From positions 7,967 through 71,966 of the forward strand of contig JAJDNS010000132.1 in the NCBI GenBank assembly GCA_022340585.1: 64,000 nt of DNA. Reading direction: 5' to 3'. This document shows, in pieces, positions 1 to 64,000 of this stretch. Source of the stretch: Acidobacteriota bacterium. GTDB taxonomy: Bacteria; Acidobacteriota; Vicinamibacteria; Fen-336. How positions within the stretch are numbered: the first letter of the stretch is position 1; each line of letters opens with the position of its first letter. The notes beneath the pieces are model-generated. The model was not told where the DNA came from and searched no databases. It saw nothing but the letters and a program-made list of their open reading frames with translations. Both the position numbers and the translations under genes were made by a program.

Positions 1-1
1 G

Positions 2-421
2 CCACCCCGCCCGAAGGAGCTGGAGGACGGCCGGCGCATGCCCGACGAGGGCGGGGCGCTCATCAAGGGCAGCGAGGGCACCCTCATGTGCGGCGTCTAC
101 GGCGACAGCCCCCGGATCATCCCGGAGGAGAAGATGCGGACGGCCGAGCTGCCCGAGCCGTCTCTCCCCCGCGTGGAGGGCTCCCACGAGATGGAATGGG
201 TCCGGGCCTGCAAGCGGGGCGAGCCCGCCGGGGCCGACTTCGCCTACTCGGGCCCCCTCACCGAGATCTGCCAGCTGGGCAACGTGGCCCAGCGCGCCGA
301 CACCCGCATCCTCTGGGACGCGGCGAGCCTCCGGGTCACCAACCTGCCCGAGGCCCAGCAATATGTCCGCTATCCCGCTCGCGAGGGCTGGCAGCTGCCC
401 GAGCTGGGCGAGGTGCCCTGA
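2..421 (+). CDS. Gfo/Idh/MocA family oxidoreductase, C-terminal part (5' end outside window)
   Basis: Frame is open from the window edge; HEMEWVRACKRG...DFAYSGPLTEICQLGNVA resembles the C-terminus of the Gfo protein at 52851-54278. Confidence 0.8.
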   Translation, partial: PPRPKELEDGRRMPDEGGALIKGSEGTLMCGVYGDSPRIIPEEKMRTAELPEPSLPRVEGSHEMEWVRACKRGEPAGADFAYSGPLTEICQLGNVAQRADTRILWDAASLRVTNLPEAQQYVRYPAREGWQLPELGEVP

Positions 422-506
422 GCGCGGGACGCCCCACCCGCCTGAGTACGCGTCCCCTCACTCGGCGTCTCCTCCGCCGGGCGGTGATGCCAGAAAGCCA
501 GCTTGA

Positions 507-515
507 TGGTATTCT
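507..515 (+). promoter_or_regulatory. Extended -10 promoter (TGgTATTCT) for the TA operon, probably leaderless
   Basis: TGn-TATTCT ends 6 nt before ATG 522; no well-spaced SD. Confidence 0.55.
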
Positions 516-521
516 GGGAAT

Positions 522-791
522 ATGAAGACGACGCTGGACCTCCCCGATGACCTGATGCGCGAGGTCAAGATCAAGGCAGTCAACGAGAACCGCAAGCTCA
601 AGGATGCCATCGCCGACCTGCTGCGCCGGGGGCTGGCCGAGGAGACCCGGGCCCAGGGGATACGCAGGAGGGCCAGGCTGCCACTCGTGCAGTGCGCACA
701 CCAGGCTCGGCCCGAGGAGGAGATGACCCCGGACCGCGTCGCCGAGGTCCTGCTGGCCGAGGAGTCCGGAACGCACCGTGGTTCTCTGTGA
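522..791 (+). CDS. vapB: VapB-like antitoxin (ribbon-helix-helix)
   Basis: N-terminus MKTTLDLPDDLMREVK; overlaps the downstream PIN gene. Confidence 0.8.
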   Translation: MKTTLDLPDDLMREVKIKAVNENRKLKDAIADLLRRGLAEETRAQGIRRRARLPLVQCAHQARPEEEMTPDRVAEVLLAEESGTHRGSL

Positions 792-1218
792 CAGCAACGT
801 CTGGCTCGCCCTCGCGCTGTCCAGACACGCCCACCATGCCGTGGCCAGCGACTGGTTCGAGGGCGTGGAGACGGCCTCCTCCGTCCTCTTCTGTCGAGCC
901 ACCCAGCAGACGTTCCTCCGCCTCCTCACCAACGCCGCCGTCCTGGGCCCGTACGGCAACCCACCCCTGACCAACCGGCAGTCCTGGGAGGCGTACGAGG
1001 CGCTGCTCGCTGACGACCGGGTCACCTTCCGCGTCGAAGAGCCGAGGGGGATCGAAGCCCACTGGAAGCGGTACGCGCAACGCGACACCTCTTCCCCGAA
1101 GCTCTGGATGGACGCCTACCTCGCCGCCTTCGCCCTCACCTGCGGGTACCGCATGGTCACGACGGACGGCGCCTTCAGGCAGTTCGAGGGGCTCGATCTC
1201 GACCTTCTCGAGAAGTAG
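778..1218 (+). CDS. vapC: VapC PIN-domain ribonuclease toxin
   Basis: LCDSNVWLAL, WMDAYLAAFA and TTDGAF PIN acidic motifs. Confidence 0.9.
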   Translation: MVLCDSNVWLALALSRHAHHAVASDWFEGVETASSVLFCRATQQTFLRLLTNAAVLGPYGNPPLTNRQSWEAYEALLADDRVTFRVEEPRGIEAHWKRYAQRDTSSPKLWMDAYLAAFALTCGYRMVTTDGAFRQFEGLDLDLLEK

Positions 1219-1294
1219 GGGCACAGGCGGCCAGTTCCGGCTGGGGGTGCAGGTGGCCGGGAGACCCGCGAGGCCCCCATCGGTCGGACGGGCC

Positions 1295-2674
1295 CTAGCG
1301 CGACAGCGCCTTGATCCGGATCCGGCGGTACTCCATCTGTCCCCGGTCGCCCTCGAGGCCGATGGGGCCCGACGCGGGCAGCTCCATCCCGACCTCGAGC
1401 ACCTCGCCGTTGCAGATGGCCACGGCCTTGCCGTCCTTGACCGTCACCACGATCTCGTTCCAGTCCTGGGGCCGGTAGCGCTCGAGGTCGCGGTAGGGGC
1501 CGGCGAGGGCGTAGTCCCGGCACTGGAGCTGGGGACCCCGGACGTAGATGCCGCTGTCGGCGTTGGGGGTGGCGCGGAACTCCAGCTTCAGGATGAAGTT
1601 CTCCGGGAACTCCCGGGTGGTCCAGAGCTGCTGGATCTTCCGGTACTCGGGGGGCGTCGTCACCACGAGGCGCCCTCCGATGGCGGCGAACCGCCCGTCG
1701 GGTGACCGGGTCAGGCCGTCGAAGTCGACCCGCTCGGTGACGAAGGGCCAGTCGGCGGCGTCCGGGTCCGAGGCCTGCCAGCTCCGGGCCGCCTTCTTGT
1801 CCTCCTCCGAGGTGGGTCGGTAGCCCCAGCCCGTGAGGTCGTGGCCGTTGAAGAGACTCTGGAAGCCCTCCTCGGGCACGAACGGCTCGGACACTGAGAA
1901 CCCGAGGGTCGCCAGGATGGGCCGCACCGCTGCCTCCCACTTGGCGTATCCCAGGTCGTTGGGGTGGAGCAGGTCGGGGAACTCCTCGGGCTTCGCGTTT
2001 CCGTCCTCGCCGGCGAACAGGGGCCAGGTCTCGAGGTAGGTGACTCGGGGGTCTCCCTTGACCGCGGCCAGGTAGAGGGCGTTGACCGCCTGGATCTGCT
2101 CCGGGGGACGGTTCTTCTCGGGCGAGCTGGGGAACACCTGGCACAGCACGACGGGCATGCGCGGGTCGTGGGTCTCCAGCGCCTCCACGATGAGCTTCAG
2201 GTTGCCGGCGATGATCTCGGGGGTCGCGCCCTCGTCGAGGTCGTTCGTCCCGATGAGCAGGACGACGGCCGCCGGGTTCACGGCGAGCACGTCCTCCTCC
2301 AGTCGGATCAGGACCCCCCGCGTGGTGTCGCCGCTGATGCCCCGCCCCGCGACCCTCACCCCGGGAAACGCGGCGGCGAGGCGGCTCTCCCACCCCTGGG
2401 TGATGGAGTCGCCGAGGAACACCACTGCCCCCTGGTCCTCCTCGAGATGCTCGGCCCAGGCCGTGCGGCGCTCCAGCCACAGCTTCTCGAACCACTCGTA
2501 GCGTCGGATCGGGCCGGCCCCGGGCAAGCCCTCGTCGGTGGCGGGAATCGCGAGCGGGTGGTCGGCCGAAACGGCCGCCGGGGCGTTGCCGGCGGCGGAA
2601 CCCGGAACGCCGAGGAGTACCAGCCCAGCCGAAAAGGAGAAGTACAGGATGCCCGACCGGGTGACGTGCAACAT
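1295..2674 (-). CDS. Secreted SGNH/GDSL hydrolase fused to a DUF1080 (3-keto-disaccharide hydrolase-like) domain
   Basis: Signal-like N-terminus; FLGDSIT, GISGDTT, IGTND, DLLHPN; then LFNGHDLTGW...GPIGLEGD; start set at MLHVTR. Confidence 0.8.
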   Translation of the reverse strand: MLHVTRSGILYFSFSAGLVLLGVPGSAAGNAPAAVSADHPLAIPATDEGLPGAGPIRRYEWFEKLWLERRTAWAEHLEEDQGAVVFLGDSITQGWESRLAAAFPGVRVAGRGISGDTTRGVLIRLEEDVLAVNPAAVVLLIGTNDLDEGATPEIIAGNLKLIVEALETHDPRMPVVLCQVFPSSPEKNRPPEQIQAVNALYLAAVKGDPRVTYLETWPLFAGEDGNAKPEEFPDLLHPNDLGYAKWEAAVRPILATLGFSVSEPFVPEEGFQSLFNGHDLTGWGYRPTSEEDKKAARSWQASDPDAADWPFVTERVDFDGLTRSPDGRFAAIGGRLVVTTPPEYRKIQQLWTTREFPENFILKLEFRATPNADSGIYVRGPQLQCRDYALAGPYRDLERYRPQDWNEIVVTVKDGKAVAICNGEVLEVGMELPASGPIGLEGDRGQMEYRRIRIKALSR

Positions 2675-2825
2675 GCTCGTGCCCTCCACTCGGAGGTCGA
2701 TGTTACACGAGCCCGTCCACACGAGCTCCCGCGTGCACTCCCGGCTACAATGGCAACCACCTGCGAGCAAGACGGAGGCCCATGCAGACCGCCCGCCACA
2801 CCTCGAACTGCAGACCCGCGCCGGC

Positions 2826-4382
2826 ATGAGCGGACGAGACCGCTTCGGCTCGCGCCTCGGCATGATGCTGGTCATGCTGGGCATGGCGGTGGGCACCGGG
2901 AACATCTGGCGCTTCCCGCGCATCGCCGCCCAGAACGGGGGCGGGGAGTTCCTGATCCCCTGGGTCACCTTCCTCTTCCTGTGGTCGATCCCGCTGCTGC
3001 TGGTGGAGTTCGGCCTCGGCCGCAAGGTGCGTTGTGGACCCATCGGCGCCTTCGCGCGGGTGATGGGACCGAGCTGGGCGTGGATGGGGGCCTTCGTGGC
3101 CTTCGTCGCGACCGCCATCCTCTTCTACTACTCGGTGGTGACGGGCTGGACCTTCCGGTACGTGCTCGCCTCCGTGACGGGTCAGCTGCCGGAGGCGCAG
3201 CCGGGGGCCTTCTGGGCCGAGTACACGAGCTCGTGGTGGCCGGTGGTCACCCACGGAGCAGCCATCGGCCTGGGCACCTTCGTCGTCGCGCGGGGCATCG
3301 GTGGCATCGAGCGCGTGGCCCGGGTGTTGATGCCGACGCTGATCCTGCTGGTAGTGGTTCTCGCGCTGCGCGCGGTGACCCTGCCCGGCGCCTCGGAGGG
3401 GCTCGCCTACCTCTTCGGGGTCGACTGGGGACAGCTGGCGAACGCCCGGCTCTGGATCGAGGCCCTGACCCAGAACGCCTGGGACACCGGCGCCGGCTGG
3501 GGGCTGGCCCTCTGCTACGCCGCCTACCTGCGCGAGGGCGAGGACACCGCGCTCAACGCCGTCCTCCTGCCGGTGGCCAACAACGCGATCTCACTCCTGG
3601 CCGGGGTGATGGTGCTGTGCACGGTCTTCTCGGTCGTCCCGAGCCTCGTCGCCGGCGTGGCCTCGAGCCCCGAGGCCCTGGCCGGCTTCCCCACGCTGGC
3701 CGCGGCGGTCGAGGGAGGAGAGACCCTCACCCCCGCGCTCCTGGAGAGGACGATCTTTGGCGCCAGCAACGAAGGCCTGACCTTCATCTGGATCCCGCAG
3801 CTCATGGGGACGCTTCCCTTCGGGCGCGTGATCATGCTCCTGTTCTTCACCGCGCTGGCCCTGGCGGCCATGACGAGCCTGGTGGCGATGGTGGAGCTGG
3901 CCACGCGGGTGCTGGTGGACGCCGGCGTCGAACGGACACGGGCGGTGCGCTTCGTTGGCGTCGGGGCCTTCCTCATGGGGATACCCTCGGCCCTGTCTCT
4001 GCGGGTGCTCAAGAACCAGGACTGGGTGTGGGGCGTGGCCCTGATTCTCAGCGGCCTGTTCTTCGCGGTGGCGATCATCCGCTACGGCGTCCAGCGTTTC
4101 CGCGAGGAGCAGATCAACCACCCGGACTCCGACATCCGCATCGGGCGATGGTGGGACGTCGTGATCGGGGTGCTGGTCCCCGTCGAAGCCGTGATCCTGC
4201 TGGCCTGGTGGCTCTACCAGGCGTGGTCGTGGGACCCGGAGGGGTGGCTCACGCCGTTCGCCCAGGAGAACGTGGGCACCGTCCTCGTCCAGTTCGCAGT
4301 GGTGCTCGCCGCCCTCATCGCCGCGAACCGCTGGATGACCCGGCGCACCCTCCCCCACGTCGACGCCGGGACATCCGACTGA
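2826..4382 (+). CDS. Sodium-dependent transporter, NSS/SNF family
   Basis: GMAVGTGNIWRFP...NGGGEFLIP signature; many TM helices. Confidence 0.9.
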   Translation: MSGRDRFGSRLGMMLVMLGMAVGTGNIWRFPRIAAQNGGGEFLIPWVTFLFLWSIPLLLVEFGLGRKVRCGPIGAFARVMGPSWAWMGAFVAFVATAILFYYSVVTGWTFRYVLASVTGQLPEAQPGAFWAEYTSSWWPVVTHGAAIGLGTFVVARGIGGIERVARVLMPTLILLVVVLALRAVTLPGASEGLAYLFGVDWGQLANARLWIEALTQNAWDTGAGWGLALCYAAYLREGEDTALNAVLLPVANNAISLLAGVMVLCTVFSVVPSLVAGVASSPEALAGFPTLAAAVEGGETLTPALLERTIFGASNEGLTFIWIPQLMGTLPFGRVIMLLFFTALALAAMTSLVAMVELATRVLVDAGVERTRAVRFVGVGAFLMGIPSALSLRVLKNQDWVWGVALILSGLFFAVAIIRYGVQRFREEQINHPDSDIRIGRWWDVVIGVLVPVEAVILLAWWLYQAWSWDPEGWLTPFAQENVGTVLVQFAVVLAALIAANRWMTRRTLPHVDAGTSD

Positions 4383-4392
4383 TCATGCGCGG

Positions 4393-5334
4393 CTAGCCCG
4401 TCGCCCCGGGGCCGGCGGCCGGGATCTGCTGCAGGTCGAAGGGCGTCTGCTGGTAGACGTAGTAGTTGAGCCAGTTGGAGTAGAGCAGGCTCGCGTGCCC
4501 CCGCCAGCGGACGACGGGCTCCTTCGTCGGGTCGTCGTCGGGGAAGTAGTTCTTCGGAACGCCGATGGGCAGGCCCTTCCGAACGTCCCGGACGTACTCG
4601 CCCTCGAGGGTGAGCGGGTCGTACTCGGAGTGGCCAGTGACGAAGATGTGGCGGCGGTCGGCCGAGAGTACGATGTAGACGCCCGCCTCGTCGGACTCGG
4701 CGAGCAGGACCAGCTCGGGCACGGCGAGGATGTCCTCCTTCCGTACCTCGGTGTGGCGGGAGTGCGGCGCGTAGAAGACGTCGTCGAAGCCTCGCGTCAG
4801 ACGCTCGAACGGCACGTGCAGGCGGTGCGGAAAGACCCCGAACATCTTCTCGGGCAGCGGGTACTTGGGGACTCCGTAGTAGTGGAACAGCCCCGCCTGC
4901 GCTCCCCAGCAGATGTAGAAGGTGGAGTAGACGTGGGTCCGGGCCCAGTCCATGACCCGGACCAGCTCCGGCCAGTAGTCCACCTCCTCGAACGGCAGCT
5001 GCTCCACCGGGGCCCCGGTGATGATGAGGCCGTCGAAGTTCTGGTCCTCGACATCCGAGAACGCCGAGTAGTGCTCGAGCAGGTGCTCCGACGGCGTGTT
5101 CTTCGACTCGTGGGACTCCATGCGGAGAAGCTCGATCTCGACCTGCAGGGGCGAGTTGCCCAGGAGCCGCAGGAGCTGGGTCTCGGTCACGATCTTCGTG
5201 GGCATCACGTTGAGGATGGCGAGTCGAAGCGGGCGGATGTCCTGGTGGACGGCCCGGTTCTCCCCCATCACGAAGATGTTCTCGCTCTCGAGGATGCCCA
5301 TGGCGGGCAACGTGTCCGGGATCTTGACGGGCAT
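4393..5334 (-). CDS. metA: Homoserine O-acyltransferase MetA (probably acetyl-specific)
   Basis: [45 protein letters not shown]; SD AGGAG. Confidence 0.95.
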
Positions 5335-5395
5335 GGGGAGCTCCTGACTCCTCCGGGGAGCCACCGGGCGGGGGCGGAACCCATCGGAAAACCTC

Positions 5396-5425
5396 AACTT
5401 ACGCCGCTGCCCGTCCCGGCGTCAA
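5396..5425 (-). promoter_or_regulatory. Putative sigma70 promoter of metA
   Basis: Minus strand TTGACG-N18-TAAGTT. Confidence 0.45.
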
Positions 5426-5529
5426 TCGACCGGGGAGATTCCCCGGCCCGTCTTGGCGGGTTTTCCCCGCGTTCGCGTGAAGAAGGGGTGAAGACAGGCG
5501 AACCGAACAAAATGCCAGGAGGAAGAGCC

Positions 5530-6114
5530 ATGACGACGCAGACAGCCGAAAAGAAGCGAGAGAAGGTTCCCATGAACGGGGTGGACACCCCCACGCTGTT
5601 CGCCACCATCAACGCGGTCAAGGAGCAGCCGGAGCTTGCCAAGGCCCAGTTCCGGGCCAGCAGCCGGTGGGTGGCCGGGACGCACAGCCGCAGCAAGGTC
5701 GAGTCGTTCACCGCGGCCGGCGGTACCCACACCCACGAGGGCGACTACGCCTTCGACGCCGACCACCCCAAGGTGCTCACCGGCACCGGCAAGGGCGCGA
5801 CCCCGGTCGAGTTCCTCCTCCACGGCCTCGCCGGCTGCCTCACCGCCGGCATCGCCAACATCGCCGCCGCCCGCGGCGTGAAGCTCACCGAGGTGGAGTC
5901 CACGGTCGAGGGCGACATGGACATGCTCGGCATCCTCGGGCTTTCGGACGAGGTCCGGAACGGCTACCAGAAGATCCGGATCAACTTCAAGATCAAGGGC
6001 GACGCCCCCCCCGAGAAGCTCCAGGAGATCGTCGCGCAGTCGCGCAACCGGTCCGCGGTGTACGACGTCATCACCCAGGGCACCCCCGTCGAGATCAATG
6101 TGGAGGCGGCCTGA
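5530..6114 (+). CDS. OsmC/Ohr-like family protein
   Basis: DADHPKVLTGTGKGATPVEFLLHGLAGCL, VEGDMDMLGILG; SD GGAGG. Confidence 0.85.
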   Translation: MTTQTAEKKREKVPMNGVDTPTLFATINAVKEQPELAKAQFRASSRWVAGTHSRSKVESFTAAGGTHTHEGDYAFDADHPKVLTGTGKGATPVEFLLHGLAGCLTAGIANIAAARGVKLTEVESTVEGDMDMLGILGLSDEVRNGYQKIRINFKIKGDAPPEKLQEIVAQSRNRSAVYDVITQGTPVEINVEAA

Positions 6115-6187
6115 GGGCAACCGGTACGGGCCGGCCGCGCCCGATCTGTCGGGCCGGCCGGCCGCCCCGGGCATGAGGAGAAGAACG

Positions 6188-7438
6188 ATGAGACGCTCGG
6201 AGACGGTGGTCATCGGCGGCGGACAGGCGGGACTGGCCATGAGCCGGTGCCTGACCGAGCGCGCCGTCGACCACGTAGTCCTGGAGAGGGGTCGGGTGGC
6301 CGAGCGGTGGCGCTCCGAGCGATGGGACTCGCTTCGACTTCTCACCCCGAGATGGCAGAGCCGTCTGCCGGGCCAGCGGTACCAGGGTCCGGAGCCCAAC
6401 GGCTACATGACCATGCCCGAGGTGATCGACTACCTCGATGGCTACGCCCGCTCGATCGGCGCGCCGGTGGAGACGGGCACGACGGTCGTTGCCGTGGAGC
6501 CGGCCTCCTCGGGCTACCGCGTGCGCACCGACCGGGGTGACTGGGAGGCCGACAACGTCGTCCTCGCCACGGGCTACTGCGACGTCCCCCACGTCCCCGA
6601 GATGGCGGGCGGACTCCCCGCGGACGTGGTCCAGGTGGTCCCCAGCCGCTACCGGAACCCCGCTCAGCTCCCCGAGGGCGGCGTGCTCGTAGTGGGGGCC
6701 TCGTCCACCGGGATCCAGCTGGCCGACGAGATCCACACCTCTGGTCGCCCGGTGACCCTGGCCGTGGGCCGCCACACGCGGATGCCCCGGAGCTACCGGG
6801 GCAAGGATATCTTGTGGTGGCTGGACACCATGGGAGTCCTCGACCAGGCGGCGGCCGACGTCTACGACATCGAGGTCTCGCGCCGCCAGCCGTCGCTCCA
6901 GCTGGTGGGACGGCCCGACCACAGCACCCTCGACCTGCCGCTCCTGCAGGACCGTGGCGTCCGCCTCGCCGGGCGCGCGGTGGAGGTGGACGGAGCGCGG
7001 GTTGCCTTCGCCGACGATCTCATCGTCCAGACCGTGGCCGCCGACACGCGTCTCGCTCGGCTCATCCAGCGAATCGACGAGCACGTGGCGCGCGCCGGTC
7101 TCGCCGGGGAGGTGGGCGCGGCCGAGCCCTTCGTGCCCTTCCACTGGCCCGCGCAGGGGCCGAGCACAATCGACCTGAGGCAGGAGGGCATCCGGACCGT
7201 CCTCTGGGCCACCGGGTTCCGCCGGACCTACCCGTGGCTCAAGGTCCCGGTCCTCGACGACCGCGGGGAGATCCGTCACCAGGGCGGCATCACCCCCGCC
7301 CCCGGCCTGTACGTGATGGGCCACTACTTCCTGCGCCGTCGGAAGTCGAGCTTCATCGACGGGGTGGGTGACGACGCCCGGGATCTGGCGGAGCACATCG
7401 CCCGCCGCCGGCCCCGCCCCGAGCGCACGGCGGCCTGA
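6188..7438 (+). CDS. Flavin-containing monooxygenase-like FAD/NAD(P) oxidoreductase
   Basis: VIGGGQAG, RWDSLRLLTP, VVGASSTG, WATGF. Confidence 0.85.
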   Translation: MRRSETVVIGGGQAGLAMSRCLTERAVDHVVLERGRVAERWRSERWDSLRLLTPRWQSRLPGQRYQGPEPNGYMTMPEVIDYLDGYARSIGAPVETGTTVVAVEPASSGYRVRTDRGDWEADNVVLATGYCDVPHVPEMAGGLPADVVQVVPSRYRNPAQLPEGGVLVVGASSTGIQLADEIHTSGRPVTLAVGRHTRMPRSYRGKDILWWLDTMGVLDQAAADVYDIEVSRRQPSLQLVGRPDHSTLDLPLLQDRGVRLAGRAVEVDGARVAFADDLIVQTVAADTRLARLIQRIDEHVARAGLAGEVGAAEPFVPFHWPAQGPSTIDLRQEGIRTVLWATGFRRTYPWLKVPVLDDRGEIRHQGGITPAPGLYVMGHYFLRRRKSSFIDGVGDDARDLAEHIARRRPRPERTAA

Positions 7439-7454
7439 GGCAAAGGAGGGAGCC

Positions 7455-8642
7455 ATGGAGGAACAGAATTCTCGGCAAGCCCGTTACGACGCGGTCGTGG
7501 TCGGAGCCCGGTGTGCCGGAGCCGCCACCGCCCTCCTCCTCGCCCGCGAGGGGCTCCGGGTGCTCGTGGTGGACCGGGGCCGCTACGGCGCCGACACCCT
7601 GTCCACCCACGCCCTCATGCGGGGCGCGGTTGTTCAGCTCCACCGGTGGGGTGTGCTCGAGGCGATCGAGGCGGCGGGGACCCCGGTCGTCCGCACGACC
7701 TCGTTCCACTACGCCGACGAGGTCATCCGGATCCCGATCAAGCCTCGGGACGGCATCCCGGGGCTGTACGCTCCCCGGAGGACCGTGATCGACCGGGCGC
7801 TCGTGGACGCAGCACGGGACGCGGGAGCGGAATTTGCCTACGGCGTCCGTCTCGTCAACCTGGCCCGCTCTTCCGACGGCCGCGTGGGCGGCGTCGTCAT
7901 CGAGGACGCCGAGGGACGCCTGAAGAGCGTGGGCGCGAGGATCGTCGTGGGCGCCGATGGCCTGCGGTCGACGGTGGCCGGCCTCGTGGGGGCAGACCCC
8001 TACCGGACCGGCCGGCACGCCACCAGTGTCGTCTTCGGCTACTTCTCCGGGCTCGACGACGACGGCTACCACTGGTACTACCGCCCCGGAGTGAGCGCCG
8101 GAGTGATCCCGACCAACGACGGGCTGACCTGCGTGTTCGCCTCGGTCCCCGACCGGCGCTTTCACGACGAGATCCGTCACGACCCCGGCGCCGGCTTCGC
8201 CCGGGTGCTGTCCGAGTGCTCCCCGGAGCTGGCGCGCTACGTGGCGAGCGGGCAGAGGTCGGGGAACCTCCGCGGCTTCCCGGGCCAGACCGGCTTCCTC
8301 CGGCAGCCCTGGGGGCAGGGCTGGGCCCTCGTGGGCGACGCCGCCTACTTCAAGGACCCGCTCACCGCCCACGGCATCACCGATGCCCTGCGCGACGCGG
8401 AGCTGCTCGCCCGCGCGGTGCTCGATGGATCCGATGCGGGGCTGGCCGGCTACCAGGAGGCCCGGGACGCGATGGCCCTCGGCCTGTTCGAGGTGACGGA
8501 CGAGATCGCCTCCTTCGACTGGGATCTCCCGCAGATCAAGGAGATGCACCTGCGCCTCAGCGAGGAGATGAAGGACGAGGTGGCAGCGATGGCCGAGTGG
8601 CGCCGGGAAGCGGAGAGTGTGGCGGTCGGCCGCACGGCATAG
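7455..8642 (+). CDS. FAD-dependent oxidoreductase (geranylgeranyl reductase/halogenase-like)
   Basis: VVGARCAG, VGADG, GWALVGDAAYFKDP..AHGI. Confidence 0.85.
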   Translation: MEEQNSRQARYDAVVVGARCAGAATALLLAREGLRVLVVDRGRYGADTLSTHALMRGAVVQLHRWGVLEAIEAAGTPVVRTTSFHYADEVIRIPIKPRDGIPGLYAPRRTVIDRALVDAARDAGAEFAYGVRLVNLARSSDGRVGGVVIEDAEGRLKSVGARIVVGADGLRSTVAGLVGADPYRTGRHATSVVFGYFSGLDDDGYHWYYRPGVSAGVIPTNDGLTCVFASVPDRRFHDEIRHDPGAGFARVLSECSPELARYVASGQRSGNLRGFPGQTGFLRQPWGQGWALVGDAAYFKDPLTAHGITDALRDAELLARAVLDGSDAGLAGYQEARDAMALGLFEVTDEIASFDWDLPQIKEMHLRLSEEMKDEVAAMAEWRREAESVAVGRTA

Positions 8643-8672
8643 AGTGCGAGCAACCTGGAGCTGCGGCAGCGC

Positions 8673-8780
8673 TGGGGTCAGGTCTGTTGAGAAGAATGAC
8701 GCAAGGTGCGGAAGGGACGGGCACGGTGAAGATGGCGCGTATCGGGGAGTGGGGTGGGGTGAGCTCACGACCTGACCCCA
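8673..8780. repeat. 108-bp intergenic element bounded by 12-bp perfect inverted repeats (REP/MITE-like)
   Basis: TGGGGTCAGGTC at 8673-8684 and GACCTGACCCCA at 8769-8780. Confidence 0.65.
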
Positions 8781-8824
8781 TCGGGGCTCCCCACGACGTC
8801 CTTTGAGCTCGAAGGAGGCAGGCG

Positions 8825-9265
8825 ATGGGTGAGGAAGCGTCGGCGTGGCCGGGGGGGATGCCGCGGGTCGGGGAGAAGGCCCAGCGGTCGCGGCGGATCG
8901 AGCCCGAATACATCCAGCTCTTTACCGATATCAGCGGCGACCGGAACCCGCTCCACTACGACGAGAAGGCCGCCGCCGCCTCTCGCTTCGGTGAGATCGT
9001 GGTGCAGGGCGGCGTCACCAGCGCGATCCTCAACGCGGTCGTGGCCGAGGACCTGCCGGGCCCGGGCACGGTCTTCCTCCACGTGGACTGGAAGTTCACG
9101 GCCCCGGTCCGGCCCGGCGACACCATCACCGGGGCGGTCGAGGTGCTCGAGGTCCGTGAGGACAAGCCGATCACGAGGCTCGCGACGACCGTCACCCGGC
9201 AGGACGACGTGGTCGTTCTGGAGGGCACGGCCGCCTGCTACACGATGGCCCTTGCCGGGCCTTGA
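8825..9265 (+). CDS. MaoC-like dehydratase (hotdog fold)
   Basis: SGDRNPLHYD, LPGPGT, FTAPVRPGD. Confidence 0.9.
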   Translation: MGEEASAWPGGMPRVGEKAQRSRRIEPEYIQLFTDISGDRNPLHYDEKAAAASRFGEIVVQGGVTSAILNAVVAEDLPGPGTVFLHVDWKFTAPVRPGDTITGAVEVLEVREDKPITRLATTVTRQDDVVVLEGTAACYTMALAGP

Positions 9266-9376
9266 GCGCGGTGCTACCTTCGTCCCCAGGGCTCCCGGCA
9301 GGCAACCGTGGCGGCAACGGAGCGCGCACCGCGCGGCCGAGGTCGCCGATTCCATGCTCGGGGGCGAAGGGGCACG

Positions 9377-9958
9377 ATGGCAACGGGCGAGGTCACCCAG
9401 CTTCTCCGGGCCTACGACGGGGGCGACCGCTCCGCCTTCGACCGTCTCGTCCCCATCGTCTACGACGAGCTGCGCCGCCTGGCCCGACGGCAGCTGTACC
9501 GTGGACCCCGGGGGGGCCAGACGCTCAACACGACCGGCCTCGTCCACGAGGCGTATCTGAAGCTCGCGGGCGCCTCGGGTTTGCAGCTGCGCGACCGCGG
9601 CCACCTGATGGCGGTGACCGCCTGTGCCATGCGCCAGGTGATGGTCAGCCGGGCCCGTGCGCGAATGGCCGACAAGCGGGGAGGAGGCGTGGTGCCCGCC
9701 GAGCTCGAGGAGGGACGGGTGGGCGTCGAGCCGGCCGCCGAGTGGCTGCTGGACCTCGACCGGGCGTTGGCCGGCCTCCGGGAGCACGACGAGCGCCTGG
9801 CCCAGGTCTTCGAGTGCCGCTACTTCGCGGGATTGAGCGAAGAGGAGACGGCGGAGGCCCTCGGCATCTCGCTCCGCACGGGCCAGCGCTCCTGGATGCG
9901 AGCCCGGGCCTGGCTTCGTGACGCCCTCCAGAGTCGGACGCGGCATCCCGAGGCCTGA
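9377..9958 (+). CDS. ECF sigma factor, kinase-associated (TIGR02999-like)
   Basis: EVTQLL...VYDELRRLA...TLNTTGLVHEAYLKL...RYFAGLSEEETAEALGIS. Confidence 0.9.
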   Translation: MATGEVTQLLRAYDGGDRSAFDRLVPIVYDELRRLARRQLYRGPRGGQTLNTTGLVHEAYLKLAGASGLQLRDRGHLMAVTACAMRQVMVSRARARMADKRGGGVVPAELEEGRVGVEPAAEWLLDLDRALAGLREHDERLAQVFECRYFAGLSEEETAEALGISLRTGQRSWMRARAWLRDALQSRTRHPEA

Positions 9959-9961
9959 AGC

Positions 9962-12058
9962 GTGACCGGCCAGGAGAGCTGGGCTCGACTGGACGAGCTC
10001 CTGGACGGCGCCCTCCACCAGCCGCCGGAGCTGCGCCATGGGTGGGTCGTCGAGGCGTGTGGCGGAGACGAGGGGCTGCGCGCGCGCGTCGAGTCGCTCC
10101 TCGCGCTGGCCGAGGGGAACGATGCCGACCTCACACCGGCAGGCGCCCTCCGGGGACCCCTCTGGGACGAGTTCGTGAAGGAGCTCGAGCCTGAGGAGGA
10201 CCCCGGGCTGCCACCGGGCAGTCGCCTCGGCCCCTACGAGATCCGAGGGCTTCTCGGGGCCGGCGGGATGGGCCGAGTCTACCGCGCGTACGACCCGGGA
10301 CTGGATCGGGACGTGGCGATCAAGGCCCTCTCCGGGCACTTCGCGGCCGAGCCGACGAGCCTCCGACGCTTCCAGCGGGAGGCCAGGCTCCTCGCCCATC
10401 TCGATCATCCGAACATCGCGAGCATCCACGAGGTCCACGTCTTCGACGGGCGACCCCACCTGGTGCTCGAGCTGGTCGAGGGAGAAACCCTGGACGAGAT
10501 CCTGACTCGGGGAGCCCTTCCTCCCGGGGAAGCCATTACCATCGCCCGTCAGGTGGCAGAGGCTCTCGAGGAGGCCCACGGGAAGGGCATCATCCACCGC
10601 GACCTGAAGCCATCGAACGTCAAGGTCTCGCCGGACACGCGGGTCAAGGTGCTCGACTTCGGCCTCGCTCGACGTGTCGCCAGGGGTGCCGGCCCGGGCG
10701 CGTCCTCCAGCGGCACGCTCACGCGGGAGGGAGCGGTCCTCGGCACCATCCCCTACATGAGCCCGGAGCAGGCCCAGGGCGAGCGTGTGGACGAGCGGAC
10801 CGACATCTGGGCCCTCGGGTGCCTGCTCTACGAGATGCTCACCGGCCGTCGGGCGGTGCCCAGCCAGACCGTTCCGGACCTCATCGCGTCCCTGCTGCGC
10901 GACGAGGTGGACCTCTCGGCCCTTCCCGCCGAGACGCCACCCGCGCTCCACCGCCTCATCCGGCGGTGCCTCCGGAGAGACCCTCGCCAGAGGTTCCAGG
11001 ACGTGGGCGATGCGCGCCTCGACCTGGAGGAGCTCGAAGGTGGGCCGGAGACGCAAGGGGCCCGTCCGTCGTCCGTCGCGGCGGGCGGACGGTGGCCGGC
11101 GACGGTGCCGTGGGCCCTGGCCGCGTTGGCGATGCTCGGGGCCCTGGCGATCGCCCTGCTCGGCCCCGGGAGGAGTCGTCCCCCGGGTGGGGACACGGTC
11201 CGGCAGTTCGTGCTCGACCTGCCCCCGGACGTGTCGCTGCCCCGAAATGACCACGCCTCGCCCGTGGCACTGTCACCGGACGGCTCGACCGTCGTGCTGG
11301 TGGGGGAGGGCACCGACGCGGTGCGTCTCTACCGGCGGCGCCTCGAGCATCTCGACTGGACACCGCTGCCGGAGACCGAGGGCGCCGAGCAACCCTTCTT
11401 CTCCGCCGACGGACGGGAGGTAGGGTTCTTCGCCCGGGGCCGCCTCATGCGCGTGTCTCCGGACGGACAGAGGCCGTTCAGCGTCACCGAGATCGAAGGG
11501 CGCCCGTGCGGCGCCGCATGGGCGCCGGACGGGGCGATCGTCTTCGCCCCGTCCCGATCGTCCGGACTCGTTCGGGTCGAAGCCCGGGGCGGGGCTCCAC
11601 GCCCGATCACCGCGCTCGACGACGGCGAGCGTTCCCACCGCTGGCCCCAGGTGCTGCCAGACGGAAGGACGGTCCTCTTCACCGTCGAGCGCCAGCACTC
11701 GACGTTCGACGATGCGACGATCGAGACCGTCTCCCTGGAGACCGGGAAGCGCCGCCGGCTGATGCGTGGGGGCTCCCACGCTCGCTCGGTGCCAGGCGGC
11801 CACCTCGTCTACGCTCGCGGAGGACAGCTGTTCGCCGTGCCCTTCGACCCGGCCCGCTCCCGGGTCACCGGGGCGCCGGTCCGCGTCCTCGAGAGCCTGG
11901 CCTACGACCCGGGCGACGGAGGGACGAAGATGGCGGTTGCCGACGACGGCTCTCTCGCCTACGTACCCACGAACGTCTCCACGCAGGCACCCCGCCTCGT
12001 CCTCGCCCAGGGCTGGGCCCGGAGCCTCCTCACGCGCCGCGGCCCCGGGCGCTCGTGA
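9962..12058 (+). CDS. Membrane Ser/Thr protein kinase with C-terminal beta-propeller (TolB-like repeats)
   Basis: GAGGMG, VAIK, HRDLKPSN, DFGLA, YMSPEQ; TM helix; SPDG/APDG repeats. Confidence 0.92.
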   Translation: MTGQESWARLDELLDGALHQPPELRHGWVVEACGGDEGLRARVESLLALAEGNDADLTPAGALRGPLWDEFVKELEPEEDPGLPPGSRLGPYEIRGLLGAGGMGRVYRAYDPGLDRDVAIKALSGHFAAEPTSLRRFQREARLLAHLDHPNIASIHEVHVFDGRPHLVLELVEGETLDEILTRGALPPGEAITIARQVAEALEEAHGKGIIHRDLKPSNVKVSPDTRVKVLDFGLARRVARGAGPGASSSGTLTREGAVLGTIPYMSPEQAQGERVDERTDIWALGCLLYEMLTGRRAVPSQTVPDLIASLLRDEVDLSALPAETPPALHRLIRRCLRRDPRQRFQDVGDARLDLEELEGGPETQGARPSSVAAGGRWPATVPWALAALAMLGALAIALLGPGRSRPPGGDTVRQFVLDLPPDVSLPRNDHASPVALSPDGSTVVLVGEGTDAVRLYRRRLEHLDWTPLPETEGAEQPFFSADGREVGFFARGRLMRVSPDGQRPFSVTEIEGRPCGAAWAPDGAIVFAPSRSSGLVRVEARGGAPRPITALDDGERSHRWPQVLPDGRTVLFTVERQHSTFDDATIETVSLETGKRRRLMRGGSHARSVPGGHLVYARGGQLFAVPFDPARSRVTGAPVRVLESLAYDPGDGGTKMAVADDGSLAYVPTNVSTQAPRLVLAQGWARSLLTRRGPGRS

Positions 12059-12075
12059 CCCTGGACCGAACCCCG

Positions 12076-13176
12076 CTAGAAGTCGAATCCCAGGGCGAGG
12101 TTCAGGCGGATGTCGTCCTTCTCCGGAAAGGTCCCGTCAGAGCTCTGACGAGGCTTCTCGATCCGGTCCCAGACGAAGGTGACGTCGAAGTCGAGGGAGC
12201 CGATCAGGTCGAACTCGAAGCCGGTCACGAAGTGGTGGGTGTACCGCCCGGACTCCTCGTTCACGATGAAGAAACGATAGGCGAGATTGAAGTCGATGGA
12301 CCCGCTCAGCTCGTGGTCGTAGATCGTGGTGGCGACGAGGGAGGGCGTGCTTGCCGAGGTGGGTTCGCCCTCGAGCACGTCGTCGAAACGTGTGCTCTGG
12401 TAGGCGAGGCCCGCCGATACCTGCCAGTCGATCTTCGATGTGTCGACGATCTGATAGCCGGCCCCGGCGCCGATCGTGTACCGGTGCGCGACGTTCTGGA
12501 AGGGGTCGCGGAAGTACTCGCCGAGGACCGGCGAGAGGAAGAAGCGATCAGAGACGAAGCGGTCCCAGCCCACGATCGCACGCTGGTTGTCGCTGAGCGT
12601 CGTGTCCTCGGTCCGGCTGAAGTTCGCCAGGTAGTCGAGACTCATCCGGTTCTTGACCGTGCGCCGCATGAAGCCCACGTGGCCGTTGGTCTCGACCTGG
12701 TCGGTATTGCCCTGCCTGAAGTTGGCGCCCGCGCTGACCTTTCCCGACCAGTAGTTCCTCTCCCGGGGGGCGCCTGAGGTGATGCTGAGCACCTGGGAGC
12801 GCTCGATCTTCTGCTCCCGATCCCCCACCACCCGGACCTCGTCCCCGTCGACGAAGAGCTGCCCGACGGCGACGCCGCCCTCCACCAGCCCCACCTGCAT
12901 GGTCCCGGAGGAGCGGATCTTCTTGACGTCGTCGAAGTCGAAGGTCAGCTCGTCCAGCTCGTCGCTGTCGAACTCGAGGGAATCGTCGTACATGGCGATG
13001 ATCTCGCCCTTGAGCCACTCGTCCGAGACGATCTGGATCCAGTCGAACTCGTCCGGCAGGGGCGGCTCGAAGGCAGCCGTCGGGTCCTCCGCGGCCACGA
13101 CCGGTCCGACTGACAGCGCCAGAAGGGCAAGGATGGTACCGACTCCCCCCTGGAGCCTCGAGCGATTTCCGATCAT
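12076..13176 (-). CDS. DUF481-like outer-membrane beta-barrel protein
   Basis: Signal peptide; GNTD..E, GAGAGYQ, terminal LGFDF aromatic barrel signature. Confidence 0.75.
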   Translation of the reverse strand: MIGNRSRLQGGVGTILALLALSVGPVVAAEDPTAAFEPPLPDEFDWIQIVSDEWLKGEIIAMYDDSLEFDSDELDELTFDFDDVKKIRSSGTMQVGLVEGGVAVGQLFVDGDEVRVVGDREQKIERSQVLSITSGAPRERNYWSGKVSAGANFRQGNTDQVETNGHVGFMRRTVKNRMSLDYLANFSRTEDTTLSDNQRAIVGWDRFVSDRFFLSPVLGEYFRDPFQNVAHRYTIGAGAGYQIVDTSKIDWQVSAGLAYQSTRFDDVLEGEPTSASTPSLVATTIYDHELSGSIDFNLAYRFFIVNEESGRYTHHFVTGFEFDLIGSLDFDVTFVWDRIEKPRQSSDGTFPEKDDIRLNLALGFDF

Positions 13177-13241
13177 CGAGCGACCTCCCCGGCGGCGCCC
13201 GCCCGAGTGATTGCCCCGATGCCGACCGCCTCGTCTGAATG

Positions 13242-13318
13242 CTGAGGACCGAACCGGCCTGCGGCCGGATGCCCTGGCCAAGGACACGATTCCGCCATGG
13301 CGGTCGTGTCCTCGGCAG
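13242..13318. repeat. Palindromic dispersed repeat, copy A (intergenic)
   Basis: Near-identical to the reverse complement of 42040-42104; core hairpin AGGACACGAT...GTCGTGTCCT. Confidence 0.8.
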
Positions 13319-13395
13319 TAGCCTTCGACTGTAGCGCACGCCGCGGGTCCCGCAAAGCGGGCCGACCGCTCGCCGCCCCTGGCCCCGGCCCGGCG

Positions 13396-14193
13396 TCAGA
13401 AAATGCGGAGAATGGGGCTCAGGAGGACGCGGGCCCCGACCGGCCCCTCCGGGCCCCGCGCCGGCTCGAAGCGCCAGAGCGGCAGGACGCGGAGGACCGC
13501 CCGCTCGTGCGAAGCGCCCATGCCGGTCTTGATCCGGGGCGTGTGGATCCGCCCGTCGGTTCCCACGATCGCCTCCACCTCGACCTCGCCCTCCTGCCGG
13601 ATCCGGCCGGAGCCGTGGTGGTACCAGGGGTCCACCGAGAGGAGGGCCTCGGGCCAGGTCTCGACCTGGCGGCTCAGCATCTTCTCGTCGACGGGAGCGT
13701 ACACCTCCCGGCTCGCCACCTCCGCCGGGGCCTCGCCAGGTGGCAGATCGAACCCAACTCCCTTCGACCCCAGATAGGCTTCCGGCGTCTGCAGCACCCG
13801 GTCCACCTGCGCCCTGACCACCGAATCGTCAGTCCCCTCTCCCAGCCCTTCGACGAACAGGAGCAGCCCGGGCCGGACCTGCTCGCACCGTTCGGCCCGT
13901 CCCCGGACCTTCGGGAGGCCGATGTTGTCGAGGGAGAAGCGAGCCGTCCCGTCCTCGAAGGCCACTGCCCGCACGTGGACGGCCACGTCACACCCGCCGG
14001 CCAGCTCCTTCCCCGGTCCGGCCTTGACCGTCTGCGCGTCGCCGCCCCCGTGCGGCAGGACCCGGACCTCGCCCTGGTATCCGGCCAGCGGCTCGGGCAA
14101 GGTCGCAGGGCCAGCCGGAGTCTGGGGGCCGGCCGACCGGCAGGCCGTCCCGAGGACGAGGAGAAGAAGCACGGCGACTTCCTGACGCGTCAT
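13396..14193 (-). CDS. Putative lipoprotein with a TonB C-terminal-like domain
   Basis: Lipobox-like LGTAC; EGEVEVEAIVGTDGRI...WRFEPA...PV. Confidence 0.7.
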   Translation of the reverse strand: MTRQEVAVLLLLVLGTACRSAGPQTPAGPATLPEPLAGYQGEVRVLPHGGGDAQTVKAGPGKELAGGCDVAVHVRAVAFEDGTARFSLDNIGLPKVRGRAERCEQVRPGLLLFVEGLGEGTDDSVVRAQVDRVLQTPEAYLGSKGVGFDLPPGEAPAEVASREVYAPVDEKMLSRQVETWPEALLSVDPWYHHGSGRIRQEGEVEVEAIVGTDGRIHTPRIKTGMGASHERAVLRVLPLWRFEPARGPEGPVGARVLLSPILRIF

Positions 14194-14350
14194 GGGTCCT
14201 CCTTCGCACACCGCGGGTTCGCCGCGGACACGGTTGGCCAACCGGGATTTCGGCGCAGTGATGCGCCTCACTCTGCTCTCCGGACCGGTTTGCTCCCCAC
14301 GCACCCCGCTTACGAAATACAATCCTCCCGTCCTGCGAAAGGAGAGATTC

Positions 14351-15286
14351 ATGAAGCGCATCCTGACCGTCGCACTCGTCACCGCACTCCTGGTTCCGAC
14401 CCTGGCCCTCGCCCAGGACGTGACCCCCTCCCGCGAGGAGGTCATCGCCCTCACCTCGGGCTGGGACGGCGAGCGATTCGAAGACGGCCGGCCGAAGGTC
14501 CCTGACGCCATCCTCGAGCGCATGAAGAACGTCAACCTCGAGGAGGCCTGGTCCGTTCTCCGCGGGAAGAAGTTCGAGTGGCAGTACGAGGGACGCTGGA
14601 AGCTCGTGCACCTCGACCCGACCGAGACCATGGTCGGCCGGGCCCTGACCGCGACTTTCGTCCCGAAGCGGCCGGACCTCGACGCCGCCCTGACGAAGAA
14701 GGGACACGCCGACGGCCACGTGGGTGGCCGCAACTCCTGGCCCATCGACATGCTGCAGAAGGGTGACGTCTACGTGGCGAACGCCTTCAGCAGCTTCGAA
14801 GGAGGCCCAATCATCGGCGGGAACCTGAGCACCGCGATCTTCAAGAACTCCGGCAATGGCGTCGTCTTCGACGGCTCGGTCCGGGACATCGCCCAGATGG
14901 AGACGATCGTCGGCTTCAAGGCCTGGGTCCGCGACTGGCACCCGTCCTACAACTACGACAACATGCTCGTCTCGATCAATCGCCCAACCCGCATCGGCGA
15001 ATCCACCGTTCTTCCCGGCGACGTGGTGCTGGCCAAGCGCGGTGGCGTGATCTTCATCCCGCCCCAGCTGGCGGAGGACGTCTGCAAGACCGGCGAGCTG
15101 GTGCAGCTCCGCGACATGTTCGGCTTCCAGCGGATCAAGGAGGGGACCTACACCCCCGGCCAGATCGACCAGCGTTGGAGCGACGAGATGGAGAAGGACT
15201 TCTCCGGGTGGCTGAACGACCACATCGACGAGCTCCCGGTCCCGAGGGAGCAGATCCAGGAGCTCCTGAAGGAGAGAACCTGGTAG
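14351..15286 (+). CDS. RraA/HMG-aldolase-like protein with signal peptide
   Basis: DGRPKVPD, GRALTA, GVVFDGSVRD, VLPGDVVLAKRGGVIFIP; SD AAGGAG. Confidence 0.8.
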   Translation: MKRILTVALVTALLVPTLALAQDVTPSREEVIALTSGWDGERFEDGRPKVPDAILERMKNVNLEEAWSVLRGKKFEWQYEGRWKLVHLDPTETMVGRALTATFVPKRPDLDAALTKKGHADGHVGGRNSWPIDMLQKGDVYVANAFSSFEGGPIIGGNLSTAIFKNSGNGVVFDGSVRDIAQMETIVGFKAWVRDWHPSYNYDNMLVSINRPTRIGESTVLPGDVVLAKRGGVIFIPPQLAEDVCKTGELVQLRDMFGFQRIKEGTYTPGQIDQRWSDEMEKDFSGWLNDHIDELPVPREQIQELLKERTW

Positions 15287-15433
15287 CGGCCCGGCGAAGA
15301 GTCGAACCGTACACTGGCGGCCGACGCGGGAGGGCCTCATGGCCGATCCACACACGCGCCGTTCCTGCCTGCAGGGGGGCACGGTCGGCGCGGTGACCGG
15401 GGCCCACGGCGGCGGGCCGACGGAGGCGACTTC

Positions 15434-17080
15434 TTGAGTGCCACCGCCGAGCGTCCCGGTGCGTCCAGCCGCACGCGCCCGGTCGGCGCCGCGATCGCTG
15501 CGCTCGCCGCTCTTGGCGTCTCCACCTTCTCCTTCCTGCGGCCGACGAACTTCCGCGGCTACGACGAGTGGCTGATCTTCTGGATGCTCTCGCGCAGACT
15601 CATCTCGTTTCCGTACGCGAACCGGCCCTTCGGCCTCGTCTGGCACGTGCCGGCGTGGATGTTGGCGCCGGACCGGCTGTGGGGGTTCCAGCTGGTCCAC
15701 GCCTTCTGGCTGACGGTCGTCGGCGTGCTCGCCTTCCTGATCGTCCGGCGCCTCCTCCCGGGCCATCCCGATCTCGCCTTTCTCGGCGGCGCGCTGGCGA
15801 TCGCGTGGATGCCATCGGAGGAGACGCGGATCGCCACCGTGCAGATGATCCAATACAGCGGCTGCACGGCAGGCGCGCTCCTCGCCACCTGGCTGCTGCT
15901 CGAGGCTGGCCACCGGCGGAGCCGCGTGCTCCTGCTGGCTGCCGCCACCGTGGCGACCATCACCGCGCTGAGCTTCGAGGCAACGCTCCCTGTACTCGGC
16001 ATGGGCGCCGGGCTCCTGTTGCTCGGGAGCACTCGGGCAGAAGCGCGAAGACGACTGCCGTGGGCGGCAGGATGGCTCGTCCTGACCGCGGCCCTCGGCC
16101 TGCGAGCGATCCTGCCGGTCGTCACGCATCTCGAGAGCCTCGGCTACCAGCTCGGCGGCTCGAGCTCTCTCCGCCCCGCGAGGGGCGTGCTCCGGCACAC
16201 CGGGATCCAGCTGCGCTACCACCTCCATCCGCTGACCGACTTCCGAGTCGCGGAGCTGGCTGAGCCCGCGGTGTGGCTGGCCGTCGTCCTGTTCGTGGCC
16301 GGGCTCGTCGTCGCCACGCGCGGCCAACGAGAGGAGCCGCGAGGCGCGCCGGCGCGCGGCGCGATTGCGCTCGCCGGCCTCCTCGGGCTCGGGCACGCCG
16401 TCCTGGCCTACCTGCCCTTCCTGCTCACGCGTGGAGTTCGTGGCCCGGTGAGAACCGAGTTCTTGTCGGCCGCGGGGATCGGCGTGTTGATCGCGGCGGT
16501 GGTGGTCCTGGTGGCGTCGCTGGCCCCGCCGCGGGCGCGCCTGGTGGTGGTTGCGACCCTGGGAGCCTGGGTGGTGGCCGGGGGCACCGGCCGCACGATC
16601 GCGATGCAGCGGGAGTGGGACGCTAGCCTCTACGCCAACCAGCGGAGCACGCTGCAGCAGATCGGCGCCATGGCGCCGGGGCTTCAGCCGCACACGCTGG
16701 TCATCCTGATGCAGAGCGGGCATACCTGGTTCTACAGCTTCACGTTCTCCAAGGCCGTGGAGTACCTGTACGCGGACGCGGCGCGCGGCTGGGCCCCCGG
16801 CGCCGACCCATTTCTTCTCGAGGCGCGCCTCGAGCCGGACGCGGTGTGGTGGGAGCCGGACATCGCCACCCGGAGACCGTGGCGCCAGGACGTCGAACGC
16901 TACCGCCACGAGGAGGTGGTGGTCTTCGGCGAGGACGACGCGGGCCGCGTCCGGATGCTGGACACCTGGCCCGCAGATCTCGGCCCACTTCCGCCGGGCG
17001 CAAGGTACGCACCGCGCTCTCGAATCCGCGCCGAGGGTCCGGCGCCGACTCAGCTCGCGATCGTGTCGGCGCCGCGCTGA
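15434..17080 (+). CDS. Polytopic membrane protein, GT-C glycosyltransferase-like
   Basis: About 10 TM helices, GYDEW loop after the first TM; GGAGG 7 nt before TTG. Confidence 0.6.
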   Translation: MSATAERPGASSRTRPVGAAIAALAALGVSTFSFLRPTNFRGYDEWLIFWMLSRRLISFPYANRPFGLVWHVPAWMLAPDRLWGFQLVHAFWLTVVGVLAFLIVRRLLPGHPDLAFLGGALAIAWMPSEETRIATVQMIQYSGCTAGALLATWLLLEAGHRRSRVLLLAAATVATITALSFEATLPVLGMGAGLLLLGSTRAEARRRLPWAAGWLVLTAALGLRAILPVVTHLESLGYQLGGSSSLRPARGVLRHTGIQLRYHLHPLTDFRVAELAEPAVWLAVVLFVAGLVVATRGQREEPRGAPARGAIALAGLLGLGHAVLAYLPFLLTRGVRGPVRTEFLSAAGIGVLIAAVVVLVASLAPPRARLVVVATLGAWVVAGGTGRTIAMQREWDASLYANQRSTLQQIGAMAPGLQPHTLVILMQSGHTWFYSFTFSKAVEYLYADAARGWAPGADPFLLEARLEPDAVWWEPDIATRRPWRQDVERYRHEEVVVFGEDDAGRVRMLDTWPADLGPLPPGARYAPRSRIRAEGPAPTQLAIVSAPR

Positions 17081-17082
17081 CG

Positions 17083-17107
17083 TGGCGATCGTGTCCGTGG
17101 CAGGGGC
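17083..17107. repeat. Half copy (C) of the palindromic repeat
   Basis: TGGCGATCGTGTCCGTGGCAGGGGC matches the reverse complement of copy B at 24/25 nt. Confidence 0.65.
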
Positions 17108-17191
17108 GGCGACGGCCGACCGGCGGGACCCCGCCCGTCGTATCGCGTGTAGACTCTCGGTGCACTCAACCGGGAGGTCGCTGTGGGTCGG

Positions 17192-18124
17192 ATGATCGCC
17201 TCGTCTTCGAACAGTCTCGTGCCGGTACTGCTCGCCGCTGCGGCCCTCGCCGGCCTCGGGCCCGGGGCCGGGGCCGAGTGGAGGGCGGAGGCCGGTGCGG
17301 ACGAGACCGCGGTACGGCCGACGGCGGCCCTCGCCATGGAGGACCTGGTCGCCTGGTGCATCGTGCCCTTCGACAGCCGGAAGCGCACGCCCGAGGAGCG
17401 CATCGGGATGCTCGAGCAACTGGGGTTCACGCGGTACGCGTACGACTGGCGCACCGAGCACCTGGCCGACACCGCCCGCGAGCTCCGCCTCGCCGAGGAC
17501 CGGGGCATCGACGTGACCGCGGTTTGGCTCTGGATCGACGGTGAGGGGGACCGGCCCGGTCAGCTCCGGGAGGACAACGAGCGGGTCCTCGCCGCAGTGG
17601 CGGAGGCCGGGATCTCGACCCAGTTCTGGCTCGGCTTCAACGAGAACTTCTTCGAAGGCCTGAGCGGCGACGAGAAGGTCGCTCGGGGCGCCGAGATGGT
17701 GGGGTACCTGAGCGACCGGGCCGCCGAGACCGGGAGCCGCGTCGCCCTCTACAACCACGGCGGGTGGTTCGGCGAGCCCGAGAACCAGATCCGGATCATC
17801 GAGGCCCTCCCGGACCACGATGTGGGCATCGTCTACAACTTCCACCACGGCCACGAGCAGATCGACCGATTCGACACGCTGGTCGAGAAGATGAAGCCCT
17901 ACCTGTGGGTGGTGAACCTGAACGGCATGCGCCCGGAGGGACCGAAGATCCTGCCCTTTGGGACCGGCACGCACGAGAGGGCGATGCTCCAGCGGGTGCT
18001 CGACGCGGGCTTCAAGGGCCCCTTCGGCGTGCTGGGCCACGTCGACGATGCGGATGTGAAGGTGATCCTCGAAGGCAACCTGAAGGGCCTGGGCGTTCAC
18101 CGGGCGGCCGCGGCGACTCGGTGA
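17192..18124 (+). CDS. Exported xylose-isomerase-like TIM-barrel protein
   Basis: Signal peptide; AWCIVPFD, LYNHGGWFGEPEN, VYNFHHGH, NLNGM. Confidence 0.75.
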   Translation: MIASSSNSLVPVLLAAAALAGLGPGAGAEWRAEAGADETAVRPTAALAMEDLVAWCIVPFDSRKRTPEERIGMLEQLGFTRYAYDWRTEHLADTARELRLAEDRGIDVTAVWLWIDGEGDRPGQLREDNERVLAAVAEAGISTQFWLGFNENFFEGLSGDEKVARGAEMVGYLSDRAAETGSRVALYNHGGWFGEPENQIRIIEALPDHDVGIVYNFHHGHEQIDRFDTLVEKMKPYLWVVNLNGMRPEGPKILPFGTGTHERAMLQRVLDAGFKGPFGVLGHVDDADVKVILEGNLKGLGVHRAAAATR

Positions 18125-18168
18125 AGTCGCGGCGCCGGTACGAGGCCACGGAGCTGCTAGACTGGGGC

Positions 18169-18474
18169 ATGGCTCTTCTGCGCCCGCGAGACGAGCGGCC
18201 CGATTTCGCCACGAGACGGCGGATCCACACCGTCGTGCGGTGCCCACTGAACGGGCACCAGGCCGGGGCCTGCCGGGGGCTGTGCGAGCCCTCGCCCGAG
18301 GGCGACGGGCTGTGCGGACGGCTGGCCGCTCACGCCCTCGTCGGGCGCACCCAGGCCGCCATCGCCGCCCACGAGGCCGAGAAACGCACGGGAGCGTTGT
18401 GGGTGCGCCCGGGTCTGCCCCGGCGGCCCCCCCGCACGCTCGCCCGTCTCGACCAGACGCGCCGCGGCTTCTAG
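18169..18474 (+). CDS. Small Cys-rich hypothetical protein (alternative start GTG 18121)
   Basis: C-x9-C-x3-C-x9-C motif; extended -10 TGcTAGACT ends 5 nt before the ATG. Confidence 0.5.
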   Translation: MALLRPRDERPDFATRRRIHTVVRCPLNGHQAGACRGLCEPSPEGDGLCGRLAAHALVGRTQAAIAAHEAEKRTGALWVRPGLPRRPPRTLARLDQTRRGF

Positions 18475-18662
18475 GCCGCCCCACACGCTGGGCAACGAGG
18501 CGACGGGTCCCATGACCCACGTGGCAGGATGCCATGAACGAAGCGCACACAGGTGTGCTGAGACCGGACGCAAAGTACTGAACCCGGTTCAATAGCTTCC
18601 CGGAAACCTTCTCTTCGCCCTTCAGTTCGCCCCTCTTGCCACGGTTCGGTCGAATTGTCATG

Positions 18663-18718
18663 TTGACGGAGCGCTGAGCGGGTATACCTTTAAGGCCGCG
18701 AACTATTAACGCGGTTAA
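18663..18718 (+). promoter_or_regulatory. sigma70 promoter plus palindromic MarR-type operator
   Basis: TTGACG-N16-TACCTT (18663-18690); TTAAC-GCG-GTTAA (18706-18718) in an AT-rich patch just before the ATG. Confidence 0.6.
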
Positions 18719-18721
18719 CCG

Positions 18722-19360
18722 ATGCCCGGTCAGGCGACTCGTCGCGACTCGGGTCCTCGGGACAGCGTGAGGGCCGAGGGGAACGTGAGCCTCCTCGGCC
18801 TTCTGCGTCAGACTCACATCTTCGCCTCCACCGTCAGGGAGATCCTGGAGGTGAAGCTCCTGCGTGAGGTCAGCGACGCTCCTCTCACGCTTCCCCAGTT
18901 CCACCTCCTGAAGCTGATGGCCCGTGACGGGCGGCACCAGGTGAGCGAGGCCGCGCGCTTCCTCGGGGTCAGCCCCCCGGCCGCCACCAAGAACATCGAC
19001 AAGCTCGAGGGGCTGGGTCTGATCGTCCGGGCCCGCTCGACCGGGGATCGTCGCGCCACCCTGCTCTCGGTCAGCCCGGAGGGGCGGCGACTGGTCGAGG
19101 AGTACGAGCGGAGAAAGGCGCAGCTGGTGACCCCGGTGCTGGAGCGTTTCCGGCCCGAGGAGCTGGCACAGCTGACCACCCTGATGGAGCGCTTCTCGGT
19201 GTCGCTGCTCGAACGGGAGACGCCGGAGGCGGGCTTCTGCGCTCGATGCTGCGGGTACGTGGAGTCGGGGTGTCCCGTGGACTGGCTGCTGGGCGACTGT
19301 GCGTTCCGAAAGCTCCGCGGCCCATCACCCAGAGAGAAGAAGGGGGCGCGACCGTCGTGA
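18722..19360 (+). CDS. MarR-family regulator with a Cys-rich C-terminal tail
   Basis: LTLPQFHLL, LGVSPPAATKNIDKLE, DRRATLLSVSPEG; tail CARCCGYVESGC...C. Confidence 0.85.
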   Translation: MPGQATRRDSGPRDSVRAEGNVSLLGLLRQTHIFASTVREILEVKLLREVSDAPLTLPQFHLLKLMARDGRHQVSEAARFLGVSPPAATKNIDKLEGLGLIVRARSTGDRRATLLSVSPEGRRLVEEYERRKAQLVTPVLERFRPEELAQLTTLMERFSVSLLERETPEAGFCARCCGYVESGCPVDWLLGDCAFRKLRGPSPREKKGARPS

Positions 19361-19392
19361 GCGAAACTCCGCCACCGGCCGGAAGGAACGAG

Positions 19393-19716
19393 ATGAAATA
19401 CTGGCGAAAACCCCTGGACCTCGACGAGGTCAAGATTCCCCGGGGCGACGTCTACGTCGTCGTGGAGCGCTGCAAGGGCTGCGGCTTCTGCGTCGAGTAC
19501 TGCCCCAAGGACGTCCTGGCCCTCTCCGAGGAGTTCAACCGCAAGGGCTATCACCCGCCCAAGGTCGTCAAGCACGGGGAGTGCGTCAACTGCAACCTCT
19601 GCGAGATGATCTGCCCCGACTTCGCCATCTTCAGCATGCCCTCCAACGCGCCGCCCGACGTGGTGGCGAAGGAGAAGGCGTCCCACGACGCGAAGGAGGC
19701 CACCATTGAAAGCTGA
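19393..19716 (+). CDS. korD: 2[4Fe-4S] ferredoxin, delta subunit of 2-oxoacid:ferredoxin oxidoreductase
   Basis: CKGCGFCVEYCP and CVNCNLCEMICPDFAI. Confidence 0.85.
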   Translation: MKYWRKPLDLDEVKIPRGDVYVVVERCKGCGFCVEYCPKDVLALSEEFNRKGYHPPKVVKHGECVNCNLCEMICPDFAIFSMPSNAPPDVVAKEKASHDAKEATIES

Positions 19717-20863
19717 TCCCCAGGGCGTCCTGACCGGCGTCCACTACCTCGATGGCGACTTCGCATGCGGCGAGGGCGCCATGGCCGCCGGCTGCCGGTT
19801 CGTGGCCGGCTACCCCATCACGCCCTCGACCGAGGTCGTGGAGCGCATCGCCCGCCGCTTCCCGATGATGGGCGGCACCTTCATCCAGATGGAGGACGAG
19901 CTCGCCAGCATGGCGGCGGTGGTGGGGGCGGCGTGGACCGGCACCAAGACCATGACCGTCACCAGCGGCCCGGGCTTCAGCCTGATGATGGAGAACATCG
20001 GACTCGGGGCCATGATGGAGACGCCCTGCGTGGTGGTGAACGTGCAGCGGGGCGGGCCCTCCACCGGCCTGCCGACCATGGTCGGCCAGGCCGACATGAT
20101 GCAGGCTCGCTGGGGCTCGCACGGGGACTACGAGCTCATCGCGCTCTGCCCCCGGTCGCCCCAGGAGGCCTTCGACTTCACCGTCGATGCCTTCAACCTG
20201 GCCGAGACCTACCGGGTGCCGGTGCTGGTCATGATGGACGAGTGCGTGGGGCACATGACCGAGAAGGTCGTGATCCCCCCCGCCGACGAGATCGACATCG
20301 TCCCCCGCAAGCTGACGAGCAAACCCCCGGGAGAGTTCCTGCCGTACGAGACAAACGGGAGCCCGGTTCCCGAGTTCGCCCGGGCCGGGGACGGCTACCG
20401 CTTCCACACCACCGGGCTCACCCACGACGAGCGGGGCTACCCGGAGATGAGCGCGGAGTGCCAGGAGAAGACGGTGCGCCGCCTGATCGAGAAGATCCGC
20501 AGCAAGGCCGACGAGATCACCCGCTTCGTGGAGCTCGACACCGAGGGGGCCGACGTGGTGGTGGTGAGCTATGGCATCACTTCCCGGGTGGCCCGCATGG
20601 GGGTCGAGCTCGCCCGCAAGAAGGGGGTCAAGGTCGGGGTGATGCGCCTCGAGATCGTCTGGCCCTTCCCCGAGACGCGGATCCGCGAGCTCGCGAAGAA
20701 GGTCAAGGCCTTCGTGGTGCCGGAGATCAACTACGGCCAGATCGTCCTCGAGGTCGAGCGCTGCGCCGGCGGCCAGGCCGCCGCGGTCCTCGTCCCCCAC
20801 GGAGGGGGCGGGGTCCACGACCCCGAGGACATCGCCAACGCCATCCTGGGAGCAGCGAAATGA
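19706..20863 (+). CDS. korA: 2-oxoacid:ferredoxin oxidoreductase alpha subunit (substrate not determinable)
   Basis: GYPITPSTE, QMEDE, TSGPGFSLM, QRGGPSTGLPT. Confidence 0.92.
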   Translation: MKADPQGVLTGVHYLDGDFACGEGAMAAGCRFVAGYPITPSTEVVERIARRFPMMGGTFIQMEDELASMAAVVGAAWTGTKTMTVTSGPGFSLMMENIGLGAMMETPCVVVNVQRGGPSTGLPTMVGQADMMQARWGSHGDYELIALCPRSPQEAFDFTVDAFNLAETYRVPVLVMMDECVGHMTEKVVIPPADEIDIVPRKLTSKPPGEFLPYETNGSPVPEFARAGDGYRFHTTGLTHDERGYPEMSAECQEKTVRRLIEKIRSKADEITRFVELDTEGADVVVVSYGITSRVARMGVELARKKGVKVGVMRLEIVWPFPETRIRELAKKVKAFVVPEINYGQIVLEVERCAGGQAAAVLVPHGGGGVHDPEDIANAILGAAK

Positions 20864-21762
20864 GCACCGTCGTGGAGGACCTTCACACCGACGTCGACGC
20901 CAACGAGCACCCCATCGCACCCTTCCTGCGAATGGACCGGATGCCGCACATCTGGTGCCCTACCTGCGGAATCGGGACCGTCGTCAAGTGTTTCGCCAGC
21001 GCCCTCGAGCAGACGCGAGTCGACCTGGACAAGGTGTCGATCGTCTCCGGCATCGGCTGCACGGGCCGCGTCGCGGGCTACATGAAGCTCGACGCCTTCC
21101 ACGCCACCCACGGGCGGGCCATCCCCTTCGCCACCGGCCTCAAGCTGGGCCGGCCCGAGCTCCTGGTGACGGTCTTCTCCGGGGACGGCGACCTCTCCGG
21201 AATCGGGGGCAACCACCTGATCCACGCCGCCCGGCGGAACCTCGACATCCTCTGTGTTCTCGTCAACAACTTCATCTATGGAATGACGGGCGGGCAGAAC
21301 GCCCCCACCACCCCGGTGGGCGCCCGCTCGTCGACGATGCCCTTCGGCAACTTCGAGCACCCCTTCAACCTGGTGCACCTGGCCGCGAGCTGCGGGGCCC
21401 CGTACGTGGCCCGGTGGACGTCGCTCCACATTCGCCGGTTGACGAAGACCTTCGCCGAGGCCCTGAACCGCAAGGGGTTCCGGTTCATCGAGGTGATCGC
21501 CCCCTGCTCGACGCTCTACGCCCGGCTGAACAAGCTGGGCTCCGGCCTCGACCTGATGCGCTTTTACCACGACAACGCCGAGATCCGGCACGGGGCCGAC
21601 ACCCGCGACGCCGCCATCGACTTCCAGGGGCGGATCCTCTGCGGGAAGTTCGTCGACGTCGAGAAGCCAACTTTCACCGACCTGATGCACGAGCACTACG
21701 AGAAGACCCTGGGCGACCGCTACGTGCCGATGAAGCCCGAGGGAGGGTGGATCCATGAATAG
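20860..21762 (+). CDS. korB: 2-oxoacid:ferredoxin oxidoreductase beta subunit (TPP-binding)
   Basis: WCPTCGIG, SGIGC, HGRAIPFATG, GDGD..IGGNH, NNFIYGMTGGQ; ATGA overlap. Confidence 0.92.
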   Translation: MSTVVEDLHTDVDANEHPIAPFLRMDRMPHIWCPTCGIGTVVKCFASALEQTRVDLDKVSIVSGIGCTGRVAGYMKLDAFHATHGRAIPFATGLKLGRPELLVTVFSGDGDLSGIGGNHLIHAARRNLDILCVLVNNFIYGMTGGQNAPTTPVGARSSTMPFGNFEHPFNLVHLAASCGAPYVARWTSLHIRRLTKTFAEALNRKGFRFIEVIAPCSTLYARLNKLGSGLDLMRFYHDNAEIRHGADTRDAAIDFQGRILCGKFVDVEKPTFTDLMHEHYEKTLGDRYVPMKPEGGWIHE

Positions 21763-22354
21763 GACCGAGATCCGCGTCACCGGTTACGGGGGCCAGGGCG
21801 TCGTGCTCTGCGCCTACGTCATCGGACGAGCCAACGCGGTCAACGCCGGGAACCACTCCACGATGATCCAGAGCTTCGGCCCCGAAGCCCGGGGGTCGGC
21901 CTGCTCCGCGACCCTCGTCCTGTCGGACGAGGAGATCCTCTATCCCTACATCCGCCGCCCCGACATCTTCGTGGCCATGTCCCTCGAGGGATACGACAAG
22001 CACCGGGAAGAGCTGAAGCCGAAGGGCACCCTCATCTACGAGAAGGACCTGGTGCCGGCCCGGCTCAGGAAGGGCCAGCCCTCCTTCGGGATCTCCTCGA
22101 CCCGCATCGCCGAGGGGCTGGGGCGGACGCTGGTCCAGAACATCGTGATGCTCGGCTTCTTCGCGGCGGTCTCCAGGCTCGTACCCCGGGAGCAGTTCCG
22201 CGAGGCGGTGGAGGCCTCCGTGCCGACGGGGACGGAGGAGCTGAACCTGAGGGCCTTCGACGCAGGGTGGTCCTACTTCGAAGAGCACTACGGTGCCGAC
22301 GCGCCGTCCGGCGACGCGGTGGCGGCGGCGGAGGTGGTCAGCCCCGTCGCCTAG
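21755..22354 (+). CDS. korC: 2-oxoacid:ferredoxin oxidoreductase gamma subunit
   Basis: [31 protein letters not shown]. Confidence 0.9.
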
Positions 22355-22398
22355 GACTGGATTCGGGCCTTCCACCGCGGGAGGCCCTGGAGGAAGAC

Positions 22399-25300
22399 GT
22401 GGACCTCGAGTCCCTGAAGACGGACACCGACCTGGAAGAGACGAAGACGACGGCCGACGACGTGGTCGAGATCGAGACGCGGGTGCAGAAGCGGGCTCTC
22501 GTCATCGGTGGGGGGATCGCCGGGATCCAGGCGGCCCTCGACCTCGCCAACGCAAGGGTGCCGGTGACCCTGGTGGAGAAGTCGCCCTCGCTGGGCGGAC
22601 GCATGGCCCAGCTGGACAAGACCTTCCCCACCATGGACTGCTCGATCTGAATCCTGGGCCCCAAGGCCCTGGATGCCGGTCGGCATCCGCTCATCGACGT
22701 CGTCACGAACGCCGAGGTCACCGGTTGCGAGGGCGAGCCCGGTGACTTCCGGATCTCCGTGCGCAAGCACCCCCGCTTCGTCCGCGAGGACCTGTGCGTG
22801 GCCTGCGGGCTCTGCGTGGACGCCTGCCCCCAGGTGGGGGGCAACGAGTTCGACGTGGGCCTCAAGGCCCGCAAGGCGATCTACCGCCCCTTCCCGCAGT
22901 CGGTCCCTGCGACCTACGTCGTCGACCGGGAGTCCTGCCTCAACTTCATGCCGCACCTGACGCCGAAGCAGCGAACGAGGCTCAAGAAGGTCGAGCGTCT
23001 GAAGCACAACAAGCGTCCCGACTACCCGCCGAACATCCTCGTCTGCGGCCACTGCGAGGCGGCCTGCGACGTGAACGCCATCGACTTCGACATGCTGCCC
23101 GAGGACCTGGAGCTGCGAGTGGGCTCGGTCGTGGTGGCCGTGGGCTTCCAGGAGTTCGACGCCCGCAAGCTCGGCAACTACGGCTACGGGCGCTTTCCCA
23201 ACGTCGTCACCAGCCTCGAGCTCGAGAGGATGCTCAACGCGTCGGGAGTCACCCGGGGCCACGTGGTCCGCCCCTCCGACGGAAAGACCCCGCGGCGCAT
23301 CGTCTTCGTCCAGTGCGTGGGGGCTCGGGGTGAAGGGGGACGCCCCTACTGCAGCCGCTTCTGCTGCATGAACGCGGTCAAGGACTCGATGCTCCTGCGC
23401 CAGCACGATCCCGAGGTCGAGGACGTCACCGTCCTCTACACAGACATGAGGGCCTTCGGAAAGGGCTTCGACGACTTCGTGAAGCGCTCCCTCGAGGAGC
23501 AGAGCGCCCGCTACCTCCGCGGCCGTCCGGCCAAGATCGAGCGGGTCGGGGAAGACGACACGCTGGAAGTCTTCGTCGAGGACACCCTCCGCCACGAGCA
23601 GCGCCGCATCCCCGCCGACCTCGTGGTCCTGTCGGTGGCGGCGGCCCCGAACGACGGCGCGCGGAAGCTGGCCGAGGCCCTCGGCATCGAGACCGACCCC
23701 TACGGCTTCATCGCCCGGGAGGACCCCGCCATCTCGGCGGTGGAGACCCGCCGGGAGGGCGTCTACGTCTGCGGCAGCGCCGTGGGGCCCCAGGTCATCC
23801 CGGACTGCGTGGCCCAGGCCTCGGCGGCGGCAGCCCGGGCCCAGCTCTACCTCAGCGGCGAGCGCGTCGACCGCACCGAGGCCCCGGTTGAGCCCATGGA
23901 CCTCTCGGGGCCCCCCCGGGTGGGCGTCCTCGTCTGCCACTGCGGCGTCAACATCGGCGGGGTTCTCGACGTCGAGGCGCTGGCGCACGAAGCGGGGCGC
24001 CTGCCCGGAGTGGTGGCCGCGAAGGCGCACCTGTTTGCCTGCTCCACCGCCGGGCAGGAGGAGATGCTCGAGCTGATCCGCGAGCACGGGCTCAACCGCG
24101 TGGTGGTGGCGGCCTGCACCCCGCGCACCCACGAGCCGGTCTTCCGCGAGGGCCTGGCCCAGATCGGCTTCAACCCGTACCTGCTGGAGATGGTGAACAT
24201 CCGGGACCAGGTCTCCTGGGTCCACGCCCGGGAGCCCGACGCGGCCCAGGAGAAGGCGCGCGCCCTCATCCGGATGGGCGTGGCCCGCGCCCGCCATCTG
24301 GAGCCGCTCCAGGAGTCGAAGGCCCCCATGACCCGGGCCGCCCTCGTGGTGGGAGGAGGCATCGCCGGCATCCAGGCCGCCACGGACTTGGCGGTGCAGG
24401 GCTTCCCGGTCACGCTGGTCGAGAAGCAGGGCCGCCTCGGGGGACGCCTGGCCGCTCCGCACCTGAAGTTCCTGTACCCGAACATGCGGCCGGCGGCGGA
24501 GGTCCTCGAGCAGAAGCTCGACCGCCTGCGCAGGAGCGGCGCCCGAGTCCTACTCAACACCGAGGTCGCCGCCGTCCGCGGCTTCGTGGGCAGCTTCGAG
24601 GTGGACCTCGAGGGGCCCGCCCCGGAGACGCTGCCGGTGGGCGCCCTCGTCCTGGCCATCGGGGCCGACCTCCACGACCCCCGGGGCGAGTTCGGGTACG
24701 GCGAGCTGCCCAACGTCATCACCAGCGACGAGCTGGAGCGGGTGTTCTGCGAGACCCCGGTCGACGGGCCCGTCGGGGACGGGCGGCCCTCCTCGGCGTC
24801 GTTCATCCTGTGCGTGGGCTCCCGTGAAAAGGAGGGCAGCTGCACCGGCTGCTCGCGGTACTGCTGTCCCACCGCGGTCAAGCAGGCGATGATGCTCGCC
24901 GAGCGGGGCATCGACACCACCGTCTTCTACCGGGACATCCGGACGGTTTCCAGCGGGGCCGAGGAGATGTACCGCGCGGCTCGGGGCATGGGCGTCCTCT
25001 TCGTGCGTGTTCCCCCCGACCAGAAGCCCGAGGTGGTGGGCGAGGGACGGGCCGAGGTGGTGCGCTGCCACGACGACCTGCTGAACCGCACCGTCGAGGT
25101 CTCCACCGACCTGGTGGTCCTCAGCGTGGGCATGCGGCCGCGCCAGCCCGACACGAAGCGCCTGCACGAGATGCTCAAGGCCAGCGTGGGTCTCGACGGC
25201 TTCTTCCTCGAGCGCCACCCCGAACTCGCCCCGGTGGAGACCGCGGTCGAAGGGGTGCTCCTGGCGGGAACGGCCCAGGGCCCGAAGGACATCGTCGACA

Positions 25301-25623
25301 GCGTGGCCCAGGCCTCGGCCGCGGCCGCGAAGGCCTCGGTCTTCCTCGCTCACGACGAGGTGACCCTCGACCCGGCGGTGGCCGAGGTCGACGAGGAGCG
25401 CTGCCGCGCCTGTGGCGACTGCGTGGAGATCTGCCAGTTCCATGCCCCCGAGCTCGTGGCCACCGCCGACGGGGGACACGTGGCCCGCATCAACGCATCT
25501 CTGTGCAAGGGCTGCGGCACCTGCGCCAGCTGGTGCCCGTCGGGGGCCATCACCTGCCACCACTTCACCGACCGTCAGATCACCGCCCAGATCGACGCCT
25601 TCTTCGCGGAGGCCGCACCATGA
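22399..25623 (+). CDS. hdrA: HdrA-like flavoprotein 1 with two tandem FAD modules; selenoprotein (in-frame TGA 22648-22650)
   Basis: GTG with GGAGG SD; VIGGGIAG...[20 protein letters not shown] continues in frame into ORF 22759-25623; ferredoxin motifs, YCSRFCC, second GGGIAG core. Confidence 0.88.
22671..22688 (+). promoter_or_regulatory. Bacterial SECIS-like hairpin of hdrA-1
   Basis: GGATGCC-GGTC-GGCATCC, 20 nt after the TGA. Confidence 0.8.
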
Positions 25624-26099
25624 CCGCTCCCGCCGCGGGCTTCACCCCCCGCCTCGTGGTCTTCGCCTGCAACTGGTGCTCCTACGCCGGGGCCGACACC
25701 GCGGGAGTCTCCCGCATCCAGCACCAGCCCCACTTCCGCATGATCCGGGTCATGTGCTCGGGGCGCATCCAGCCGGGGTTCGTCCTCCGCGCCTTCGAGA
25801 AGGGGGCGGACGGGGTGCTGGTGTCGGGGTGTCACATCGGGGACTGCCACTACCAGTTCGGGAACGAGAAGGCGATCGAGCAGTTCGAGAAGACGAAGAG
25901 CGTGGTCCGCATGCTGGGGCTCGAGGAGGGACGCCTGCGCCTCGAGTGGATCAGCGCCGCCGAGGGGGCGCGGTTCGCCCAGGTGATCGACGAATTCATC
26001 GAGCAGCTCCGAAAGCTGGGCCCGAGCCCGCTGGCGGGAAACGGCCGGTCGGCCGAAGTCCCGGCTCCCGAAGCTGAGGAGGTCGAAGCCCGTGTCTGA
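25620..26099 (+). CDS. mvhD: MvhD-like [2Fe-2S] subunit
   Basis: [39 protein letters not shown]; ATGA overlap. Confidence 0.92.
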   Translation: MTAPAAGFTPRLVVFACNWCSYAGADTAGVSRIQHQPHFRMIRVMCSGRIQPGFVLRAFEKGADGVLVSGCHIGDCHYQFGNEKAIEQFEKTKSVVRMLGLEEGRLRLEWISAAEGARFAQVIDEFIEQLRKLGPSPLAGNGRSAEVPAPEAEEVEARV

Positions 26100-27255
26100 G
26101 CTCCAGGCGATCACCGGCGGCACGCGGACCTGGGCCTGCTACGACTGCGGAAAGTGCACCGCGACGTGCCCCATCTCCCGGGCGGGGGCCGCCTACAGCC
26201 CCCGCCGCCACGTCCTCGCTGCCAACTCGGGACGGAAGACCGAGGTCATCGAGGATTCCCGTTCGCTGTTCGAGTGCCTCACGTGCAGCCTCTGCGACAG
26301 CCGCTGCCCGGCCGACGTCGCCTACACCCCGCTGGTCCAGAAGCTGAGGGAGGTGGCCTACGAGGAGGGCGTCGAGCCGGACTGTCCCCACGGCGGGGCC
26401 CTGCAGTCGCTCATGCGGATGATGGCCCAGGGCGGGACGCAGCAGAACCGCCTGGGGTGGCTCACCGAAGACCTGAAGACCACGCCGGACCGGGGAGAGG
26501 TCTTCTACTTCACCGGCTGCACGATGTACTTCGACGCGCTCTTCCCGGAACTCGAGGCACACACCCTCGACGCTACGCGAGCGGCGGTCACCCTCATGAA
26601 CAGGCTGGGCATCACCCCCGTGGTGTCACCCGAGGAGCGGTGCTGTGGCCACGACCTGCTGTGGAACGGGGATCGCAAGGGCTTCGAGGCCCTGGCTCGA
26701 TTCAACATCGACCTCGTGACGAAGAGCGGGGCCGAGACGCTGGTCGCGTCCTGCGCGGAGTGCGTGCGGACCTGGAAGCTCGACTTCGAGCCGCTCTTCG
26801 AGGGCAAGCCCCCGAAGATCGTCCACATCGCCGAGCTCCTGGCCGAGCGCCTCGGGGAGCTTCCCCTCAAGGGGAACGGCGGGCGCAAGGTGACCTACCA
26901 GGACCCGTGCCGCCTGGGGCGCCACCTCGGCGTCTACGACCCGCCGCGGAACGTCCTCGACGGCCTCCCCGGGGTCGAGCGGGTCGAGATGCCCCGGTCC
27001 GGCAAGCGGGCCCAGTGCTGCGCCGGCGGCACCTGGTCCCACTGCGACCGCTTCGCCAAGTCGATCCAGGTCGACCGACTCAAGGAGGCCCGGGCCACCG
27101 GGGCGGACGTCCTCGCCACCGCGTGCCCGAAGTGCCAGATCCACTACCGGTGCGCCATGAAGGACCCGAATCTCGGCGGAGAGATCGGGATCGAGATGCG
27201 CGACGTGGCCCAGCTGGCCGTGGAGGCGCTGGGCGACGAGAACACGTCGCATTGA
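26092..27255 (+). CDS. HdrD-like Fe-S protein (two [4Fe-4S] motifs plus two CCG domains)
   Basis: [49 protein letters not shown]. Confidence 0.85.
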
Positions 27256-27275
27256 GAGAGGGAAGGAAGGACAGC

Positions 27276-29732
27276 ATGAGTCCTGAGCCGACCAATGGGG
27301 ATCTGAGGGTCGGTGTCTTCGTCTGCGACTGCGGGCTGAACATCGCGGGAGCGGTGGACTGCGGGGCGGTGACCGCCTACGCCGAGACCCTCCCGGATGT
27401 CATCTGCGCGGTTCGCAACAAGTACACCTGCGCGGACCCCGGCCAGAACGAGATCAAGGACGCGATCCAGAAGCACAAGCTGAACCGGGTCGTCGTCGCC
27501 TCCTGCACGCCGCGGCAGCACGAGCCCACCTTCCGGCAGTGCGTGCTCGAGGCCGGTCTCAACCCCTACCTCATGGAGATGGCCAACCTCCGCGAGCACT
27601 GCTCCTGGGTCCACCCGGGCGACCGCGAGGGCGCCACCGCCAAGGCCATGGACCTCGTGGCCAGCGCGGTGGCCAAGGCGCGGCTGCTCGAGCCCCAGGA
27701 GGAGATGGAGGTGCCCGTGACGAAGCGGGCGCTGGTCATCGGCGGAGGGGTGGCCGGGATCGAGGCAGCTCTCGAGCTGGCCGACGCCGGGCACCCGGTG
27801 ACCCTGGTCGAGAAGGAAGCGTCCATCGGCGGGATCATGGCCCAGCTGGACAAGACCTATCCCACGATGGATTGCAGCATATGAATTCTCGGCCCTAAGG
27901 CCATCGATGCCGGTCGGCATCGCAACATCGAGCTGCTGACGTACTCGGAAGTGGAAGACGTTGCCGGATACATCGGCAACTTCTCGGTCAAGATTCGCAA
28001 GAAGGCGCGCTACGTCGACTTCACTTCCTGCAACGCCTGTGGCGAGTGTTCCCAGGTGTGCCCGGTGACCCAGCCGGACGAGTACCAGATGGGCCTCTCG
28101 TCCCGCAAGGCCATCTACATCCCCTTCCCCCAGGCCGTGCCGTGCTCGTACATCCTCGACATGGACCACTGCCTCGGGAACAACCCCATCGCCTGCGGGA
28201 AGTGCCAGGACGTCTGCGAGAAGCAGGCCATCAACTACGACGACGCGGACGAGGTGGTCACCCGAGAGGTCGGAGCCATCATCGTGGCCATCGGCCTCGA
28301 CGTGTACGACCCCACCGAGATGGACGAGTACGGGTACACCCGCTACGACAACGTGATCACCTCCATGGAGTTCGAGCGGCTGATCTGCGCCGGTGGCCCC
28401 ACCGCCGGCCACTTCGTGCGCCCCGGGGACGGCCAGCGCCCGAAGAGGATCGGCTTCGTCCAGTGCGTTGGCTCGCGCAACCCGAAGATCGGTCGGCCCT
28501 GGTGCTCGAACATCTGCTGCATGAACACGATCAAGGACACCCTGCTCCTGGCCGACCACTATCCCGACGTGGAGAACGTCGTCTACTACCAGGACATCCG
28601 GGCCTTCGGGAAATCGTTCGAGGACATGTTCCAGCGCTCCAAGGAGAAGGGGACGCGGTACGTCCGCGGGCTGCCCGGCGACGTCGAGGAGAACCCGACG
28701 AACGGGAACCTGCTGGTCACGGTGGAGAACACCACCAGCGGCAAGCTCGAGCGCCACGAGCTCGACATGCTCGTTCTCTCGGTCGGCGTCGAGCCCCCCA
28801 AGGATCTGGCGAAGATCTCCAGCCTGCTCACCCTCTCCAAGACGTCGGACGGCTTTCTCATGGAGTCCCACCCCAAGCTCAAGCCGGTGGACGCGCCCAC
28901 TCGGGGCGTCTACTTCGCCGGCTTCTGCGAGTCGCCCAAGGACATCAAGGACTCGGTCTGCCAGGCGGGGGCGGCGTCGTCGCGAGCGGGGGCGCTCCTG
29001 AACGCGGGCAAGATCACCATCGAGGCCATCACCAGCCAGATCGACGCCGAGCTCTGCACCAAGTGCGGGATCTGCTCCCGGGTCTGCCCCTACGGCGCCA
29101 TCACCTGGAAGAAGGGGGAGGTCGCGACGGTGGTCGAGGCCGCCTGCGCCGGGTGCGGGGCGTGCGGGGCGAGCTGCAACTTCGGCGCCATCACCATGCG
29201 CCACTTCACCGACCAGCAGCTCGTGGCCCAGGTCCGGGCCATCCTCGCCGAGAAGCCCAGGGACAAGGTGATGGTCTTCGCCTGCAACTGGTGCTCGTAC
29301 GCCGGCGGGGACATGGCGGGGATCTCGAGGATCCAGTACCCCGCGACCAACCGGGTGATGCGAACGATGTGCTCGGCCCGGGTGTCGGAGGAGATGGTCC
29401 TTGAGGCCTTCCGGGCCGGGGCTCCGGTGGTCCTCGTCTCCGGCTGCCACTACGCGGACTGCCACTATATCAACGCCAACCGCCAGACCGTCCAGCGGGT
29501 GCAGAAGCTGTGGAACACCCTCGAGCGCAAGGGGGTGCGGCCCGAGCGACTCCAGCTCGAGTGGATCAGCGCCGCGGAAGGGCAGAAGTTCGCCAAGGTC
29601 ATGAAGCAGCTGGAGGAGCTTCGTCAGACCGTGACCGACGAGGAGATCGAGACGGCGAAGGAGGCCCTCAAGCCCAAGCCGAAGAAGAAGCCGAAGCCCA
29701 AGGCCGAAGCGGCCGCGGCGGCGGCGCCGTAG
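27276..29732 (+). CDS. hdrA: HdrA-MvhD fusion protein 2; selenoprotein (in-frame TGA 27882-27884)
   Basis: [43 protein letters not shown] in frame with ORF 27951-29732; C-terminal [19 protein letters not shown]. Confidence 0.9.
27905..27922 (+). promoter_or_regulatory. Bacterial SECIS-like hairpin of hdrA-2
   Basis: CGATGCC-GGTC-GGCATCG, 20 nt after the TGA. Confidence 0.8.
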
Positions 29733-29747
29733 GGGAGGGAGCCGGCC

Positions 29748-29891
29748 ATGGCCACCACGGAGACGTTCCGCTGCATGATGTGCGGCCACGAGTATCAGGA
29801 ACGAGTGGAGCGCGGGGAGGACAAGGAGCGTTCCTGTCCCAAGTGCCGCTCCAACAGCATCCGTCACCTGAAGAACGCGGGGAAGAAGTGA
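29748..29891 (+). CDS. 47-aa zinc-ribbon/rubredoxin-like protein (absent from the ORF track)
   Basis: MATTETFRCMMCGHEYQERVERGEDKERSCPKCRSNSIRHLKNAGKK; GGAGG SD; GTGA overlap with the next gene. Confidence 0.8.
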   Translation: MATTETFRCMMCGHEYQERVERGEDKERSCPKCRSNSIRHLKNAGKK

Positions 29892-31390
29892 GCGGCGACG
29901 CCCCCAACCCGGCACCTGCTCGGTCGGCCCCGGAGAAGGGGCCGGTCCGCGTCGACTTCGAGTTCCGCCGCGAGCTGGCCCGGAAGGTCGAGGGCAACCT
30001 CGCCAGCTTCTGCTACCAGTGCGGCGCGTGCGTGGGCGACTGCCCCGCCGCGACCTACTCCGACCGATTCAACCCCCGGGAGATCATGCTCGAGGTCCTC
30101 TACGGCCTCGGGGACGAGCTCATCAAGGAGGACTCGGTCCTCTGGCTCTGCACCAACTGCTACAACTGCCACGAGCGCTGCCCCCAGGAGGTGAAGCCGG
30201 TCGAGGTGATCATCTCCCTGAAGAACATGCTGGCCGACCGGGGGATCCTGCCGGAGGCAGCGAAGCGGATCACCCACACCTTCGAGACCACAGGTCGGAC
30301 CACGCCCGGCGGGCCGGCGGTGGACAAGCAGCGCGCACGCTTCGGGCTCCCTCCCCTCGCCCCGGTCCCGGTCGAGGAGATCCAGGCCCTGCTGAAGCCG
30401 GACGCCGAGGTGCCCGAGCCTCCCGAGAGGCCGGCGCCCGAGAGAGCGGTGAGGCCGGCCCCCGCCCGCAAGGATCAGAAGCGCTTCGCCTTCTTCCCCG
30501 GCTGCCTCATCCCCGCCCGGCACCCGGCCATGGAGTCCGCCATCCGAAAGACGCTCACCAATCTGGGGATCGAGATCGCCGACCTGGAGGGCGCTTCGTG
30601 CTGCCCCGACCCCATCTACTTCAAGTCGAAGGACAAGCTGGACTGGCTCTCGGTGGCCGCCCGCAACCTCACCCTGGCCGAGGAGCAGGGCCTGGACATC
30701 TTCACCAACTGCTCCGGCTGCACCGCCACGCTCTCGGAGACCCGCCACCTCCTTGAGGACGAGGAGCTCAAGGGGCGGGTGAACGGCCGCCTCCAGCGGA
30801 TCGGCCGGCACTACGACGGCACCACGCGGATCAAGCACGTGGCCGTGCTCCTCCGGGACGAGATCGGCTACGAGGCAATCCGGAAATCGGTGAAGCGACC
30901 CCTGACCGGACTCAAGGTCGCCATCCACTACGGCTGCCACCTCCTCAAGCCCAGCCGCATCATGCAGGTGGACGACCCCAACAACCCCGAGGTCCTGGAG
31001 AAGCTCGTCGAGGCCCTCGGCGCCACGCCGGTCCGCCACAGCAACTGGTACCTGTGCTGCGGTAAGGCCTGCCAGGATGAGAACGTGCCCATGGACATGA
31101 TGCACGACCTCCTCGGGGCAGTACACAAGGAGGAAGCGGAGCTTCTCTGTCTCATCTGCCCGACCTGCTTCGGGCAGTTCGACCACGGCCAGGCCAAGGT
31201 GGCCAAACGATTCGAGGAGGACTTCCACACCCCGGCCATCTACTACCTGCAGCTTCTCGCGTTCGCCCAGGGCGTCCCCTACGACGAGCTGGGCCTGGAG
31301 CGCCAGCGCTTCAAGGTGGAGTGCCTGAAGCGCTTCGAGAACGAGGACGACGAAGCCCCGGCCGCTTCCAGGAAGCAGCCCTCCGCCTGA
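29888..31390 (+). CDS. hdrB: HdrC-HdrB fusion (heterodisulfide reductase-like catalytic subunit)
   Basis: CYQCGACVGDCP, CTNCYNCHERCP; Pro-rich linker; FFPGC, SCCP, CSGC, HYGCHLLKP, CCG, CPTCFGQFD. Confidence 0.88.
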   Translation: MSGDAPNPAPARSAPEKGPVRVDFEFRRELARKVEGNLASFCYQCGACVGDCPAATYSDRFNPREIMLEVLYGLGDELIKEDSVLWLCTNCYNCHERCPQEVKPVEVIISLKNMLADRGILPEAAKRITHTFETTGRTTPGGPAVDKQRARFGLPPLAPVPVEEIQALLKPDAEVPEPPERPAPERAVRPAPARKDQKRFAFFPGCLIPARHPAMESAIRKTLTNLGIEIADLEGASCCPDPIYFKSKDKLDWLSVAARNLTLAEEQGLDIFTNCSGCTATLSETRHLLEDEELKGRVNGRLQRIGRHYDGTTRIKHVAVLLRDEIGYEAIRKSVKRPLTGLKVAIHYGCHLLKPSRIMQVDDPNNPEVLEKLVEALGATPVRHSNWYLCCGKACQDENVPMDMMHDLLGAVHKEEAELLCLICPTCFGQFDHGQAKVAKRFEEDFHTPAIYYLQLLAFAQGVPYDELGLERQRFKVECLKRFENEDDEAPAASRKQPSA

Positions 31391-31566
31391 GCCCCCGGGG
31401 GCGATCGACCGAGGCTCGCGGGCAACGCCGCTTCGCGTGGCGAGCCTCCAGGAATGCGATGTCCTCGGCGTCTCCTGGCGAAGAGCGGGTCTCGGAGGGC
31501 GAGGGCGGTGTGTGCTCCCGGGCGTCGAGCCGGTTCCCGGTCCCTGCGCTGAGGAGGGTCGGCCCC

Positions 31567-31582
31567 TGTGACCCAGGGCACA
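31567..31582 (+). promoter_or_regulatory. Possible CRP/FNR-family binding site
   Basis: TGTGA-N6-GCACA, one mismatch from TGTGA-N6-TCACA. Confidence 0.35.
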
Positions 31583-31672
31583 GCTGATCTGCACGGGCTC
31601 GTTAAGAATCGTGTTGCTCTGACTGTGCCGCGACCAGCCGGTCGCGTGCGTCCCTGGAATGGAGGAGGCCCG

Positions 31673-34600
31673 ATGAGCGGTCCGCGTTTCGTGCACCGGT
31701 TCCCTCGTATCCGTCGATCACGATCGCGATCCGACAGGGTCCTGGGCTTCGTTCCCGCTCTCCTGCTCGTCCTGCTCGGCGGGGCGACCAGTCAGGCTCA
31801 GGCCGCGAAGCTCGTCGAGGTCAGCGCCCTCGACAGGGACTACCTGGTCGTCCACCTGTCCGACGGCGATGTGACCCACGACGAAGGCGGCACCGGGGAG
31901 ACGATCGTCCGGTACACCCCGGAACTCGACACCGCCGCCGCGTCCCAGACCGGCAGCTGGACGATCAAGTCGGCGGCGGACGCCAGCTACGGCACCGCGG
32001 GACAGCACCCCCAGGGCTGCCATCGCAAGAAGAAGCTGAGCGGCCATGCCCAGATGGGGTGGTCCGGCAGCGACTTCCACTATGAGTACACCTACGAGCA
32101 CTGGCTCTACCTCAGGCTGCCCAGCTCCCTCAAGCAGGGCCTGACCTACACGCTCGAGATCGCCTCGGCCACGAACATCGAGAGCACCTCCGCATCGTTC
32201 ACCTTCGACGTCTTCCACAGCCGCTCCGAAGCCGTGCACGTGAACCTCGTTGGCTACGCCGCGGACGCGGCTCACAAGGCCGCCGATCTCTACCACTGGA
32301 TGGGCGACGGCGGCGCCCGCGACTACTCCACCTTCGAAGGCAACACCGTGTACCTCCTTGACGTCGACAGCGGGGAGGCCTACCCGGCGGGGCTCGTGAG
32401 CTTCTGGACGCCCGGCGGTAGCGATGTCGGCTGGTACGACCTCACAGGCTCAGACGTCTGGAACGTGGATTTCCCCGACTTCGCCAATGCCGGCATCTAC
32501 CGACTGGTCGTCGAGGGCGTCGGCTGCAGCGGGGACTTCGAGATCAGGAACGACGTCTATGCCGTCCCGTACGAGGTCGCGGTGCGCGGCTACTTCTACA
32601 TGAGGATCGGAGAGGACAACCCCACCGGCATCTCGCCAGCCCCACGAACTCCCCGCTACGTCCCGGGGGTCAGCCCGGCCTCGACCACGGTGTACCTGAC
32701 GACGATGCAGCCCTGGCATCCCGAGTGGAAGACCTTCTCGGGAGGTGACGTGTGGGACAGGCCCGACGACTGGGCGGCCTACCGCAAGGCCGGCAACCCG
32801 ACCAACCCCAGTGCCTGGGGAGGGCACTCCGACGCCGCCGACTGGGACCGCCATCTGGGCCACGTCGCGAACATCTACGACCTCCTGCTGCCCTTCCTCA
32901 TGACGAACGGCGCGATCAGCGACGACGACACGGGGATCGCGGAGAGCGGCAACGGAATACCCGACATCCTGGACGAGGCCCGCTACGAGGTGGACTTCTG
33001 GCTTCGACTGCGTGACGGAGAGGGCTACTCCCACGGCCTGACCAACCCCAACGACAGCAACGAGATGTTCCAGGCCGGGCCGACGGCCATCGCCGCCTGG
33101 GCCAATGCCGCGAATGCCGCCATGCTCGCCGACGCGTTCCGCGTCGCCGGCCTGACCACTCTCATGGACGAGTACGAGGGCGCGGCTGCCACTGCCTACG
33201 ACTACGCCGATGGCCTTGGGAATCCCATGCTCGACGAGGGCCTGGAGCTCGACGATGGCACCCTGAGGGGCCGGGATCTCAAGATGACCGCGGCCGCCTT
33301 CCTGTACAACCTGACCGGCGCGCCGGCGTACGAGGAAGTGCTCGAGGCGGAGAGCGTCTGCTCCGGCGCACCAGCGACGCTGAAGAGCAGCAGCCGAAAC
33401 CAGATCTACGGATCTGCGGCCTACCTGGTCACGCCCCAGTCAGTCCACTACCCCACGCTGCAGGCCAACATGAAGACGGCGATCCTCAACGAGGCCAGGA
33501 GCGAAGAGGCCGATCAAGCCGTCAGCCGACCCTCCCGGCGCGCGACCGACCAGACCTCCTCCTACTTCCACACCGCCCAGAACGTGCAGCGCACCATCGT
33601 CGCCCACGCCGTGGCCGATGACCCTTCCGACCGCGACTTCTTCCGCAAGGCCCTCACCCTCGAGGCCGACTGGGGTCTGGGCCGGAACCCCTTGAACATG
33701 ATACAGATGACGACGGCCTTCACGCCGCTCGAGTCCAAGCGCAGCGTCCCGGAGGCCTACACCTCGGGGATGGATGACGGGGTGGCAGGCGTTCACCCGG
33801 GGCACACGCCGTACATGAACCTCGACGACTGGGCCCCCGGAATGACCATGGGAAGGCCGTCAGCGTTGTACGAGAACAGCTACCCGACGAACGTCCCCTC
33901 CACCTGGCCCATAGGGGAGGCGTACTTCCCCTCGCGCTGGGTCTGGGCGCACAACGAGTTCACGCCGCGGCAGACCATGCGCGGGAAGATGGCATTGTAC
34001 GGATACCTCCATGGGCTCGCCGCAACCACGCTGCCCGCCAATCCCTCCCTCACGGTCGGCAGGACCGGCAACGGGAGCGGCACGGTGACATCGTCACCGC
34101 CCGGCATCGACTGTGGCAGCGACTGCAGCGAGGAGCACGCCCCCGGAACGAGTGTGACCCTCACGGCGACGGCCGACAGCGAGTCGGTGTTTGGCGGCTG
34201 GGGCGGGGCCTGCTCCGGGACGGACAGCTGCGACGTGGTCGTGGACACCGCCACGTCGGTGACGGCCGCGTTCAACACGAGCGCCTACACGCTGGGCGTC
34301 GACGACGTCTCCGTCATGGAAACCGATGCGGGCGGGACCGCGCTCGCGTTCACGGTGACGCTCACCGCCAGCACGCTCCCGGACACGTACACCCTGAGCG
34401 TCTCCACATCGGGCTCGGGCCGGGGCACGGTGACCGCCTCCCCGGCCGGCATCAGCTGCGGGAGCGATTGCCACGAGGTCTACGATGCCGCGACGACCGT
34501 GACGTTGACGCCCTCGGTGGCCAGTGGCTCCACGTTCGCGGGCTGGAGCGGAGACTGCGCGGGTTTCGGCGAGTGCACGGTCACAATGAGCGCGGCGCGG

Positions 34601-35644
34601 TCCGTGACTGCGACGTTCGACGGGCCGGCGACGGTGCCCGGCGGCCTGCGCTGGGTCGGGCGCGTGGATGCCACCGACCCCGGCGCCGTCCGCTTCGCGT
34701 GGCAGGGCGCGGGCTTTGTCGCCGCCATGGCTGGTCCCACCGTGAGCGTGAACCTGCGGACGAGCGGGGCGACGACGGTGTTCTTCCAGCCGGTGGTCGA
34801 CGGCCTCCCCGGCGATCGCTTCGAGGTGACACAGGGCGGCGTCCAGACGGTGACTCTGGCGAGCGGGCTGTCCTCGGGTGACCACGTGATCGAGCTGTAC
34901 CGCGAGACCGAGGGCATGTACGGTGTGAGCACGTTCCTGGGCTTCGCCGAGGGCACGGTCACCGGGGCGCCGGCGACCAGCGGACGGATCGTGGAGGTCG
35001 TGGGCGACTCGATAAGCGCCGGATACGGCAACCTGGGTGTCGAGCCGCACCCGGGCTGGGTCGCGAACCCCGCCTGCCACTGGACCGCGGATAACTCTTC
35101 CTGGTTCCAGACCTACGCGGCGGTCGCGGGCCGCGCGTTCGGCGCCGACGTCTCGACCGTTGCGCGTTCCGGCTGGGGCATGTCGCGGGATCGCGACGGC
35201 AGCACGAGCGGCGTGCTCTCCTCGGTGTACGGGAACGCCGTCGGCACCGAGGACACCACGCCCTGGAGCTTCGCGCCGGAGGCCAGCGTCGTGATCGTCA
35301 ACCTGGGCACGAACGACATCAGTCCAGGCGACCCCGGGACGGCCTACGAGACCGCGTACATCAGCTTCCTGCAGGACGTGCGCAGCCGGTACCCGGAGGC
35401 GTGGATCTTCGCGACCATCGGGTCGATGCTCGGCGGCTCCGAGCTCGACACCATCAACGCCCACCTGGCGAACGTGGTGGCGGCACTGGGCGACGACAGG
35501 GTCGTCACCTTCGACCTCGGGACGCAGGAGATGGGTTCGAACGGGGAGATTCCCACGGGCTGCGACTGGCACCCCAACGTCGTCGACAACGCGCGCATGG
35601 CCGAGATCATCAAGGCGCGGCTCCAGACCCACCTGGGCTGGTGA
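31673..35644 (+). CDS. Secreted multidomain CAZyme: Ig-like + GH9-like catalytic domain, two InlB-B-like repeats, CE2-like SGNH esterase
   Basis: VHVNLVGY, GGHSDAADWD, ESGNGIPDILDEA, LGRNP, HNEFT; GSGTVTSSPPGIDCG-type repeat twice; VVGDSISAGYG, NLGTND, CDWHP. Confidence 0.8.
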   Translation: MSGPRFVHRFPRIRRSRSRSDRVLGFVPALLLVLLGGATSQAQAAKLVEVSALDRDYLVVHLSDGDVTHDEGGTGETIVRYTPELDTAAASQTGSWTIKSAADASYGTAGQHPQGCHRKKKLSGHAQMGWSGSDFHYEYTYEHWLYLRLPSSLKQGLTYTLEIASATNIESTSASFTFDVFHSRSEAVHVNLVGYAADAAHKAADLYHWMGDGGARDYSTFEGNTVYLLDVDSGEAYPAGLVSFWTPGGSDVGWYDLTGSDVWNVDFPDFANAGIYRLVVEGVGCSGDFEIRNDVYAVPYEVAVRGYFYMRIGEDNPTGISPAPRTPRYVPGVSPASTTVYLTTMQPWHPEWKTFSGGDVWDRPDDWAAYRKAGNPTNPSAWGGHSDAADWDRHLGHVANIYDLLLPFLMTNGAISDDDTGIAESGNGIPDILDEARYEVDFWLRLRDGEGYSHGLTNPNDSNEMFQAGPTAIAAWANAANAAMLADAFRVAGLTTLMDEYEGAAATAYDYADGLGNPMLDEGLELDDGTLRGRDLKMTAAAFLYNLTGAPAYEEVLEAESVCSGAPATLKSSSRNQIYGSAAYLVTPQSVHYPTLQANMKTAILNEARSEEADQAVSRPSRRATDQTSSYFHTAQNVQRTIVAHAVADDPSDRDFFRKALTLEADWGLGRNPLNMIQMTTAFTPLESKRSVPEAYTSGMDDGVAGVHPGHTPYMNLDDWAPGMTMGRPSALYENSYPTNVPSTWPIGEAYFPSRWVWAHNEFTPRQTMRGKMALYGYLHGLAATTLPANPSLTVGRTGNGSGTVTSSPPGIDCGSDCSEEHAPGTSVTLTATADSESVFGGWGGACSGTDSCDVVVDTATSVTAAFNTSAYTLGVDDVSVMETDAGGTALAFTVTLTASTLPDTYTLSVSTSGSGRGTVTASPAGISCGSDCHEVYDAATTVTLTPSVASGSTFAGWSGDCAGFGECTVTMSAARSVTATFDGPATVPGGLRWVGRVDATDPGAVRFAWQGAGFVAAMAGPTVSVNLRTSGATTVFFQPVVDGLPGDRFEVTQGGVQTVTLASGLSSGDHVIELYRETEGMYGVSTFLGFAEGTVTGAPATSGRIVEVVGDSISAGYGNLGVEPHPGWVANPACHWTADNSSWFQTYAAVAGRAFGADVSTVARSGWGMSRDRDGSTSGVLSSVYGNAVGTEDTTPWSFAPEASVVIVNLGTNDISPGDPGTAYETAYISFLQDVRSRYPEAWIFATIGSMLGGSELDTINAHLANVVAALGDDRVVTFDLGTQEMGSNGEIPTGCDWHPNVVDNARMAEIIKARLQTHLGW

Positions 35645-35845
35645 CGCCACCCGCGCCATTCGCCGCCCTCGAGGTGCCGCTCCATCCAGCCGAGGGCCCG
35701 CGTCAAGGCGTCCACCTGGTGCGCACGCTCCCCTCGCCGGACCAGGCGGATCGAAGGCCGACTGGAAGACGTGCGCCGGGATCCCGGCGGCCCGCTCCTG
35801 GTCACGCAGGTCGCGAGAGGATCCCGGTGGTGCTAGGCTCCGACG

Positions 35846-37396
35846 GTGCGAGTCGCCCCTCCTTCTCCCTCCTTCAGGCAGTGGGCCATCGTCGTGATGG
35901 TCTGCACCCTGGGATGTTCTGCCCTCGGGCTGATGGGGGGACGGCAGCGGAACGCCGACCTCCTCAACTACCACCTCTACAACGGATACGCCTTTCTCGA
36001 GGGACGTCTCGACCAGGACCTGGCGCCGGCAGGGCCGTACACGTATCTGAATCCACTCCTCGACGCGGTTCACTACCTCGGCTACCGTCACGTCAAGCCG
36101 ATCGTTTTCGTCGCCCTGCTCGCCGCCCTGCAGGGTCTCAACGTCGTGCTTGTATGGGCCATCGCCCGCCGAGTCCTCGGTGCGCACCGCCCCTGGCTGG
36201 CGGCCCTGGCAACCCTGCTCGCCGCTACGGGGCAGAACGCGGTTTCCCTTCTGGGAACACCATTCGGCGACAACACCGTATCGATTCCCGCCCTCGGGGC
36301 CCTTCTCCTCCTGATGGGTGCAAACCGGCCGGGATACCGCCGAGTCTTCCTGGCCGCGGTGGCCGGGAGTGCCGCGGTCGGCCTGAAGCTCACCATGGCC
36401 GCCCCACACCTGGGGCTCGGCGCTCTGGTGGCGTGGATGGCCTGGCGGCAGCGGCGCCCCGGCCTGCTGGTCGCCTTTGGGCTGGGCAGCGCAGTCGGAT
36501 GGGGTCTGATGAACGGCTGGTGGGCCCTTCAGCTGTGGCGTCGGTTCGGCAACCCCTTCTTTCCCGTCCTGAACGGCTTCTTCCGCTCGCCCTTCTCCGT
36601 CACGGGCTGGCTCGCGGACCCTCGCTGGCCGCCACGCGAGATCCTGGACTGGCTGCGCCCTCCGCTCGATGCAGCCCTCGGCGTTTCTCACCGACTCCAG
36701 GAGGTCGGATTCCGGGACCCGCGCTTCCTCCTGGCGTTCCTCGCGTTCGTCCCCTTGGGCCTGCGGTCGCTGCACAGGACTCCAACGGCGGGCGGGGTCG
36801 CCGACTCGCCATGGCCTTCGGCCCGGGACCTCGGCATCTTCTGGTTGACGGCGTACGGAGCCTGGCTGGCCGTCTTCCACTACTACCGCTACGCCACGGT
36901 TCTGGAGCTGCTGGCACCGGTCCTTGCCCTGGCCCTGCTCGCCGAGGCGTGGCCCCGGCGGATCGCCGCAGTCGCTCCGGCGTTGGCGCTGGTCGTACTG
37001 CTGACCACCAGCGTGAGCCGATGGGCGCCGGACCGGGGGTGGCGCCCGGAATGGTTCCACCCTCGCCTACCAGCCGCCGCCAGCGAGCCCGGTCAACTGG
37101 TCCTCCTTCTCGACGCGACCACGAGCTTCGCCGTCCCCTTCTTTCCGCGGGAAACCACCTTCGTGGACCTGGCCTACCGCGCCGGGCACGGCCCTGCCAT
37201 GCGGCAGGCGATCGCCGAGCGCCTGCTCCTCCACGAGGGACCACTCCGGGCCCTCCAGCGGCAGCCCGCACACGGGGAGACTCTCGGAGATTACGGCCTG
37301 GCGGTGGTCGACGGAACCTGTGCAGCCGTCCGTCTCGGCCCCACCGGGGGCCCTCTCCAGCTGTGCCGCCTGTGTCGCACGCCACCTCCGCCGTAG
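35846..37396 (+). CDS. Polytopic membrane protein, GT-C (GT87/DUF2029-like) glycosyltransferase
   Basis: DLLNYHLYN, GLKLT, FGNPFFP, YYRY; extended -10 directly upstream. Confidence 0.65.
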   Translation: MRVAPPSPSFRQWAIVVMVCTLGCSALGLMGGRQRNADLLNYHLYNGYAFLEGRLDQDLAPAGPYTYLNPLLDAVHYLGYRHVKPIVFVALLAALQGLNVVLVWAIARRVLGAHRPWLAALATLLAATGQNAVSLLGTPFGDNTVSIPALGALLLLMGANRPGYRRVFLAAVAGSAAVGLKLTMAAPHLGLGALVAWMAWRQRRPGLLVAFGLGSAVGWGLMNGWWALQLWRRFGNPFFPVLNGFFRSPFSVTGWLADPRWPPREILDWLRPPLDAALGVSHRLQEVGFRDPRFLLAFLAFVPLGLRSLHRTPTAGGVADSPWPSARDLGIFWLTAYGAWLAVFHYYRYATVLELLAPVLALALLAEAWPRRIAAVAPALALVVLLTTSVSRWAPDRGWRPEWFHPRLPAAASEPGQLVLLLDATTSFAVPFFPRETTFVDLAYRAGHGPAMRQAIAERLLLHEGPLRALQRQPAHGETLGDYGLAVVDGTCAAVRLGPTGGPLQLCRLCRTPPPP

Positions 37397-37411
37397 GGAG
37401 TCGCGTGGGGA

Positions 37412-38980
37412 TCAGGAAGCCTCCCTGCCCGCGATCTCGTCGCGCAGGGCCGCCGGAACGTTGAGGATGGGAAGCAGAACCGTGAACGTGGTGCCCTCGC
37501 CCTCCCGGCTGCTCACCCGGATGTCGCCCCCGTGGCTCCGGGCGATGCCCAGCGAGACGGAAAGGCCGAGCCCGGTGCCCCTCCCGGTCGACTTCGTGGT
37601 GAAGAACGGGTCGAAGATGGACTGGAGGATGTGCTCCGGGATGCCCGACCCGCTGTCGGTGACGTGGACCGCCAGGAACCCTCCCTCGACCTCGGTGTCA
37701 CTCGAGATGTGGAGGGAGCCTCCCTCCGGCATTGCGTCGACCGCGTTGAGGACCAGGTTCACGAAGATCTGGCTGAGGTACTGGCGGTCGCCGTTCACGG
37801 GCGGAAGGTTCTCGGCGAGGTCGACGCTGGACTTGACCTTCGAGAGCTTCAGCTGGTTCGCGACGAGAGCGAGGGACTCGGCCACGATGTCCCGGACGTC
37901 CAGGTGGCCCATCTCCATCTCGCCCTCGCGGGCGAAATCCAGCAGGTTGCGCACGATCTTGCGGGACCTTTCTGCCTGCTCCTCCAGGTCCGCGATCATG
38001 TCCAGACGCTCCTCGTCGGAAAGCGTGCGGTAGTCCTCTTCGAGCATGGCCGCCGTCAGCATGATGTTGTTGATGGGGTTGTTGAGCTCATGGGCCACAC
38101 CGGCGGTCAGGCGCCCCACCGCCCGCAGCTTGTGGGACTGGACCATGACCTGGTGGCGGTGCTCCACCTCGCGGGTCATGTGGTTGAGGGCCACCACGAG
38201 GTTCGTGAACTCGTCCCGGTACTTGCGCACCGGGCTGATCGACAGGTCCCCCTCTCCGATCCGCTTCGTGAGCTCCATGAGCCGGTTCAGCCGCTGGATG
38301 ATGTGCCGCGAGAGAAAGTCGGCGCTGTAGACCGAGAGCAGCAGGATACCCAGGAGCAGCGCCACCGGGACGCCCTTGCTGACCCGAAGCAAGGTGCGCA
38401 CGGTATTGCGCTCCCTCTGGGCGAGCTCCAGGGCCGACGAGACGAGCTCCGCCCCGTGGGTCCGGAGCGTCGCCTCGATCTCGGCTCGCCGCGCCGCGCC
38501 CTCCTCCGAGTTCGTGCCATCGACGGACCGCAGCTGCACCATGAGCTCGCGGTACACCCGCAGATGCTCCTCCAGCCTCTCGAAGGAGGTCAGCCCCACG
38601 ATCGCCCCGAACTCCGTCTTCGAGGACGAGAGGTGGCCATCGGCGGTTTCGATGTGGAGGAGGACGTCCTCGAGGTTCGTCCCGTAGAGGAAGTAGTTCT
38701 TCTCGAACCTTCGGGCCTGCAGGATCTCGTTGTTGAACTGGTCGGCGATCTCGATGAACTGCAGGCGTGTCTGGAGGCGCGAGAGGATCACCCACGTTCC
38801 GATCGCGGTTCCCGCGCTGAGTACGAAGAAGAGCAGGAAGACGAGGGCCAGACGCGCCCGGATGCTGAAGCCCGGGCGCTCCAGCAGCGCCTTGTCGACC
38901 TTGAGGGTCAGGTCCTCGTCCGCGCTCGCCAGTCCCAGGGAGTTCACCCCGTCCAGCCCTGTGGGCCCATCGTTCTGCAT
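37412..38980 (-). CDS. Membrane sensor histidine kinase (HAMP-HisKA-HATPase)
   Basis: AGVAHELNNP, NLVLNAVDAM, DSGSGI, FDPFFTTK, GTGLGLS; TGATG overlap. Confidence 0.92.
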   Translation of the reverse strand: MQNDGPTGLDGVNSLGLASADEDLTLKVDKALLERPGFSIRARLALVFLLFFVLSAGTAIGTWVILSRLQTRLQFIEIADQFNNEILQARRFEKNYFLYGTNLEDVLLHIETADGHLSSSKTEFGAIVGLTSFERLEEHLRVYRELMVQLRSVDGTNSEEGAARRAEIEATLRTHGAELVSSALELAQRERNTVRTLLRVSKGVPVALLLGILLLSVYSADFLSRHIIQRLNRLMELTKRIGEGDLSISPVRKYRDEFTNLVVALNHMTREVEHRHQVMVQSHKLRAVGRLTAGVAHELNNPINNIMLTAAMLEEDYRTLSDEERLDMIADLEEQAERSRKIVRNLLDFAREGEMEMGHLDVRDIVAESLALVANQLKLSKVKSSVDLAENLPPVNGDRQYLSQIFVNLVLNAVDAMPEGGSLHISSDTEVEGGFLAVHVTDSGSGIPEHILQSIFDPFFTTKSTGRGTGLGLSVSLGIARSHGGDIRVSSREGEGTTFTVLLPILNVPAALRDEIAGREAS

Positions 38981-41406
38981 CACGCGAACTCCTCGTACCG
39001 CCCGGCAAGGAAATGCTCCACGAAGTCGATGACCGTCTTCTCCGAGCGCAGCAGCATGTCGAGCTGGCGCGCGCAGCCCATGAGCCGGCCCAGGGTCTCG
39101 AGCGCGGCTTCCGAGGCCGCGGCCGGGTACCGCCGAAGCCGTGCGGCCACCAGGTCTCCCCGACACTCGACCACGAAGCGCGACTGCTGGAGGACCTCGG
39201 CCAGGAACCGGGCCCGCAGGTTCCGCTGGTCCCGGCTCGCACCACCGCCCCAGAACCGGAAGCTGACGTAGTTGGACTCGGGGGTCTCCCCCACCACCGA
39301 GTCGATCATGGCGTAGTGGTAGGCGAGGCGGGCGTTGAAGTTGACGTATCCCGCCGCCACGACGAGGTAGGCAGCCCCGCCCAGGCTCTCCGCACCGCGG
39401 TCGGCCTCGACGAGGGATGACGAGACCACCGAGGCGAAGCCCCTCAGGTCGACCTGGCGCCTCCCGCTCCAGGCGACGCCCGGCGCCGTCATGCCGCGCC
39501 ACAGGGCCTGGAAGGGCCGCGAGAGCACCTGCCCAGGCTCCACATCCCGGGCCGCCGCCGCCCCGGAAGGCAAGCCGCCGCCAGCGTCGAGAACCCATGC
39601 GCCGTCGGGGAGCGGGGCCCCGGTCAGACGCCGGGCCCCGGATTGGGGGGCGTCGCTCCGCCACTGTCCCTCCTCGAAGAGGGCGGACACGCCCCGCTCG
39701 TGGCAGAAGCGCACGACGTCGTGGATTGAGTGACAGCCCTTCGGCCGAAACGACGGGGCTTTCGGGTCCGTGAGAGCGAGATGCAGGACGAGGCGGTGCA
39801 GTGGGCTGCGAGCCCCGGACCGCAGCTCCCGGGAACGGCGGCGGGTCTCCTTCCCCTCCGCGGGCCACGCCTCGCCGAGGTAGACCTCGCAGCAGGTGGC
39901 GTCGAGGGAGACAATGCCGCCACGCGGCAACCGGGTAGTCGCCTCCGGCAGTCCGAAGACGCTCGGGATACCGAACTCCCGCGCCAACGCGGCCAGGTGG
40001 CCGGCGACGCTGCCGTGCTCGGCCACCAGACCGTCGACCCTCGGGAGCAGGTAGCCCAGCTCAGGTGCCGCCTGCGGCACCACGAGGATGGTGGCCTCCG
40101 TGGTCGAGCCGGCGTTCACCACCGCCTCCGGGACTGAGACCACACCCACGGCGCGCCCTCCGACGACGGTGGCCCCGCCCCGGGCCAGGCCGTCGAACGC
40201 GGGCCCGGGAACCTGCTCCCGGGTGGAGGGCACGGAGACCAGGGGACGGGCCTGGAGAAGCCACGGTCGTCCGTCGTCCTCGATGGCCCACTCGACGTCG
40301 AGCGCCTCGCCGAAGACCGTCTCCGCCGCGAGGCCGAGGCGGGCGAGGGCCGCGAGCTCCGCGTCGGGGAGGATCGAGGCCCCTCCCGCGACCATCCCGA
40401 GAGTCTTCCTCGAGACGACGGCCGTCTCCGGGTCCACCCTCCCGGCGACGAGATCCGGGGCCAGGCCCCGGACGGCACCCACCAGCATTCGCTCCTCCCG
40501 CGGCGCCGACGGATCCCGGGTGTACAGGACACCAGCCGAGGCGGCGGGCACCATGGGCATGAGCAGGACGGCCATCGGGGTGGTCAGCTCGAACAGACCG
40601 CACGCGTGTCGATAGCGGAACACGTGCTCCGAGAAGTTGCCGGCGACCACCCGACGCCAGGCCGACGTCAGCTCGGCTTTCGGAACGTGCAACAGGGTCT
40701 CGAACTGGCCCGCGAAGCTGAACGGCCCGTCTTCGCCCACCGCGCTGGAGCGCACCGCCCAGGAACGGTCGCTGGGCACTGCCGCGGCCTGTGCCCGGAT
40801 CGCCTCGTCGATCTCCCCCGGGATCGGGGCATCGAGCACGAGCGCTCGAGCCTCGGCGGCGAGGGCGCCCAGCCGACTGTCGTCGGTCGCCAGATCGAGA
40901 CCCTTCATCAGCTCGCGCAGGCGGGCACCGGTCTGTCCGTGGGCCAGAAGTCGCGCTTCGGCCGCGGTGGTGACCACGAAGCCGTCAGGGACCCGGTCCG
41001 GAAGACGCTCCCGGAGCGCGCCGAGCCGGGCCGCCTTGCCCCCGACCAGTGGCTGCTCCTCGAAACCGCACACGGAGAGAGGAACGACCACCGGGTCGGC
41101 GTGCAGGCGTCGGCGTCCCTCGTCGAGGACGCCGCGGACCTCGGTCTCGATGCCGTCGAGGACCCCGTAGAGCTTCCGGTAGCGGTCGCCCGAGAGGATG
41201 TTCAGGGTCTGTGACTGGAGCAGCGTGGCCTCGAGGAGGCGCCGGGTCCGCGTCCGCACCACTGGATCCCCGGGCACGAGCAGGCGCAGGTCGAGCTGGA
41301 TCTCGGCCAGGAGCTCGAGCAGCTGGCCGTTGCGATCGAGCAGGTCGCGCAGGGCCTCGTGACGCGCTCTCGGGCCCGCGGTGGAGCTGGCCTCGGCCCC
41401 GGTCAT
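38980..41406 (-). CDS. PEP-synthase/PPDK-like protein (ATP-grasp + phospho-His domain, atypical C-terminus)
   Basis: VGGKAARLG, AVRSSAVGED..SFAGQF, DVEWA, LLQARP, GSVAGHLAALAREFGIP. Confidence 0.85.
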   Translation of the reverse strand: MTGAEASSTAGPRARHEALRDLLDRNGQLLELLAEIQLDLRLLVPGDPVVRTRTRRLLEATLLQSQTLNILSGDRYRKLYGVLDGIETEVRGVLDEGRRRLHADPVVVPLSVCGFEEQPLVGGKAARLGALRERLPDRVPDGFVVTTAAEARLLAHGQTGARLRELMKGLDLATDDSRLGALAAEARALVLDAPIPGEIDEAIRAQAAAVPSDRSWAVRSSAVGEDGPFSFAGQFETLLHVPKAELTSAWRRVVAGNFSEHVFRYRHACGLFELTTPMAVLLMPMVPAASAGVLYTRDPSAPREERMLVGAVRGLAPDLVAGRVDPETAVVSRKTLGMVAGGASILPDAELAALARLGLAAETVFGEALDVEWAIEDDGRPWLLQARPLVSVPSTREQVPGPAFDGLARGGATVVGGRAVGVVSVPEAVVNAGSTTEATILVVPQAAPELGYLLPRVDGLVAEHGSVAGHLAALAREFGIPSVFGLPEATTRLPRGGIVSLDATCCEVYLGEAWPAEGKETRRRSRELRSGARSPLHRLVLHLALTDPKAPSFRPKGCHSIHDVVRFCHERGVSALFEEGQWRSDAPQSGARRLTGAPLPDGAWVLDAGGGLPSGAAAARDVEPGQVLSRPFQALWRGMTAPGVAWSGRRQVDLRGFASVVSSSLVEADRGAESLGGAAYLVVAAGYVNFNARLAYHYAMIDSVVGETPESNYVSFRFWGGGASRDQRNLRARFLAEVLQQSRFVVECRGDLVAARLRRYPAAASEAALETLGRLMGCARQLDMLLRSEKTVIDFVEHFLAGRYEEFA

Positions 41407-41421
41407 CCCTGTGCTCCCGCT

Positions 41422-41802
41422 TCAGCCCTCCAGGGCTTCGGCCGCCTTCTGGATCACCTGGCGCAGGTCGTCGGGCTTGAAGGGCTTCGCGATGAAGTCG
41501 AATGCCCCCTTGGCGAGGGCCTCCCGCGCCACCTCGACCGTTGCGTAGCCGGTGATCACGATGACCTTCGTCCGCGCCGACCGCTCCAGCACGCGCTCGA
41601 GCACCTGGATGCCGTCCACCTCCTCCATGCGCACGTCGGTCACGATGACGTCGAAGTCCCTTTCGTCCAGGCGGCGCAACGCCAGCCGGCTGTCCTCGAA
41701 GACCTCCACCTCGTGACCGTTCTTCTCGAGCGCCGTCTTGAGCCGCTTGCCCACGATGGGCTCGTCGTCCAGGACGAGAATCTGCAGGTTGTCCTTGCTC
41801 AT
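41422..41802 (-). CDS. Stand-alone response regulator receiver protein
   Basis: ILVLDDE, TDVRMEEVDG, ITGY, FIAKPF. Confidence 0.9.
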   Translation of the reverse strand: MSKDNLQILVLDDEPIVGKRLKTALEKNGHEVEVFEDSRLALRRLDERDFDVIVTDVRMEEVDGIQVLERVLERSARTKVIVITGYATVEVAREALAKGAFDFIAKPFKPDDLRQVIQKAAEALEG

Positions 41803-43004
41803 CTTCTCCACACTCCTGATGGCGTCCGGCTGAGCGGTCGACGGGGGACCCGGGAGGCGCTCGGCGGGTCGAGGAGGAGCGTCTCGAGAGACCGCCCCAT
41901 CCGGCCCAGGACGTCTCGGGTGTCGTCCGGGGTCTGGCCGCTCATCCAGCCCGTCGTCCCCACACCGAGGTCGAGCCGACGAAACCCGCTCTGGGCGAGG
42001 ACCCTCTCCAGCCCCTCCGCGCGTCTCACGGGCTTGCCCCTGCCAAGGACACGATCGCCATGGCGGGATCGTGTCCTCCGGCCGCTGGCCGGTTCGGTCC
42101 TCAGGGCGCAGTAGACGAAGTTGGCCACGGCGTGGTCCTCCAGCCGGGCGTCGACGAGGAGTGCCCCCGTCGGCCAGTTGAGGGCGACGGTCGAGCGGCC
42201 CGCGCCGAGGACGGCGAGGGCGAAGGACCCCGGCTCGGGTGACGCCGAGGAGCGCCGCCTGCGGTCCGACGTCACGAGGGGCCCGAGGAGCGCTCGCAGG
42301 GGCGCGGAGGTGACCCGCTCCCAGCCCACGCTCGAGCCCCACGCGCGGTGGGCGGGAGCCACGCCCCCTCCCGAGTCTACGACCCTGACCGGGGCCGGGA
42401 AGCCTGATCCCACCAGGGTCGAGCCCGCGCGCCGGCCCCACGATCGGAAGTGGAGGCCTTCGAACGACCGCAGCGCCCGCTCGTGGGCCTCCTGCACCAC
42501 CTCGGCCAGCCGGGGCACCGTCGGAGATGACTCCGAACCCGGGGCCGGGTCGGCAGTGAGCGCCAGGCGCCGGATCGCGGCGCGCAGAGCCTGGTACTCG
42601 GGTTCTTCTACGTGTTCCCTCTCCGCGCCGTTCTCGCCCGACTCCGGCGGCACTGCGGTCGCCCCCTCGTCGCCCCGGGGGGACCGAGTCGACATCAGCC
42701 GGTCGAGGTCGGCGCGGACGCCATCGAGACGGGCATGGAGCTCGGCGGAGTGGTCGCCGGTGAGCACGGCCGAATCGAAGACGATCTCGCGGGCTCGGTC
42801 CAGCGTCCGCCCGACGAACGAGGCCACGTAGCTCCGGTCCAGGATCCACTCCCCCCCGAGCTTGTCGGACGCGTCGTCGCTCAGCTCGACGAGGCGGAGG
42901 AGGCTCCCGATCAGCCGCCCGAAGCGCACCTGGTGCAGCTTGTGACGCGCGCTCCGCGGAGGGCCCGCCAGTACCCGGCCAAGCAGTCCCGAGATTCGTG
43001 ACAC
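41799..43004 (-). CDS. Hypothetical protein resembling only the N- and C-terminal parts of the PEP-synthase-like protein
   Basis: EVVQEAHERAL ~ DVVRFCHERGV; VVDSGGG ~ VLDAGGG; VDARL..ANFVY ~ IDSVV..SNYVS. Confidence 0.6.
   Translation of the reverse strand: MSRISGLLGRVLAGPPRSARHKLHQVRFGRLIGSLLRLVELSDDASDKLGGEWILDRSYVASFVGRTLDRAREIVFDSAVLTGDHSAELHARLDGVRADLDRLMSTRSPRGDEGATAVPPESGENGAEREHVEEPEYQALRAAIRRLALTADPAPGSESSPTVPRLAEVVQEAHERALRSFEGLHFRSWGRRAGSTLVGSGFPAPVRVVDSGGGVAPAHRAWGSSVGWERVTSAPLRALLGPLVTSDRRRRSSASPEPGSFALAVLGAGRSTVALNWPTGALLVDARLEDHAVANFVYCALRTEPASGRRTRSRHGDRVLGRGKPVRRAEGLERVLAQSGFRRLDLGVGTTGWMSGQTPDDTRDVLGRMGRSLETLLLDPPSASRVPRRPLSRTPSGVWRR
42036..42104. repeat. Palindromic dispersed repeat, copy B (inside a CDS)
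   Basis: Perfect 11-bp IR AGGACACGATC/GATCGTGTCCT; inverted match to 13242-13318. Confidence 0.8.
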
Positions 43005-43024
43005 GCGGCCTCCCCTGGCGATCG

Positions 43025-44122
43025 CTAGGGCGTCGCGCTCGGCGCGGTGACGGCGGCGGCGAGGCTCTGGCGAACCTGCCGCTGCCTCCGGAAGGCCACG
43101 ATCACGTTGAACAGGATCACACCCACTCCGGCGACCCCGGCGGCCATCAGGAGGAACTTGCTGGCCTGGTTGAGGGGGACGTCCCAGGCGGGGTCGAGCT
43201 GGATGAAGCCGAGCTGGCGCAGGTAGATGGGCACCGCGACCCCCCGGGAGAGAACGCAGATCAGGATCACCAGGCTGGTCACCAGTCGGATGACCACTTC
43301 CTTGACGACCTTCGTGCCATAGGCCCCGACGTAGATGCCGAAGAGCGACCCCGCGTACAGCAGCATCGTGAGGCGCAGGTCCACGAAGCCCGCGAAGACG
43401 TAGTTCAGCGCCCCGAAGGCCCCCATGAACATGGCCAGGAACAGCTCGGTACCCGTGGCCACCGCCGTCGGCACGCCGAAGACGTAGATCATCGCGGGGA
43501 CCCCGATGAAGCCGCCGACGCCGATCGTCCCCGCGAGGTAGCCGGTGGCCAGACCCACCGCCATCAGGACCCAGAGCGAGACCCTGACGTCCGAGACGGG
43601 AAAGTGGATGAGGGGGAAGAGCCGCAGCTTCGACAGCGCCTCCGCAATCCTCAGGGAGGGACCGGCGGAGTCGTCCGAGGACTGCAGGATGTCCCTCAGC
43701 ATGCTCAGGGCCACCAGCGAGAGGATGCAGACGAAGACCAGGCTGATGTAGAGATTGGCGGCCGCGCCCTTGGCTTGGCCGTGGCTGTCTCCCATGGCGA
43801 ACAAGGAGCTGTTGATCCAGACCGCGAGGCGGATGCCCGCGAAGGAGGTCAGGACCAGGAAGACGCCGAGCTTCCGGTCGACGTTGCCCATCTCCCCGTG
43901 CTTGCGGGCCCCCATCATGGCCTTTCCGAACTTGTGGGTGATGTTGCTCCCGACCGCGATCACCCCGGGCACTCCGAGGTTCATCATTCCGGGGGTCATG
44001 AAGAACGCACCCCCGCTACCGATGAAGCCGCTCAGGGTCCCGCCGATGAAGCCCAGCAACACGACCTGAAGGGCGTCTCCGAGCCCGAGAGTGATGAAGT
44101 CCTTGTAGATGAGCTCAGGCAA
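43025..44122 (-). CDS. TSUP (TauE/SafE) family transporter
   Basis: SGFIGSGGAFFMTP, GTIGVGGFIGVPAMIY, ATGTEL. Confidence 0.88.
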   Translation of the reverse strand: MPELIYKDFITLGLGDALQVVLLGFIGGTLSGFIGSGGAFFMTPGMMNLGVPGVIAVGSNITHKFGKAMMGARKHGEMGNVDRKLGVFLVLTSFAGIRLAVWINSSLFAMGDSHGQAKGAAANLYISLVFVCILSLVALSMLRDILQSSDDSAGPSLRIAEALSKLRLFPLIHFPVSDVRVSLWVLMAVGLATGYLAGTIGVGGFIGVPAMIYVFGVPTAVATGTELFLAMFMGAFGALNYVFAGFVDLRLTMLLYAGSLFGIYVGAYGTKVVKEVVIRLVTSLVILICVLSRGVAVPIYLRQLGFIQLDPAWDVPLNQASKFLLMAAGVAGVGVILFNVIVAFRRQRQVRQSLAAAVTAPSATP

Positions 44123-44137
44123 GCGACTCCCTCCTTG

Positions 44138-45658
44138 TCATTCGATCCGAGCCAGCCTCAGTACGGTGTGGGCAAAGCTGCCCAGGATGTAGGCGAAGGC
44201 CGGGATGAACAGCACCACGGCGACCGCCGACGCGACCTTGTCGGCGGTGGTCTCGGGCGAGAGGAGCCGCAGGACCTGCTCCTGGTGGCTGAATACCCAC
44301 AGGTAGGCGAGCAACGCGGCAAGGCCATAGCCAACCAGGCGGGCGTACTGCCACGGTCCCACCAGGTAGCGGGCCTTCAGGTCCTCGCCGCGGATCACCG
44401 GCACCCGCAGGGTGTCGGCGATCCGGGCGCTGAGCTCGCGGGTGAGCCTCTGGCTGACCGCGTGCCCCTTCGCCACGAAGATATCCCCCACCACGACGAG
44501 GCTGTACGGCACCGTGCGGTCGATGGCGAGGCTCACGTGCCGGGGATGGGACATCGCCGTGCGCATGCTTCCGGCGATCCCCCGCCGGGCCAGCTCCTGG
44601 AACACCTCCCTCAGCCCTTCGTCGTCGCAGGTGCCCCTCGTGGGCTCGACCCCGGTGTCGTCCTCGATCCCCCCGTCGATCTCCCTTCGGAGCCCGGGTG
44701 GAGGGGGCACCCTGGCCTCCTGCTCCACCGGCCCTTCGGGACACCCCTCCGCCGGCACCACCCGGAGCAGCTCGACCGCGGCCTGCCATCGCTCGGCGAT
44801 CCGGACCAGCGACTCGAACACCGGCGACGAGGCGTCGAAGCACTCCTGGACCCAGAGGACGTTCGTCGAGGCCAGGGCGCAGCGCAGATCCCGCACGCCG
44901 TGGACCCCTTTCAGCACCTCCGGGATCACCGGCGCCAGGGCCGCGTCCTTGGGCAGGTACGTCACCGACAGGGCTCCCTCGTTGGCCCGCACCTTCAGAC
45001 TGGCGGCGTACGTCCGCTTGTCGCGAGCGAGGGCGAGACGGGCCTCGGAGGCTACCCTGAGGCCCTCCAGGGCGCGGCGCGAGGCCGGCGTCTCGTGGAA
45101 CTCGGGCAGCTGGGCGTAGGCACACAACGCCGTCGCCGCGTTGGCGACACCCACCTGCTCGAGGTTGACCACGAGGTCGTAGTAGCCGGCGAAGCCCCAG
45201 GCGACGGAGTACATCGTCCGCGTCCACCGCTCGCGGTCCTCCTCCACCTGCTCGATGTACCGCTTCGCCTTCTCCCGGCTCAGCCGAAGGCGGTCCATCA
45301 CGGCGTTGATGCGGGTCTCCATGTCGGTGACCACACGGACGCGGAGGATGTGGGTGACGCCGGGCAGGAGCAGGTGCCCGGTGCGTCCCGCGTAGACCAG
45401 GTCCCCTTTCAGGGCGCGCTCGCAGAGCACCTTCGTGATGAATGACTGGTAGAGCTCCTTGTCCAGCATGAGACGCTCATCCATGGGCCGGCGCTTCACA
45501 ATCGCGGTTTCCATCCGACCCACCGCGATCCCCTCGTCAACCGCCATCTCGAGGACCTGGTCGCGAGTGAGCAGGTCGTATCCGAGCTTCTCGGCGAGGA
45601 CCTCGGCGAACTCGCGGCCCCGGATCAGGCTCCCCTGGGAGACGCAGACGATTGGCAT
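44138..45658 (-). CDS. Cytidylate kinase-like family protein with extra domains and C-terminal TM helices
   Basis: PIVCVSQGS..GREFAEVLAEKLGY, YAGRTGHLLL, YDLVVNL; SD GGAGGAG. Confidence 0.75.
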   Translation of the reverse strand: MPIVCVSQGSLIRGREFAEVLAEKLGYDLLTRDQVLEMAVDEGIAVGRMETAIVKRRPMDERLMLDKELYQSFITKVLCERALKGDLVYAGRTGHLLLPGVTHILRVRVVTDMETRINAVMDRLRLSREKAKRYIEQVEEDRERWTRTMYSVAWGFAGYYDLVVNLEQVGVANAATALCAYAQLPEFHETPASRRALEGLRVASEARLALARDKRTYAASLKVRANEGALSVTYLPKDAALAPVIPEVLKGVHGVRDLRCALASTNVLWVQECFDASSPVFESLVRIAERWQAAVELLRVVPAEGCPEGPVEQEARVPPPPGLRREIDGGIEDDTGVEPTRGTCDDEGLREVFQELARRGIAGSMRTAMSHPRHVSLAIDRTVPYSLVVVGDIFVAKGHAVSQRLTRELSARIADTLRVPVIRGEDLKARYLVGPWQYARLVGYGLAALLAYLWVFSHQEQVLRLLSPETTADKVASAVAVVLFIPAFAYILGSFAHTVLRLARIE

Positions 45659-45994
45659 GTCGTGGCTCCTCCGACCAAACGGACGCGCGCCTCTCCGCCG
45701 CGGGTCGTGGGGAAGGGCGCGACGCCGGTGAGCGCCACCCATATTATCGCGGGCGTCACCTGCCGTTCGGGCGAGTCGGTGTCTTCGAACTGATTGCCGG
45801 TCTCAGTCCCGCAGACCTCAGCGCGGGGTTCCTGCGGATTTCGCCGTCTTCGTGCGGAGGTGCCCGGGAGACACCCGGAGGTCGCCGACGACAGGATCGT
45901 CATCCGGGACGGGAGTCGGCTGGCGGTGTACCGACTCGGGGCGTCCGAGGGCCCGTCCCAATAGAGTGCTGGGCCGTTCGCTATACTGCCGCCG

Positions 45995-47689
45995 GTGGGG
46001 GCATTGCGGTCAGTGTCGGCAGCCGTCTTCGTCGTCGCGGTTCTTTCGGCCGCGGCCCTTCGCCTTCCCGACCTCGGCCGACGCCCGATGCACGCCGACG
46101 AGGCCGTGCACGCCGACAAGTTCGGGACCCTTCTGGAAGAAGGGCATTACGCGTACGACTCCTCGGAGTTCCACGGGCCCACCCTCTACTACCTGACCCT
46201 GCCGTCCGCATGGCTCGAGGGGGCACGGGGGTACCAGGACATCGACGAGACCACCCTGCGCGTCGTGCCCGCCGTGCTCGGGGTGCTGCTCGTCGCCGCC
46301 ACTCTCGGGGCGAAGGGCTTCCTGGGCTGGCCCGGAGCGGCCCTCGCCGCGCTCCTGACCGCGATCTCCCCGGCCATGGTCTTCTATAGCCGCTACTTCA
46401 TACACGAGGTCCCCCTCGTCTTCTTCACCTTCGGCGCGCTCCTCGGGGCATGCTGGTATCTGCAACGGGCGGGGGCCTTCCCGGCTCTGGTGACGGGCGT
46501 GAGCGTGGGACTGATGCACGCAACGAAGGAGACCGCCCCTCTCGCCCTGGGCGCGATGGTTCTGGCGCTGGCGCTCACCCTGGTCTTCGAGCGCCGCCAC
46601 GGCCTGCCCCCCCACCCGATCCGCCGCACCGTCCGCCGTCGAGACGCCCTGCTGGCGGTCGTCGCGGCCGCGGTGGTGTCGGGGGTGCTGTACTCCTCCT
46701 TTCTGGGCAACCCCGGGGGCCTCGTGGACTCGGTGCGGTCCTACTGGATCTGGCTGGGTCGGGCCGGCTCCGGCTCGATCCACTCCCACTCCTGGGACTA
46801 CTACCTGCGCCTGCTGATCTACTTCCCCGCGGAGGGGACCCCGGTGTGGAGCGAAGGCCTCATCCTCGTGCTGGGAGTCGCCGGGGCCGCAGCCGGCTGG
46901 AGCCGGAGAGGAGTCCCGGGAACGGATCCGAAGGTCCTCCGCTTCCTGTCGCTGTACACCCTCCTGCTGGTCGCCGCCTACGCGGCGATCCCCTACAAGA
47001 CCCCGTGGAACCTCCTCGGGTTCCTGCACGGGCTGATCCTCCTGGCCGGCGTCGGCGCGGTCTGGGTGGTCCAGTCCTTCCGGGGACCGAACCGGCCTGC
47101 GGCCGGAAGCCCTGACCAAGGATACGATTCCACCACGGCGACCGTGTCCTTGACGGGCCGGACCGGGCAGGTCGCGATCTCGGTGGCCCTGATCCTGGGC
47201 GCCGGACACCTGGCCTGGCAAGCCTGGTCCGGGAGCTTCCGCTTCGCCGCCGATCCCCGCAACCCGTACGTCTACGCCCACACCGGGAACGACGTGTTCG
47301 AGATCGTGGGTCGCCTCGAGGAGCTCACCCGAGCCCACCCCGAGGGCTCGGCCATGCCCATTCAGATCATCAGCCGGGAGAACCTCTGGCCCCTGCCCTG
47401 GTACCTGCGTGGGCTCTCCGGTGTCCGCTGGTGGAACGGGGTCTCCGACGAGGCGGAGAACGCCCCCGTCATCGTCGTGACCCCGGAGATGGAGCCGGCC
47501 CTGGTGAGGAGGCTCTACGACGTGCCGCCCCCCGGGGAACGGGAGCTGTACATGAGCATCTACGAAAGACGCCTGGAGCTGCGCCCGCGGGTCGAGGTGC
47601 GCGGGTACGCCTCGAAGGCACTCTGGGACGAGTTCCGCCGGCTCGAGGTCGAGCCCCCCGAGCCGCCCCCGCCCGTGGCTCACCCATGA
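45995..47689 (+). CDS. GT-C membrane protein (Agl23/TIGR03663-like)
   Basis: RPMHADEAVH, FHGPTLYY, YSRYFIHE, ATKE, YKTPW, WPLPWYLR. Confidence 0.8.
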   Translation: MGALRSVSAAVFVVAVLSAAALRLPDLGRRPMHADEAVHADKFGTLLEEGHYAYDSSEFHGPTLYYLTLPSAWLEGARGYQDIDETTLRVVPAVLGVLLVAATLGAKGFLGWPGAALAALLTAISPAMVFYSRYFIHEVPLVFFTFGALLGACWYLQRAGAFPALVTGVSVGLMHATKETAPLALGAMVLALALTLVFERRHGLPPHPIRRTVRRRDALLAVVAAAVVSGVLYSSFLGNPGGLVDSVRSYWIWLGRAGSGSIHSHSWDYYLRLLIYFPAEGTPVWSEGLILVLGVAGAAAGWSRRGVPGTDPKVLRFLSLYTLLLVAAYAAIPYKTPWNLLGFLHGLILLAGVGAVWVVQSFRGPNRPAAGSPDQGYDSTTATVSLTGRTGQVAISVALILGAGHLAWQAWSGSFRFAADPRNPYVYAHTGNDVFEIVGRLEELTRAHPEGSAMPIQIISRENLWPLPWYLRGLSGVRWWNGVSDEAENAPVIVVTPEMEPALVRRLYDVPPPGERELYMSIYERRLELRPRVEVRGYASKALWDEFRRLEVEPPEPPPPVAHP

Positions 47690-48621
47690 GACCGGAGGAG
47701 CGGGGCGCGGCCGGTGTCGTCCCGGGCGATACCCCCGCCGGGATCGAGGTCCATCGGTTCGGCCACGAGGCGATGGCCACGGTGTTCGAGGTCTTCTCCG
47801 CCCACGACGACCGGGGGTACGCGAGTCAGGCGGCGCTGGCCGCCTTCGATCTGGTCGACCGGCTGGAGCGCGAGCTGAGCCGGTTCAGGGACAGCAGCGA
47901 CGTATCGCGCATCAACGCCCTGGCCGCCGGACAGGAAACCCGGGTGACGCCGGAGACGATGGAGTGCCTGGAGATCGCCCGGCGCATGCACAGGCTGACC
48001 GGCGGGGCCTTCGACATCTCCCTCGGCACGGGGCTCGAGCAGATCGAGCTCGTGACCGACGGGTTCCTCGTTCGGGCCCGGGCCGACGGGGTCCGGCTGG
48101 ATCTGGGGGGCATCGGCAAGGGGTACGCGGTCGACCGCATGGCCGAGCTCCTGGACGAGTGGGAGATCCCCCGGGTCCTCCTCCACGGGGGCTTCAGCTC
48201 GGTTCTGGCTCGGGAGCCCCCTCCGGGGCGCGGGGGGTGGCCCCTCACCCTGACAGCCCCCGACGGCGGGGAACGGATCCGGGTCTCGGCCCGCCGCCAG
48301 GCCCTCAGCGCGTCGGGCACCCAGAAGGGCGCCCACATCGTGGACCCTCGCACCGGCCAGCCCGCCCGTCATCGGGCGGCCTGGGTGGCCCTCCCTTGCC
48401 CCGAGACGCCCGGAGGGGCCCCGGGAGCCTGGATCGACGTGCTCCGCTCGCCGGCGGCCGTGGCCGAGGCCCTGTCCACCGCGTTCATGCTCCTCCCCAT
48501 GCCCGAGATCGGGGCGTTGTGTCGGAGGGGCCCGGGTCTCGAGGCCTGGGTCTTCCCGGAGCCCACTGGAAGCGGGGCGTCGGGGGCGGATCTCGTCCAC
48601 CTGGCCCGCCGGCGCCCCTAA
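47686..48621 (+). CDS. apbE: ApbE-like FAD:protein FMN transferase
   Basis: AMATVF, LSRFRDSSDVSRIN, TGGAFDI, DLGGIGKGYAVD, HIVDPRTG. Confidence 0.85.
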   Translation: MRPEERGAAGVVPGDTPAGIEVHRFGHEAMATVFEVFSAHDDRGYASQAALAAFDLVDRLERELSRFRDSSDVSRINALAAGQETRVTPETMECLEIARRMHRLTGGAFDISLGTGLEQIELVTDGFLVRARADGVRLDLGGIGKGYAVDRMAELLDEWEIPRVLLHGGFSSVLAREPPPGRGGWPLTLTAPDGGERIRVSARRQALSASGTQKGAHIVDPRTGQPARHRAAWVALPCPETPGGAPGAWIDVLRSPAAVAEALSTAFMLLPMPEIGALCRRGPGLEAWVFPEPTGSGASGADLVHLARRRP

Positions 48622-48685
48622 AGATGAATAATAGAGGTCTGGATCAGATGACTCTCCTCGCGGGGACGACACGGAAAGGATAATC

Positions 48686-49411
48686 ATGTCCATGACACGA
48701 CACATCGGGCCCACGCGGGCCACCCTCATACCTCTGTTTGTTCGCGCCGCCGCCGTTGGGATGGCGGTGCTCGGCGTCCTTTGCCTCCTCCCCGGGGCTG
48801 TCTCCGCCCAGGAGAAGATGGAGCCGATCCCCTTCGAGCTGCCCAAGCCCATGTTCGAGGGCACGCCCCAGAACCTCTCCGTCCCCAACCTCCAGAAGCC
48901 CCTGGGCCGCCCCCGGGACCCGTTTCTCGCTCCCGCCGGCGTCACCAACGTCGCCCTCGGGAAGGTCGTGACCAGCAGCGACATGGAGCCGATCATCGGC
49001 GATCTCGAGCAGGCCACCGACGGCGACAAGAAGGGCGCTGAGGGCAGCTTCGTCGAGCTGGGTCCCGGCGTGCAGTACCTCACCGTGGATCTGGGAGCGC
49101 CCCACGACATCTACGCCATCCTCTTCTGGCACTTCCACAAGACCGCGCGCGTCTACCTCGACGTGATCGTCCAGGTGGCGGACGACGCCGACTTCACGAA
49201 GAATGTGCGCACCCTCTTCAACAACGACAACGACAACAGCGCCGGACTGGGCGCGGGCAAGGACATGAACTACGTGGAGACGGCCGAAGGTAAGCTGGTC
49301 GACGCCAAGGGCTCGCGGGCCCGCTTCGTCCGGCTGTACAGCAACGGCAACAACGCCAACGACCTCAACCACTACGTGGAGGTCGAGGTCTTCGGCCGCC
49401 CGGCGAAGTAG
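48686..49411 (+). CDS. Exported discoidin/F5-8 type C-like protein
   Basis: Signal peptide; NVALGKVVTSS, ATDGD, VDLG, ARFVRLY, VEVEVFG. Confidence 0.7.
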   Translation: MSMTRHIGPTRATLIPLFVRAAAVGMAVLGVLCLLPGAVSAQEKMEPIPFELPKPMFEGTPQNLSVPNLQKPLGRPRDPFLAPAGVTNVALGKVVTSSDMEPIIGDLEQATDGDKKGAEGSFVELGPGVQYLTVDLGAPHDIYAILFWHFHKTARVYLDVIVQVADDADFTKNVRTLFNNDNDNSAGLGAGKDMNYVETAEGKLVDAKGSRARFVRLYSNGNNANDLNHYVEVEVFGRPAK

Positions 49412-49420
49412 GAGAGCAGC

Positions 49421-50857
49421 ATGGCCAGCGAAGACGACAAGGACCAGGGCGGCGGTCCGGAGGCGGCTCCCGGCCGGAAGATCGATCGCCGGGACGTCCT
49501 CCTCGGCCTGTCCACGGTCCCGGCGCTGGGCCTCTTCGGCGCGGCCTGGCAGAAGCAGCAGCAGTACGACGAGGCCGTGAAGGAGGCTGCCGAGGAGGAG
49601 AAACCCCCGCCGCCGGCTGATCTCCAGGAGATCAACGTGGCCCTCCTCGGCGCGGGAGCCCAGGGGCAGGTGCTCCTCGACTCCATGCTCCGGATCCCCG
49701 GGCTGCGGTTCCGGGCGGTGTGCGACATCTGGGAGGAGTACAACCAGAAGCGGGTCGTGCGGATCCTCAAGAAGTACAAGCACGAGGTCACCGGCTACGT
49801 CGACTACCGCGAGATGCTCGACAAGGAGAAGGGCCTCGACGCGGTGGTCATCGCCACCCCCGACTTCTGGCACGCCCCCCACACCATCGACTGCCTCGAG
49901 GCGGGCAAGCACGTGTACTGCGAGAAGGAGATGTCGAACACCCTGGAGGGTGCTCGCAACATGGTGGAGGCGGCCCGGAGGACCGGAAAGCTGCTCCAGA
50001 TCGGGCACCAGCGACGCAGCCACCCGCGCTACCTCCACACCTACGAGAACCTCCTGCGGGAGGCGCGGATCCTGGGCCAGATCGTCACCGTCAACGCCCA
50101 GTGGAACCGTTCCCCGGCCCCGGACCTGGGCTGGCCGGAGCGGTACACCATCCCGGACGACCTGCTCAAGCAGTACGGCTTCGACTCCATGGCCCAGTTC
50201 CGCAACTGGCGCTGGTACAAGGGCCTCGGGGGAGGGCCGATCGTCGACCTGGGCTCCCACCAGATCGACATCTTCGGCTGGTTCCTCGGAGCCAACCCGT
50301 CGCACGTGATGGCGAGCGGGGGTCTGGACTACCACGACCCGGCGACCCACGAGTGGTACGACACCGTGATGGCCATCTACGAGTTCGACACCCCGGTGGG
50401 CCGGGCCCGGGCGTACTACCAGACCCAGACCTCGAACGGCAGCCAGGGCTACTTCGAGAACTTCATGGGCGACCAGGGCACCCTGGTCATCTCCGAGTCG
50501 GAGGCGGCGAACTCGGGGTTTGTCTACCGCGACCCCAACGCCCCGGCCTGGGACGAGTGGGTGCAGCGGGGCTGGATCTCGGCGCCCAAGCTCCAGGAGG
50601 TCAAGCCCAAGGACGAGGAGGCCGTCCTGGACGTTCGCGAGTCGGTGTCGCCCGACGAGCACCGCATCCCCGTCGTCCTGCGCGATCCGTACCACCAGCC
50701 GCACCTGGAGAACTTCTTCAACACCATTCGGGGTGACGCGACGCTGAACTGCCCGGCCGAGGTGGGATACGAGACCGCGGTCGCCGTGCTCAAGGTGAAC
50801 GAGGCCATCGAGGCGAAGGAACGGCTCACGTTCGAGCCCGACGCCTTCGAGATCTGA
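49421..50857 (+). CDS. Gfo/Idh/MocA oxidoreductase with an RR-type N-terminal segment
   Basis: DRRDVL; LGAGAQG, ATPDFWH, HVYCEK, GHQRRS, DLGSHQID. Confidence 0.9.
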   Translation: MASEDDKDQGGGPEAAPGRKIDRRDVLLGLSTVPALGLFGAAWQKQQQYDEAVKEAAEEEKPPPPADLQEINVALLGAGAQGQVLLDSMLRIPGLRFRAVCDIWEEYNQKRVVRILKKYKHEVTGYVDYREMLDKEKGLDAVVIATPDFWHAPHTIDCLEAGKHVYCEKEMSNTLEGARNMVEAARRTGKLLQIGHQRRSHPRYLHTYENLLREARILGQIVTVNAQWNRSPAPDLGWPERYTIPDDLLKQYGFDSMAQFRNWRWYKGLGGGPIVDLGSHQIDIFGWFLGANPSHVMASGGLDYHDPATHEWYDTVMAIYEFDTPVGRARAYYQTQTSNGSQGYFENFMGDQGTLVISESEAANSGFVYRDPNAPAWDEWVQRGWISAPKLQEVKPKDEEAVLDVRESVSPDEHRIPVVLRDPYHQPHLENFFNTIRGDATLNCPAEVGYETAVAVLKVNEAIEAKERLTFEPDAFEI

Positions 50858-50873
50858 GGCCGCAGGGGTAGAC

Positions 50874-51377
50874 ATGAACAAAGGGACGCTCACCAGTGTG
50901 CAGATGGCCACCATCGTCGCCCTGAGGGTGCTGATCGGCTGGCATTTCCTCTACGAAGGCCTGTCCAAGCTGACCGCGGACAGCTGGTCGGCCAAGGGGT
51001 TCCTGCTGCAGTCCCGCGGCATGTTCGCGGAGGCCTTCCGGTGGCTGGCCGCTGACCCGGAGCGACTGAATCTCGTGAACCAGCTCAACATGTGGGGGCT
51101 CACCCTCATCGGTCTCGGGCTCATCCTCGGCTGCTTCACCCGCCTCGCCAGCGCTGCCGGCATGCTGGTCATTCTGCTGTTCTACCTGTGCAACCCTCCC
51201 TTCATCGGGTACTTCTACTCGATCCCCATGGAGGGGAGCTATCTCATCGTCAACAAGAACCTCGTGGAGCTGGCCGCGCTGGCCGTCGTCTTCGTGACCG
51301 GCAGCGGCCAGGTGGTGGGCCTCGATCGGATCATCCACGGCCTCCTCGGGAAACGCGCCCGGACTGTCGAGGCGTGA
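50874..51377 (+). CDS. DoxX family membrane protein
   Basis: LRVLIGWHFLYEGLSK, LILGCFTR, IVNKNLVE, GLD. Confidence 0.85.
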   Translation: MNKGTLTSVQMATIVALRVLIGWHFLYEGLSKLTADSWSAKGFLLQSRGMFAEAFRWLAADPERLNLVNQLNMWGLTLIGLGLILGCFTRLASAAGMLVILLFYLCNPPFIGYFYSIPMEGSYLIVNKNLVELAALAVVFVTGSGQVVGLDRIIHGLLGKRARTVEA

Positions 51378-51417
51378 CCGCCCACGAGAGCGCCGTCCTG
51401 AAGCAAAGGGGAAACCA

Positions 51418-52731
51418 ATGAAAGACGAAACCACGACCGAGAAGAACGGCATCACCCGCCGGGAGGTCATCAAGGCGGCTTCTCTGGCCTCGCTCGCGGC
51501 CGCGATGCCGGGCGGAGTCTTCGCCGCCGGCGCCTCCGAGCGCATCAAGGTGGGTCTCATCGGCTGCGGCGGTCGTGGCACCGGGGCGGCCCAGGACGCC
51601 ATCAACGCCTCCCCCGACATCGTCATCGCCGCCATGGGCGACGTCTTCCCCGACCAGCTGGAGTGGTCCAAGGGACAGCTGAAGGAGAAGGTCCCGGCCG
51701 AGCGGCTCGTGGTCACCCCCGAGACCAGCTTCACCGGCTTCGACGCCTACGAGAAGGTCCTGGCCACCGACGTCGACGTCGTCATCCTCGCCACCCCACC
51801 CTTCTTCCGCCCGATGCAGCTGAAGGCGGCGATCGAGGCCGGCAAGCACGTGTTCACCGAGAAGCCGGTGGCGGTGGACCCGGCGGGCGTGCGCTCCGTC
51901 ATCGCCACCTCGGAGCTCGCCACGAAGAAGGGGCTGAACATCGTCGCCGGCACCCAGCGTCGTCACCAGGCCCACTACCTCGAGATCATGAAGCGGGTGC
52001 ACGGCGGTGACATCGGCGAGCTCGTAGGCGGCCAGTGCTACTGGAACATGGGGGCGCTCTGGGTCGAGCGGGCGGCCATGAACTGGGCCAACCGCACCGC
52101 CAAGAAGTGGTCCGACATGGAGTGGCAGCTCCGCAACTGGCTGTTCACGTGCTGGGCCGGAGGCGACCACATCGTCGAGCAGCACGTCCACAACCTCGAC
52201 GTGATCAACTGGGCCTTCGACACCCACCCGGTCCAGGCCACCGGCATGGGCGGTCGCGCGGCACGGACCGAGCCCCAGTACGGAAACATCTTCGACCACT
52301 TCGCCATCGACTACGAGTACCCGAACGGGGTGCGGGTCATGAGCATGTGTCGCCAGACGGCGGGGGCGGCGGAGAACGTCTCCGAGCGCGTGGTGGGGAC
52401 GAAGGGCTTCACCTACACCGACAGCGCCGACGGCTACATCAAGGGAGCGAATGCCTGGGAGAACCCCGAGGCCTCCCCCAACCCCTACGTCCAGGAGCAC
52501 GCCGACCTCGTCGCCAGCATCAAGGCGGGGACACCCCTGAACGAGGGTCGGCAGGTGGCGGAAAGCTGCCTGACCGCGATCATGGGCCGGATGAGCGCCT
52601 ACACCGGCCGCGCGCTGAGCTGGGACTGGGTGATGAACGCCTCGGAGCTCGACCTCACTCCGCCCCACCTGGAGTTTGGCGACCTGCCGCCCCTCGAGGT
52701 TCCGATCCCCGGGAAGACCCCCCTCGTCTGA
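51418..52731 (+). CDS. Tat-exported Gfo/Idh/MocA oxidoreductase
   Basis: TRREVIK; IGCGGRGTGA, ATPPFFR, HVFTEKP, EQHVHNLD. Confidence 0.9.
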   Translation: MKDETTTEKNGITRREVIKAASLASLAAAMPGGVFAAGASERIKVGLIGCGGRGTGAAQDAINASPDIVIAAMGDVFPDQLEWSKGQLKEKVPAERLVVTPETSFTGFDAYEKVLATDVDVVILATPPFFRPMQLKAAIEAGKHVFTEKPVAVDPAGVRSVIATSELATKKGLNIVAGTQRRHQAHYLEIMKRVHGGDIGELVGGQCYWNMGALWVERAAMNWANRTAKKWSDMEWQLRNWLFTCWAGGDHIVEQHVHNLDVINWAFDTHPVQATGMGGRAARTEPQYGNIFDHFAIDYEYPNGVRVMSMCRQTAGAAENVSERVVGTKGFTYTDSADGYIKGANAWENPEASPNPYVQEHADLVASIKAGTPLNEGRQVAESCLTAIMGRMSAYTGRALSWDWVMNASELDLTPPHLEFGDLPPLEVPIPGKTPLV

Positions 52732-52850
52732 GACGGAGGGGCTCGACGCAACCGAGGTCACCCTCGTCCGTCTCCCGTGCCCGGCTCTGACCGGAGCGCG
52801 GGGGACGTGACGACCAGGCTGGAACGGAAGCTCGTTTCAGAAGGAATGCC

Positions 52851-54278
52851 ATGAGCCGAGAACAGACTGCCGACCCGAGTCGTCGCCACTTCATGACCAC
52901 CGCGGCTTCCGCCGTCGCCGCCACCACGATCCTCCCCCGCCACGTCCTCGGGGGCCCGGGGTTCGTGGCCCCGAGCGACAAGGTGAACGTCGCGGTCATC
53001 GGCGTGGGAGGCCAGGGGCGCACCAACTGCCGCGCCCTCTTCCAGCAGGACGACTGCCAGATCATCGCCATCGCCGACGTCTGCGAGGAGTGGGACCTCA
53101 GTCCCTACTACTACGGAGGACTGGGGGGCCGGGGCCCGGTCAAGGCGGAGATCGAGAAGAACTACGCGGCGAAGACCCCCAACTACGAGTGCGCCGCGTA
53201 CGAGGACTTCCGGGTCATGCTGGAGAAGGAGAAGGCGGTGGACGCCGTTCTCATCGCCACCCCGGACCACCTTCACGCCTACGTCTCGATCCTGGCCATG
53301 AAGGCCGGCAAGCACGTCTACTGCGAGAAGCCCCTGACCCGCAGCATCGCGGAGGGCCGGCTCGTGGCCCAGGTCGCCCGGGAAACCGGCGTGGCCACCC
53401 AGCTCGGCAACCACGGACGCTCGGGCGAAGGGCATCGCCAGACCGCCGAGTGGCTCTGGGACGGCGCCATCGGCGACGTGCGGGAGGTGCACGCCTGGGC
53501 CAGCGCGGGTGGCTTCGCGACGGGGAGCGGGCGTCCGGAGGGCACTCCGGACGTGCTCCCGGGCCTCAACTGGGACCTCTGGCTGGGACCTGCCGAGTGG
53601 CGCCCCTACCATCCCGCCTACGCGCCCTTCAACTGGCGTGGCTGGTGGGCCTTCGGCGGGGGGGGGCTGCCCGATGTGGCCGTCCACCACCTGGACCCCG
53701 CCTTCTACGCCCTCGCCCTGGAGACCCCGGAGACCATCGAGGCCACGGCCCCCCTGCTCGACCCGGAGGAGGTCGCGGCGACCGGGGTCCTGGCAACCTG
53801 GCGATTCGGCCGGCGCTTCAACATGGAGCCGGTGGACGTCTTCTGGTACGACGGCGGCCTGCGTCCGCCCACGCCCCGCGGCGTCGACCCGGACGACCCC
53901 CGGCAGCGCATGGGCCAGGTCCGAGAGGGGATCACCTTCATCGGGGACAAGGGGATCATGACCTGCGGCGGATGGTCGGGCATGCCGCGCCTGCTGCCCC
54001 GCGAGCTGCACCAGGAGTACGAGCGTCCCGAGAAGGTGCTCCCCCGCGTCGAAGGACACCACGCCGACTGGCTCCAGGCGTGCAAGGGGGGGACCCCGGC
54101 CTGCAGCAACTTCGAGTACGGCTCGCGGCTGTGTGAGTTCGTGCTGCTGGGGGTGGCGGCGGTTCGAGCCCAGAAGCAGTTGAAGTGGGACGCCGAGAAC
54201 ATGAAGGCCACCAACGCGCCGGAGGCGGACCGGTTCATCGAGGCGCCGTACCGAAAGGGCTGGGAGCTCCCGGTCTGA
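52851..54278 (+). CDS. Tat-exported Gfo/Idh/MocA oxidoreductase
   Basis: SRRHFM; IGVGGQG, ATPDHLH, HVYCEKP, WDLWLGPA, NWRGWW. Confidence 0.9.
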   Translation: MSREQTADPSRRHFMTTAASAVAATTILPRHVLGGPGFVAPSDKVNVAVIGVGGQGRTNCRALFQQDDCQIIAIADVCEEWDLSPYYYGGLGGRGPVKAEIEKNYAAKTPNYECAAYEDFRVMLEKEKAVDAVLIATPDHLHAYVSILAMKAGKHVYCEKPLTRSIAEGRLVAQVARETGVATQLGNHGRSGEGHRQTAEWLWDGAIGDVREVHAWASAGGFATGSGRPEGTPDVLPGLNWDLWLGPAEWRPYHPAYAPFNWRGWWAFGGGGLPDVAVHHLDPAFYALALETPETIEATAPLLDPEEVAATGVLATWRFGRRFNMEPVDVFWYDGGLRPPTPRGVDPDDPRQRMGQVREGITFIGDKGIMTCGGWSGMPRLLPRELHQEYERPEKVLPRVEGHHADWLQACKGGTPACSNFEYGSRLCEFVLLGVAAVRAQKQLKWDAENMKATNAPEADRFIEAPYRKGWELPV

Positions 54279-54303
54279 GATCAGCTCCGAGAGTCGTGGC
54301 CGT

Positions 54304-56040
54304 CTACCGGCGATAGGCCGGGCAGGCGGCCACGCGCCTCTCGATCTCACCCACCACGCGCTGGTAGCCTGGTCCGCCGACACCGCCGTACGCCGACTGC
54401 AGCTCGGCATCGGTCAGGCCCTCGGGGAGATCGGCCGCCTCCGGAAAGAAGTCCTCACGCGCGAACCCCATGGCGAGCCTCTGCTGCATCGCCACCGCCG
54501 AGCGTTCGTCGCGGGTGGCGGCCACGGCAAAGCTCGTCCCCGCGCGGTCGGCGAGGAGGTCGGCAAAGGAGAACCCGCTGCCCCGCGCGGCGTCGAGCTC
54601 CTCCTTGAAGAGCCCCGCGGCATCGCTCGGGGTCTCCGCCGAGAGCACGGTGAGGGCTGCGCTCACGAGAAAGTGACGGGTCCAATCACGGCGTCCCCGT
54701 AGCGTCGGCCTTCCCAGGGCGGCCACGCGAGCCCGGTCCTCGTCCTCGAGCACCTCGCCGACGAAGCGCTCGAGCCCCCGGTGGCCGAGGAGGATGCCCA
54801 GCGCCAGGATGGCGGCCCGATTCTCCTGCACCGCAAGGCCGCTTCCCGAGCGCTCGCGAGCTGACTCGAAGGCGATCTCGAGGACCGCCCCGAAGCGTTC
54901 TTCACCGCCGGGCAGATGGGGCCCGGCTTCGAGAAGACGCCGGGCGTGCACCCCCACCGCCTCGCGCATCTCCATCTCCGCTCCGTCGCCCCAGACCAGA
55001 CGTGCGAAGAAGCCAGGGGGGGCCTCGAGGCGCCGGTAGGTGACGCGGGCGCGGTCCTGCTCGATCTCCACCCGGTCGGTCGCGGCGAGGACGGGTCGCA
55101 GGCGACGCTCCTTCTGTAGGGCCAGCTCGAGCAGGGGAAGGGCAGCTCCCAGGACGGGCGCGGGCACGCCCACGCCGCCGAGGCCCAGCCGGGCTCCGGC
55201 CAGATCAAGTCGGCCTTTCTCGATCCGCACCCGAGCTGAGCCGTCGACGTTGAGCCAGCGACCGGTGCCGGGAACGCGAACCGACGCGACCGCTCCGGCC
55301 TCGTCCGGGGCCTCGAGGCTGACCGCCACCCGGACCCGGTCCGGACCGAAGACCAGGGGGAGCCCCCACGCCAGCACGAAGTCGATCTCGTCGCGGGACA
55401 GGACCAGCTTCTGCTGCTCGCCCCGGGGAACCTTCCGCGGATCCTTGCCGCGCAGGGCGGCGTGAACCCTCCGCTTGCCGGCTGAGTCCACCCGCGGCGG
55501 CTCCGGCGCCGCCGGCTCCGCCTCCAGGGTGAACGCGACCAGCGCTCCCCCGAGCGCCAGGAGCAGCGCGGCCGCCAACGCGATCTTCGGCACGAAGAGC
55601 CAGCGCGCCCGGGGTCCCCGTCGCCAGGCGAGCCCGGCCCCGGCGCCGAGGACCACCCCCAGACCCGGCAGGACGAGATCCGACGGGCCGGGAGACATGC
55701 CCTCCCGAGCTCGGCCCCCCAGGTCGAGGGCGAGAGCGGCGAGAGCCAGGGCGAGGACGAGGGCGGGCAAGAACACGAGAAGAGCGCGAGCGAAGCGGCG
55801 GGGCCGGTCGGGGAACACGTAGACGGCCAGCACGCCCAGGGGAAGAAAGCGGAGCACCTCGAGGAAGCCCGCCGACGCCATGCTCACCCCCGCCGACCAG
55901 ACCGCCGCTCGAGACCGAAGGTCGAAGAGTCCGGACCCGATGCTTCCGGCTCGACTCGGAGGATCGAGAACGCCCGCCGCGAGGAGCGCGGTCCACGATG
56001 CCAGCAGGATCACGGCCAGGATCCGCCCCCGAGACGACAC
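54304..56040 (-). CDS. Hypothetical membrane protein (N-terminal TMs, conserved-looking C-terminal HF..KE..D..SFADLLAD motif)
   Basis: Hydrophobic N-terminal helices; RRDWTRHFLVSAAL...FKEELDA...GFSFADLLADRAG; start uncertain. Confidence 0.65.
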   Translation of the reverse strand: MSSRGRILAVILLASWTALLAAGVLDPPSRAGSIGSGLFDLRSRAAVWSAGVSMASAGFLEVLRFLPLGVLAVYVFPDRPRRFARALLVFLPALVLALALAALALDLGGRAREGMSPGPSDLVLPGLGVVLGAGAGLAWRRGPRARWLFVPKIALAAALLLALGGALVAFTLEAEPAAPEPPRVDSAGKRRVHAALRGKDPRKVPRGEQQKLVLSRDEIDFVLAWGLPLVFGPDRVRVAVSLEAPDEAGAVASVRVPGTGRWLNVDGSARVRIEKGRLDLAGARLGLGGVGVPAPVLGAALPLLELALQKERRLRPVLAATDRVEIEQDRARVTYRRLEAPPGFFARLVWGDGAEMEMREAVGVHARRLLEAGPHLPGGEERFGAVLEIAFESARERSGSGLAVQENRAAILALGILLGHRGLERFVGEVLEDEDRARVAALGRPTLRGRRDWTRHFLVSAALTVLSAETPSDAAGLFKEELDAARGSGFSFADLLADRAGTSFAVAATRDERSAVAMQQRLAMGFAREDFFPEAADLPEGLTDAELQSAYGGVGGPGYQRVVGEIERRVAACPAYRR

Positions 56041-56186
56041 GGCAGCGCCCGGGCTTCCCGGAGGGCGGCCACGCCGCGGACGCGGCGCGGACGATCTTCT
56101 TGCTGGCATGGTGGTCGGCGGACGGTACACGTGACGTGGGCCGCCCGTCAAGGCGCCCGGAATGGAAACGCCCCCGGGGGGGCGCC

Positions 56187-56864
56187 TCAGCCGATGGGGA
56201 CGAGCTCCACCTTGCGGAAGTGAATCTCACCGCCTTCCGACTGGAGTCCGATGGGACCGGGGAGGACGTCGGCGCCCGTGGCCTCGTTGACCTTCTTTCC
56301 GTTGACCTGGACGACGAGGTCGGGCCCGTCGAGACGGATCTCGTATCGGTTCCACTCCCCGGGTGGGTTCTCGTTGCCCTCGGTCTTGGCGAATCCGACC
56401 ATGTCCCCCAGCATCTCGTGGCCCTTCGCCTCTCTCTTGCGCGACTCGTCGCCGCTCAGGCTCATTCCCCAGAACCCGTAGACGTCCCCGGCGTCGCCGC
56501 TCTTGAGCTGGGCCTCGTAGCAGCGGGGGACCGCCCGGGGCTCGCCGTTGATCCGCAGCAGGACCCCGCTGTTCCCGGGCTCGGTGCCGGGCGCCCAGCG
56601 CCACTCCACCACCAGGGCGAAGCTGGTGTACTCGGCGGTGGTGTGGAGGTAGCCGAGCGGCTTGCCCTTGCAGACGAGGATGCCGTCCTCGACGCTCCAG
56701 ACGTCCCCCATTCCGACACCGGGCTCCACGAGATAGTGGCTCCAGCCGCTCAGGTCCTTTCCGTTGAACAACGGAACGGACCTGGCGGCATCGGCGGCCG
56801 GCACCTGCTCGGGCAGGGCGGCGAGAATCAGCGTCAGGATCACGGGCCAGACCAACGAGCGCAT
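56187..56864 (-). CDS. Exported DUF1080 (3-keto-disaccharide hydrolase-like) protein
   Basis: Signal peptide; LFNGKDLSGW, GNSGV, GEWNRYEI, GPIGLQSEG. Confidence 0.88.
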   Translation of the reverse strand: MRSLVWPVILTLILAALPEQVPAADAARSVPLFNGKDLSGWSHYLVEPGVGMGDVWSVEDGILVCKGKPLGYLHTTAEYTSFALVVEWRWAPGTEPGNSGVLLRINGEPRAVPRCYEAQLKSGDAGDVYGFWGMSLSGDESRKREAKGHEMLGDMVGFAKTEGNENPPGEWNRYEIRLDGPDLVVQVNGKKVNEATGADVLPGPIGLQSEGGEIHFRKVELVPIG

Positions 56865-57071
56865 GGATGACTCCCCTTTCCCGGGACGACACCGGAGCGA
56901 TCCGGGGTCGCGGGATTCTCGTCCGACGGCCCCGGGACGTCAAACGCCGGGGGGCACCGGGCCAGAAGGTCTCCACTCCATGGAGACCCTCTCTGGGAGT
57001 TGACCGGGGTTGCCGGAGGCAATAGTCTCCGCCGGCAGATGGAACCCCTCCAACGCGGGAGCGAGCGGGAA

Positions 57072-58484
57072 ATGACCACAGAGACCACGACGGGGCAGAT
57101 GCCTTTTCGGGAGAAGTTCGCCTACGGGTTCGGGGATCTGGCCTCGGTGCTGTACTGGCAGACGTTCATGGCCTACATCCTCTTCTTCTACACCGACGTC
57201 TTCGGGATCACTGCTGCCGCCGCCGGCTTCATGCTTCTGGTGACCCGCCTCTGGGACGGCGTCAACGATCCCATGATGGGAGTCATCGCCGACCGCACCG
57301 AGACCCGCTGGGGACGCTTCCGTCCCTATCTCCTGTGGCTCTGCGTGCCATTCGCGGTCATGGGGGTGCTGACGTTCACCTCCCCGGACCTCTCCGGCGC
57401 CGGGAAGCTGGTGTGGGCCTACGTCACCTTCACCCTGCTGATGATGCTCTACACCGCCATCAACATCCCCTACTCGGCCCTGCTCGGTGTGGTCACCGCG
57501 GACCCGGTGGAGCGCGCCCAGGTCTCGTCGATCAAGTTCATCTTCGCCTACACGGCGGGCATGATCGTGTCGTTCACCCTCCTTCCCATGGCCGCGCGCC
57601 TCGGCGGCGGGAACGACCAACGCGGCTGGCAGCTCAGCTTCGTCGTCTACGGCGTCGCCGCGGTGGCCTTCTTCCTGATCGCCTTCACCTTCGTCCGGGA
57701 GCGGATCAGGCCGGTCGCGAAGGAGCGGACCCCGATTCGCCAGGACCTCGAAGATCTTGTCCGGAATCGGCCCTGGGTGATGCTGCTCCTCACGACCATC
57801 ACCATGATCCTGTTCATCGCGAGCCGGCTCACGGTGACCGCCCACTACTTCAAGTACTACGTGGGCGAGCAGGAGATCAGCCTCTTCGGCCACAGCGGCT
57901 CCTACGGGTTCGAGTACCTCGCCTCGGCGTTCAACGGGATCGGCCAGATCTTCTCCCTGATCGGGGTCGTCTTCGTCGGCTGGTTCGTGAAGACCCTGGG
58001 CCAGCGCCGCGCCTTCCTCACCCTCTACCTGGTGGGGATCGTCGCCTGCGCCGCGATGTACGTGTGCCGCCCCGATCAGCTGCCCCTCATCTTCGGCCTG
58101 CACCTGGTGTTCTCGTTCACCACCGGCCCCCTGAGCCCCCTGCTCTGGGCCATGTACGCCGACGCCGCCGACTACGGCGAGTGGAAGTACGGGCGGCGGG
58201 CCACCGGTCTCATCTTCTCCGCTTCGACCATGTCGCAGAAATTCGGCTGGGCCATCGGCAGCGCCTTCGCCGGCTGGCTCCTGTTCGCGGTCGGCTTCCA
58301 GGCCAACACTGACCCCACCCCCGCGGTCCAGCACGGGTTGCGCCTCCTCGTGAGTGTGATTCCCGCGGTGCTCGGCGGGATCTCGATCCTCGTGATGCTC
58401 GGCTATCCCCTCAAGGAGGACCTGGTGAAGAGGATCGGGGAGGAGCTTGCGGCGCGGAGGATGGAAGCCGGCGAGGCATCGTGA
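57072..58484 (+). CDS. GPH-family MFS sugar symporter
   Basis: EKFAYGFGD, DPMMGVIADRTETRWGRFRPY, NIPYSAL, DYGEWK. Confidence 0.92.
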   Translation: MTTETTTGQMPFREKFAYGFGDLASVLYWQTFMAYILFFYTDVFGITAAAAGFMLLVTRLWDGVNDPMMGVIADRTETRWGRFRPYLLWLCVPFAVMGVLTFTSPDLSGAGKLVWAYVTFTLLMMLYTAINIPYSALLGVVTADPVERAQVSSIKFIFAYTAGMIVSFTLLPMAARLGGGNDQRGWQLSFVVYGVAAVAFFLIAFTFVRERIRPVAKERTPIRQDLEDLVRNRPWVMLLLTTITMILFIASRLTVTAHYFKYYVGEQEISLFGHSGSYGFEYLASAFNGIGQIFSLIGVVFVGWFVKTLGQRRAFLTLYLVGIVACAAMYVCRPDQLPLIFGLHLVFSFTTGPLSPLLWAMYADAADYGEWKYGRRATGLIFSASTMSQKFGWAIGSAFAGWLLFAVGFQANTDPTPAVQHGLRLLVSVIPAVLGGISILVMLGYPLKEDLVKRIGEELAARRMEAGEAS

Positions 58485-58485
58485 C

Positions 58486-60885
58486 ATGAGCAGGCCCACA
58501 AGGATCGAGAACCCTTACGGCTACCACGACGTCGAGAGGCGCGAGTACGTCATCACGAGACCGGACACGCCGACGCCCTGGATCAACTACCTGGGCGAGG
58601 GCCGCTACGGGGGCATCATCTCCAACACCGCCGGCGGCTACTCCTTCGACCGCGACCCGCGCAACCGCCGGGTCACGCGCTATCGGTACAACTCCATACC
58701 CGCCGATCAGCCCGGCCGATATGTCTACCTGCGCGACCAGACGAGCGGGGAGTTCTGGAGCCCCACCTGGCAGCCGGTCGTGCCCCGAAACCTGGACGCC
58801 TACGAGTGTCGCCACGGGACCGCCTACACCCGCATCACCAGCCGGTACCGGGGGATCGAGACCGACATCCTCTACTTCGTGCCTCCGAGCCCGCCCGACG
58901 AGGCGTGTCCCTGCGAGCTGTGGGTCGTGAAGGTCCGCAACGCCGGTGACCGGGCCCGAACCCTCCGCACGTTCAGCTACGCCGAGCTCAGCTTCTACGA
59001 CGCCATGACCGACCAGACCAATCTGGACTGGGGCATGCAGATCCTCCGGAGCCGCGAGGAGGACGGGACTCTGCTCGCCTCGACCCAGTTCCTTCCCGAC
59101 GTCACGTGGTTCGCCTCGAGCCGGTCGCCGGTGGGCTTCGACACCGATCGGGAGGTCTTCGTCGGCCCGTACCGCGACCTCGCTCGCCCGGAGGTCGTCG
59201 AGCGGGGCGAGCCCCGGGGCAGCCTGGCCTCGTGCGGCAACAACATCGCTTCCCTGTGCCACGAGGTCCCGCTCGAACCGGGGGCGGAGGAGACGATCGT
59301 CTTCATGCTGGGGGTCACCGAGGAGGCGGGAGAGATTCCGAGGGTCGTGGGTCGATTCAGCGACACGGCGAGCGTCGAGGAGTCCTTGGCCACACTGCGC
59401 GCCGACTGGGACGAGTACCTGGGCAAGCTCTCGGTCGAGACCCCCGACCCCGAGCTCGACGTGATGGTCAACTTCTGGAACGCGGTCCAGTGCCGTTCGA
59501 CGTTGTACTGGTCCCGGTTCGTGTCCGGGTACGACACCGGGCTGGGCCGCGGCATCGGCACCCGCGACTCGGCCCAGGACACCCTGGGCACCGTCCACAA
59601 CCTTCCCGACAAGGCCCGGGACATGCTCACCGCCCTGTGGAAGCTCCAGTTCCAGGATGGCCACACCTGGCACCAGGTCTTCCCCCTGACCGGCGAGGGC
59701 GGGCCCGGTCTCGCCGGCGAGTTCCCGGAGTGGCCCCAGTGGTTCAGCGACGACCACCTGTGGCTGATCCTCGGGACCTGCGCGTACCTCCGGGAGACGG
59801 CCGACTTCACCTACCTGGACGAGCAGATCCCGTTCCAGGACGGCGCTGACGCAACGGTCTGGGAGCACCTCCTGCGGGCGGTGGGCTTTGCCCTCGACAA
59901 CCGGGGCCCCCACGGGCTCCCCCGCCACGGCTTCTCCGACTGGAACGACACCATGAACATCGACCACGGCAGCGGGAAGGCCGAGAGCGTGTGGACCGCC
60001 CAGCAGCTCTGCCGCGCCGCGCTGGACCTGGCCGAGCTCGGCGATGCCACCGGACGAGCCGAGGACGCCCGGCGATTCCGCGACCTGCACACGGAAATGG
60101 ACGGGATCATCAACCGCGAGGCCTGGGACGGCGCCTGGTACGTCCGGGCCTGGGACGACGACGGGAACCCCGTGGGACACCGCCGGGCGCCGGTCAACCA
60201 GATCAGCCTGAACACGCAGACATGGGCCGTGATGGCAGAGCTCAGCGACGAGGCGCGGGCTCGACGGGCCATGGAGAGCGCCCACGAGCGGCTGAACACG
60301 CCCCTCGGCATCCGCCTGATGACCCCACCCCACGACCGCTTCGAGCTTCGGGTGCGGGGGACCACCACCTTCCCGCCGGGAGCGAAGGAGAACGGCGGCA
60401 TCTTCTGCCACGCGAACACCTGGGCCATCGTGGCCGCCGCCGCCCTGGGTCAGGGTGACCGGGCCCACCAGTACTACCGCCAGATCCTGCCCCTGGCCCG
60501 ACTCGACGCCGACGTCTACGGGGCCGAGCCCTACATCTACTGCCAGAACATCCAAAGCCCCGAGCACCCGCAGCACGGCCGGGGCCGCAACACCTGGCTC
60601 ACTGGCACTGCCTCGTGGGCCTACGTGTCCGCCACCCAGTGGATCCTGGGCATCCGCCCGACCTTCGAGGGCCTGCGGGTCGCCCCGGTGATCCCGGAGT
60701 CGTGGAAGGGCTTCGCCGCCCGACGCGTCTTCCGCGGAGTCACCTACGCGATCACGGTCGAGCGCGTGGGTCCGGGGAACGCGGTTTCCCTCGAGGTCGA
60801 CGGAGAGACGGTCGAGGGCAACGTCGTTCCCCTGCCCGCTGACGGACGGACCGAGGTCGAGGTCGAGGTCCGACTCGGGGACTGA
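58486..60885 (+). CDS. GH94 glycoside phosphorylase (cellobiose/chitobiose phosphorylase-like)
   Basis: TPTPWINY, RYRYN, RDSAQD, SDDHLWL, DWND, ENGGIFCH, WLTGTASW. Confidence 0.92.
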   Translation: MSRPTRIENPYGYHDVERREYVITRPDTPTPWINYLGEGRYGGIISNTAGGYSFDRDPRNRRVTRYRYNSIPADQPGRYVYLRDQTSGEFWSPTWQPVVPRNLDAYECRHGTAYTRITSRYRGIETDILYFVPPSPPDEACPCELWVVKVRNAGDRARTLRTFSYAELSFYDAMTDQTNLDWGMQILRSREEDGTLLASTQFLPDVTWFASSRSPVGFDTDREVFVGPYRDLARPEVVERGEPRGSLASCGNNIASLCHEVPLEPGAEETIVFMLGVTEEAGEIPRVVGRFSDTASVEESLATLRADWDEYLGKLSVETPDPELDVMVNFWNAVQCRSTLYWSRFVSGYDTGLGRGIGTRDSAQDTLGTVHNLPDKARDMLTALWKLQFQDGHTWHQVFPLTGEGGPGLAGEFPEWPQWFSDDHLWLILGTCAYLRETADFTYLDEQIPFQDGADATVWEHLLRAVGFALDNRGPHGLPRHGFSDWNDTMNIDHGSGKAESVWTAQQLCRAALDLAELGDATGRAEDARRFRDLHTEMDGIINREAWDGAWYVRAWDDDGNPVGHRRAPVNQISLNTQTWAVMAELSDEARARRAMESAHERLNTPLGIRLMTPPHDRFELRVRGTTTFPPGAKENGGIFCHANTWAIVAAAALGQGDRAHQYYRQILPLARLDADVYGAEPYIYCQNIQSPEHPQHGRGRNTWLTGTASWAYVSATQWILGIRPTFEGLRVAPVIPESWKGFAARRVFRGVTYAITVERVGPGNAVSLEVDGETVEGNVVPLPADGRTEVEVEVRLGD

Positions 60886-62339
60886 TGGACGTCTACGAGA
60901 AGCTCGCACACCCCCTTGCCCTCGCTGTCTTCATCCTGACGCTCTTCCTGCCCGTCGGCATCGGGTTCCTGGCCCTGCGCCGAACACGCTCGCAGTCGGA
61001 CTTCTTCGTGGGCGGGCGAGCCATGAACCGCTTCGTGGTGGCCCTCTCGGCGGTGTCCTCGGGACGATCCTCGTGGCTGGTCCTCGGGGTGAGTGGGATC
61101 GCCTACGCGCAAGGCGCGAGCGCGGTGTGGGCGGTGGCCGGCTACACGGTGGTGGAGCTCGTGCAGTGCCTCACTCTCGGCCCACGCCTGCGCGTCGAGA
61201 CCGAGAGGCTCGGCTCGATCACGCTGCTCGACTACCTGGAATCCCGTTTCGACGACACCGGTCACCTCCTCCGCCTGCTCGGGGCGCTCGTCATCGGCGT
61301 CTTCATCACCGCCTACGTGGCCGCGCAGTTGAACGCGGGGGCGAAGACGTTGAACGCGGCCCTGAACTGGAACCTCGGTCTGTGCCTGGTGCTGTCGGCG
61401 CTCCTCATACTCGTGTACATGGTCCTGGGTGGCTACGTGGCGGTGGCCTGGAACGACGTGGTCCGGGCGATTCTGATGCTGCTCGGGCTGGTGGCGCTCC
61501 CCGCGTACGGCCTCGTTCGGGTGGGGGGCGTCGCTCACCTCGGTGAGATGCTGATCGCTCTCGACCCGACCGCCGTCGACCCCTTGGCGTTGGGGCTCGG
61601 CGCGTTCATCGGGTTCGTCGGGATCGGGCTGGGGTCGCCGGGCCAGCCTCACATCCTCGTACGCTACATGTCGATCGACGACCCGCGGAACCTGCGGTCC
61701 GTGGCCGTGGTCGGGACCACGTGGAACGTGATCCTCGGCGCGGGGGCGGTGGCCATCGGCCTCCTGGGAAGGGCCCTCGTCCCGCAGGTCGAGAGCCTGC
61801 CGGGCGCCGACCCGGAGATGGTCTACCTGACCCTCTCCTCCCGTTTCTTCGGACCCGTCCTGTTCGGGTTGCTCATCGGCGGTGTCTTCGCCGCCATTCT
61901 CTCCACCGCGGACTCCCAGCTCCTCGTCGTCGCGTCGACCTTCGCGCGAGACGTCCACGAGAAGATCCTCCGCCCGGGCCCGGAGGCGGACGAGGCGGCG
62001 AAGCTCCGCCTGGGTCGTCTCGTGCTCGTGGTCTCCGGAATCGTGGCCCTGGTCCTGGCCTCGCTCGCTCAGGACCTGGTCTTCTGGCTGGTCCTCTTTG
62101 CCTGGGGCGGGCTGGGCGCCTCTCTCGGGCCCGCGCTGATCTTCTCGCTGTTCTGGAAGGGCGCCACCCGCGACGGGATCGCGGCGGGGATGGTCACGGG
62201 CACCCTCGTCACGGTCGTCTGGAGGCTGTGGCTGCGGGAGCCCACCGGCCTCTACGAGCTGGTCCCCGCCTTCGCGCTCGCGACGGTGGCGATCGTCCTG
62301 GTGAGCCTGGCGCAGCACATGGGCCGGGCGAAGCCCTGA
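60885..62339 (+). CDS. Sodium:solute (proline-like) symporter, SSS family
   Basis: DFFVGGR, GQPHILVRYM, AAILSTADSQLL, AWGGLGA. Confidence 0.88.
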   Translation: MDVYEKLAHPLALAVFILTLFLPVGIGFLALRRTRSQSDFFVGGRAMNRFVVALSAVSSGRSSWLVLGVSGIAYAQGASAVWAVAGYTVVELVQCLTLGPRLRVETERLGSITLLDYLESRFDDTGHLLRLLGALVIGVFITAYVAAQLNAGAKTLNAALNWNLGLCLVLSALLILVYMVLGGYVAVAWNDVVRAILMLLGLVALPAYGLVRVGGVAHLGEMLIALDPTAVDPLALGLGAFIGFVGIGLGSPGQPHILVRYMSIDDPRNLRSVAVVGTTWNVILGAGAVAIGLLGRALVPQVESLPGADPEMVYLTLSSRFFGPVLFGLLIGGVFAAILSTADSQLLVVASTFARDVHEKILRPGPEADEAAKLRLGRLVLVVSGIVALVLASLAQDLVFWLVLFAWGGLGASLGPALIFSLFWKGATRDGIAAGMVTGTLVTVVWRLWLREPTGLYELVPAFALATVAIVLVSLAQHMGRAKP

Positions 62340-62402
62340 CCACGAAAGCCCGGAGCAGGAAGACCCTGCCGCGGGCGCGGTGGGATGGAATGGCTCGGAC
62401 GG

Positions 62403-64000
62403 CTAGGCCGCAGCCTCGGCCAGCTGATCCGGCGTGACGATCGCGCCGTACTTCTCCCTGAGGGCCATGAGCCCACGCCGCTGCTCGGCGTACACCTCGA
62501 AGAGCTGGGGCGGCACGTCGCCGTGGACGTAGGCCTCCTCCTGCAGGTCGATGCGGGCCACGATGTTGTCGATGTAGAAGGAGAACTGCTGGTCGTACAG
62601 CTCGCGGGGGTACTCCTTTTCGATGCCGGCGAAGAGCACCTTCAGGTCCTCGTACCTCGGGATGTAGCCGATGGGGGTCTCGATGGCGTCCACGTCGCCG
62701 TGGGCCCGGCGCTCGAGCCAGCCCAGCCAGACCTTGACGTCGCGCTTCTCGCCCAGGAGCTTCGTGCCCTCACCACCGCGGGCGCCGTGGGTCAGGAAGT
62801 AGTTGAGGCCGGACATGATTGGCTTGTCCCTCAGGGCGACCGAGTTGAAGAGCTCGAACTGCGCGGTCATGTAGTCGGCCAGGGCGCCGGGGATGAAGGG
62901 GGCGTTGGCCCAGGGCTGGCGCTTGACGCCGCTCGCCCCGACCTCGGTGGCGGTGGCGGCGGAGACGATGGAGGCCCCGATCACGACTCCGTGGTCCGGG
63001 TTCTTCGCCACCCAGATCGGAGGCATCGTGTCGCTGTCCCGACCACTGTAGGTGATGACCTTGATCGGGACCCCGGCCGGGTCTTCCGCCGCGAGCTCGT
63101 TGTAGTTGCCGATGGCGGAGTTGGAGAGCGTGGCCCGGGCATTGGGGTGGGAGATCGGGATCGGCCTTCCTTCGGCGTCGGTCTTGCCTTCCCACCACTC
63201 ACCCTGGAAGTTGGAGCCCTTCCTTGGGGGCTCCTCCCCGTTGCCCACCCAGTGGGGCACCTTGTCCGCGTCCACCAGGACGTTGGAGAAGATGACCTCG
63301 GTGCCGGGCTCGCGGAGGCACTTCATGAGGTAGGGGTCGCCTTCGCGGTTGACGTCGGCCACGATGCCGAAGATCCCCCGCTCCGGGTTCACCGCCCGGA
63401 GCGTGCCGTCGCCGGCGATCCACATCTGGGCCAGGTCGTCGCCGATGAAGTCGCTGCCCACCATGGCCGTCGTGGTCTTGCCGCAGCCGCTGGGGGCGGC
63501 GCCGGCGAAGTATGTCGTGCGCCCGCCGGGACCGCTCATGCCGGTGATGAACATGTGCTCGGAGAGCATCTTTCCCCTGCCGTAGTACGTCGCCAGGTCC
63601 ACCGCGAAGCGGTGGTTGCCCTTCTTCATGAGCAGCGTGTTTCCGGCATAGGTGCAGAACATGCTGAAGGTGGTCAGCCAGCTCCGGTCCATGAAGATCC
63701 GCGCGTGGGGTAGGTCCTCCTCGCGGTTCGGGCCCTCGGCATGCACGTTGGTGAAGAACACCCCGGTCCGCCTGACCTCGTCGTCGAAGGTCCCGTAGGA
63801 GTTGCGGTAGAGGATGTTGGCGCTGTGCATCACATAGGTCGAGGTGGAGATCTCCAGCGCGGGGATGGTGGCCGGGGCCCCGGCGGGTCCGCGGGTGTAG
63901 AAGCCGATCATGAGCCGCTTGCCCCTGCCGATACCGCTCATCCACCTCTTCACGTAGGCCAGGGCCTCGTCCCGCAGGGTCTTCTTGGCGAGAACGGAGA
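62403..64000 (-). CDS. pckG: GTP-dependent phosphoenolpyruvate carboxykinase (5' end outside window)
   Basis: YAGN, SEHMFITG, GAAPSGCGKT, GDDLA, NPERGIFG, HPNAR. Confidence 0.92.
   Translation of the reverse strand, partial: SVLAKKTLRDEALAYVKRWMSGIGRGKRLMIGFYTRGPAGAPATIPALEISTSTYVMHSANILYRNSYGTFDDEVRRTGVFFTNVHAEGPNREEDLPHARIFMDRSWLTTFSMFCTYAGNTLLMKKGNHRFAVDLATYYGRGKMLSEHMFITGMSGPGGRTTYFAGAAPSGCGKTTTAMVGSDFIGDDLAQMWIAGDGTLRAVNPERGIFGIVADVNREGDPYLMKCLREPGTEVIFSNVLVDADKVPHWVGNGEEPPRKGSNFQGEWWEGKTDAEGRPIPISHPNARATLSNSAIGNYNELAAEDPAGVPIKVITYSGRDSDTMPPIWVAKNPDHGVVIGASIVSAATATEVGASGVKRQPWANAPFIPGALADYMTAQFELFNSVALRDKPIMSGLNYFLTHGARGGEGTKLLGEKRDVKVWLGWLERRAHGDVDAIETPIGYIPRYEDLKVLFAGIEKEYPRELYDQQFSFYIDNIVARIDLQEEAYVHGDVPPQLFEVYAEQRRGLMALREKYGAIVTPDQLAEAAA

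Follow-up and report, generated by a model that had tools for sequence, protein, structure and literature searches.

The window analysed here is the whole 64,000-nt stretch of contig JAJDNS010000132.1 from an Acidobacteriota bacterium. Its positions 18722-31390 carry eleven genes, all on the + strand, in the order marR-korD-korA-korB-korC-hdrA1(Sec)-mvhD-hdrD-like-hdrA2/mvhD(Sec)-Zn ribbon-hdrC/B, as defined by a frame/GC3 plot, translations, Pfam and NCBIfam. The first-pass annotation, made from the sequence alone, had listed these co-oriented genes with their coordinates, and eleven out of eleven were recovered from the translations and the Pfam and NCBIfam matches. The features are as follows:

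18722-19360, + strand: MarR-family regulator (Pfam MarR, 52.3 bits)
19393-19716, + strand: KorD, 2x[4Fe-4S] delta subunit of a four-subunit 2-oxoacid:ferredoxin oxidoreductase (Fer4_7/Fer4)
19706-20863, + strand: KorA, alpha subunit (Pfam POR_N and PFOR_II)
20860-21762, + strand: KorB, TPP-binding beta subunit (Pfam TPP_enzyme_C)
21755-22354, + strand: KorC, gamma subunit (Pfam POR family, 112 bits)
22399-25623, + strand: HdrA1, 1074-aa fused double HdrA with an in-frame TGA at 22648-22650
22648-22707, + strand: putative Sec codon of HdrA1 and downstream SECIS-like hairpin (hairpin fold, conservation)
25620-26099, + strand: MvhD, free-standing [2Fe-2S] adaptor without Sec (Pfam FlpD, 172.6 bits)
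26092-27255, + strand: HdrD-like subunit, 2x[4Fe-4S] and two CCG domains (Pfam CCG x2 and Fer4_17/Fer4_8)
27276-29732, + strand: HdrA2/MvhD, 818-aa full HdrA with a C-terminal MvhD domain and an in-frame TGA at 27882-27884
27882-27941, + strand: putative Sec codon of HdrA2 and SECIS-like hairpin (hairpin fold, conservation)
29748-29891, + strand: 47-aa zinc-ribbon protein, CxxC...CxxC (Zn_ribbon_8, 28.3 bits, below the cut-off of 34.4)
29888-31390, + strand: 500-aa HdrC/HdrB fusion (TIGR03288 HdrB, 280 bits, and TIGR03290 HdrC, 106 bits, both below cut-off)

Six of the junctions are overlaps of 4-11 nt, with an ATGA overlap between hdrA1 and mvhD, and four are gaps of 15, 20, 32 and 44 nt, pointing to translational coupling and in agreement with the earlier description of genes mostly overlapping or less than 50 nt apart; these figures depend on the start codons chosen in the analysis, and korD has an alternative GTG start at 19357. 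No terminator-like site was detected on the + strand within the cluster by a scan which itself did no better than on shuffled controls. Contigs from an RNA-library run match korA, korB, mvhD and hdrCB exactly and span the korC/hdrA1 (22153-22454) and hdrA1/mvhD (25600-25750) junctions, giving a weak hint of one transcript, as DNA in the library could also yield them and a contig spanning two genes does not demonstrate a single transcript. The eleven genes are a real, tightly packed and conserved operon, the arrangement being far beyond chance because the identical gene order recurs across many phyla of uncultured bacteria. The regulator has a C-terminal four-Cys motif (a C-x2-C...C...C tail) kept in 26 aligned sequences; its gene is located upstream of kor in 24 loci and is the only gene recurring outside the cluster.

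KorA scores 561 bits against NF006412 (2-oxoacid:acceptor oxidoreductase alpha, cut-off 411), and its top PDB matches are 1yd7 and 8ys5 (2-oxoglutarate synthase alpha). The top NCBIfam matches are 2-oxoglutarate ferredoxin oxidoreductase beta for KorB (227 bits, cut-off 364) and OGOR_delta for KorD (68.5 bits, cut-off 125), neither of which reaches its cut-off. The substrate is probably 2-oxoglutarate; KorB, KorC and KorD stay under the NCBIfam OGOR cut-offs, and KorA exceeds the cut-off of a generic 2-oxoacid model only. The genome also contains genes for OGDH E1 and three further OFOR loci, so a plain TCA cycle does not require this Kor.

HdrA1, initially listed as a single HdrA, proved to be a fusion of two HdrA-like halves when aligned with the HdrA structure 5odc_A. 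Half a (residues 26-181 and 215-434, aligning to HdrA 139-514) has no N-terminal domain and consists of a TrxR-like FAD domain with a C-x-x-Sec motif and an inserted ferredoxin domain. Half b (residues 505-676, aligning to 3-174, and 887-1072, aligning to 470-653) possesses the N-terminal Fe-S domain, a TrxR-like domain of its own in which the C-x-x-C/Sec motif is missing, and a C-terminal ferredoxin domain. HdrA2 covers positions 1-776 of NF040770 with 1140.5 bits (cut-off 1100) and contains a Pfam FlpD domain at residues 665-781. The lysine regarded as the hallmark of a bifurcating flavin is present in all three TrxR-like domains, as Lys328 and Lys828 of HdrA1, which match the position of HdrA Lys409 in the alignment, and as Lys420 of HdrA2, so the sequence cannot tell which flavin bifurcates.

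The two different thiol/disulfide-type catalytic units proposed earlier are indeed encoded, as two distinct CCG-type subunits with complete Cys sets. In the HdrD-like protein (top NCBIfam match TfrB with 144.9 bits, short of the 385 cut-off) ten of ten CCG cysteines are invariant among 13 sequences, and it has 2795 relatives at E<=1e-20, with about 70% identity across phyla. The HdrC/B fusion matches Methanococcus HdrB (8rvu_b) with 252 bits. The zinc-ribbon gene between HdrA2/MvhD and HdrC/B is present in 47/47 close-clade loci with sufficient DNA.

Both in-frame TGA codons align with Cys197 of Methanothermococcus HdrA, and a 6-bp hairpin begins 24 nt past the T of each. Among related loci, the hairpin is conserved in 128-129 of 129 distinct sites, with covariation at one base pair (C-G/T-G/T-A), and the Sec motif sites are UGA in 120/121. 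The genome carries tRNA-Sec (contig C152) as well as SelA and SelB above their cut-offs. Sec decoding of both HdrAs, as the first-pass annotation had suggested, is therefore credible on sequence grounds.

Linkage of kor and hdr, which had been named beforehand as one test of the proposal, is conserved: the gene order of the cluster was found in 80 loci fetched from species-representative genomes with at least a dozen phylum-level labels, including Planctomycetota, Acidobacteriota, Gemmatimonadota, Myxococcota, Zixibacteria, KSB1, Chloroflexota, WOR-3 and others, as given in the record titles. Counting only loci with a long enough flank, KorB was present in 61/62, KorC in 59/63, KorA in 55/61, HdrA2 in 71/71, MvhD in 67/75, HdrA1 half a in 55/65 and HdrCB in 50/63; KorA was missed in five loci because an extra hdrA1 copy moves kor past the flank. 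In the HdrA2 tree, sequences from different phyla are interspersed.

Domain and family annotation of the cluster revealed no gene for a hydrogenase or a formate dehydrogenase and none of Flx type, as initially reported, yet NAD(P)H modules are present in sister loci. In L056, L064, L065, L068, L070, L071, L079 and L082, a 780-805-aa fusion of GltD/NfnB-like, 2x[4Fe-4S] and MvhD parts stands in place of HdrA1 and MvhD, and in L072 the same place is taken by NuoE/NuoF/NuoG-N-like genes. The missing Flx is thus a trait of this variant and not of the family. HdrCB follows downstream in 44 of 46 tandem-HdrA1 loci (elsewhere in the locus in the other two) and in 0/8 loci with the NAD(P)H module, and L056, of the GltD type, is nested among tandem-HdrA types in the HdrA2 tree (support 83/88). 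Owing to this exchange, Kor, HdrA2/MvhD and the HdrD-like protein can be read as a core with an exchangeable medium-potential port, an assignment suggested by presence/absence patterns among related, non-independent loci.

It is reasonable to suggest, with a probability of roughly 55%, that the operon encodes a ferredoxin-level redox machine in which Kor, most likely acting on 2-oxoglutarate, is functionally tied to HdrA-type electron bifurcation or confurcation. The products may form one complex, although co-transcription and shared conservation are no proof of it. HdrA2/MvhD, the full Sec-HdrA, would carry the bifurcating FAD; the low-potential branch would run between its ferredoxin domains and Kor, via KorD or free ferredoxin, and the high-potential branch would end at the HdrD-like CCG subunit, on a candidate disulfide-type or protein acceptor. 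The medium-potential port would here be neither a hydrogenase nor Fdh nor an NAD(P)H module, but a second Hdr unit acting on a thiol/disulfide couple, in which the pseudo-dimeric, fused Sec-HdrA1 is joined by the free-standing MvhD, HdrC/B and the Zn ribbon. In one direction the machine could drive the reductive carboxylation of succinyl-CoA; in the other, the low potential from 2-oxoacid oxidation could pull an otherwise unfavourable oxidation. The BCRII structure, in which, as described, a fused HdrA dimer with MvhD-like and HdrD-like subunits can pass low-potential electrons straight to a bound catalytic module (10.64898/2026.04.10.717634), is counted in favour of this reading. A predicted complex of KorD with HdrA2 residues 204-818 scored 0.52 (best of three controls 0.00), with contact agreement between runs of at least 89% and partner pLDDT of at least 73. 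The pass mark was met by 58/80 solved complexes and 2/110 mismatches, and passes at or below 0.60 comprise only 7 of the 80 solved complexes and both passing mismatches, so this contact receives weak support, such passes being wrong more often than not unless the pairing is already likely. The operon probably joins a CO2-releasing or CO2-fixing 2-oxoacid step to the splitting or merging of electron pairs; the initial observation is confirmed and its interpretation, 2-oxoacid conversion coupled through ferredoxin to a multi-flavin Hdr complex, is partly supported.

A possible but clearly less probable explanation is that the operon encodes co-regulated separate enzymes: Kor would oxidise a 2-oxoacid and reduce free ferredoxin, and the Hdr modules, as non-bifurcating ferredoxin:disulfide reductases, would draw on this ferredoxin to maintain one or two thiol pools, or protein disulfides, in the reduced state, with a redox-sensing MarR as regulator. 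M. acetivorans HdrA2B2C2 is reported to reduce heterodisulfide using ferredoxin alone (PMC5296606), the conserved four-Cys tail of MarR could sense redox state, this variant has no obvious medium-potential donor module, and the KorD/HdrA2 prediction passes weakly. However, two full HdrA systems, MvhD adaptors, universal Sec and the flavin lysine exceed the needs of a simple reductase, relatives place MvhD-fused NAD(P)H modules at the same position, giving the three-port arrangement that is classical for bifurcating Hdr systems, and the Kor linkage persists across phyla though any OFOR could supply free ferredoxin.

A role in sulfur metabolism is improbable. In such a role, the two CCG subunits would have DsrC or a different sulfur carrier as their substrate, in line with proposals for Flx-Hdr, Qmo and the sulfur-oxidising sHdr system, and 2-oxoacid oxidation would be connected with the host's dissimilatory reduction of sulfate/sulfite. 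The genome does contain sat, aprAB, qmoABC and two DsrC-family genes, HdrA1 and MvhD have the domain order of QmoA and QmoB, and the cluster is present in Ca. Sulfomarinibacter loci. Nevertheless, the dsrC check proposed in the first-pass annotation, positive for this host, was negative in three of the five other cluster-bearing genomes searched (those with loci from single-record assemblies CP070744, CP070758 and CP070633; G042, G043 and G044), the cluster adjoins no dsr, apr or qmo genes (qmoABC lies on a different contig), and no lipoate-binding protein or sulfur-transfer gene was found within it with Pfam. Most hosts (Phycisphaerae, Gemmatimonadota, KSB1 etc., by title) are not known to be sulfate reducers, which is also counted against a sulfur role.

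The genome check for bam, fdh and mvh returned no match to BamB (AFOR_N search; genome rated 100% complete), no FdhA over the cut-off and no MvhD-linked hydrogenase. Thus, although HdrA1, MvhD and the HdrD-like protein correspond to the BamE/F/D parts list as published, a BamDEF-like module that provides a reductase from another locus with electrons of very low potential, with Kor serving just to regenerate ferredoxin, is very improbable and close to refuted, given that negative search, the lack of BamGHI-like genes within the cluster (Pfam), the location of Sec in HdrA and not in the MvhD-like protein, and the completeness of both CCG Cys sets in the HdrD-like protein, the distal cluster being described as disrupted in most BamD homologues (10.64898/2026.04.10.717634).

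Among known systems, kor genes inside hdr-flx(-tfr) clusters, in the rTCA region of the tubeworm symbionts Ca. Endoriftia and the Escarpia symbiont and of Thioflavicoccus mobilis, were published in 2019 and 2024, with the proposal that bifurcated electrons reach Kor directly and with co-expression of the genes as an operon (PMC6315080; PMC11636981), and a 2013 paper had already pointed out that OGOR and Hdr genes are neighbours in Zixibacteria (PMC3903129). The label "undescribed" was therefore too strong: the kor-hdr linkage itself is already published, and what is new is this make-up of Kor and two Sec-Hdr units. The published clusters likewise have a four-subunit Kor among hdrA/hdrBC genes and an MvhD-type FlxD. 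As described, they also include FlxABCD (NADH input), tfrAB and acl or other TCA neighbours, all absent from the window, which is set apart from those descriptions by the fused double Sec-HdrA, Sec-HdrA/MvhD, the HdrD-like protein and the Zn ribbon.

BamDEF of the class II benzoyl-CoA reductase from Geobacter metallireducens is similar in its fused HdrA dimer with one N-terminal bifurcating-type half, its MvhD-like adaptor and its HdrD/HdrBC-like high-potential exit; by that account its low-potential electrons go to a bound catalytic module and not to free ferredoxin (10.64898/2026.04.10.717634). The window differs from the published complex in having no BamBC or BamGHI, in Sec being in HdrA instead of the adaptor, in both non-cubane Cys sets being complete and in a second full HdrA system. 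Methanosarcina acetivorans HdrA2B2C2 shares the HdrA-MvhD fusion, and the window HdrA2 passes the NCBIfam HdrA2 model; the reported archaeal enzyme, whose HdrB2 and HdrC2 are separate proteins, works with F420H2/ferredoxin and CoM-S-S-CoB (PMC5296606), whereas the partners of the window HdrA2 would be the HdrD-like protein and the HdrC/B fusion. QmoABC of sulfate reducers, in which QmoA lacks the N-terminal domain and the next protein, QmoB, has it together with an MvhD end, repeats the domain order of HdrA1 and MvhD, but has a membrane QmoC and adjoins aprAB, unlike the window, whose proteins are only 30-38% identical to the genome's own QmoABC. Finally, in the tandem or fused HdrA of ANME and in Moorella MetFV-HdrABC-MvhD one half is without the N-terminal domain and the other without Cys197, complementary losses interpreted as a built-in heterodimer (PMC9012536); HdrA1 has its halves in the opposite order, Sec is predicted at the Cys197 position, and the partner enzymes are different.

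The cluster lies at window positions 18722-31390 and comprises eleven genes on the + strand, with the reading frames set by the third-position G+C plot (the G+C content of the window is 69%). Read along the strand, the genes follow each other in this order:

Genes of the cluster (window 18722-31390, + strand)
marR
korD
korA
korB
korC
hdrA1, coding for a fused double HdrA with selenocysteine (Sec)
mvhD
hdrD-like, coding for a protein with two [4Fe-4S] and two CCG domains
hdrA2-mvhD fusion, coding for HdrA2 with Sec
47-codon zinc-ribbon gene
hdrC/hdrB fusion (HdrCB)

With the start codons chosen, the junctions consist of six overlaps of 4-11 nt and four gaps of 15-44 nt. All gene assignments are backed by Pfam and NCBIfam profile searches, and the eleven-gene marR-kor-hdr cluster proposed in the first-pass annotation was confirmed. 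HdrA2 exceeds the curated cut-off of the NCBIfam model for the HdrA-MvhD fusion; for the subunits other than KorA and HdrA2 the expected families are the best NCBIfam match, at scores below the cut-off. The flanks of the window are unrelated to the cluster and code for a Ser/Thr kinase, DUF481, RraA-like and TIM-barrel proteins, a carbohydrate esterase, a histidine kinase and a PEP-utilising enzyme. Directly downstream (31871-35644) there is a gene for a 1257-aa protein with InlB-B-repeat-like, CE2_N and GDSL esterase domains, likewise unrelated to the operon, the longer ORF of which, starting from 31568, has a hydrophobic N-terminal stretch resembling a signal peptide by eye. A scan for promoters found no promoter-like site, and the five terminator-like sites that it gave lie without exception on the - strand and do not rise above shuffled sequences; the scan is uninformative either way.

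The kor genes encode together all the parts of a four-subunit (delta-alpha-beta-gamma) 2-oxoacid:ferredoxin oxidoreductase (OFOR), namely an alpha subunit (POR_N and domain II), a TPP-binding beta subunit, a gamma subunit (POR) and a delta subunit with two [4Fe-4S] clusters, each with Pfam matches over the cut-off. KorA is above the NCBIfam cut-off of NF006412 (2-oxoacid:acceptor oxidoreductase alpha), and the OGOR/Oor models are the best or near-best NCBIfam matches for KorB and KorD, both below the cut-off. In the comparison with PDB sequences, the 2-oxoglutarate synthase alpha subunit (8ys5) ranked second with 269 bits, behind a 2-ketoacid enzyme of Pyrococcus. The window's own genome also contains a 2-oxoglutarate dehydrogenase (OGDH) E1 gene and, besides the cluster Kor, three OFOR loci with about 35% identity to it. 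The E1 gene directly adjoins another OFOR alpha/beta pair on contig C126 (50189-55316), and the organism therefore has 2-oxoacid enzymes of the NAD type and of the ferredoxin type next to each other. The profile of ATP-citrate lyase (PF16114) found no match in this genome or in any control genome, which makes that search uninformative.

Mapped on the solved Methanothermococcus HdrA, HdrA1 is a single 1074-aa chain of two HdrA-like halves. Half a has a thioredoxin-reductase-like FAD domain with an inserted ferredoxin domain and no N-terminal domain, and half b has the N-terminal Fe-S domain, a second reductase-like domain without C-x-x-C and a C-terminal ferredoxin domain. HdrA2, which ends in an MvhD domain, is a complete HdrA that covers profile positions 1-776 of 777 and possesses all the HdrA domains of the HdrABC-MvhADG type, which in HdrA1 are split over the two halves. 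The flavin lysine equivalent to Lys409 is present in all three reductase-like domains (as Lys420 in HdrA2). The HdrC/B fusion combines the two CCG domains of HdrB with the two [4Fe-4S] clusters of HdrC (Pfam CCG x2 and Fer4_8; 252 bits against HdrB 8rvu_b). The inserted ferredoxin domain in half a of HdrA1 is enlarged by a basic stretch of some 33 residues (182-214, window about 22942-23040), which has no counterpart in the alignment to the solved HdrA and may be a docking element.

In both HdrA1 and HdrA2 a TGA lies in frame within the motif D-C-S-I-U, where the solved HdrA has Cys197. Each TGA is followed, 24 nt on from its T, by a 6-bp hairpin that carries a GGUC loop; hairpins of this kind act as SECIS elements in bacteria. 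Across the related loci, fetched from species-representative genomes, 120 of 121 motif sites are TGA, with a single Cys in L084. A looser motif pattern collected 134 TGA sites, 129 of them distinct; the six pairs of the hairpin are kept in 128-129 of these 129, and one pair covaries as C-G (89), T-G (20) and T-A (20). The genome encodes tRNA-Sec, as well as SelA and SelB over their cut-offs, which completes, together with the UGA at a Cys position and the downstream hairpin, the set of features of a bacterial selenoprotein.

At E<=1e-20, 2795 relatives of the HdrD-like protein were found; the top 120 share 65-91% identity with it and bear names from several phyla. All ten CCG cysteines of the protein are invariant in an alignment of 13 sequences. 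A scan with one genome per species yielded at least 584 confirmed HdrD-like relatives, and the best 80 loci, all from MAGs by title, were kept and searched by tblastn with the window proteins, only loci with enough flank being counted.

Gene presence in the best 80 of at least 584 loci (present/countable)
KorD: 53/59
KorA: 55/61
KorB: 61/62
KorC: 59/63
HdrA1a (half a): 55/65
HdrA1b (half b): 64/69
MvhD: 67/75
HdrA2: 71/71
MvhD end of HdrA2: 68/69
Zn ribbon: 55/68
HdrCB: 50/63

The order of korDABC beside a double hdrA, for which a synteny search had been proposed, recurs across phyla among these best 80 loci, HdrA2 and KorB being present in all or all but one of the countable ones. Almost every locus is complete in the clade whose HdrD-like identity is 58% or more (HdrCB, for example, in 44/45). 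No neighbours beyond the marR to hdrCB stretch are conserved across phyla in the fetched loci, and among the non-structural genes only MarR recurs. The MarR C-terminal tail (window 19240-19360) carries the pattern C-x2-C-x9-10-C-x8-9-C, kept in 26 aligned sequences from several phyla and common to the MarR genes of loci L008-L061; it possibly acts as a redox sensor of the metal or Fe-S type in the control of the operon. Among the best 80 loci, the nearest named one comes from the genome of an uncultured member of Acidobacteriota that belongs to the same family. The cluster is patchy in the window's order (5 of 41 genomes, the window's own included) and occurs in three of the five other genomes of its genus, and in the HdrA2 tree phyla are intermixed inside a 100/100 clade. 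Both the patchiness and the mixing fit lateral spread of a self-contained unit.

Some of the sister loci carry other modules in place of part of the cluster. One protein of 780-805 aa, consisting of a GltD/NfnB-like NAD(P)H flavoprotein, two [4Fe-4S] clusters and an MvhD domain, replaces HdrA1 and MvhD in eight loci (L056, L064, L065, L068, L070, L071, L079 and L082), and a related GltD-containing form is present in L081 and L086. In L072 from Acidobacteriota, NuoE-, NuoF- and NuoG-N-like genes (4639-7747) lie between the kor and the Hdr genes, and the locus also has a single HdrA1b-like protein and MvhD; this HydBC/BamGHI-like set is reminiscent of the input arm in class II benzoyl-CoA reductase (BCRII). 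Five further loci (L009, L018, L024, L035 and L067, at about 5000-9500 in each) possess an extra HdrA1 paralogue with a GltD/NfnB-like NAD(P)H domain inserted into its first half, and the tandem-HdrA and the NAD(P)H-binding form thus occur in one cluster. In L065 from KSB1, a citrate synthase gene (8398-9702; 469 bits in Pfam) is located between the GltD-MvhD fusion and the HdrD-like gene, which hints at a TCA-cycle context.

Where the downstream sequence is long enough to tell, HdrCB follows in 44 of 46 tandem-HdrA loci, L063 and L083 carrying it elsewhere in the locus, and in none of the eight loci with an NAD(P)H module; these counts do not amount to a statistical test because the loci are kin. 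L056, of the GltD type, nests among tandem-HdrA loci in the HdrA2 tree (support 83/88, not starred), a position that suggests repeated exchange of modules. From this gene content we read Kor, the HdrD-like protein and HdrA2/MvhD as a probable constant core, and tandem HdrA1, MvhD, HdrCB and the Zn ribbon as one interchangeable module at the port that elsewhere would be held by NAD(P)H modules.

One run labelled metatranscriptomic contains contigs matching the window exactly at seven intervals:

Exact-match contigs of the RNA library (window positions)
19817-19967
21393-21560
22153-22454, across korC/hdrA1
25334-25484
25600-25750, across hdrA1/mvhD
25859-26024
31004-31196

They are a weak hint of expression and read-through, as DNA carry-over is possible and the contigs are not equivalent to single transcripts; stretches of the cluster with no such contigs (e.g. 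26228-27195) are uninformative. The predicted complex of KorD with HdrA2 residues 204-818 scored 0.52, the best of three controls scoring 0.00. Among solved complexes 58 of 80 reach the pass mark, and among mismatches 2 of 110; scores at the mark but no higher than 0.60 were given by only 7 of the 80 solved complexes and by both passing mismatches. With contacts agreeing to at least 89% and a partner pLDDT of at least 73, the model lends weak support to a KorD-HdrA2 contact.

By analogy with the solved Hdr complexes and the BCRII preprint, the [2Fe-2S] port of MvhD would be the entry or exit of electrons at the bifurcating flavin, from which the high-potential electron would pass over HdrC-like clusters to the CCG site and the low-potential electron over ferredoxin domains to ferredoxin or a bound enzyme. 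Kor would be the natural low-potential partner in the window cluster, the HdrD-like protein the constant high-potential exit, and the second Hdr unit the medium-potential partner of the window variant. A functionally coupled bifurcating or confurcating Kor-Hdr system is somewhat favoured, with a probability of roughly 55%, and the specific port assignment is less certain than the coupled system itself. A further step, which seems rather unlikely, is that the tandem-HdrA variant bifurcates with no hydrogen, formate or pyridine-nucleotide port, its two Sec-HdrA flavin sites being linked via MvhD, the HdrC/B thiol/disulfide couple replacing NAD(P)H as the two-electron partner and Kor being docked as the low-potential module, i.e. 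a thiol-driven 2-oxoglutarate synthase or its reverse. If true, it would represent a class of flavin-based bifurcation not yet described.

The genome content bears on the electron sources and substrates. No hydrogenase is encoded in the cluster, as stated in the first-pass annotation; the genome itself has three [NiFe] hydrogenases (HoxEFU-, sulfhydrogenase-like and Hyd-2-like), and no MvhD was found in it besides this cluster and QmoB. The absence of formate dehydrogenase and Flx from the cluster, noted there as well, was confirmed, with no FdhA over the cut-off in the genome and no module for NAD(P)H binding among the cluster genes, sister loci having GltD-like or NuoEF-like modules instead. 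Two DsrC-family genes are present in the genome. The family was not found in three of the five other cluster-bearing genomes searched, so DsrC cannot be the general substrate. On contig C147 (3309-7760), a DsrC-family gene and a GltD-like gene are about 2.7 kb apart, which may be a DsrL-type arrangement. A second hdrA locus, considered as a paralogous Kor-Hdr cluster, was rejected as it is qmoABC, located together with aprAB and sat on contig C172. A link to BCRII was rejected as well, since the genome, at a completeness of 100%, has no match to AFOR_N (BamB, tungsten AOR family), the controls being matched in 5 of 14 genomes.

The Kor step, at about -500 mV, is among the hardest redox steps of central carbon metabolism, and a general question is how it is driven, forwards or backwards, in anaerobes that lack strong ferredoxin reductants. 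The operon points to a widespread solution by Hdr-type bifurcation, almost unchanged across hundreds of uncultured sediment, marsh and rhizosphere bacteria and with two selenocysteines throughout, in which either NAD(P)H modules or a second Hdr unit can take the third port. Direct docking of bifurcating Hdr cores on CO2-fixing or CO2-releasing enzymes outside methanogens becomes testable, as do the bacterial substrates of HdrB/HdrD-type sites and the reason for the strict Sec at the Cys197 position.

In contrast to HdrABC-MvhADG, the window cluster has no electron input through the MvhAG [NiFe] hydrogenase or FdhAB; to our knowledge, bacteria generally lack the biosynthesis genes for CoM and CoB, from which the CoM-S-S-CoB substrate of that enzyme is made. 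It differs from QmoABC in having no membrane-bound QmoC or aprAB linkage, the HdrD-like protein giving only 47.3 bits on the qmoC model, over the Fe-S part, although the domain order of HdrA1 is that of QmoA followed by QmoB. The halves of HdrA1 show the same complementary domain pattern as described for the tandem or fused HdrAs of ANME archaea and Moorella (PMC9012536). According to the description of the BamDEF module (preprint 10.64898/2026.04.10.717634), BamE is a fused HdrA dimer, and its layout with MvhD-like BamF and HdrD-like BamD matches that of the window proteins by domain mapping, whereas the Sec location and the cluster state of BamD differ. For Zixibacteria, a cluster that combines Mvh/Hdr with PFOR and OGOR was reported in 2013 (PMC3903129). 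Clusters of the hdr-flx(-tfr) type with kor genes among them were described in 2019 from tubeworm symbionts and Thioflavicoccus, with Hdr-Flx proposed to feed Kor (PMC6315080), and the kor-hdr-flx(-tfr) genes were shown to be co-expressed in 2024 (PMC11636981). Compared with FlxABCD-HdrABC and its kor-embedded symbiont form, the window cluster lacks the NAD(P)H-oxidising FlxABC subunits, and no description of a tandem-Sec-HdrA/Kor cluster was found in full-text searches, which covered mainly literature outside subscription journals. Of the Kor-Hdr bifurcation operon put forward as undescribed in the first-pass annotation, the conserved unit stands and the word "undescribed" does not: since the concept is in print for symbionts, the finding extends and generalises it rather than being a first sighting. 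The window cluster is a widespread, biochemically untouched variant of the already proposed Kor-Hdr coupling.

Follow-up and report, generated by a model that had tools for sequence, protein, structure and literature searches.

Known selenocysteine-containing HdrA proteins and the present locus

HdrA is described as a long-known CxxU selenoprotein family of bacteria and archaea in the parts of two reports available to us (PMC1794560, PMC13188914). Sec-containing HdrA/HdrA2 proteins (NF040770) are found in Methanococcales, Deltaproteobacteria and Clostridia, for example in Syntrophobacter fumaroxidans and Moorella thermoacetica. According to the same excerpts, the known systems have MvhD either as a fusion or in the neighborhood, and Deltaproteobacteria possess multiple hdrA copies per operon, including hdrA-hdrA fusions (PMC1794560, PMC13188914). 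Two roles were proposed for the residue at this site (Cys197/Sec197) in the accessible sections of two further papers: a ligand of the N-terminal [4Fe-4S] cluster of the partner subunit, or a Cys-Sec redox relay between the cluster and the bifurcating FAD (PMC9012536, PMC13518236).

The window (the whole 64,000-nucleotide stretch of DNA that was analyzed) contains two hdrA genes, hereafter copy 1 and copy 2, which belong to the same family and have Sec at the same position. The fusion to or proximity of MvhD and the multiple hdrA copies, one of them a fused double HdrA, are also shared. However, the host lineage is different; the nearest named gene segments came from MAGs labelled Planctomycetales, Planctomycetaceae and Phycisphaerae. 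In addition, no frhA/frhG hydrogenase genes were seen adjacent to the cluster and a 2-oxoacid:ferredoxin oxidoreductase is located upstream instead, and both the MvhD and the GlpC-like subunits are Cys forms. Judged from the gene content here, the source organism is not a methanogen.

Complementary modules like those of copy 1 were reported for ANME archaea, in which HdrA pseudo-dimers are fused or arranged in tandem, and for Moorella MetFV-HdrABC-MvhD; the N-terminal cluster domain is missing from the module with the Cys197-type residue and present in the other module, which lacks that residue (PMC9012536). Compared with ANME HdrA3/4, the order of modules is reversed in copy 1, with the Sec-bearing module first, and the residue is Sec rather than Cys.

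With regard to the RNA element, the closest described case is the SECIS element of enterobacterial fdhF, a SelB-binding mini-helix. As far as the available portions of two studies describe it, it resembles the hairpin found here in that it is in frame directly past the UGA, with a short GC-rich stem and GGUC in the apical loop (PMC4489274, PMC8659212). The identity of the GGUC hairpin was found to be important in fdhF (PMC4489274), and the apical loop of bacterial SECIS hairpins holds an invariant G (PMC4607533), again as given in the accessible text. Counted from the U of UGA, GGUC occupies positions 31-34 here and 22-25 in enterobacterial fdhF, i.e., it is approximately 9 nt further away (PMC4489274, in part). 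In the E. coli fdhF element, a U bulges from the upper stem and the spacing is 11 nt (PMC8659212, in part). In contrast, the hairpin here has a perfect 7-bp stem, a 4-nt loop and a 20-nt spacer. To our knowledge, the bulged U and the 11-nt spacing are not general to bacterial SECIS elements.

An HdrA-MvhD fusion and its paralog with in-frame UGA codons

The following features were assigned to the two hdrA genes:

27276..29732, + strand: predicted HdrA-MvhD fusion (HdrA2-type) selenoprotein gene (copy 2), 818 residues, Sec at residue 203
27882..27884, + strand: UGA predicted to be read as selenocysteine (U203), second position of CxxU, opposite Cys197 of 5odc_A
22399..25623, + strand: paralog (copy 1), fused double HdrA with predicted Sec at residue 84; 1074 residues from GTG 22399, start inferred
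22648..22650, + strand: UGA predicted to be read as selenocysteine in copy 1, located by pattern search and translation

When TGA was translated as U, positions 27276-29732 formed one 818-residue frame in which U203 was the sole odd codon. This sequence matched NCBIfam NF040770 (HdrA2) with 1140.5 bits (cut-off 1100) over positions 1-776 of the 777-position profile. Residues 10-656 aligned with residues 4-649 of HdrA (PDB 5odc_A, E 2.8e-242), and residues 663-779 with MvhD (PDB 5odc_D, E 3e-36). Pfam searches identified a FAD-binding Rossmann motif (Pyr_redox_2/FAD_oxidored, 150-189), an inserted ferredoxin domain (Fer4_16, 252-315), a C-terminal ferredoxin domain (Fer4_7/Fer4, 588-641) and, at the C-terminus, the MvhD domain (FlpD, 665-781, 2.7e-42). 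An earlier note on this DNA had described copy 2 as an HdrA-MvhD fusion; the FlpD domain, the 5odc_A/5odc_D alignments and NF040770 bear this out. The gene is thus predicted to encode an HdrA-MvhD flavo-iron-sulfur protein of the HdrA2 type in full length. As such, it adds one more member to a selenoprotein family that is already well known and does not represent a novel type of system.

The pattern D-C-S-I-TGA-I-L-G-P-K is present in both copies (27870-27899 and 22636-22665). The same note had pointed to this shared break, and it was confirmed by direct reading and by a pattern search, which yielded 2 matches in the window and none in 100 shuffles. In the alignment, D-C-S-I-U of copy 2 corresponded to D-C-S-I-C197 of 5odc_A; Sec of copy 2 would occupy the Cys197 position of the structurally solved HdrA. 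In copy 1, the first module has the CxxU motif and no N-terminal cluster domain, and the second has this domain and no Cys at the equivalent site.

Probable selenocysteine decoding of the UGA codon

The UGA at 27882-27884 is very probably decoded as selenocysteine with the help of a downstream SECIS hairpin. Consistent with such decoding, the genome contains selA (533 bits, cut-off 267.9), selB (355.5 bits, cut-off 242.25), two copies of selD, one with a TGA of its own, and tRNA-Sec with anticodon TCA (71 bits, gathering score 47). Scores above cut-off for selB were likewise obtained in 27 of 31 relatives, with G000 included. A search of the genome for Sec-type formate dehydrogenase gave five matches, all of them below cut-off and free of internal stops.

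Stop-codon read-through can be stimulated by downstream structures, and the UGA could in principle be read without selenium, by near-cognate Cys or Trp insertion or through a genome-wide code change, with the hairpin serving as a mere stimulator. We regard this as very improbable because TGA is an ordinary stop in the cluster (copy 1 itself terminates with TGA 25621-25623), the genome has tRNA-Sec, selA, selB and selD, the position is that of a redox or ligand Cys in homologs and the known Sec site of the family, and the loop shares its GGUC identity with the fdhF element, for which SelB dependence was reported.

The same codon was then compared among homologs. In the phylum sample, the 18 closest homologs found in other genomes (64-87% identity) all had a single TGA at the U203 codon, as did three congeners, and a species-genome scan found the same TGA in at least 108 bacterial-labelled species genomes. 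More distant HdrA homologs are Cys forms, with TGC or TGT in this column. A nonsense mutation, leaving either a pseudogene or a 202-residue N-terminal piece plus a piece restarting at GTG 27951, is therefore exceedingly unlikely: translation table 11 does split the frame into 26154..27884 and 27951..29732, but the TGA recurs in the paralog and in all these genomes, both halves of the gene are otherwise intact with 94% GC3, the break would fall inside the FAD-binding domain, and the genome has a complete Sec machinery. The earlier inference of selected recoding rather than two nonsense mutations is supported by hairpin conservation, the HdrA-MvhD identity and this machinery.

Under table 11 both hdrA genes would be annotated as split or truncated ORFs. 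Reading them with Sec would restore two large redox enzymes and show that the cluster is a module which depends on selenium and probably bifurcates electrons, beside a 2-oxoacid:ferredoxin oxidoreductase. The known mechanism of bacterial Sec decoding is left unchanged by these data.

We also scanned the whole genome for open frames in which a TGA is followed, after 18-36 nt, by a hairpin with a GGTC loop and 6 or more stem pairs. Fourteen matches were obtained, and only the two HdrA genes had a plausible protein context. Two other read-through candidates, 12076-14751 and 43025-45802 (both - strand), were dropped, as their translations resembled separate genes joined via junk.

A hairpin downstream of the UGA

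The following elements were found downstream of the UGA codons:

27905..27922, + strand: predicted SECIS apical hairpin of copy 2; CGATGCC 27905-27911, GGTC 27912-27915, GGCATCG 27916-27922
22671..22688, + strand: predicted SECIS apical hairpin of copy 1 (GGAUGCC-GGUC-GGCAUCC); GGATGCC 22671-22677, GGTC 22678-22681, GGCATCC 22682-22688
27891..27902, + strand: small 4-bp hairpin GGCC-CUAA-GGCC between UGA and SECIS stem, a folding prediction and probably incidental

In copy 2 the spacer between the TGA and the 7-bp stem is exactly 20 nt; direct reading agreed with the earlier note on both the hairpin and its distance. The hairpin was both the MFE and the centroid structure. With 66-nt stretches the folding z-scores were -1.9 and -1.1, with 28-nt stretches -1.9 and -2.5, and between 3 and 28 shuffles out of 200 folded equally well; in DNA of 69% GC the thermodynamics alone are unexceptional, and the significance of the hairpin comes from comparison across sequences. 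Searches against Rfam gave no match at gathering score in the whole window and none at E up to 10 in 27780-28020. The small GGCC-CUAA-GGCC hairpin was confined to the clades of copy 1 and copy 2 (codons K-A or R-A) and absent from most other hairpin-bearing rows, and thus lies outside the conserved element.

The hairpin 20 nt past the UGA is predicted to be the apical part of a bacterial SelB-type SECIS element. SelB with Sec-tRNA(Sec) would bind it as the ribosome nears the UGA, and would thereby outcompete release factor 2 at this codon. The hairpin is located inside the reading frame, where it codes for I-D-A-G-R-H-R, so that RNA and protein constraints overlap.

Conservation of the hairpin in UGA and Cys homologs

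The phylum sample comprised 37 UGA-bearing and 52 Cys-bearing HdrA rows. Three rows were dropped ahead of the counts: L068 and L101, which yielded no motif (a contig end truncates L068), and L161 (likewise truncated by a contig end); L141 was left out of the hairpin tally of the species-genome scan only, due to its short flank. The hairpin was not lost in UGA homologs, as 34 of 37 rows had at least 6 of the 7 pairs (7/7 in 31 and 6/7 in three). The three remaining rows (L065-L067), which form one group, lacked the hairpin. Equal conservation in Cys homologs was not seen: none of the 52 rows had 7/7 pairs or a GGTC loop and one had 6/7 pairs, although UGA and Cys rows belong to different subfamilies (identity 57% or less) and part of this contrast could therefore reflect ancestry. 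Both copies have the GGUC loop, as do 34 of the 37 UGA rows of the phylum sample and, among the matches listed, 59 of 107 rows of the species-genome scan.

For the 143 distinct UGA rows that were labelled bacterial, the paired fraction of cells was 82.4%, compared to 22-54% with slid partners, and none of 500 shuffles reached the observed value. In Cys rows the paired fraction was 49.0%, which is at the level of slid controls (26-50%). De novo prediction with RNAalifold on the 37 unselected phylum rows recovered five pairs in the expected helix. When all 145 bacterial-labelled UGA rows were analyzed together, RNAalifold predicted no pairs, because several hairpin types in different registers were mixed. 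Among the matches listed in the species-genome scan, 107 rows were bacterial-labelled, and 45 of these had fewer than 6 of 7 pairs in the register of copy 2; these 45 rows appear to use other hairpins.

A separate observation concerns archaeal-labelled records: the 11 such rows among the matches listed, which would use another SECIS system, formed no more than 5/7 pairs and lacked the GGTC loop.

Covariation and synonymous sites

Analysis of covariance past the UGA across homologs showed that stem pairing is kept by compensatory change and that this is specific to UGA genes. The outer pair, for which covariation had been claimed in the earlier note, is indeed switched, from G-C in copy 1 to C-G in copy 2. 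However, the switch is a single event within a clade of six rows, three of which (sister genomes) have unpaired C-C, and for this reason it is weak evidence when taken alone.

Covariation at the second pair from the loop is far stronger. In the 143 distinct bacterial-labelled UGA rows, this pair was C-G in 64, U-G in 35 and U-A in 29. We also scanned metagenomes for the hairpin, allowing TGA, TGC or TGT and leaving one stem pair free in the pattern; the codon was TGA in 121 of 122 matches, and the free pair was C-G in 60, U-A in 52 and U-G in 10. C-A was never observed (0/122), while simple arithmetic on these counts predicts approximately 26 if both sites varied independently. The Ala to Val change (GCC to GUC) co-occurs with a synonymous CGG to CGA change. 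At stem pair 27-38, U-A is replaced by G-C with two amino acid changes. On a trimmed IQ-TREE quick tree we counted 27 changes among C-G, U-G and U-A, and 17 between C-G and U-A; these counts are only approximate, since 55 of the 153 inner branches lacked support. A FastTree count of 44 state changes had been inflated by noise from upstream non-coding residues and was discarded.

Synonymous sites were also informative. GC3 is 0.94 in both hdrA genes, and in copy 2 GAT accounts for 5 of 44 Asp, GGT for 5 of 62 Gly and CAT for 1 of 14 His codons. These rare codons occur together in the hairpin of copy 2, and its only CAT is the hairpin codon. The flanking synonymous differences between the copies (TCG ATC versus AGC ATA; ATC CTG versus ATT CTC) are as originally stated. 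In the three congeners, the stem arms are identical in both genes, and the Arg codon that comes next differs at its third base (CGC, CGG).

The hairpin might instead be a by-product of a conserved D-A/V-G-R-H peptide in an HdrA subfamily, with no RNA function. This peptide is strongly conserved among UGA rows, which form subfamilies apart from the Cys rows, and relatedness inflates the contrast between them. Nevertheless, we find this explanation scarcely credible: fourfold and twofold degenerate hairpin sites (GAT, GGT, CAT) are fixed against the GC3 of the gene, the Ala to Val change is coupled to CGG to CGA with no C-A, pair 27-38 is exchanged at the cost of two residues, and TGA accompanies nearly every metagenome hairpin. 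The data offer a clear natural case of RNA and protein constraints that overlap in one coding sequence, where rare codons are fixed and the use of Ala or Val is linked to a synonymous Arg codon. A covariance model for finding mis-annotated HdrA selenoproteins could also be built from the alignment.

The 18-nt element GGAUG(C/U)C-GGUC-G(G/A)CAUCC was seen in records labelled Desulfobacterota, Chloroflexota, Planctomycetota, Holophagae, Calditrichia, KSB1, Krumholzibacteriota, Glassbacteria, Armatimonadetes and WOR-3. A tentative joint reading, which we consider possible but doubtful, is that it is an HdrA-specific SECIS module without an Rfam model, maintained near letter-for-letter at a fixed 20-nt spacing, which dictates the D-(A/V)-G-R-H peptide and has been laterally transferred with the gene, and that the Sec of the paralog serves the [4Fe-4S] cluster of the second module intramolecularly, as its single selenolate ligand or relay. 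If so, the locus would encode an asymmetric Se-containing bifurcating unit coupled to 2-oxoacid:ferredoxin oxidoreductase.

Gene cluster

The genes surrounding the two hdrA copies are as follows:

18719..19360, + strand: MarR-family regulator upstream of the cluster (Pfam MarR 5.1e-14)
19706-20863, + strand: 2-oxoacid:ferredoxin oxidoreductase alpha (Pfam POR_N, PFOR_II, TPP_enzyme_C and POR across alpha/beta/gamma)
about 20863-21762, + strand: 2-oxoacid:ferredoxin oxidoreductase beta, start approximate
21755-22354, + strand: 2-oxoacid:ferredoxin oxidoreductase gamma; alpha-beta-gamma (19706..22354) lies directly upstream of copy 1
25623..26099, + strand: separate MvhD/FlpD iron-sulfur subunit, Cys form, no TGA (Pfam FlpD 4.1e-51; NCBIfam VhuD-like match)
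26092..27255, + strand: HdrC/HdrB-like (HdrD/GlpC/TfrB-like) Fe-S protein with CCG domains, no TGA (Pfam CCG 2.5e-27, Fer4_17)

For 26092-27255, the NCBIfam matches to TfrB, GlpC and HdrC were partial and every one was below cut-off. The ORF 19765-21762, taken at face value, had a GC3 of 0.67 and was composite; it was replaced by the alpha and beta genes. Both hdrA genes together were detected in 3 of 5 congeners and in none of 12 genomes from other families of the order. The occurrence of both hdrA genes, MvhD, the HdrBC-like subunit and 2-oxoacid:ferredoxin oxidoreductase in one cluster tentatively suggests a flavin-based electron-bifurcating complex linked to ferredoxin.

The HdrA-MvhD gene and its cluster

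A purine-rich ribosome-binding stretch precedes the ATG of the HdrA-MvhD gene (copy 2) at 27276. The gene ends with TAG at 29730–29732, and the sole interruption of its frame is a TGA at 27882–27884. Translation of TGA as Sec (U) yields 818 residues with U203 as the single odd codon. The product matched the solved HdrA of the HdrABC-MvhAGD complex along its entire length (5odc_A, E value 2.8e-242, residues 10–656 to 4–649), and its C-terminal part (residues 663–779) matched MvhD (5odc_D, 3e-36). It scored 1140.5 bits with the NCBIfam HdrA2 model NF040770 (cut-off 1100; profile positions 1–776 of 777), and Pfam detected the FAD motif, ferredoxin domains and FlpD. In pairwise alignment, U203 corresponded to Cys197 of 5odc_A. 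According to the structural account in PMC9012536, Cys197 of one HdrA is a ligand to the N-terminal [4Fe-4S] cluster of the dimer partner. For Methanococcus maripaludis HdrA, PMC13518236 considers a possible selenylsulfide relay, from cluster to FAD, formed by Sec197 and a neighboring Cys, and leaves its precise role unsettled there.

A degenerate pattern for D-C-S-I-TGA-I-L-G-P-K had exactly two sites in the whole 64 kb, 22636–22665 and 27870–27899, and none in 100 shuffles. The first lies in a fused paralogue (copy 1) of the same cluster:

18719–19360, plus strand: MarR regulator
19706–22354, plus strand: 2-oxoacid:ferredoxin oxidoreductase alpha, beta and gamma
22399–25623, plus strand: fused double HdrA (copy 1), 1074 residues, Sec at residue 84
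25623–26099, plus strand: free-standing MvhD
26092–27255, plus strand: HdrC/HdrB-like CCG protein
27276–29732, plus strand: HdrA-MvhD gene (copy 2)
from 29748, plus strand: small zinc-ribbon ORF

In copy 1, an inserted ferredoxin and the CxxU motif are present in module 1, from which the N-terminal cluster domain and the C-terminal ferredoxin are both missing. These two domains occur in module 2, with R-P-A-A-E in place of D-C-S-I-U and no Cys at the Cys197 position. Copy 1 looks like a built-in asymmetric pseudo-dimer with complementary losses. The fused HdrA described in PMC9012536 shows such a complementary pattern, but the module order is reversed in copy 1.

A 665-residue ORF at 19765–21762 was rejected as a single gene, being a composite (GC3 0.67); the genuine genes there appear to be oxidoreductase alpha (19706–20863, other frame) and beta (from approximately 20863). 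The large protein encoded directly downstream (31568–35644; 1358 residues) combines InlB B-repeat, CE2_N and GDSL lipase/esterase domains and has no relation to the Hdr genes.

The hairpin downstream of UGA

The earlier note had read copy 2 as a selenocysteine HdrA with a selected SECIS. Its coordinates, hairpin spacing, outer-pair difference and synonymous differences from copy 1 all proved correct on direct reading. The hairpin of copy 2 lies 20 nt past the TGA and consists of CGATGCC (27905–27911), a GGTC loop (27912–27915) and GGCATCG (27916–27922); that of copy 1 is GGATGCC-GGTC-GGCATCC (22671–22688). Each was the minimum-energy and centroid structure when its stretch was folded alone, with folding z scores (-1.9 and -1.1 for 66 nt, -1.9 and -2.5 for 28 nt) that are by themselves unremarkable in 69% GC DNA. 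The hairpin differs from the fdhF SECIS in lacking the bulged U and in a loop ~9 nt farther from UGA. Spacing between UGA and hairpin varies among other bacterial selenoprotein genes. The shared feature is GGUC in the loop, whose identity was reported to be important in the enterobacterial fdhF SECIS (PMC4489274); according to PMC4607533, SECIS hairpins of bacteria have a G in the loop that does not vary.

Residues 140–420 of copy 2 were searched against 401 genomes of the phylum, of which 121 had a match. Outside the source genome, the top 18 matches (64–87% identity) each carried one TGA, and Cys forms started at 57% identity. From 30 loci and 60 further listed matches, L101 and L068 (the latter truncated at a contig end) were dropped for lack of the motif. 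The remainder gave a gap-free alignment of 37 UGA rows (both window copies counted) and 52 Cys rows (TGC or TGT at the Sec codon). The hairpin was kept in UGA-containing homologs and not in Cys-containing ones, the test that the earlier note had proposed:

Hairpin features in UGA and Cys rows of the phylum sample
7/7 pairs at fixed position: UGA 31/37; Cys 0/52
6/7 pairs: UGA 3/37; Cys 1/52
3/7 pairs: UGA 3/37 (single group, L065–L067); Cys 14/52
GGTC loop: UGA 34/37; Cys 0/52
Mean energy, 22-nt window (kcal/mol): UGA -10.8; Cys -3.6
GC content: similar in UGA and Cys rows

The hairpin was also absent from two Cys-form HdrA genes in the organism's own family. With the 37 UGA rows, RNAalifold returned five pairs, in the expected helix. 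The UGA-bearing loci L065–L067 (genomes G042, G007 and G026 of the same phylum) encode M-V-E-F-G-R-H-Q there and had no obvious alternative strong hairpin.

Covariation and synonymous sites

Paired substitutions within the stem (alignment columns; bacterial-labeled UGA rows of the wider sample described below, among the matches listed)
29–36: C-G 64, U-G 35, U-A 29; Ala (GCC) to Val (GUC) paired with synonymous CGG to CGA
27–38: U-A 85, G-C 11; Glu/Ser instead of Asp/His
24–41 (outer pair): G-C 79, C-G 3

For a quick IQ-TREE phylogeny, flanking residues were used and the codons of the hairpin were masked. By parsimony it contained 17 C-G/U-A switches, which we read as "several" given the weakness of the tree, in which 55 of 153 inner branches lack support. 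The G-C/C-G difference in the outer pair, which the earlier note had taken as covariation between the two copies, is real but amounts to a single compensatory event: copy 2 falls in a well-supported six-row clade with C-G in three rows and unpaired C-C in the other three, and all sister groups have G-C. Probably, a Met to Ile change broke the pair and Pro to Arg restored pairing. In three congeners the pairing G is kept and the third base of the same Arg codon is variable.

GC3 is 0.94 in both genes, and the hairpin codons are rare in each: GAT 5/44 Asp, GGT 5/62 Gly and CAT 1/14 His in copy 2, whose lone CAT sits in the hairpin, and GAT 2/66, GGT 6/92 and CAT 3/25 in copy 1. Three rare T-ending codons inside five codons, in both paralogues, point to selection on the RNA.

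Hairpins in wider samples

One genome per species was scanned for [FY]-P-x-x-D-C-x-x-TGA-I-L-x-P, which gave at least 120 loci; those listed were labeled bacterial (108) or archaeal (11), and one was cut by a contig end. Among the matches listed, 107 bacterial-labeled rows (L141 left out for its short flank) included 47 with 7/7 pairs, 15 with 6/7 and 59 with a GGTC loop, and the remainder had mostly other hairpins, either 7 bp with an AGGU loop 5 nt upstream or 5–6 bp with a GGC loop. The 11 archaeal-labeled rows listed, mostly Asgard, had at most 5/7 pairs and GGTC in none. At least three other hairpin types followed UGA in HdrA genes (L113–L232, among the matches listed):

xGAGGCC-GGUC-GGUCUCC, encoding E-A-G-R-S
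CUGGUCG-AGGU-CGGCCGG, 5 nt further upstream, encoding L-V-E-V-G-R
GACGC-GGC-GCGUC, encoding D-A-A-R

Hairpin types mostly tracked gene-tree clades. Two labels conflicted with the gene tree, which could result from mis-binning or lateral transfer: L118, labeled Bathyarchaeota, is a bacterial-type gene with the bacterial AGGU hairpin, and L176, labeled Bacteroidales, clusters with Asgard rows and has no hairpin.

Across 145 bacterial-labeled UGA rows among the matches listed (143 distinct), 82.4% of cells were paired (22–54% with slid partners), and the observed pairing or covariation score was reached by none of 500 shuffles. For 51 distinct Cys rows the value was 49.0%, inside the slid-control range. 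RNAalifold found no consensus in the mixed 145 rows.

In a reverse test, metagenome contigs were scanned for the hairpin at the correct distance after TGA, TGC or TGT, with one stem pair left free (Y, R). Among the at least 122 matches listed, TGA preceded it in 121 and TGT in one, and the free pair was C-G in 60, U-A in 52, U-G in 10 and C-A in none, whereas by our arithmetic from these counts ~26 C-A would be expected if both sites were independent. The TGT case (metagenome contig L280, with an intact GGUC hairpin) has probably converted from Sec to Cys recently and kept a remnant SECIS.

Sec machinery and distribution

The source genome (6.26 Mb, 231 contigs) contains selB (355.5 bits, cut-off 242.25), selA (533 bits, cut-off 267.9), tRNA-Sec (71 bits, gathering score 47; anticodon TCA by ARAGORN) and two selD genes, one with an in-frame TGA. 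The latter (L019, G000:C141:29123-33043, minus strand of the locus) has the context S-S-S-G-U-A-S-K-L-G-P; by eye, a possible 6-bp stem with a GGUCC loop lies ~26 nt after its TGA, and the RNAfold minimum-energy structure favors another pairing. A tblastn search of the genome revealed no TGA-bearing HdrA beyond the two.

The UGA-specific pairing, the rare codons and the Sec genes support the reading of copy 2 as a selenocysteine HdrA with a selected hairpin. Judged from sequence, it is very probably a real Sec-HdrA gene whose SECIS is of the SelB type, and the cluster contains two such genes. The comparative data are unusually clean; the family is already known and no new mechanism is shown. 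HdrA belongs to the classic selenoprotein families of prokaryotes (CxxU). For Deltaproteobacteria, PMC1794560 reports hdrA in several copies as well as hdrA-hdrA fusions, and PMC13188914 lists the family in its table and text.

Both Sec-HdrA genes occurred, at 95–98% identity, in three of five other genomes of the genus (G401, G402 and G404, versus G403 and G405) and were not found in 12 genomes from the order's other families. This distribution is patchy; selB is near-universal in the same relatives (above cut-off in 27 of 31, source genome counted). The nearest other orthologs (82–87% identity) belong to other families of the phylum, and the nearest named segments among the matches listed were from MAGs labeled Planctomycetales, Planctomycetaceae and Phycisphaerae. 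It is reasonable to suppose that the genus may have acquired these genes laterally.
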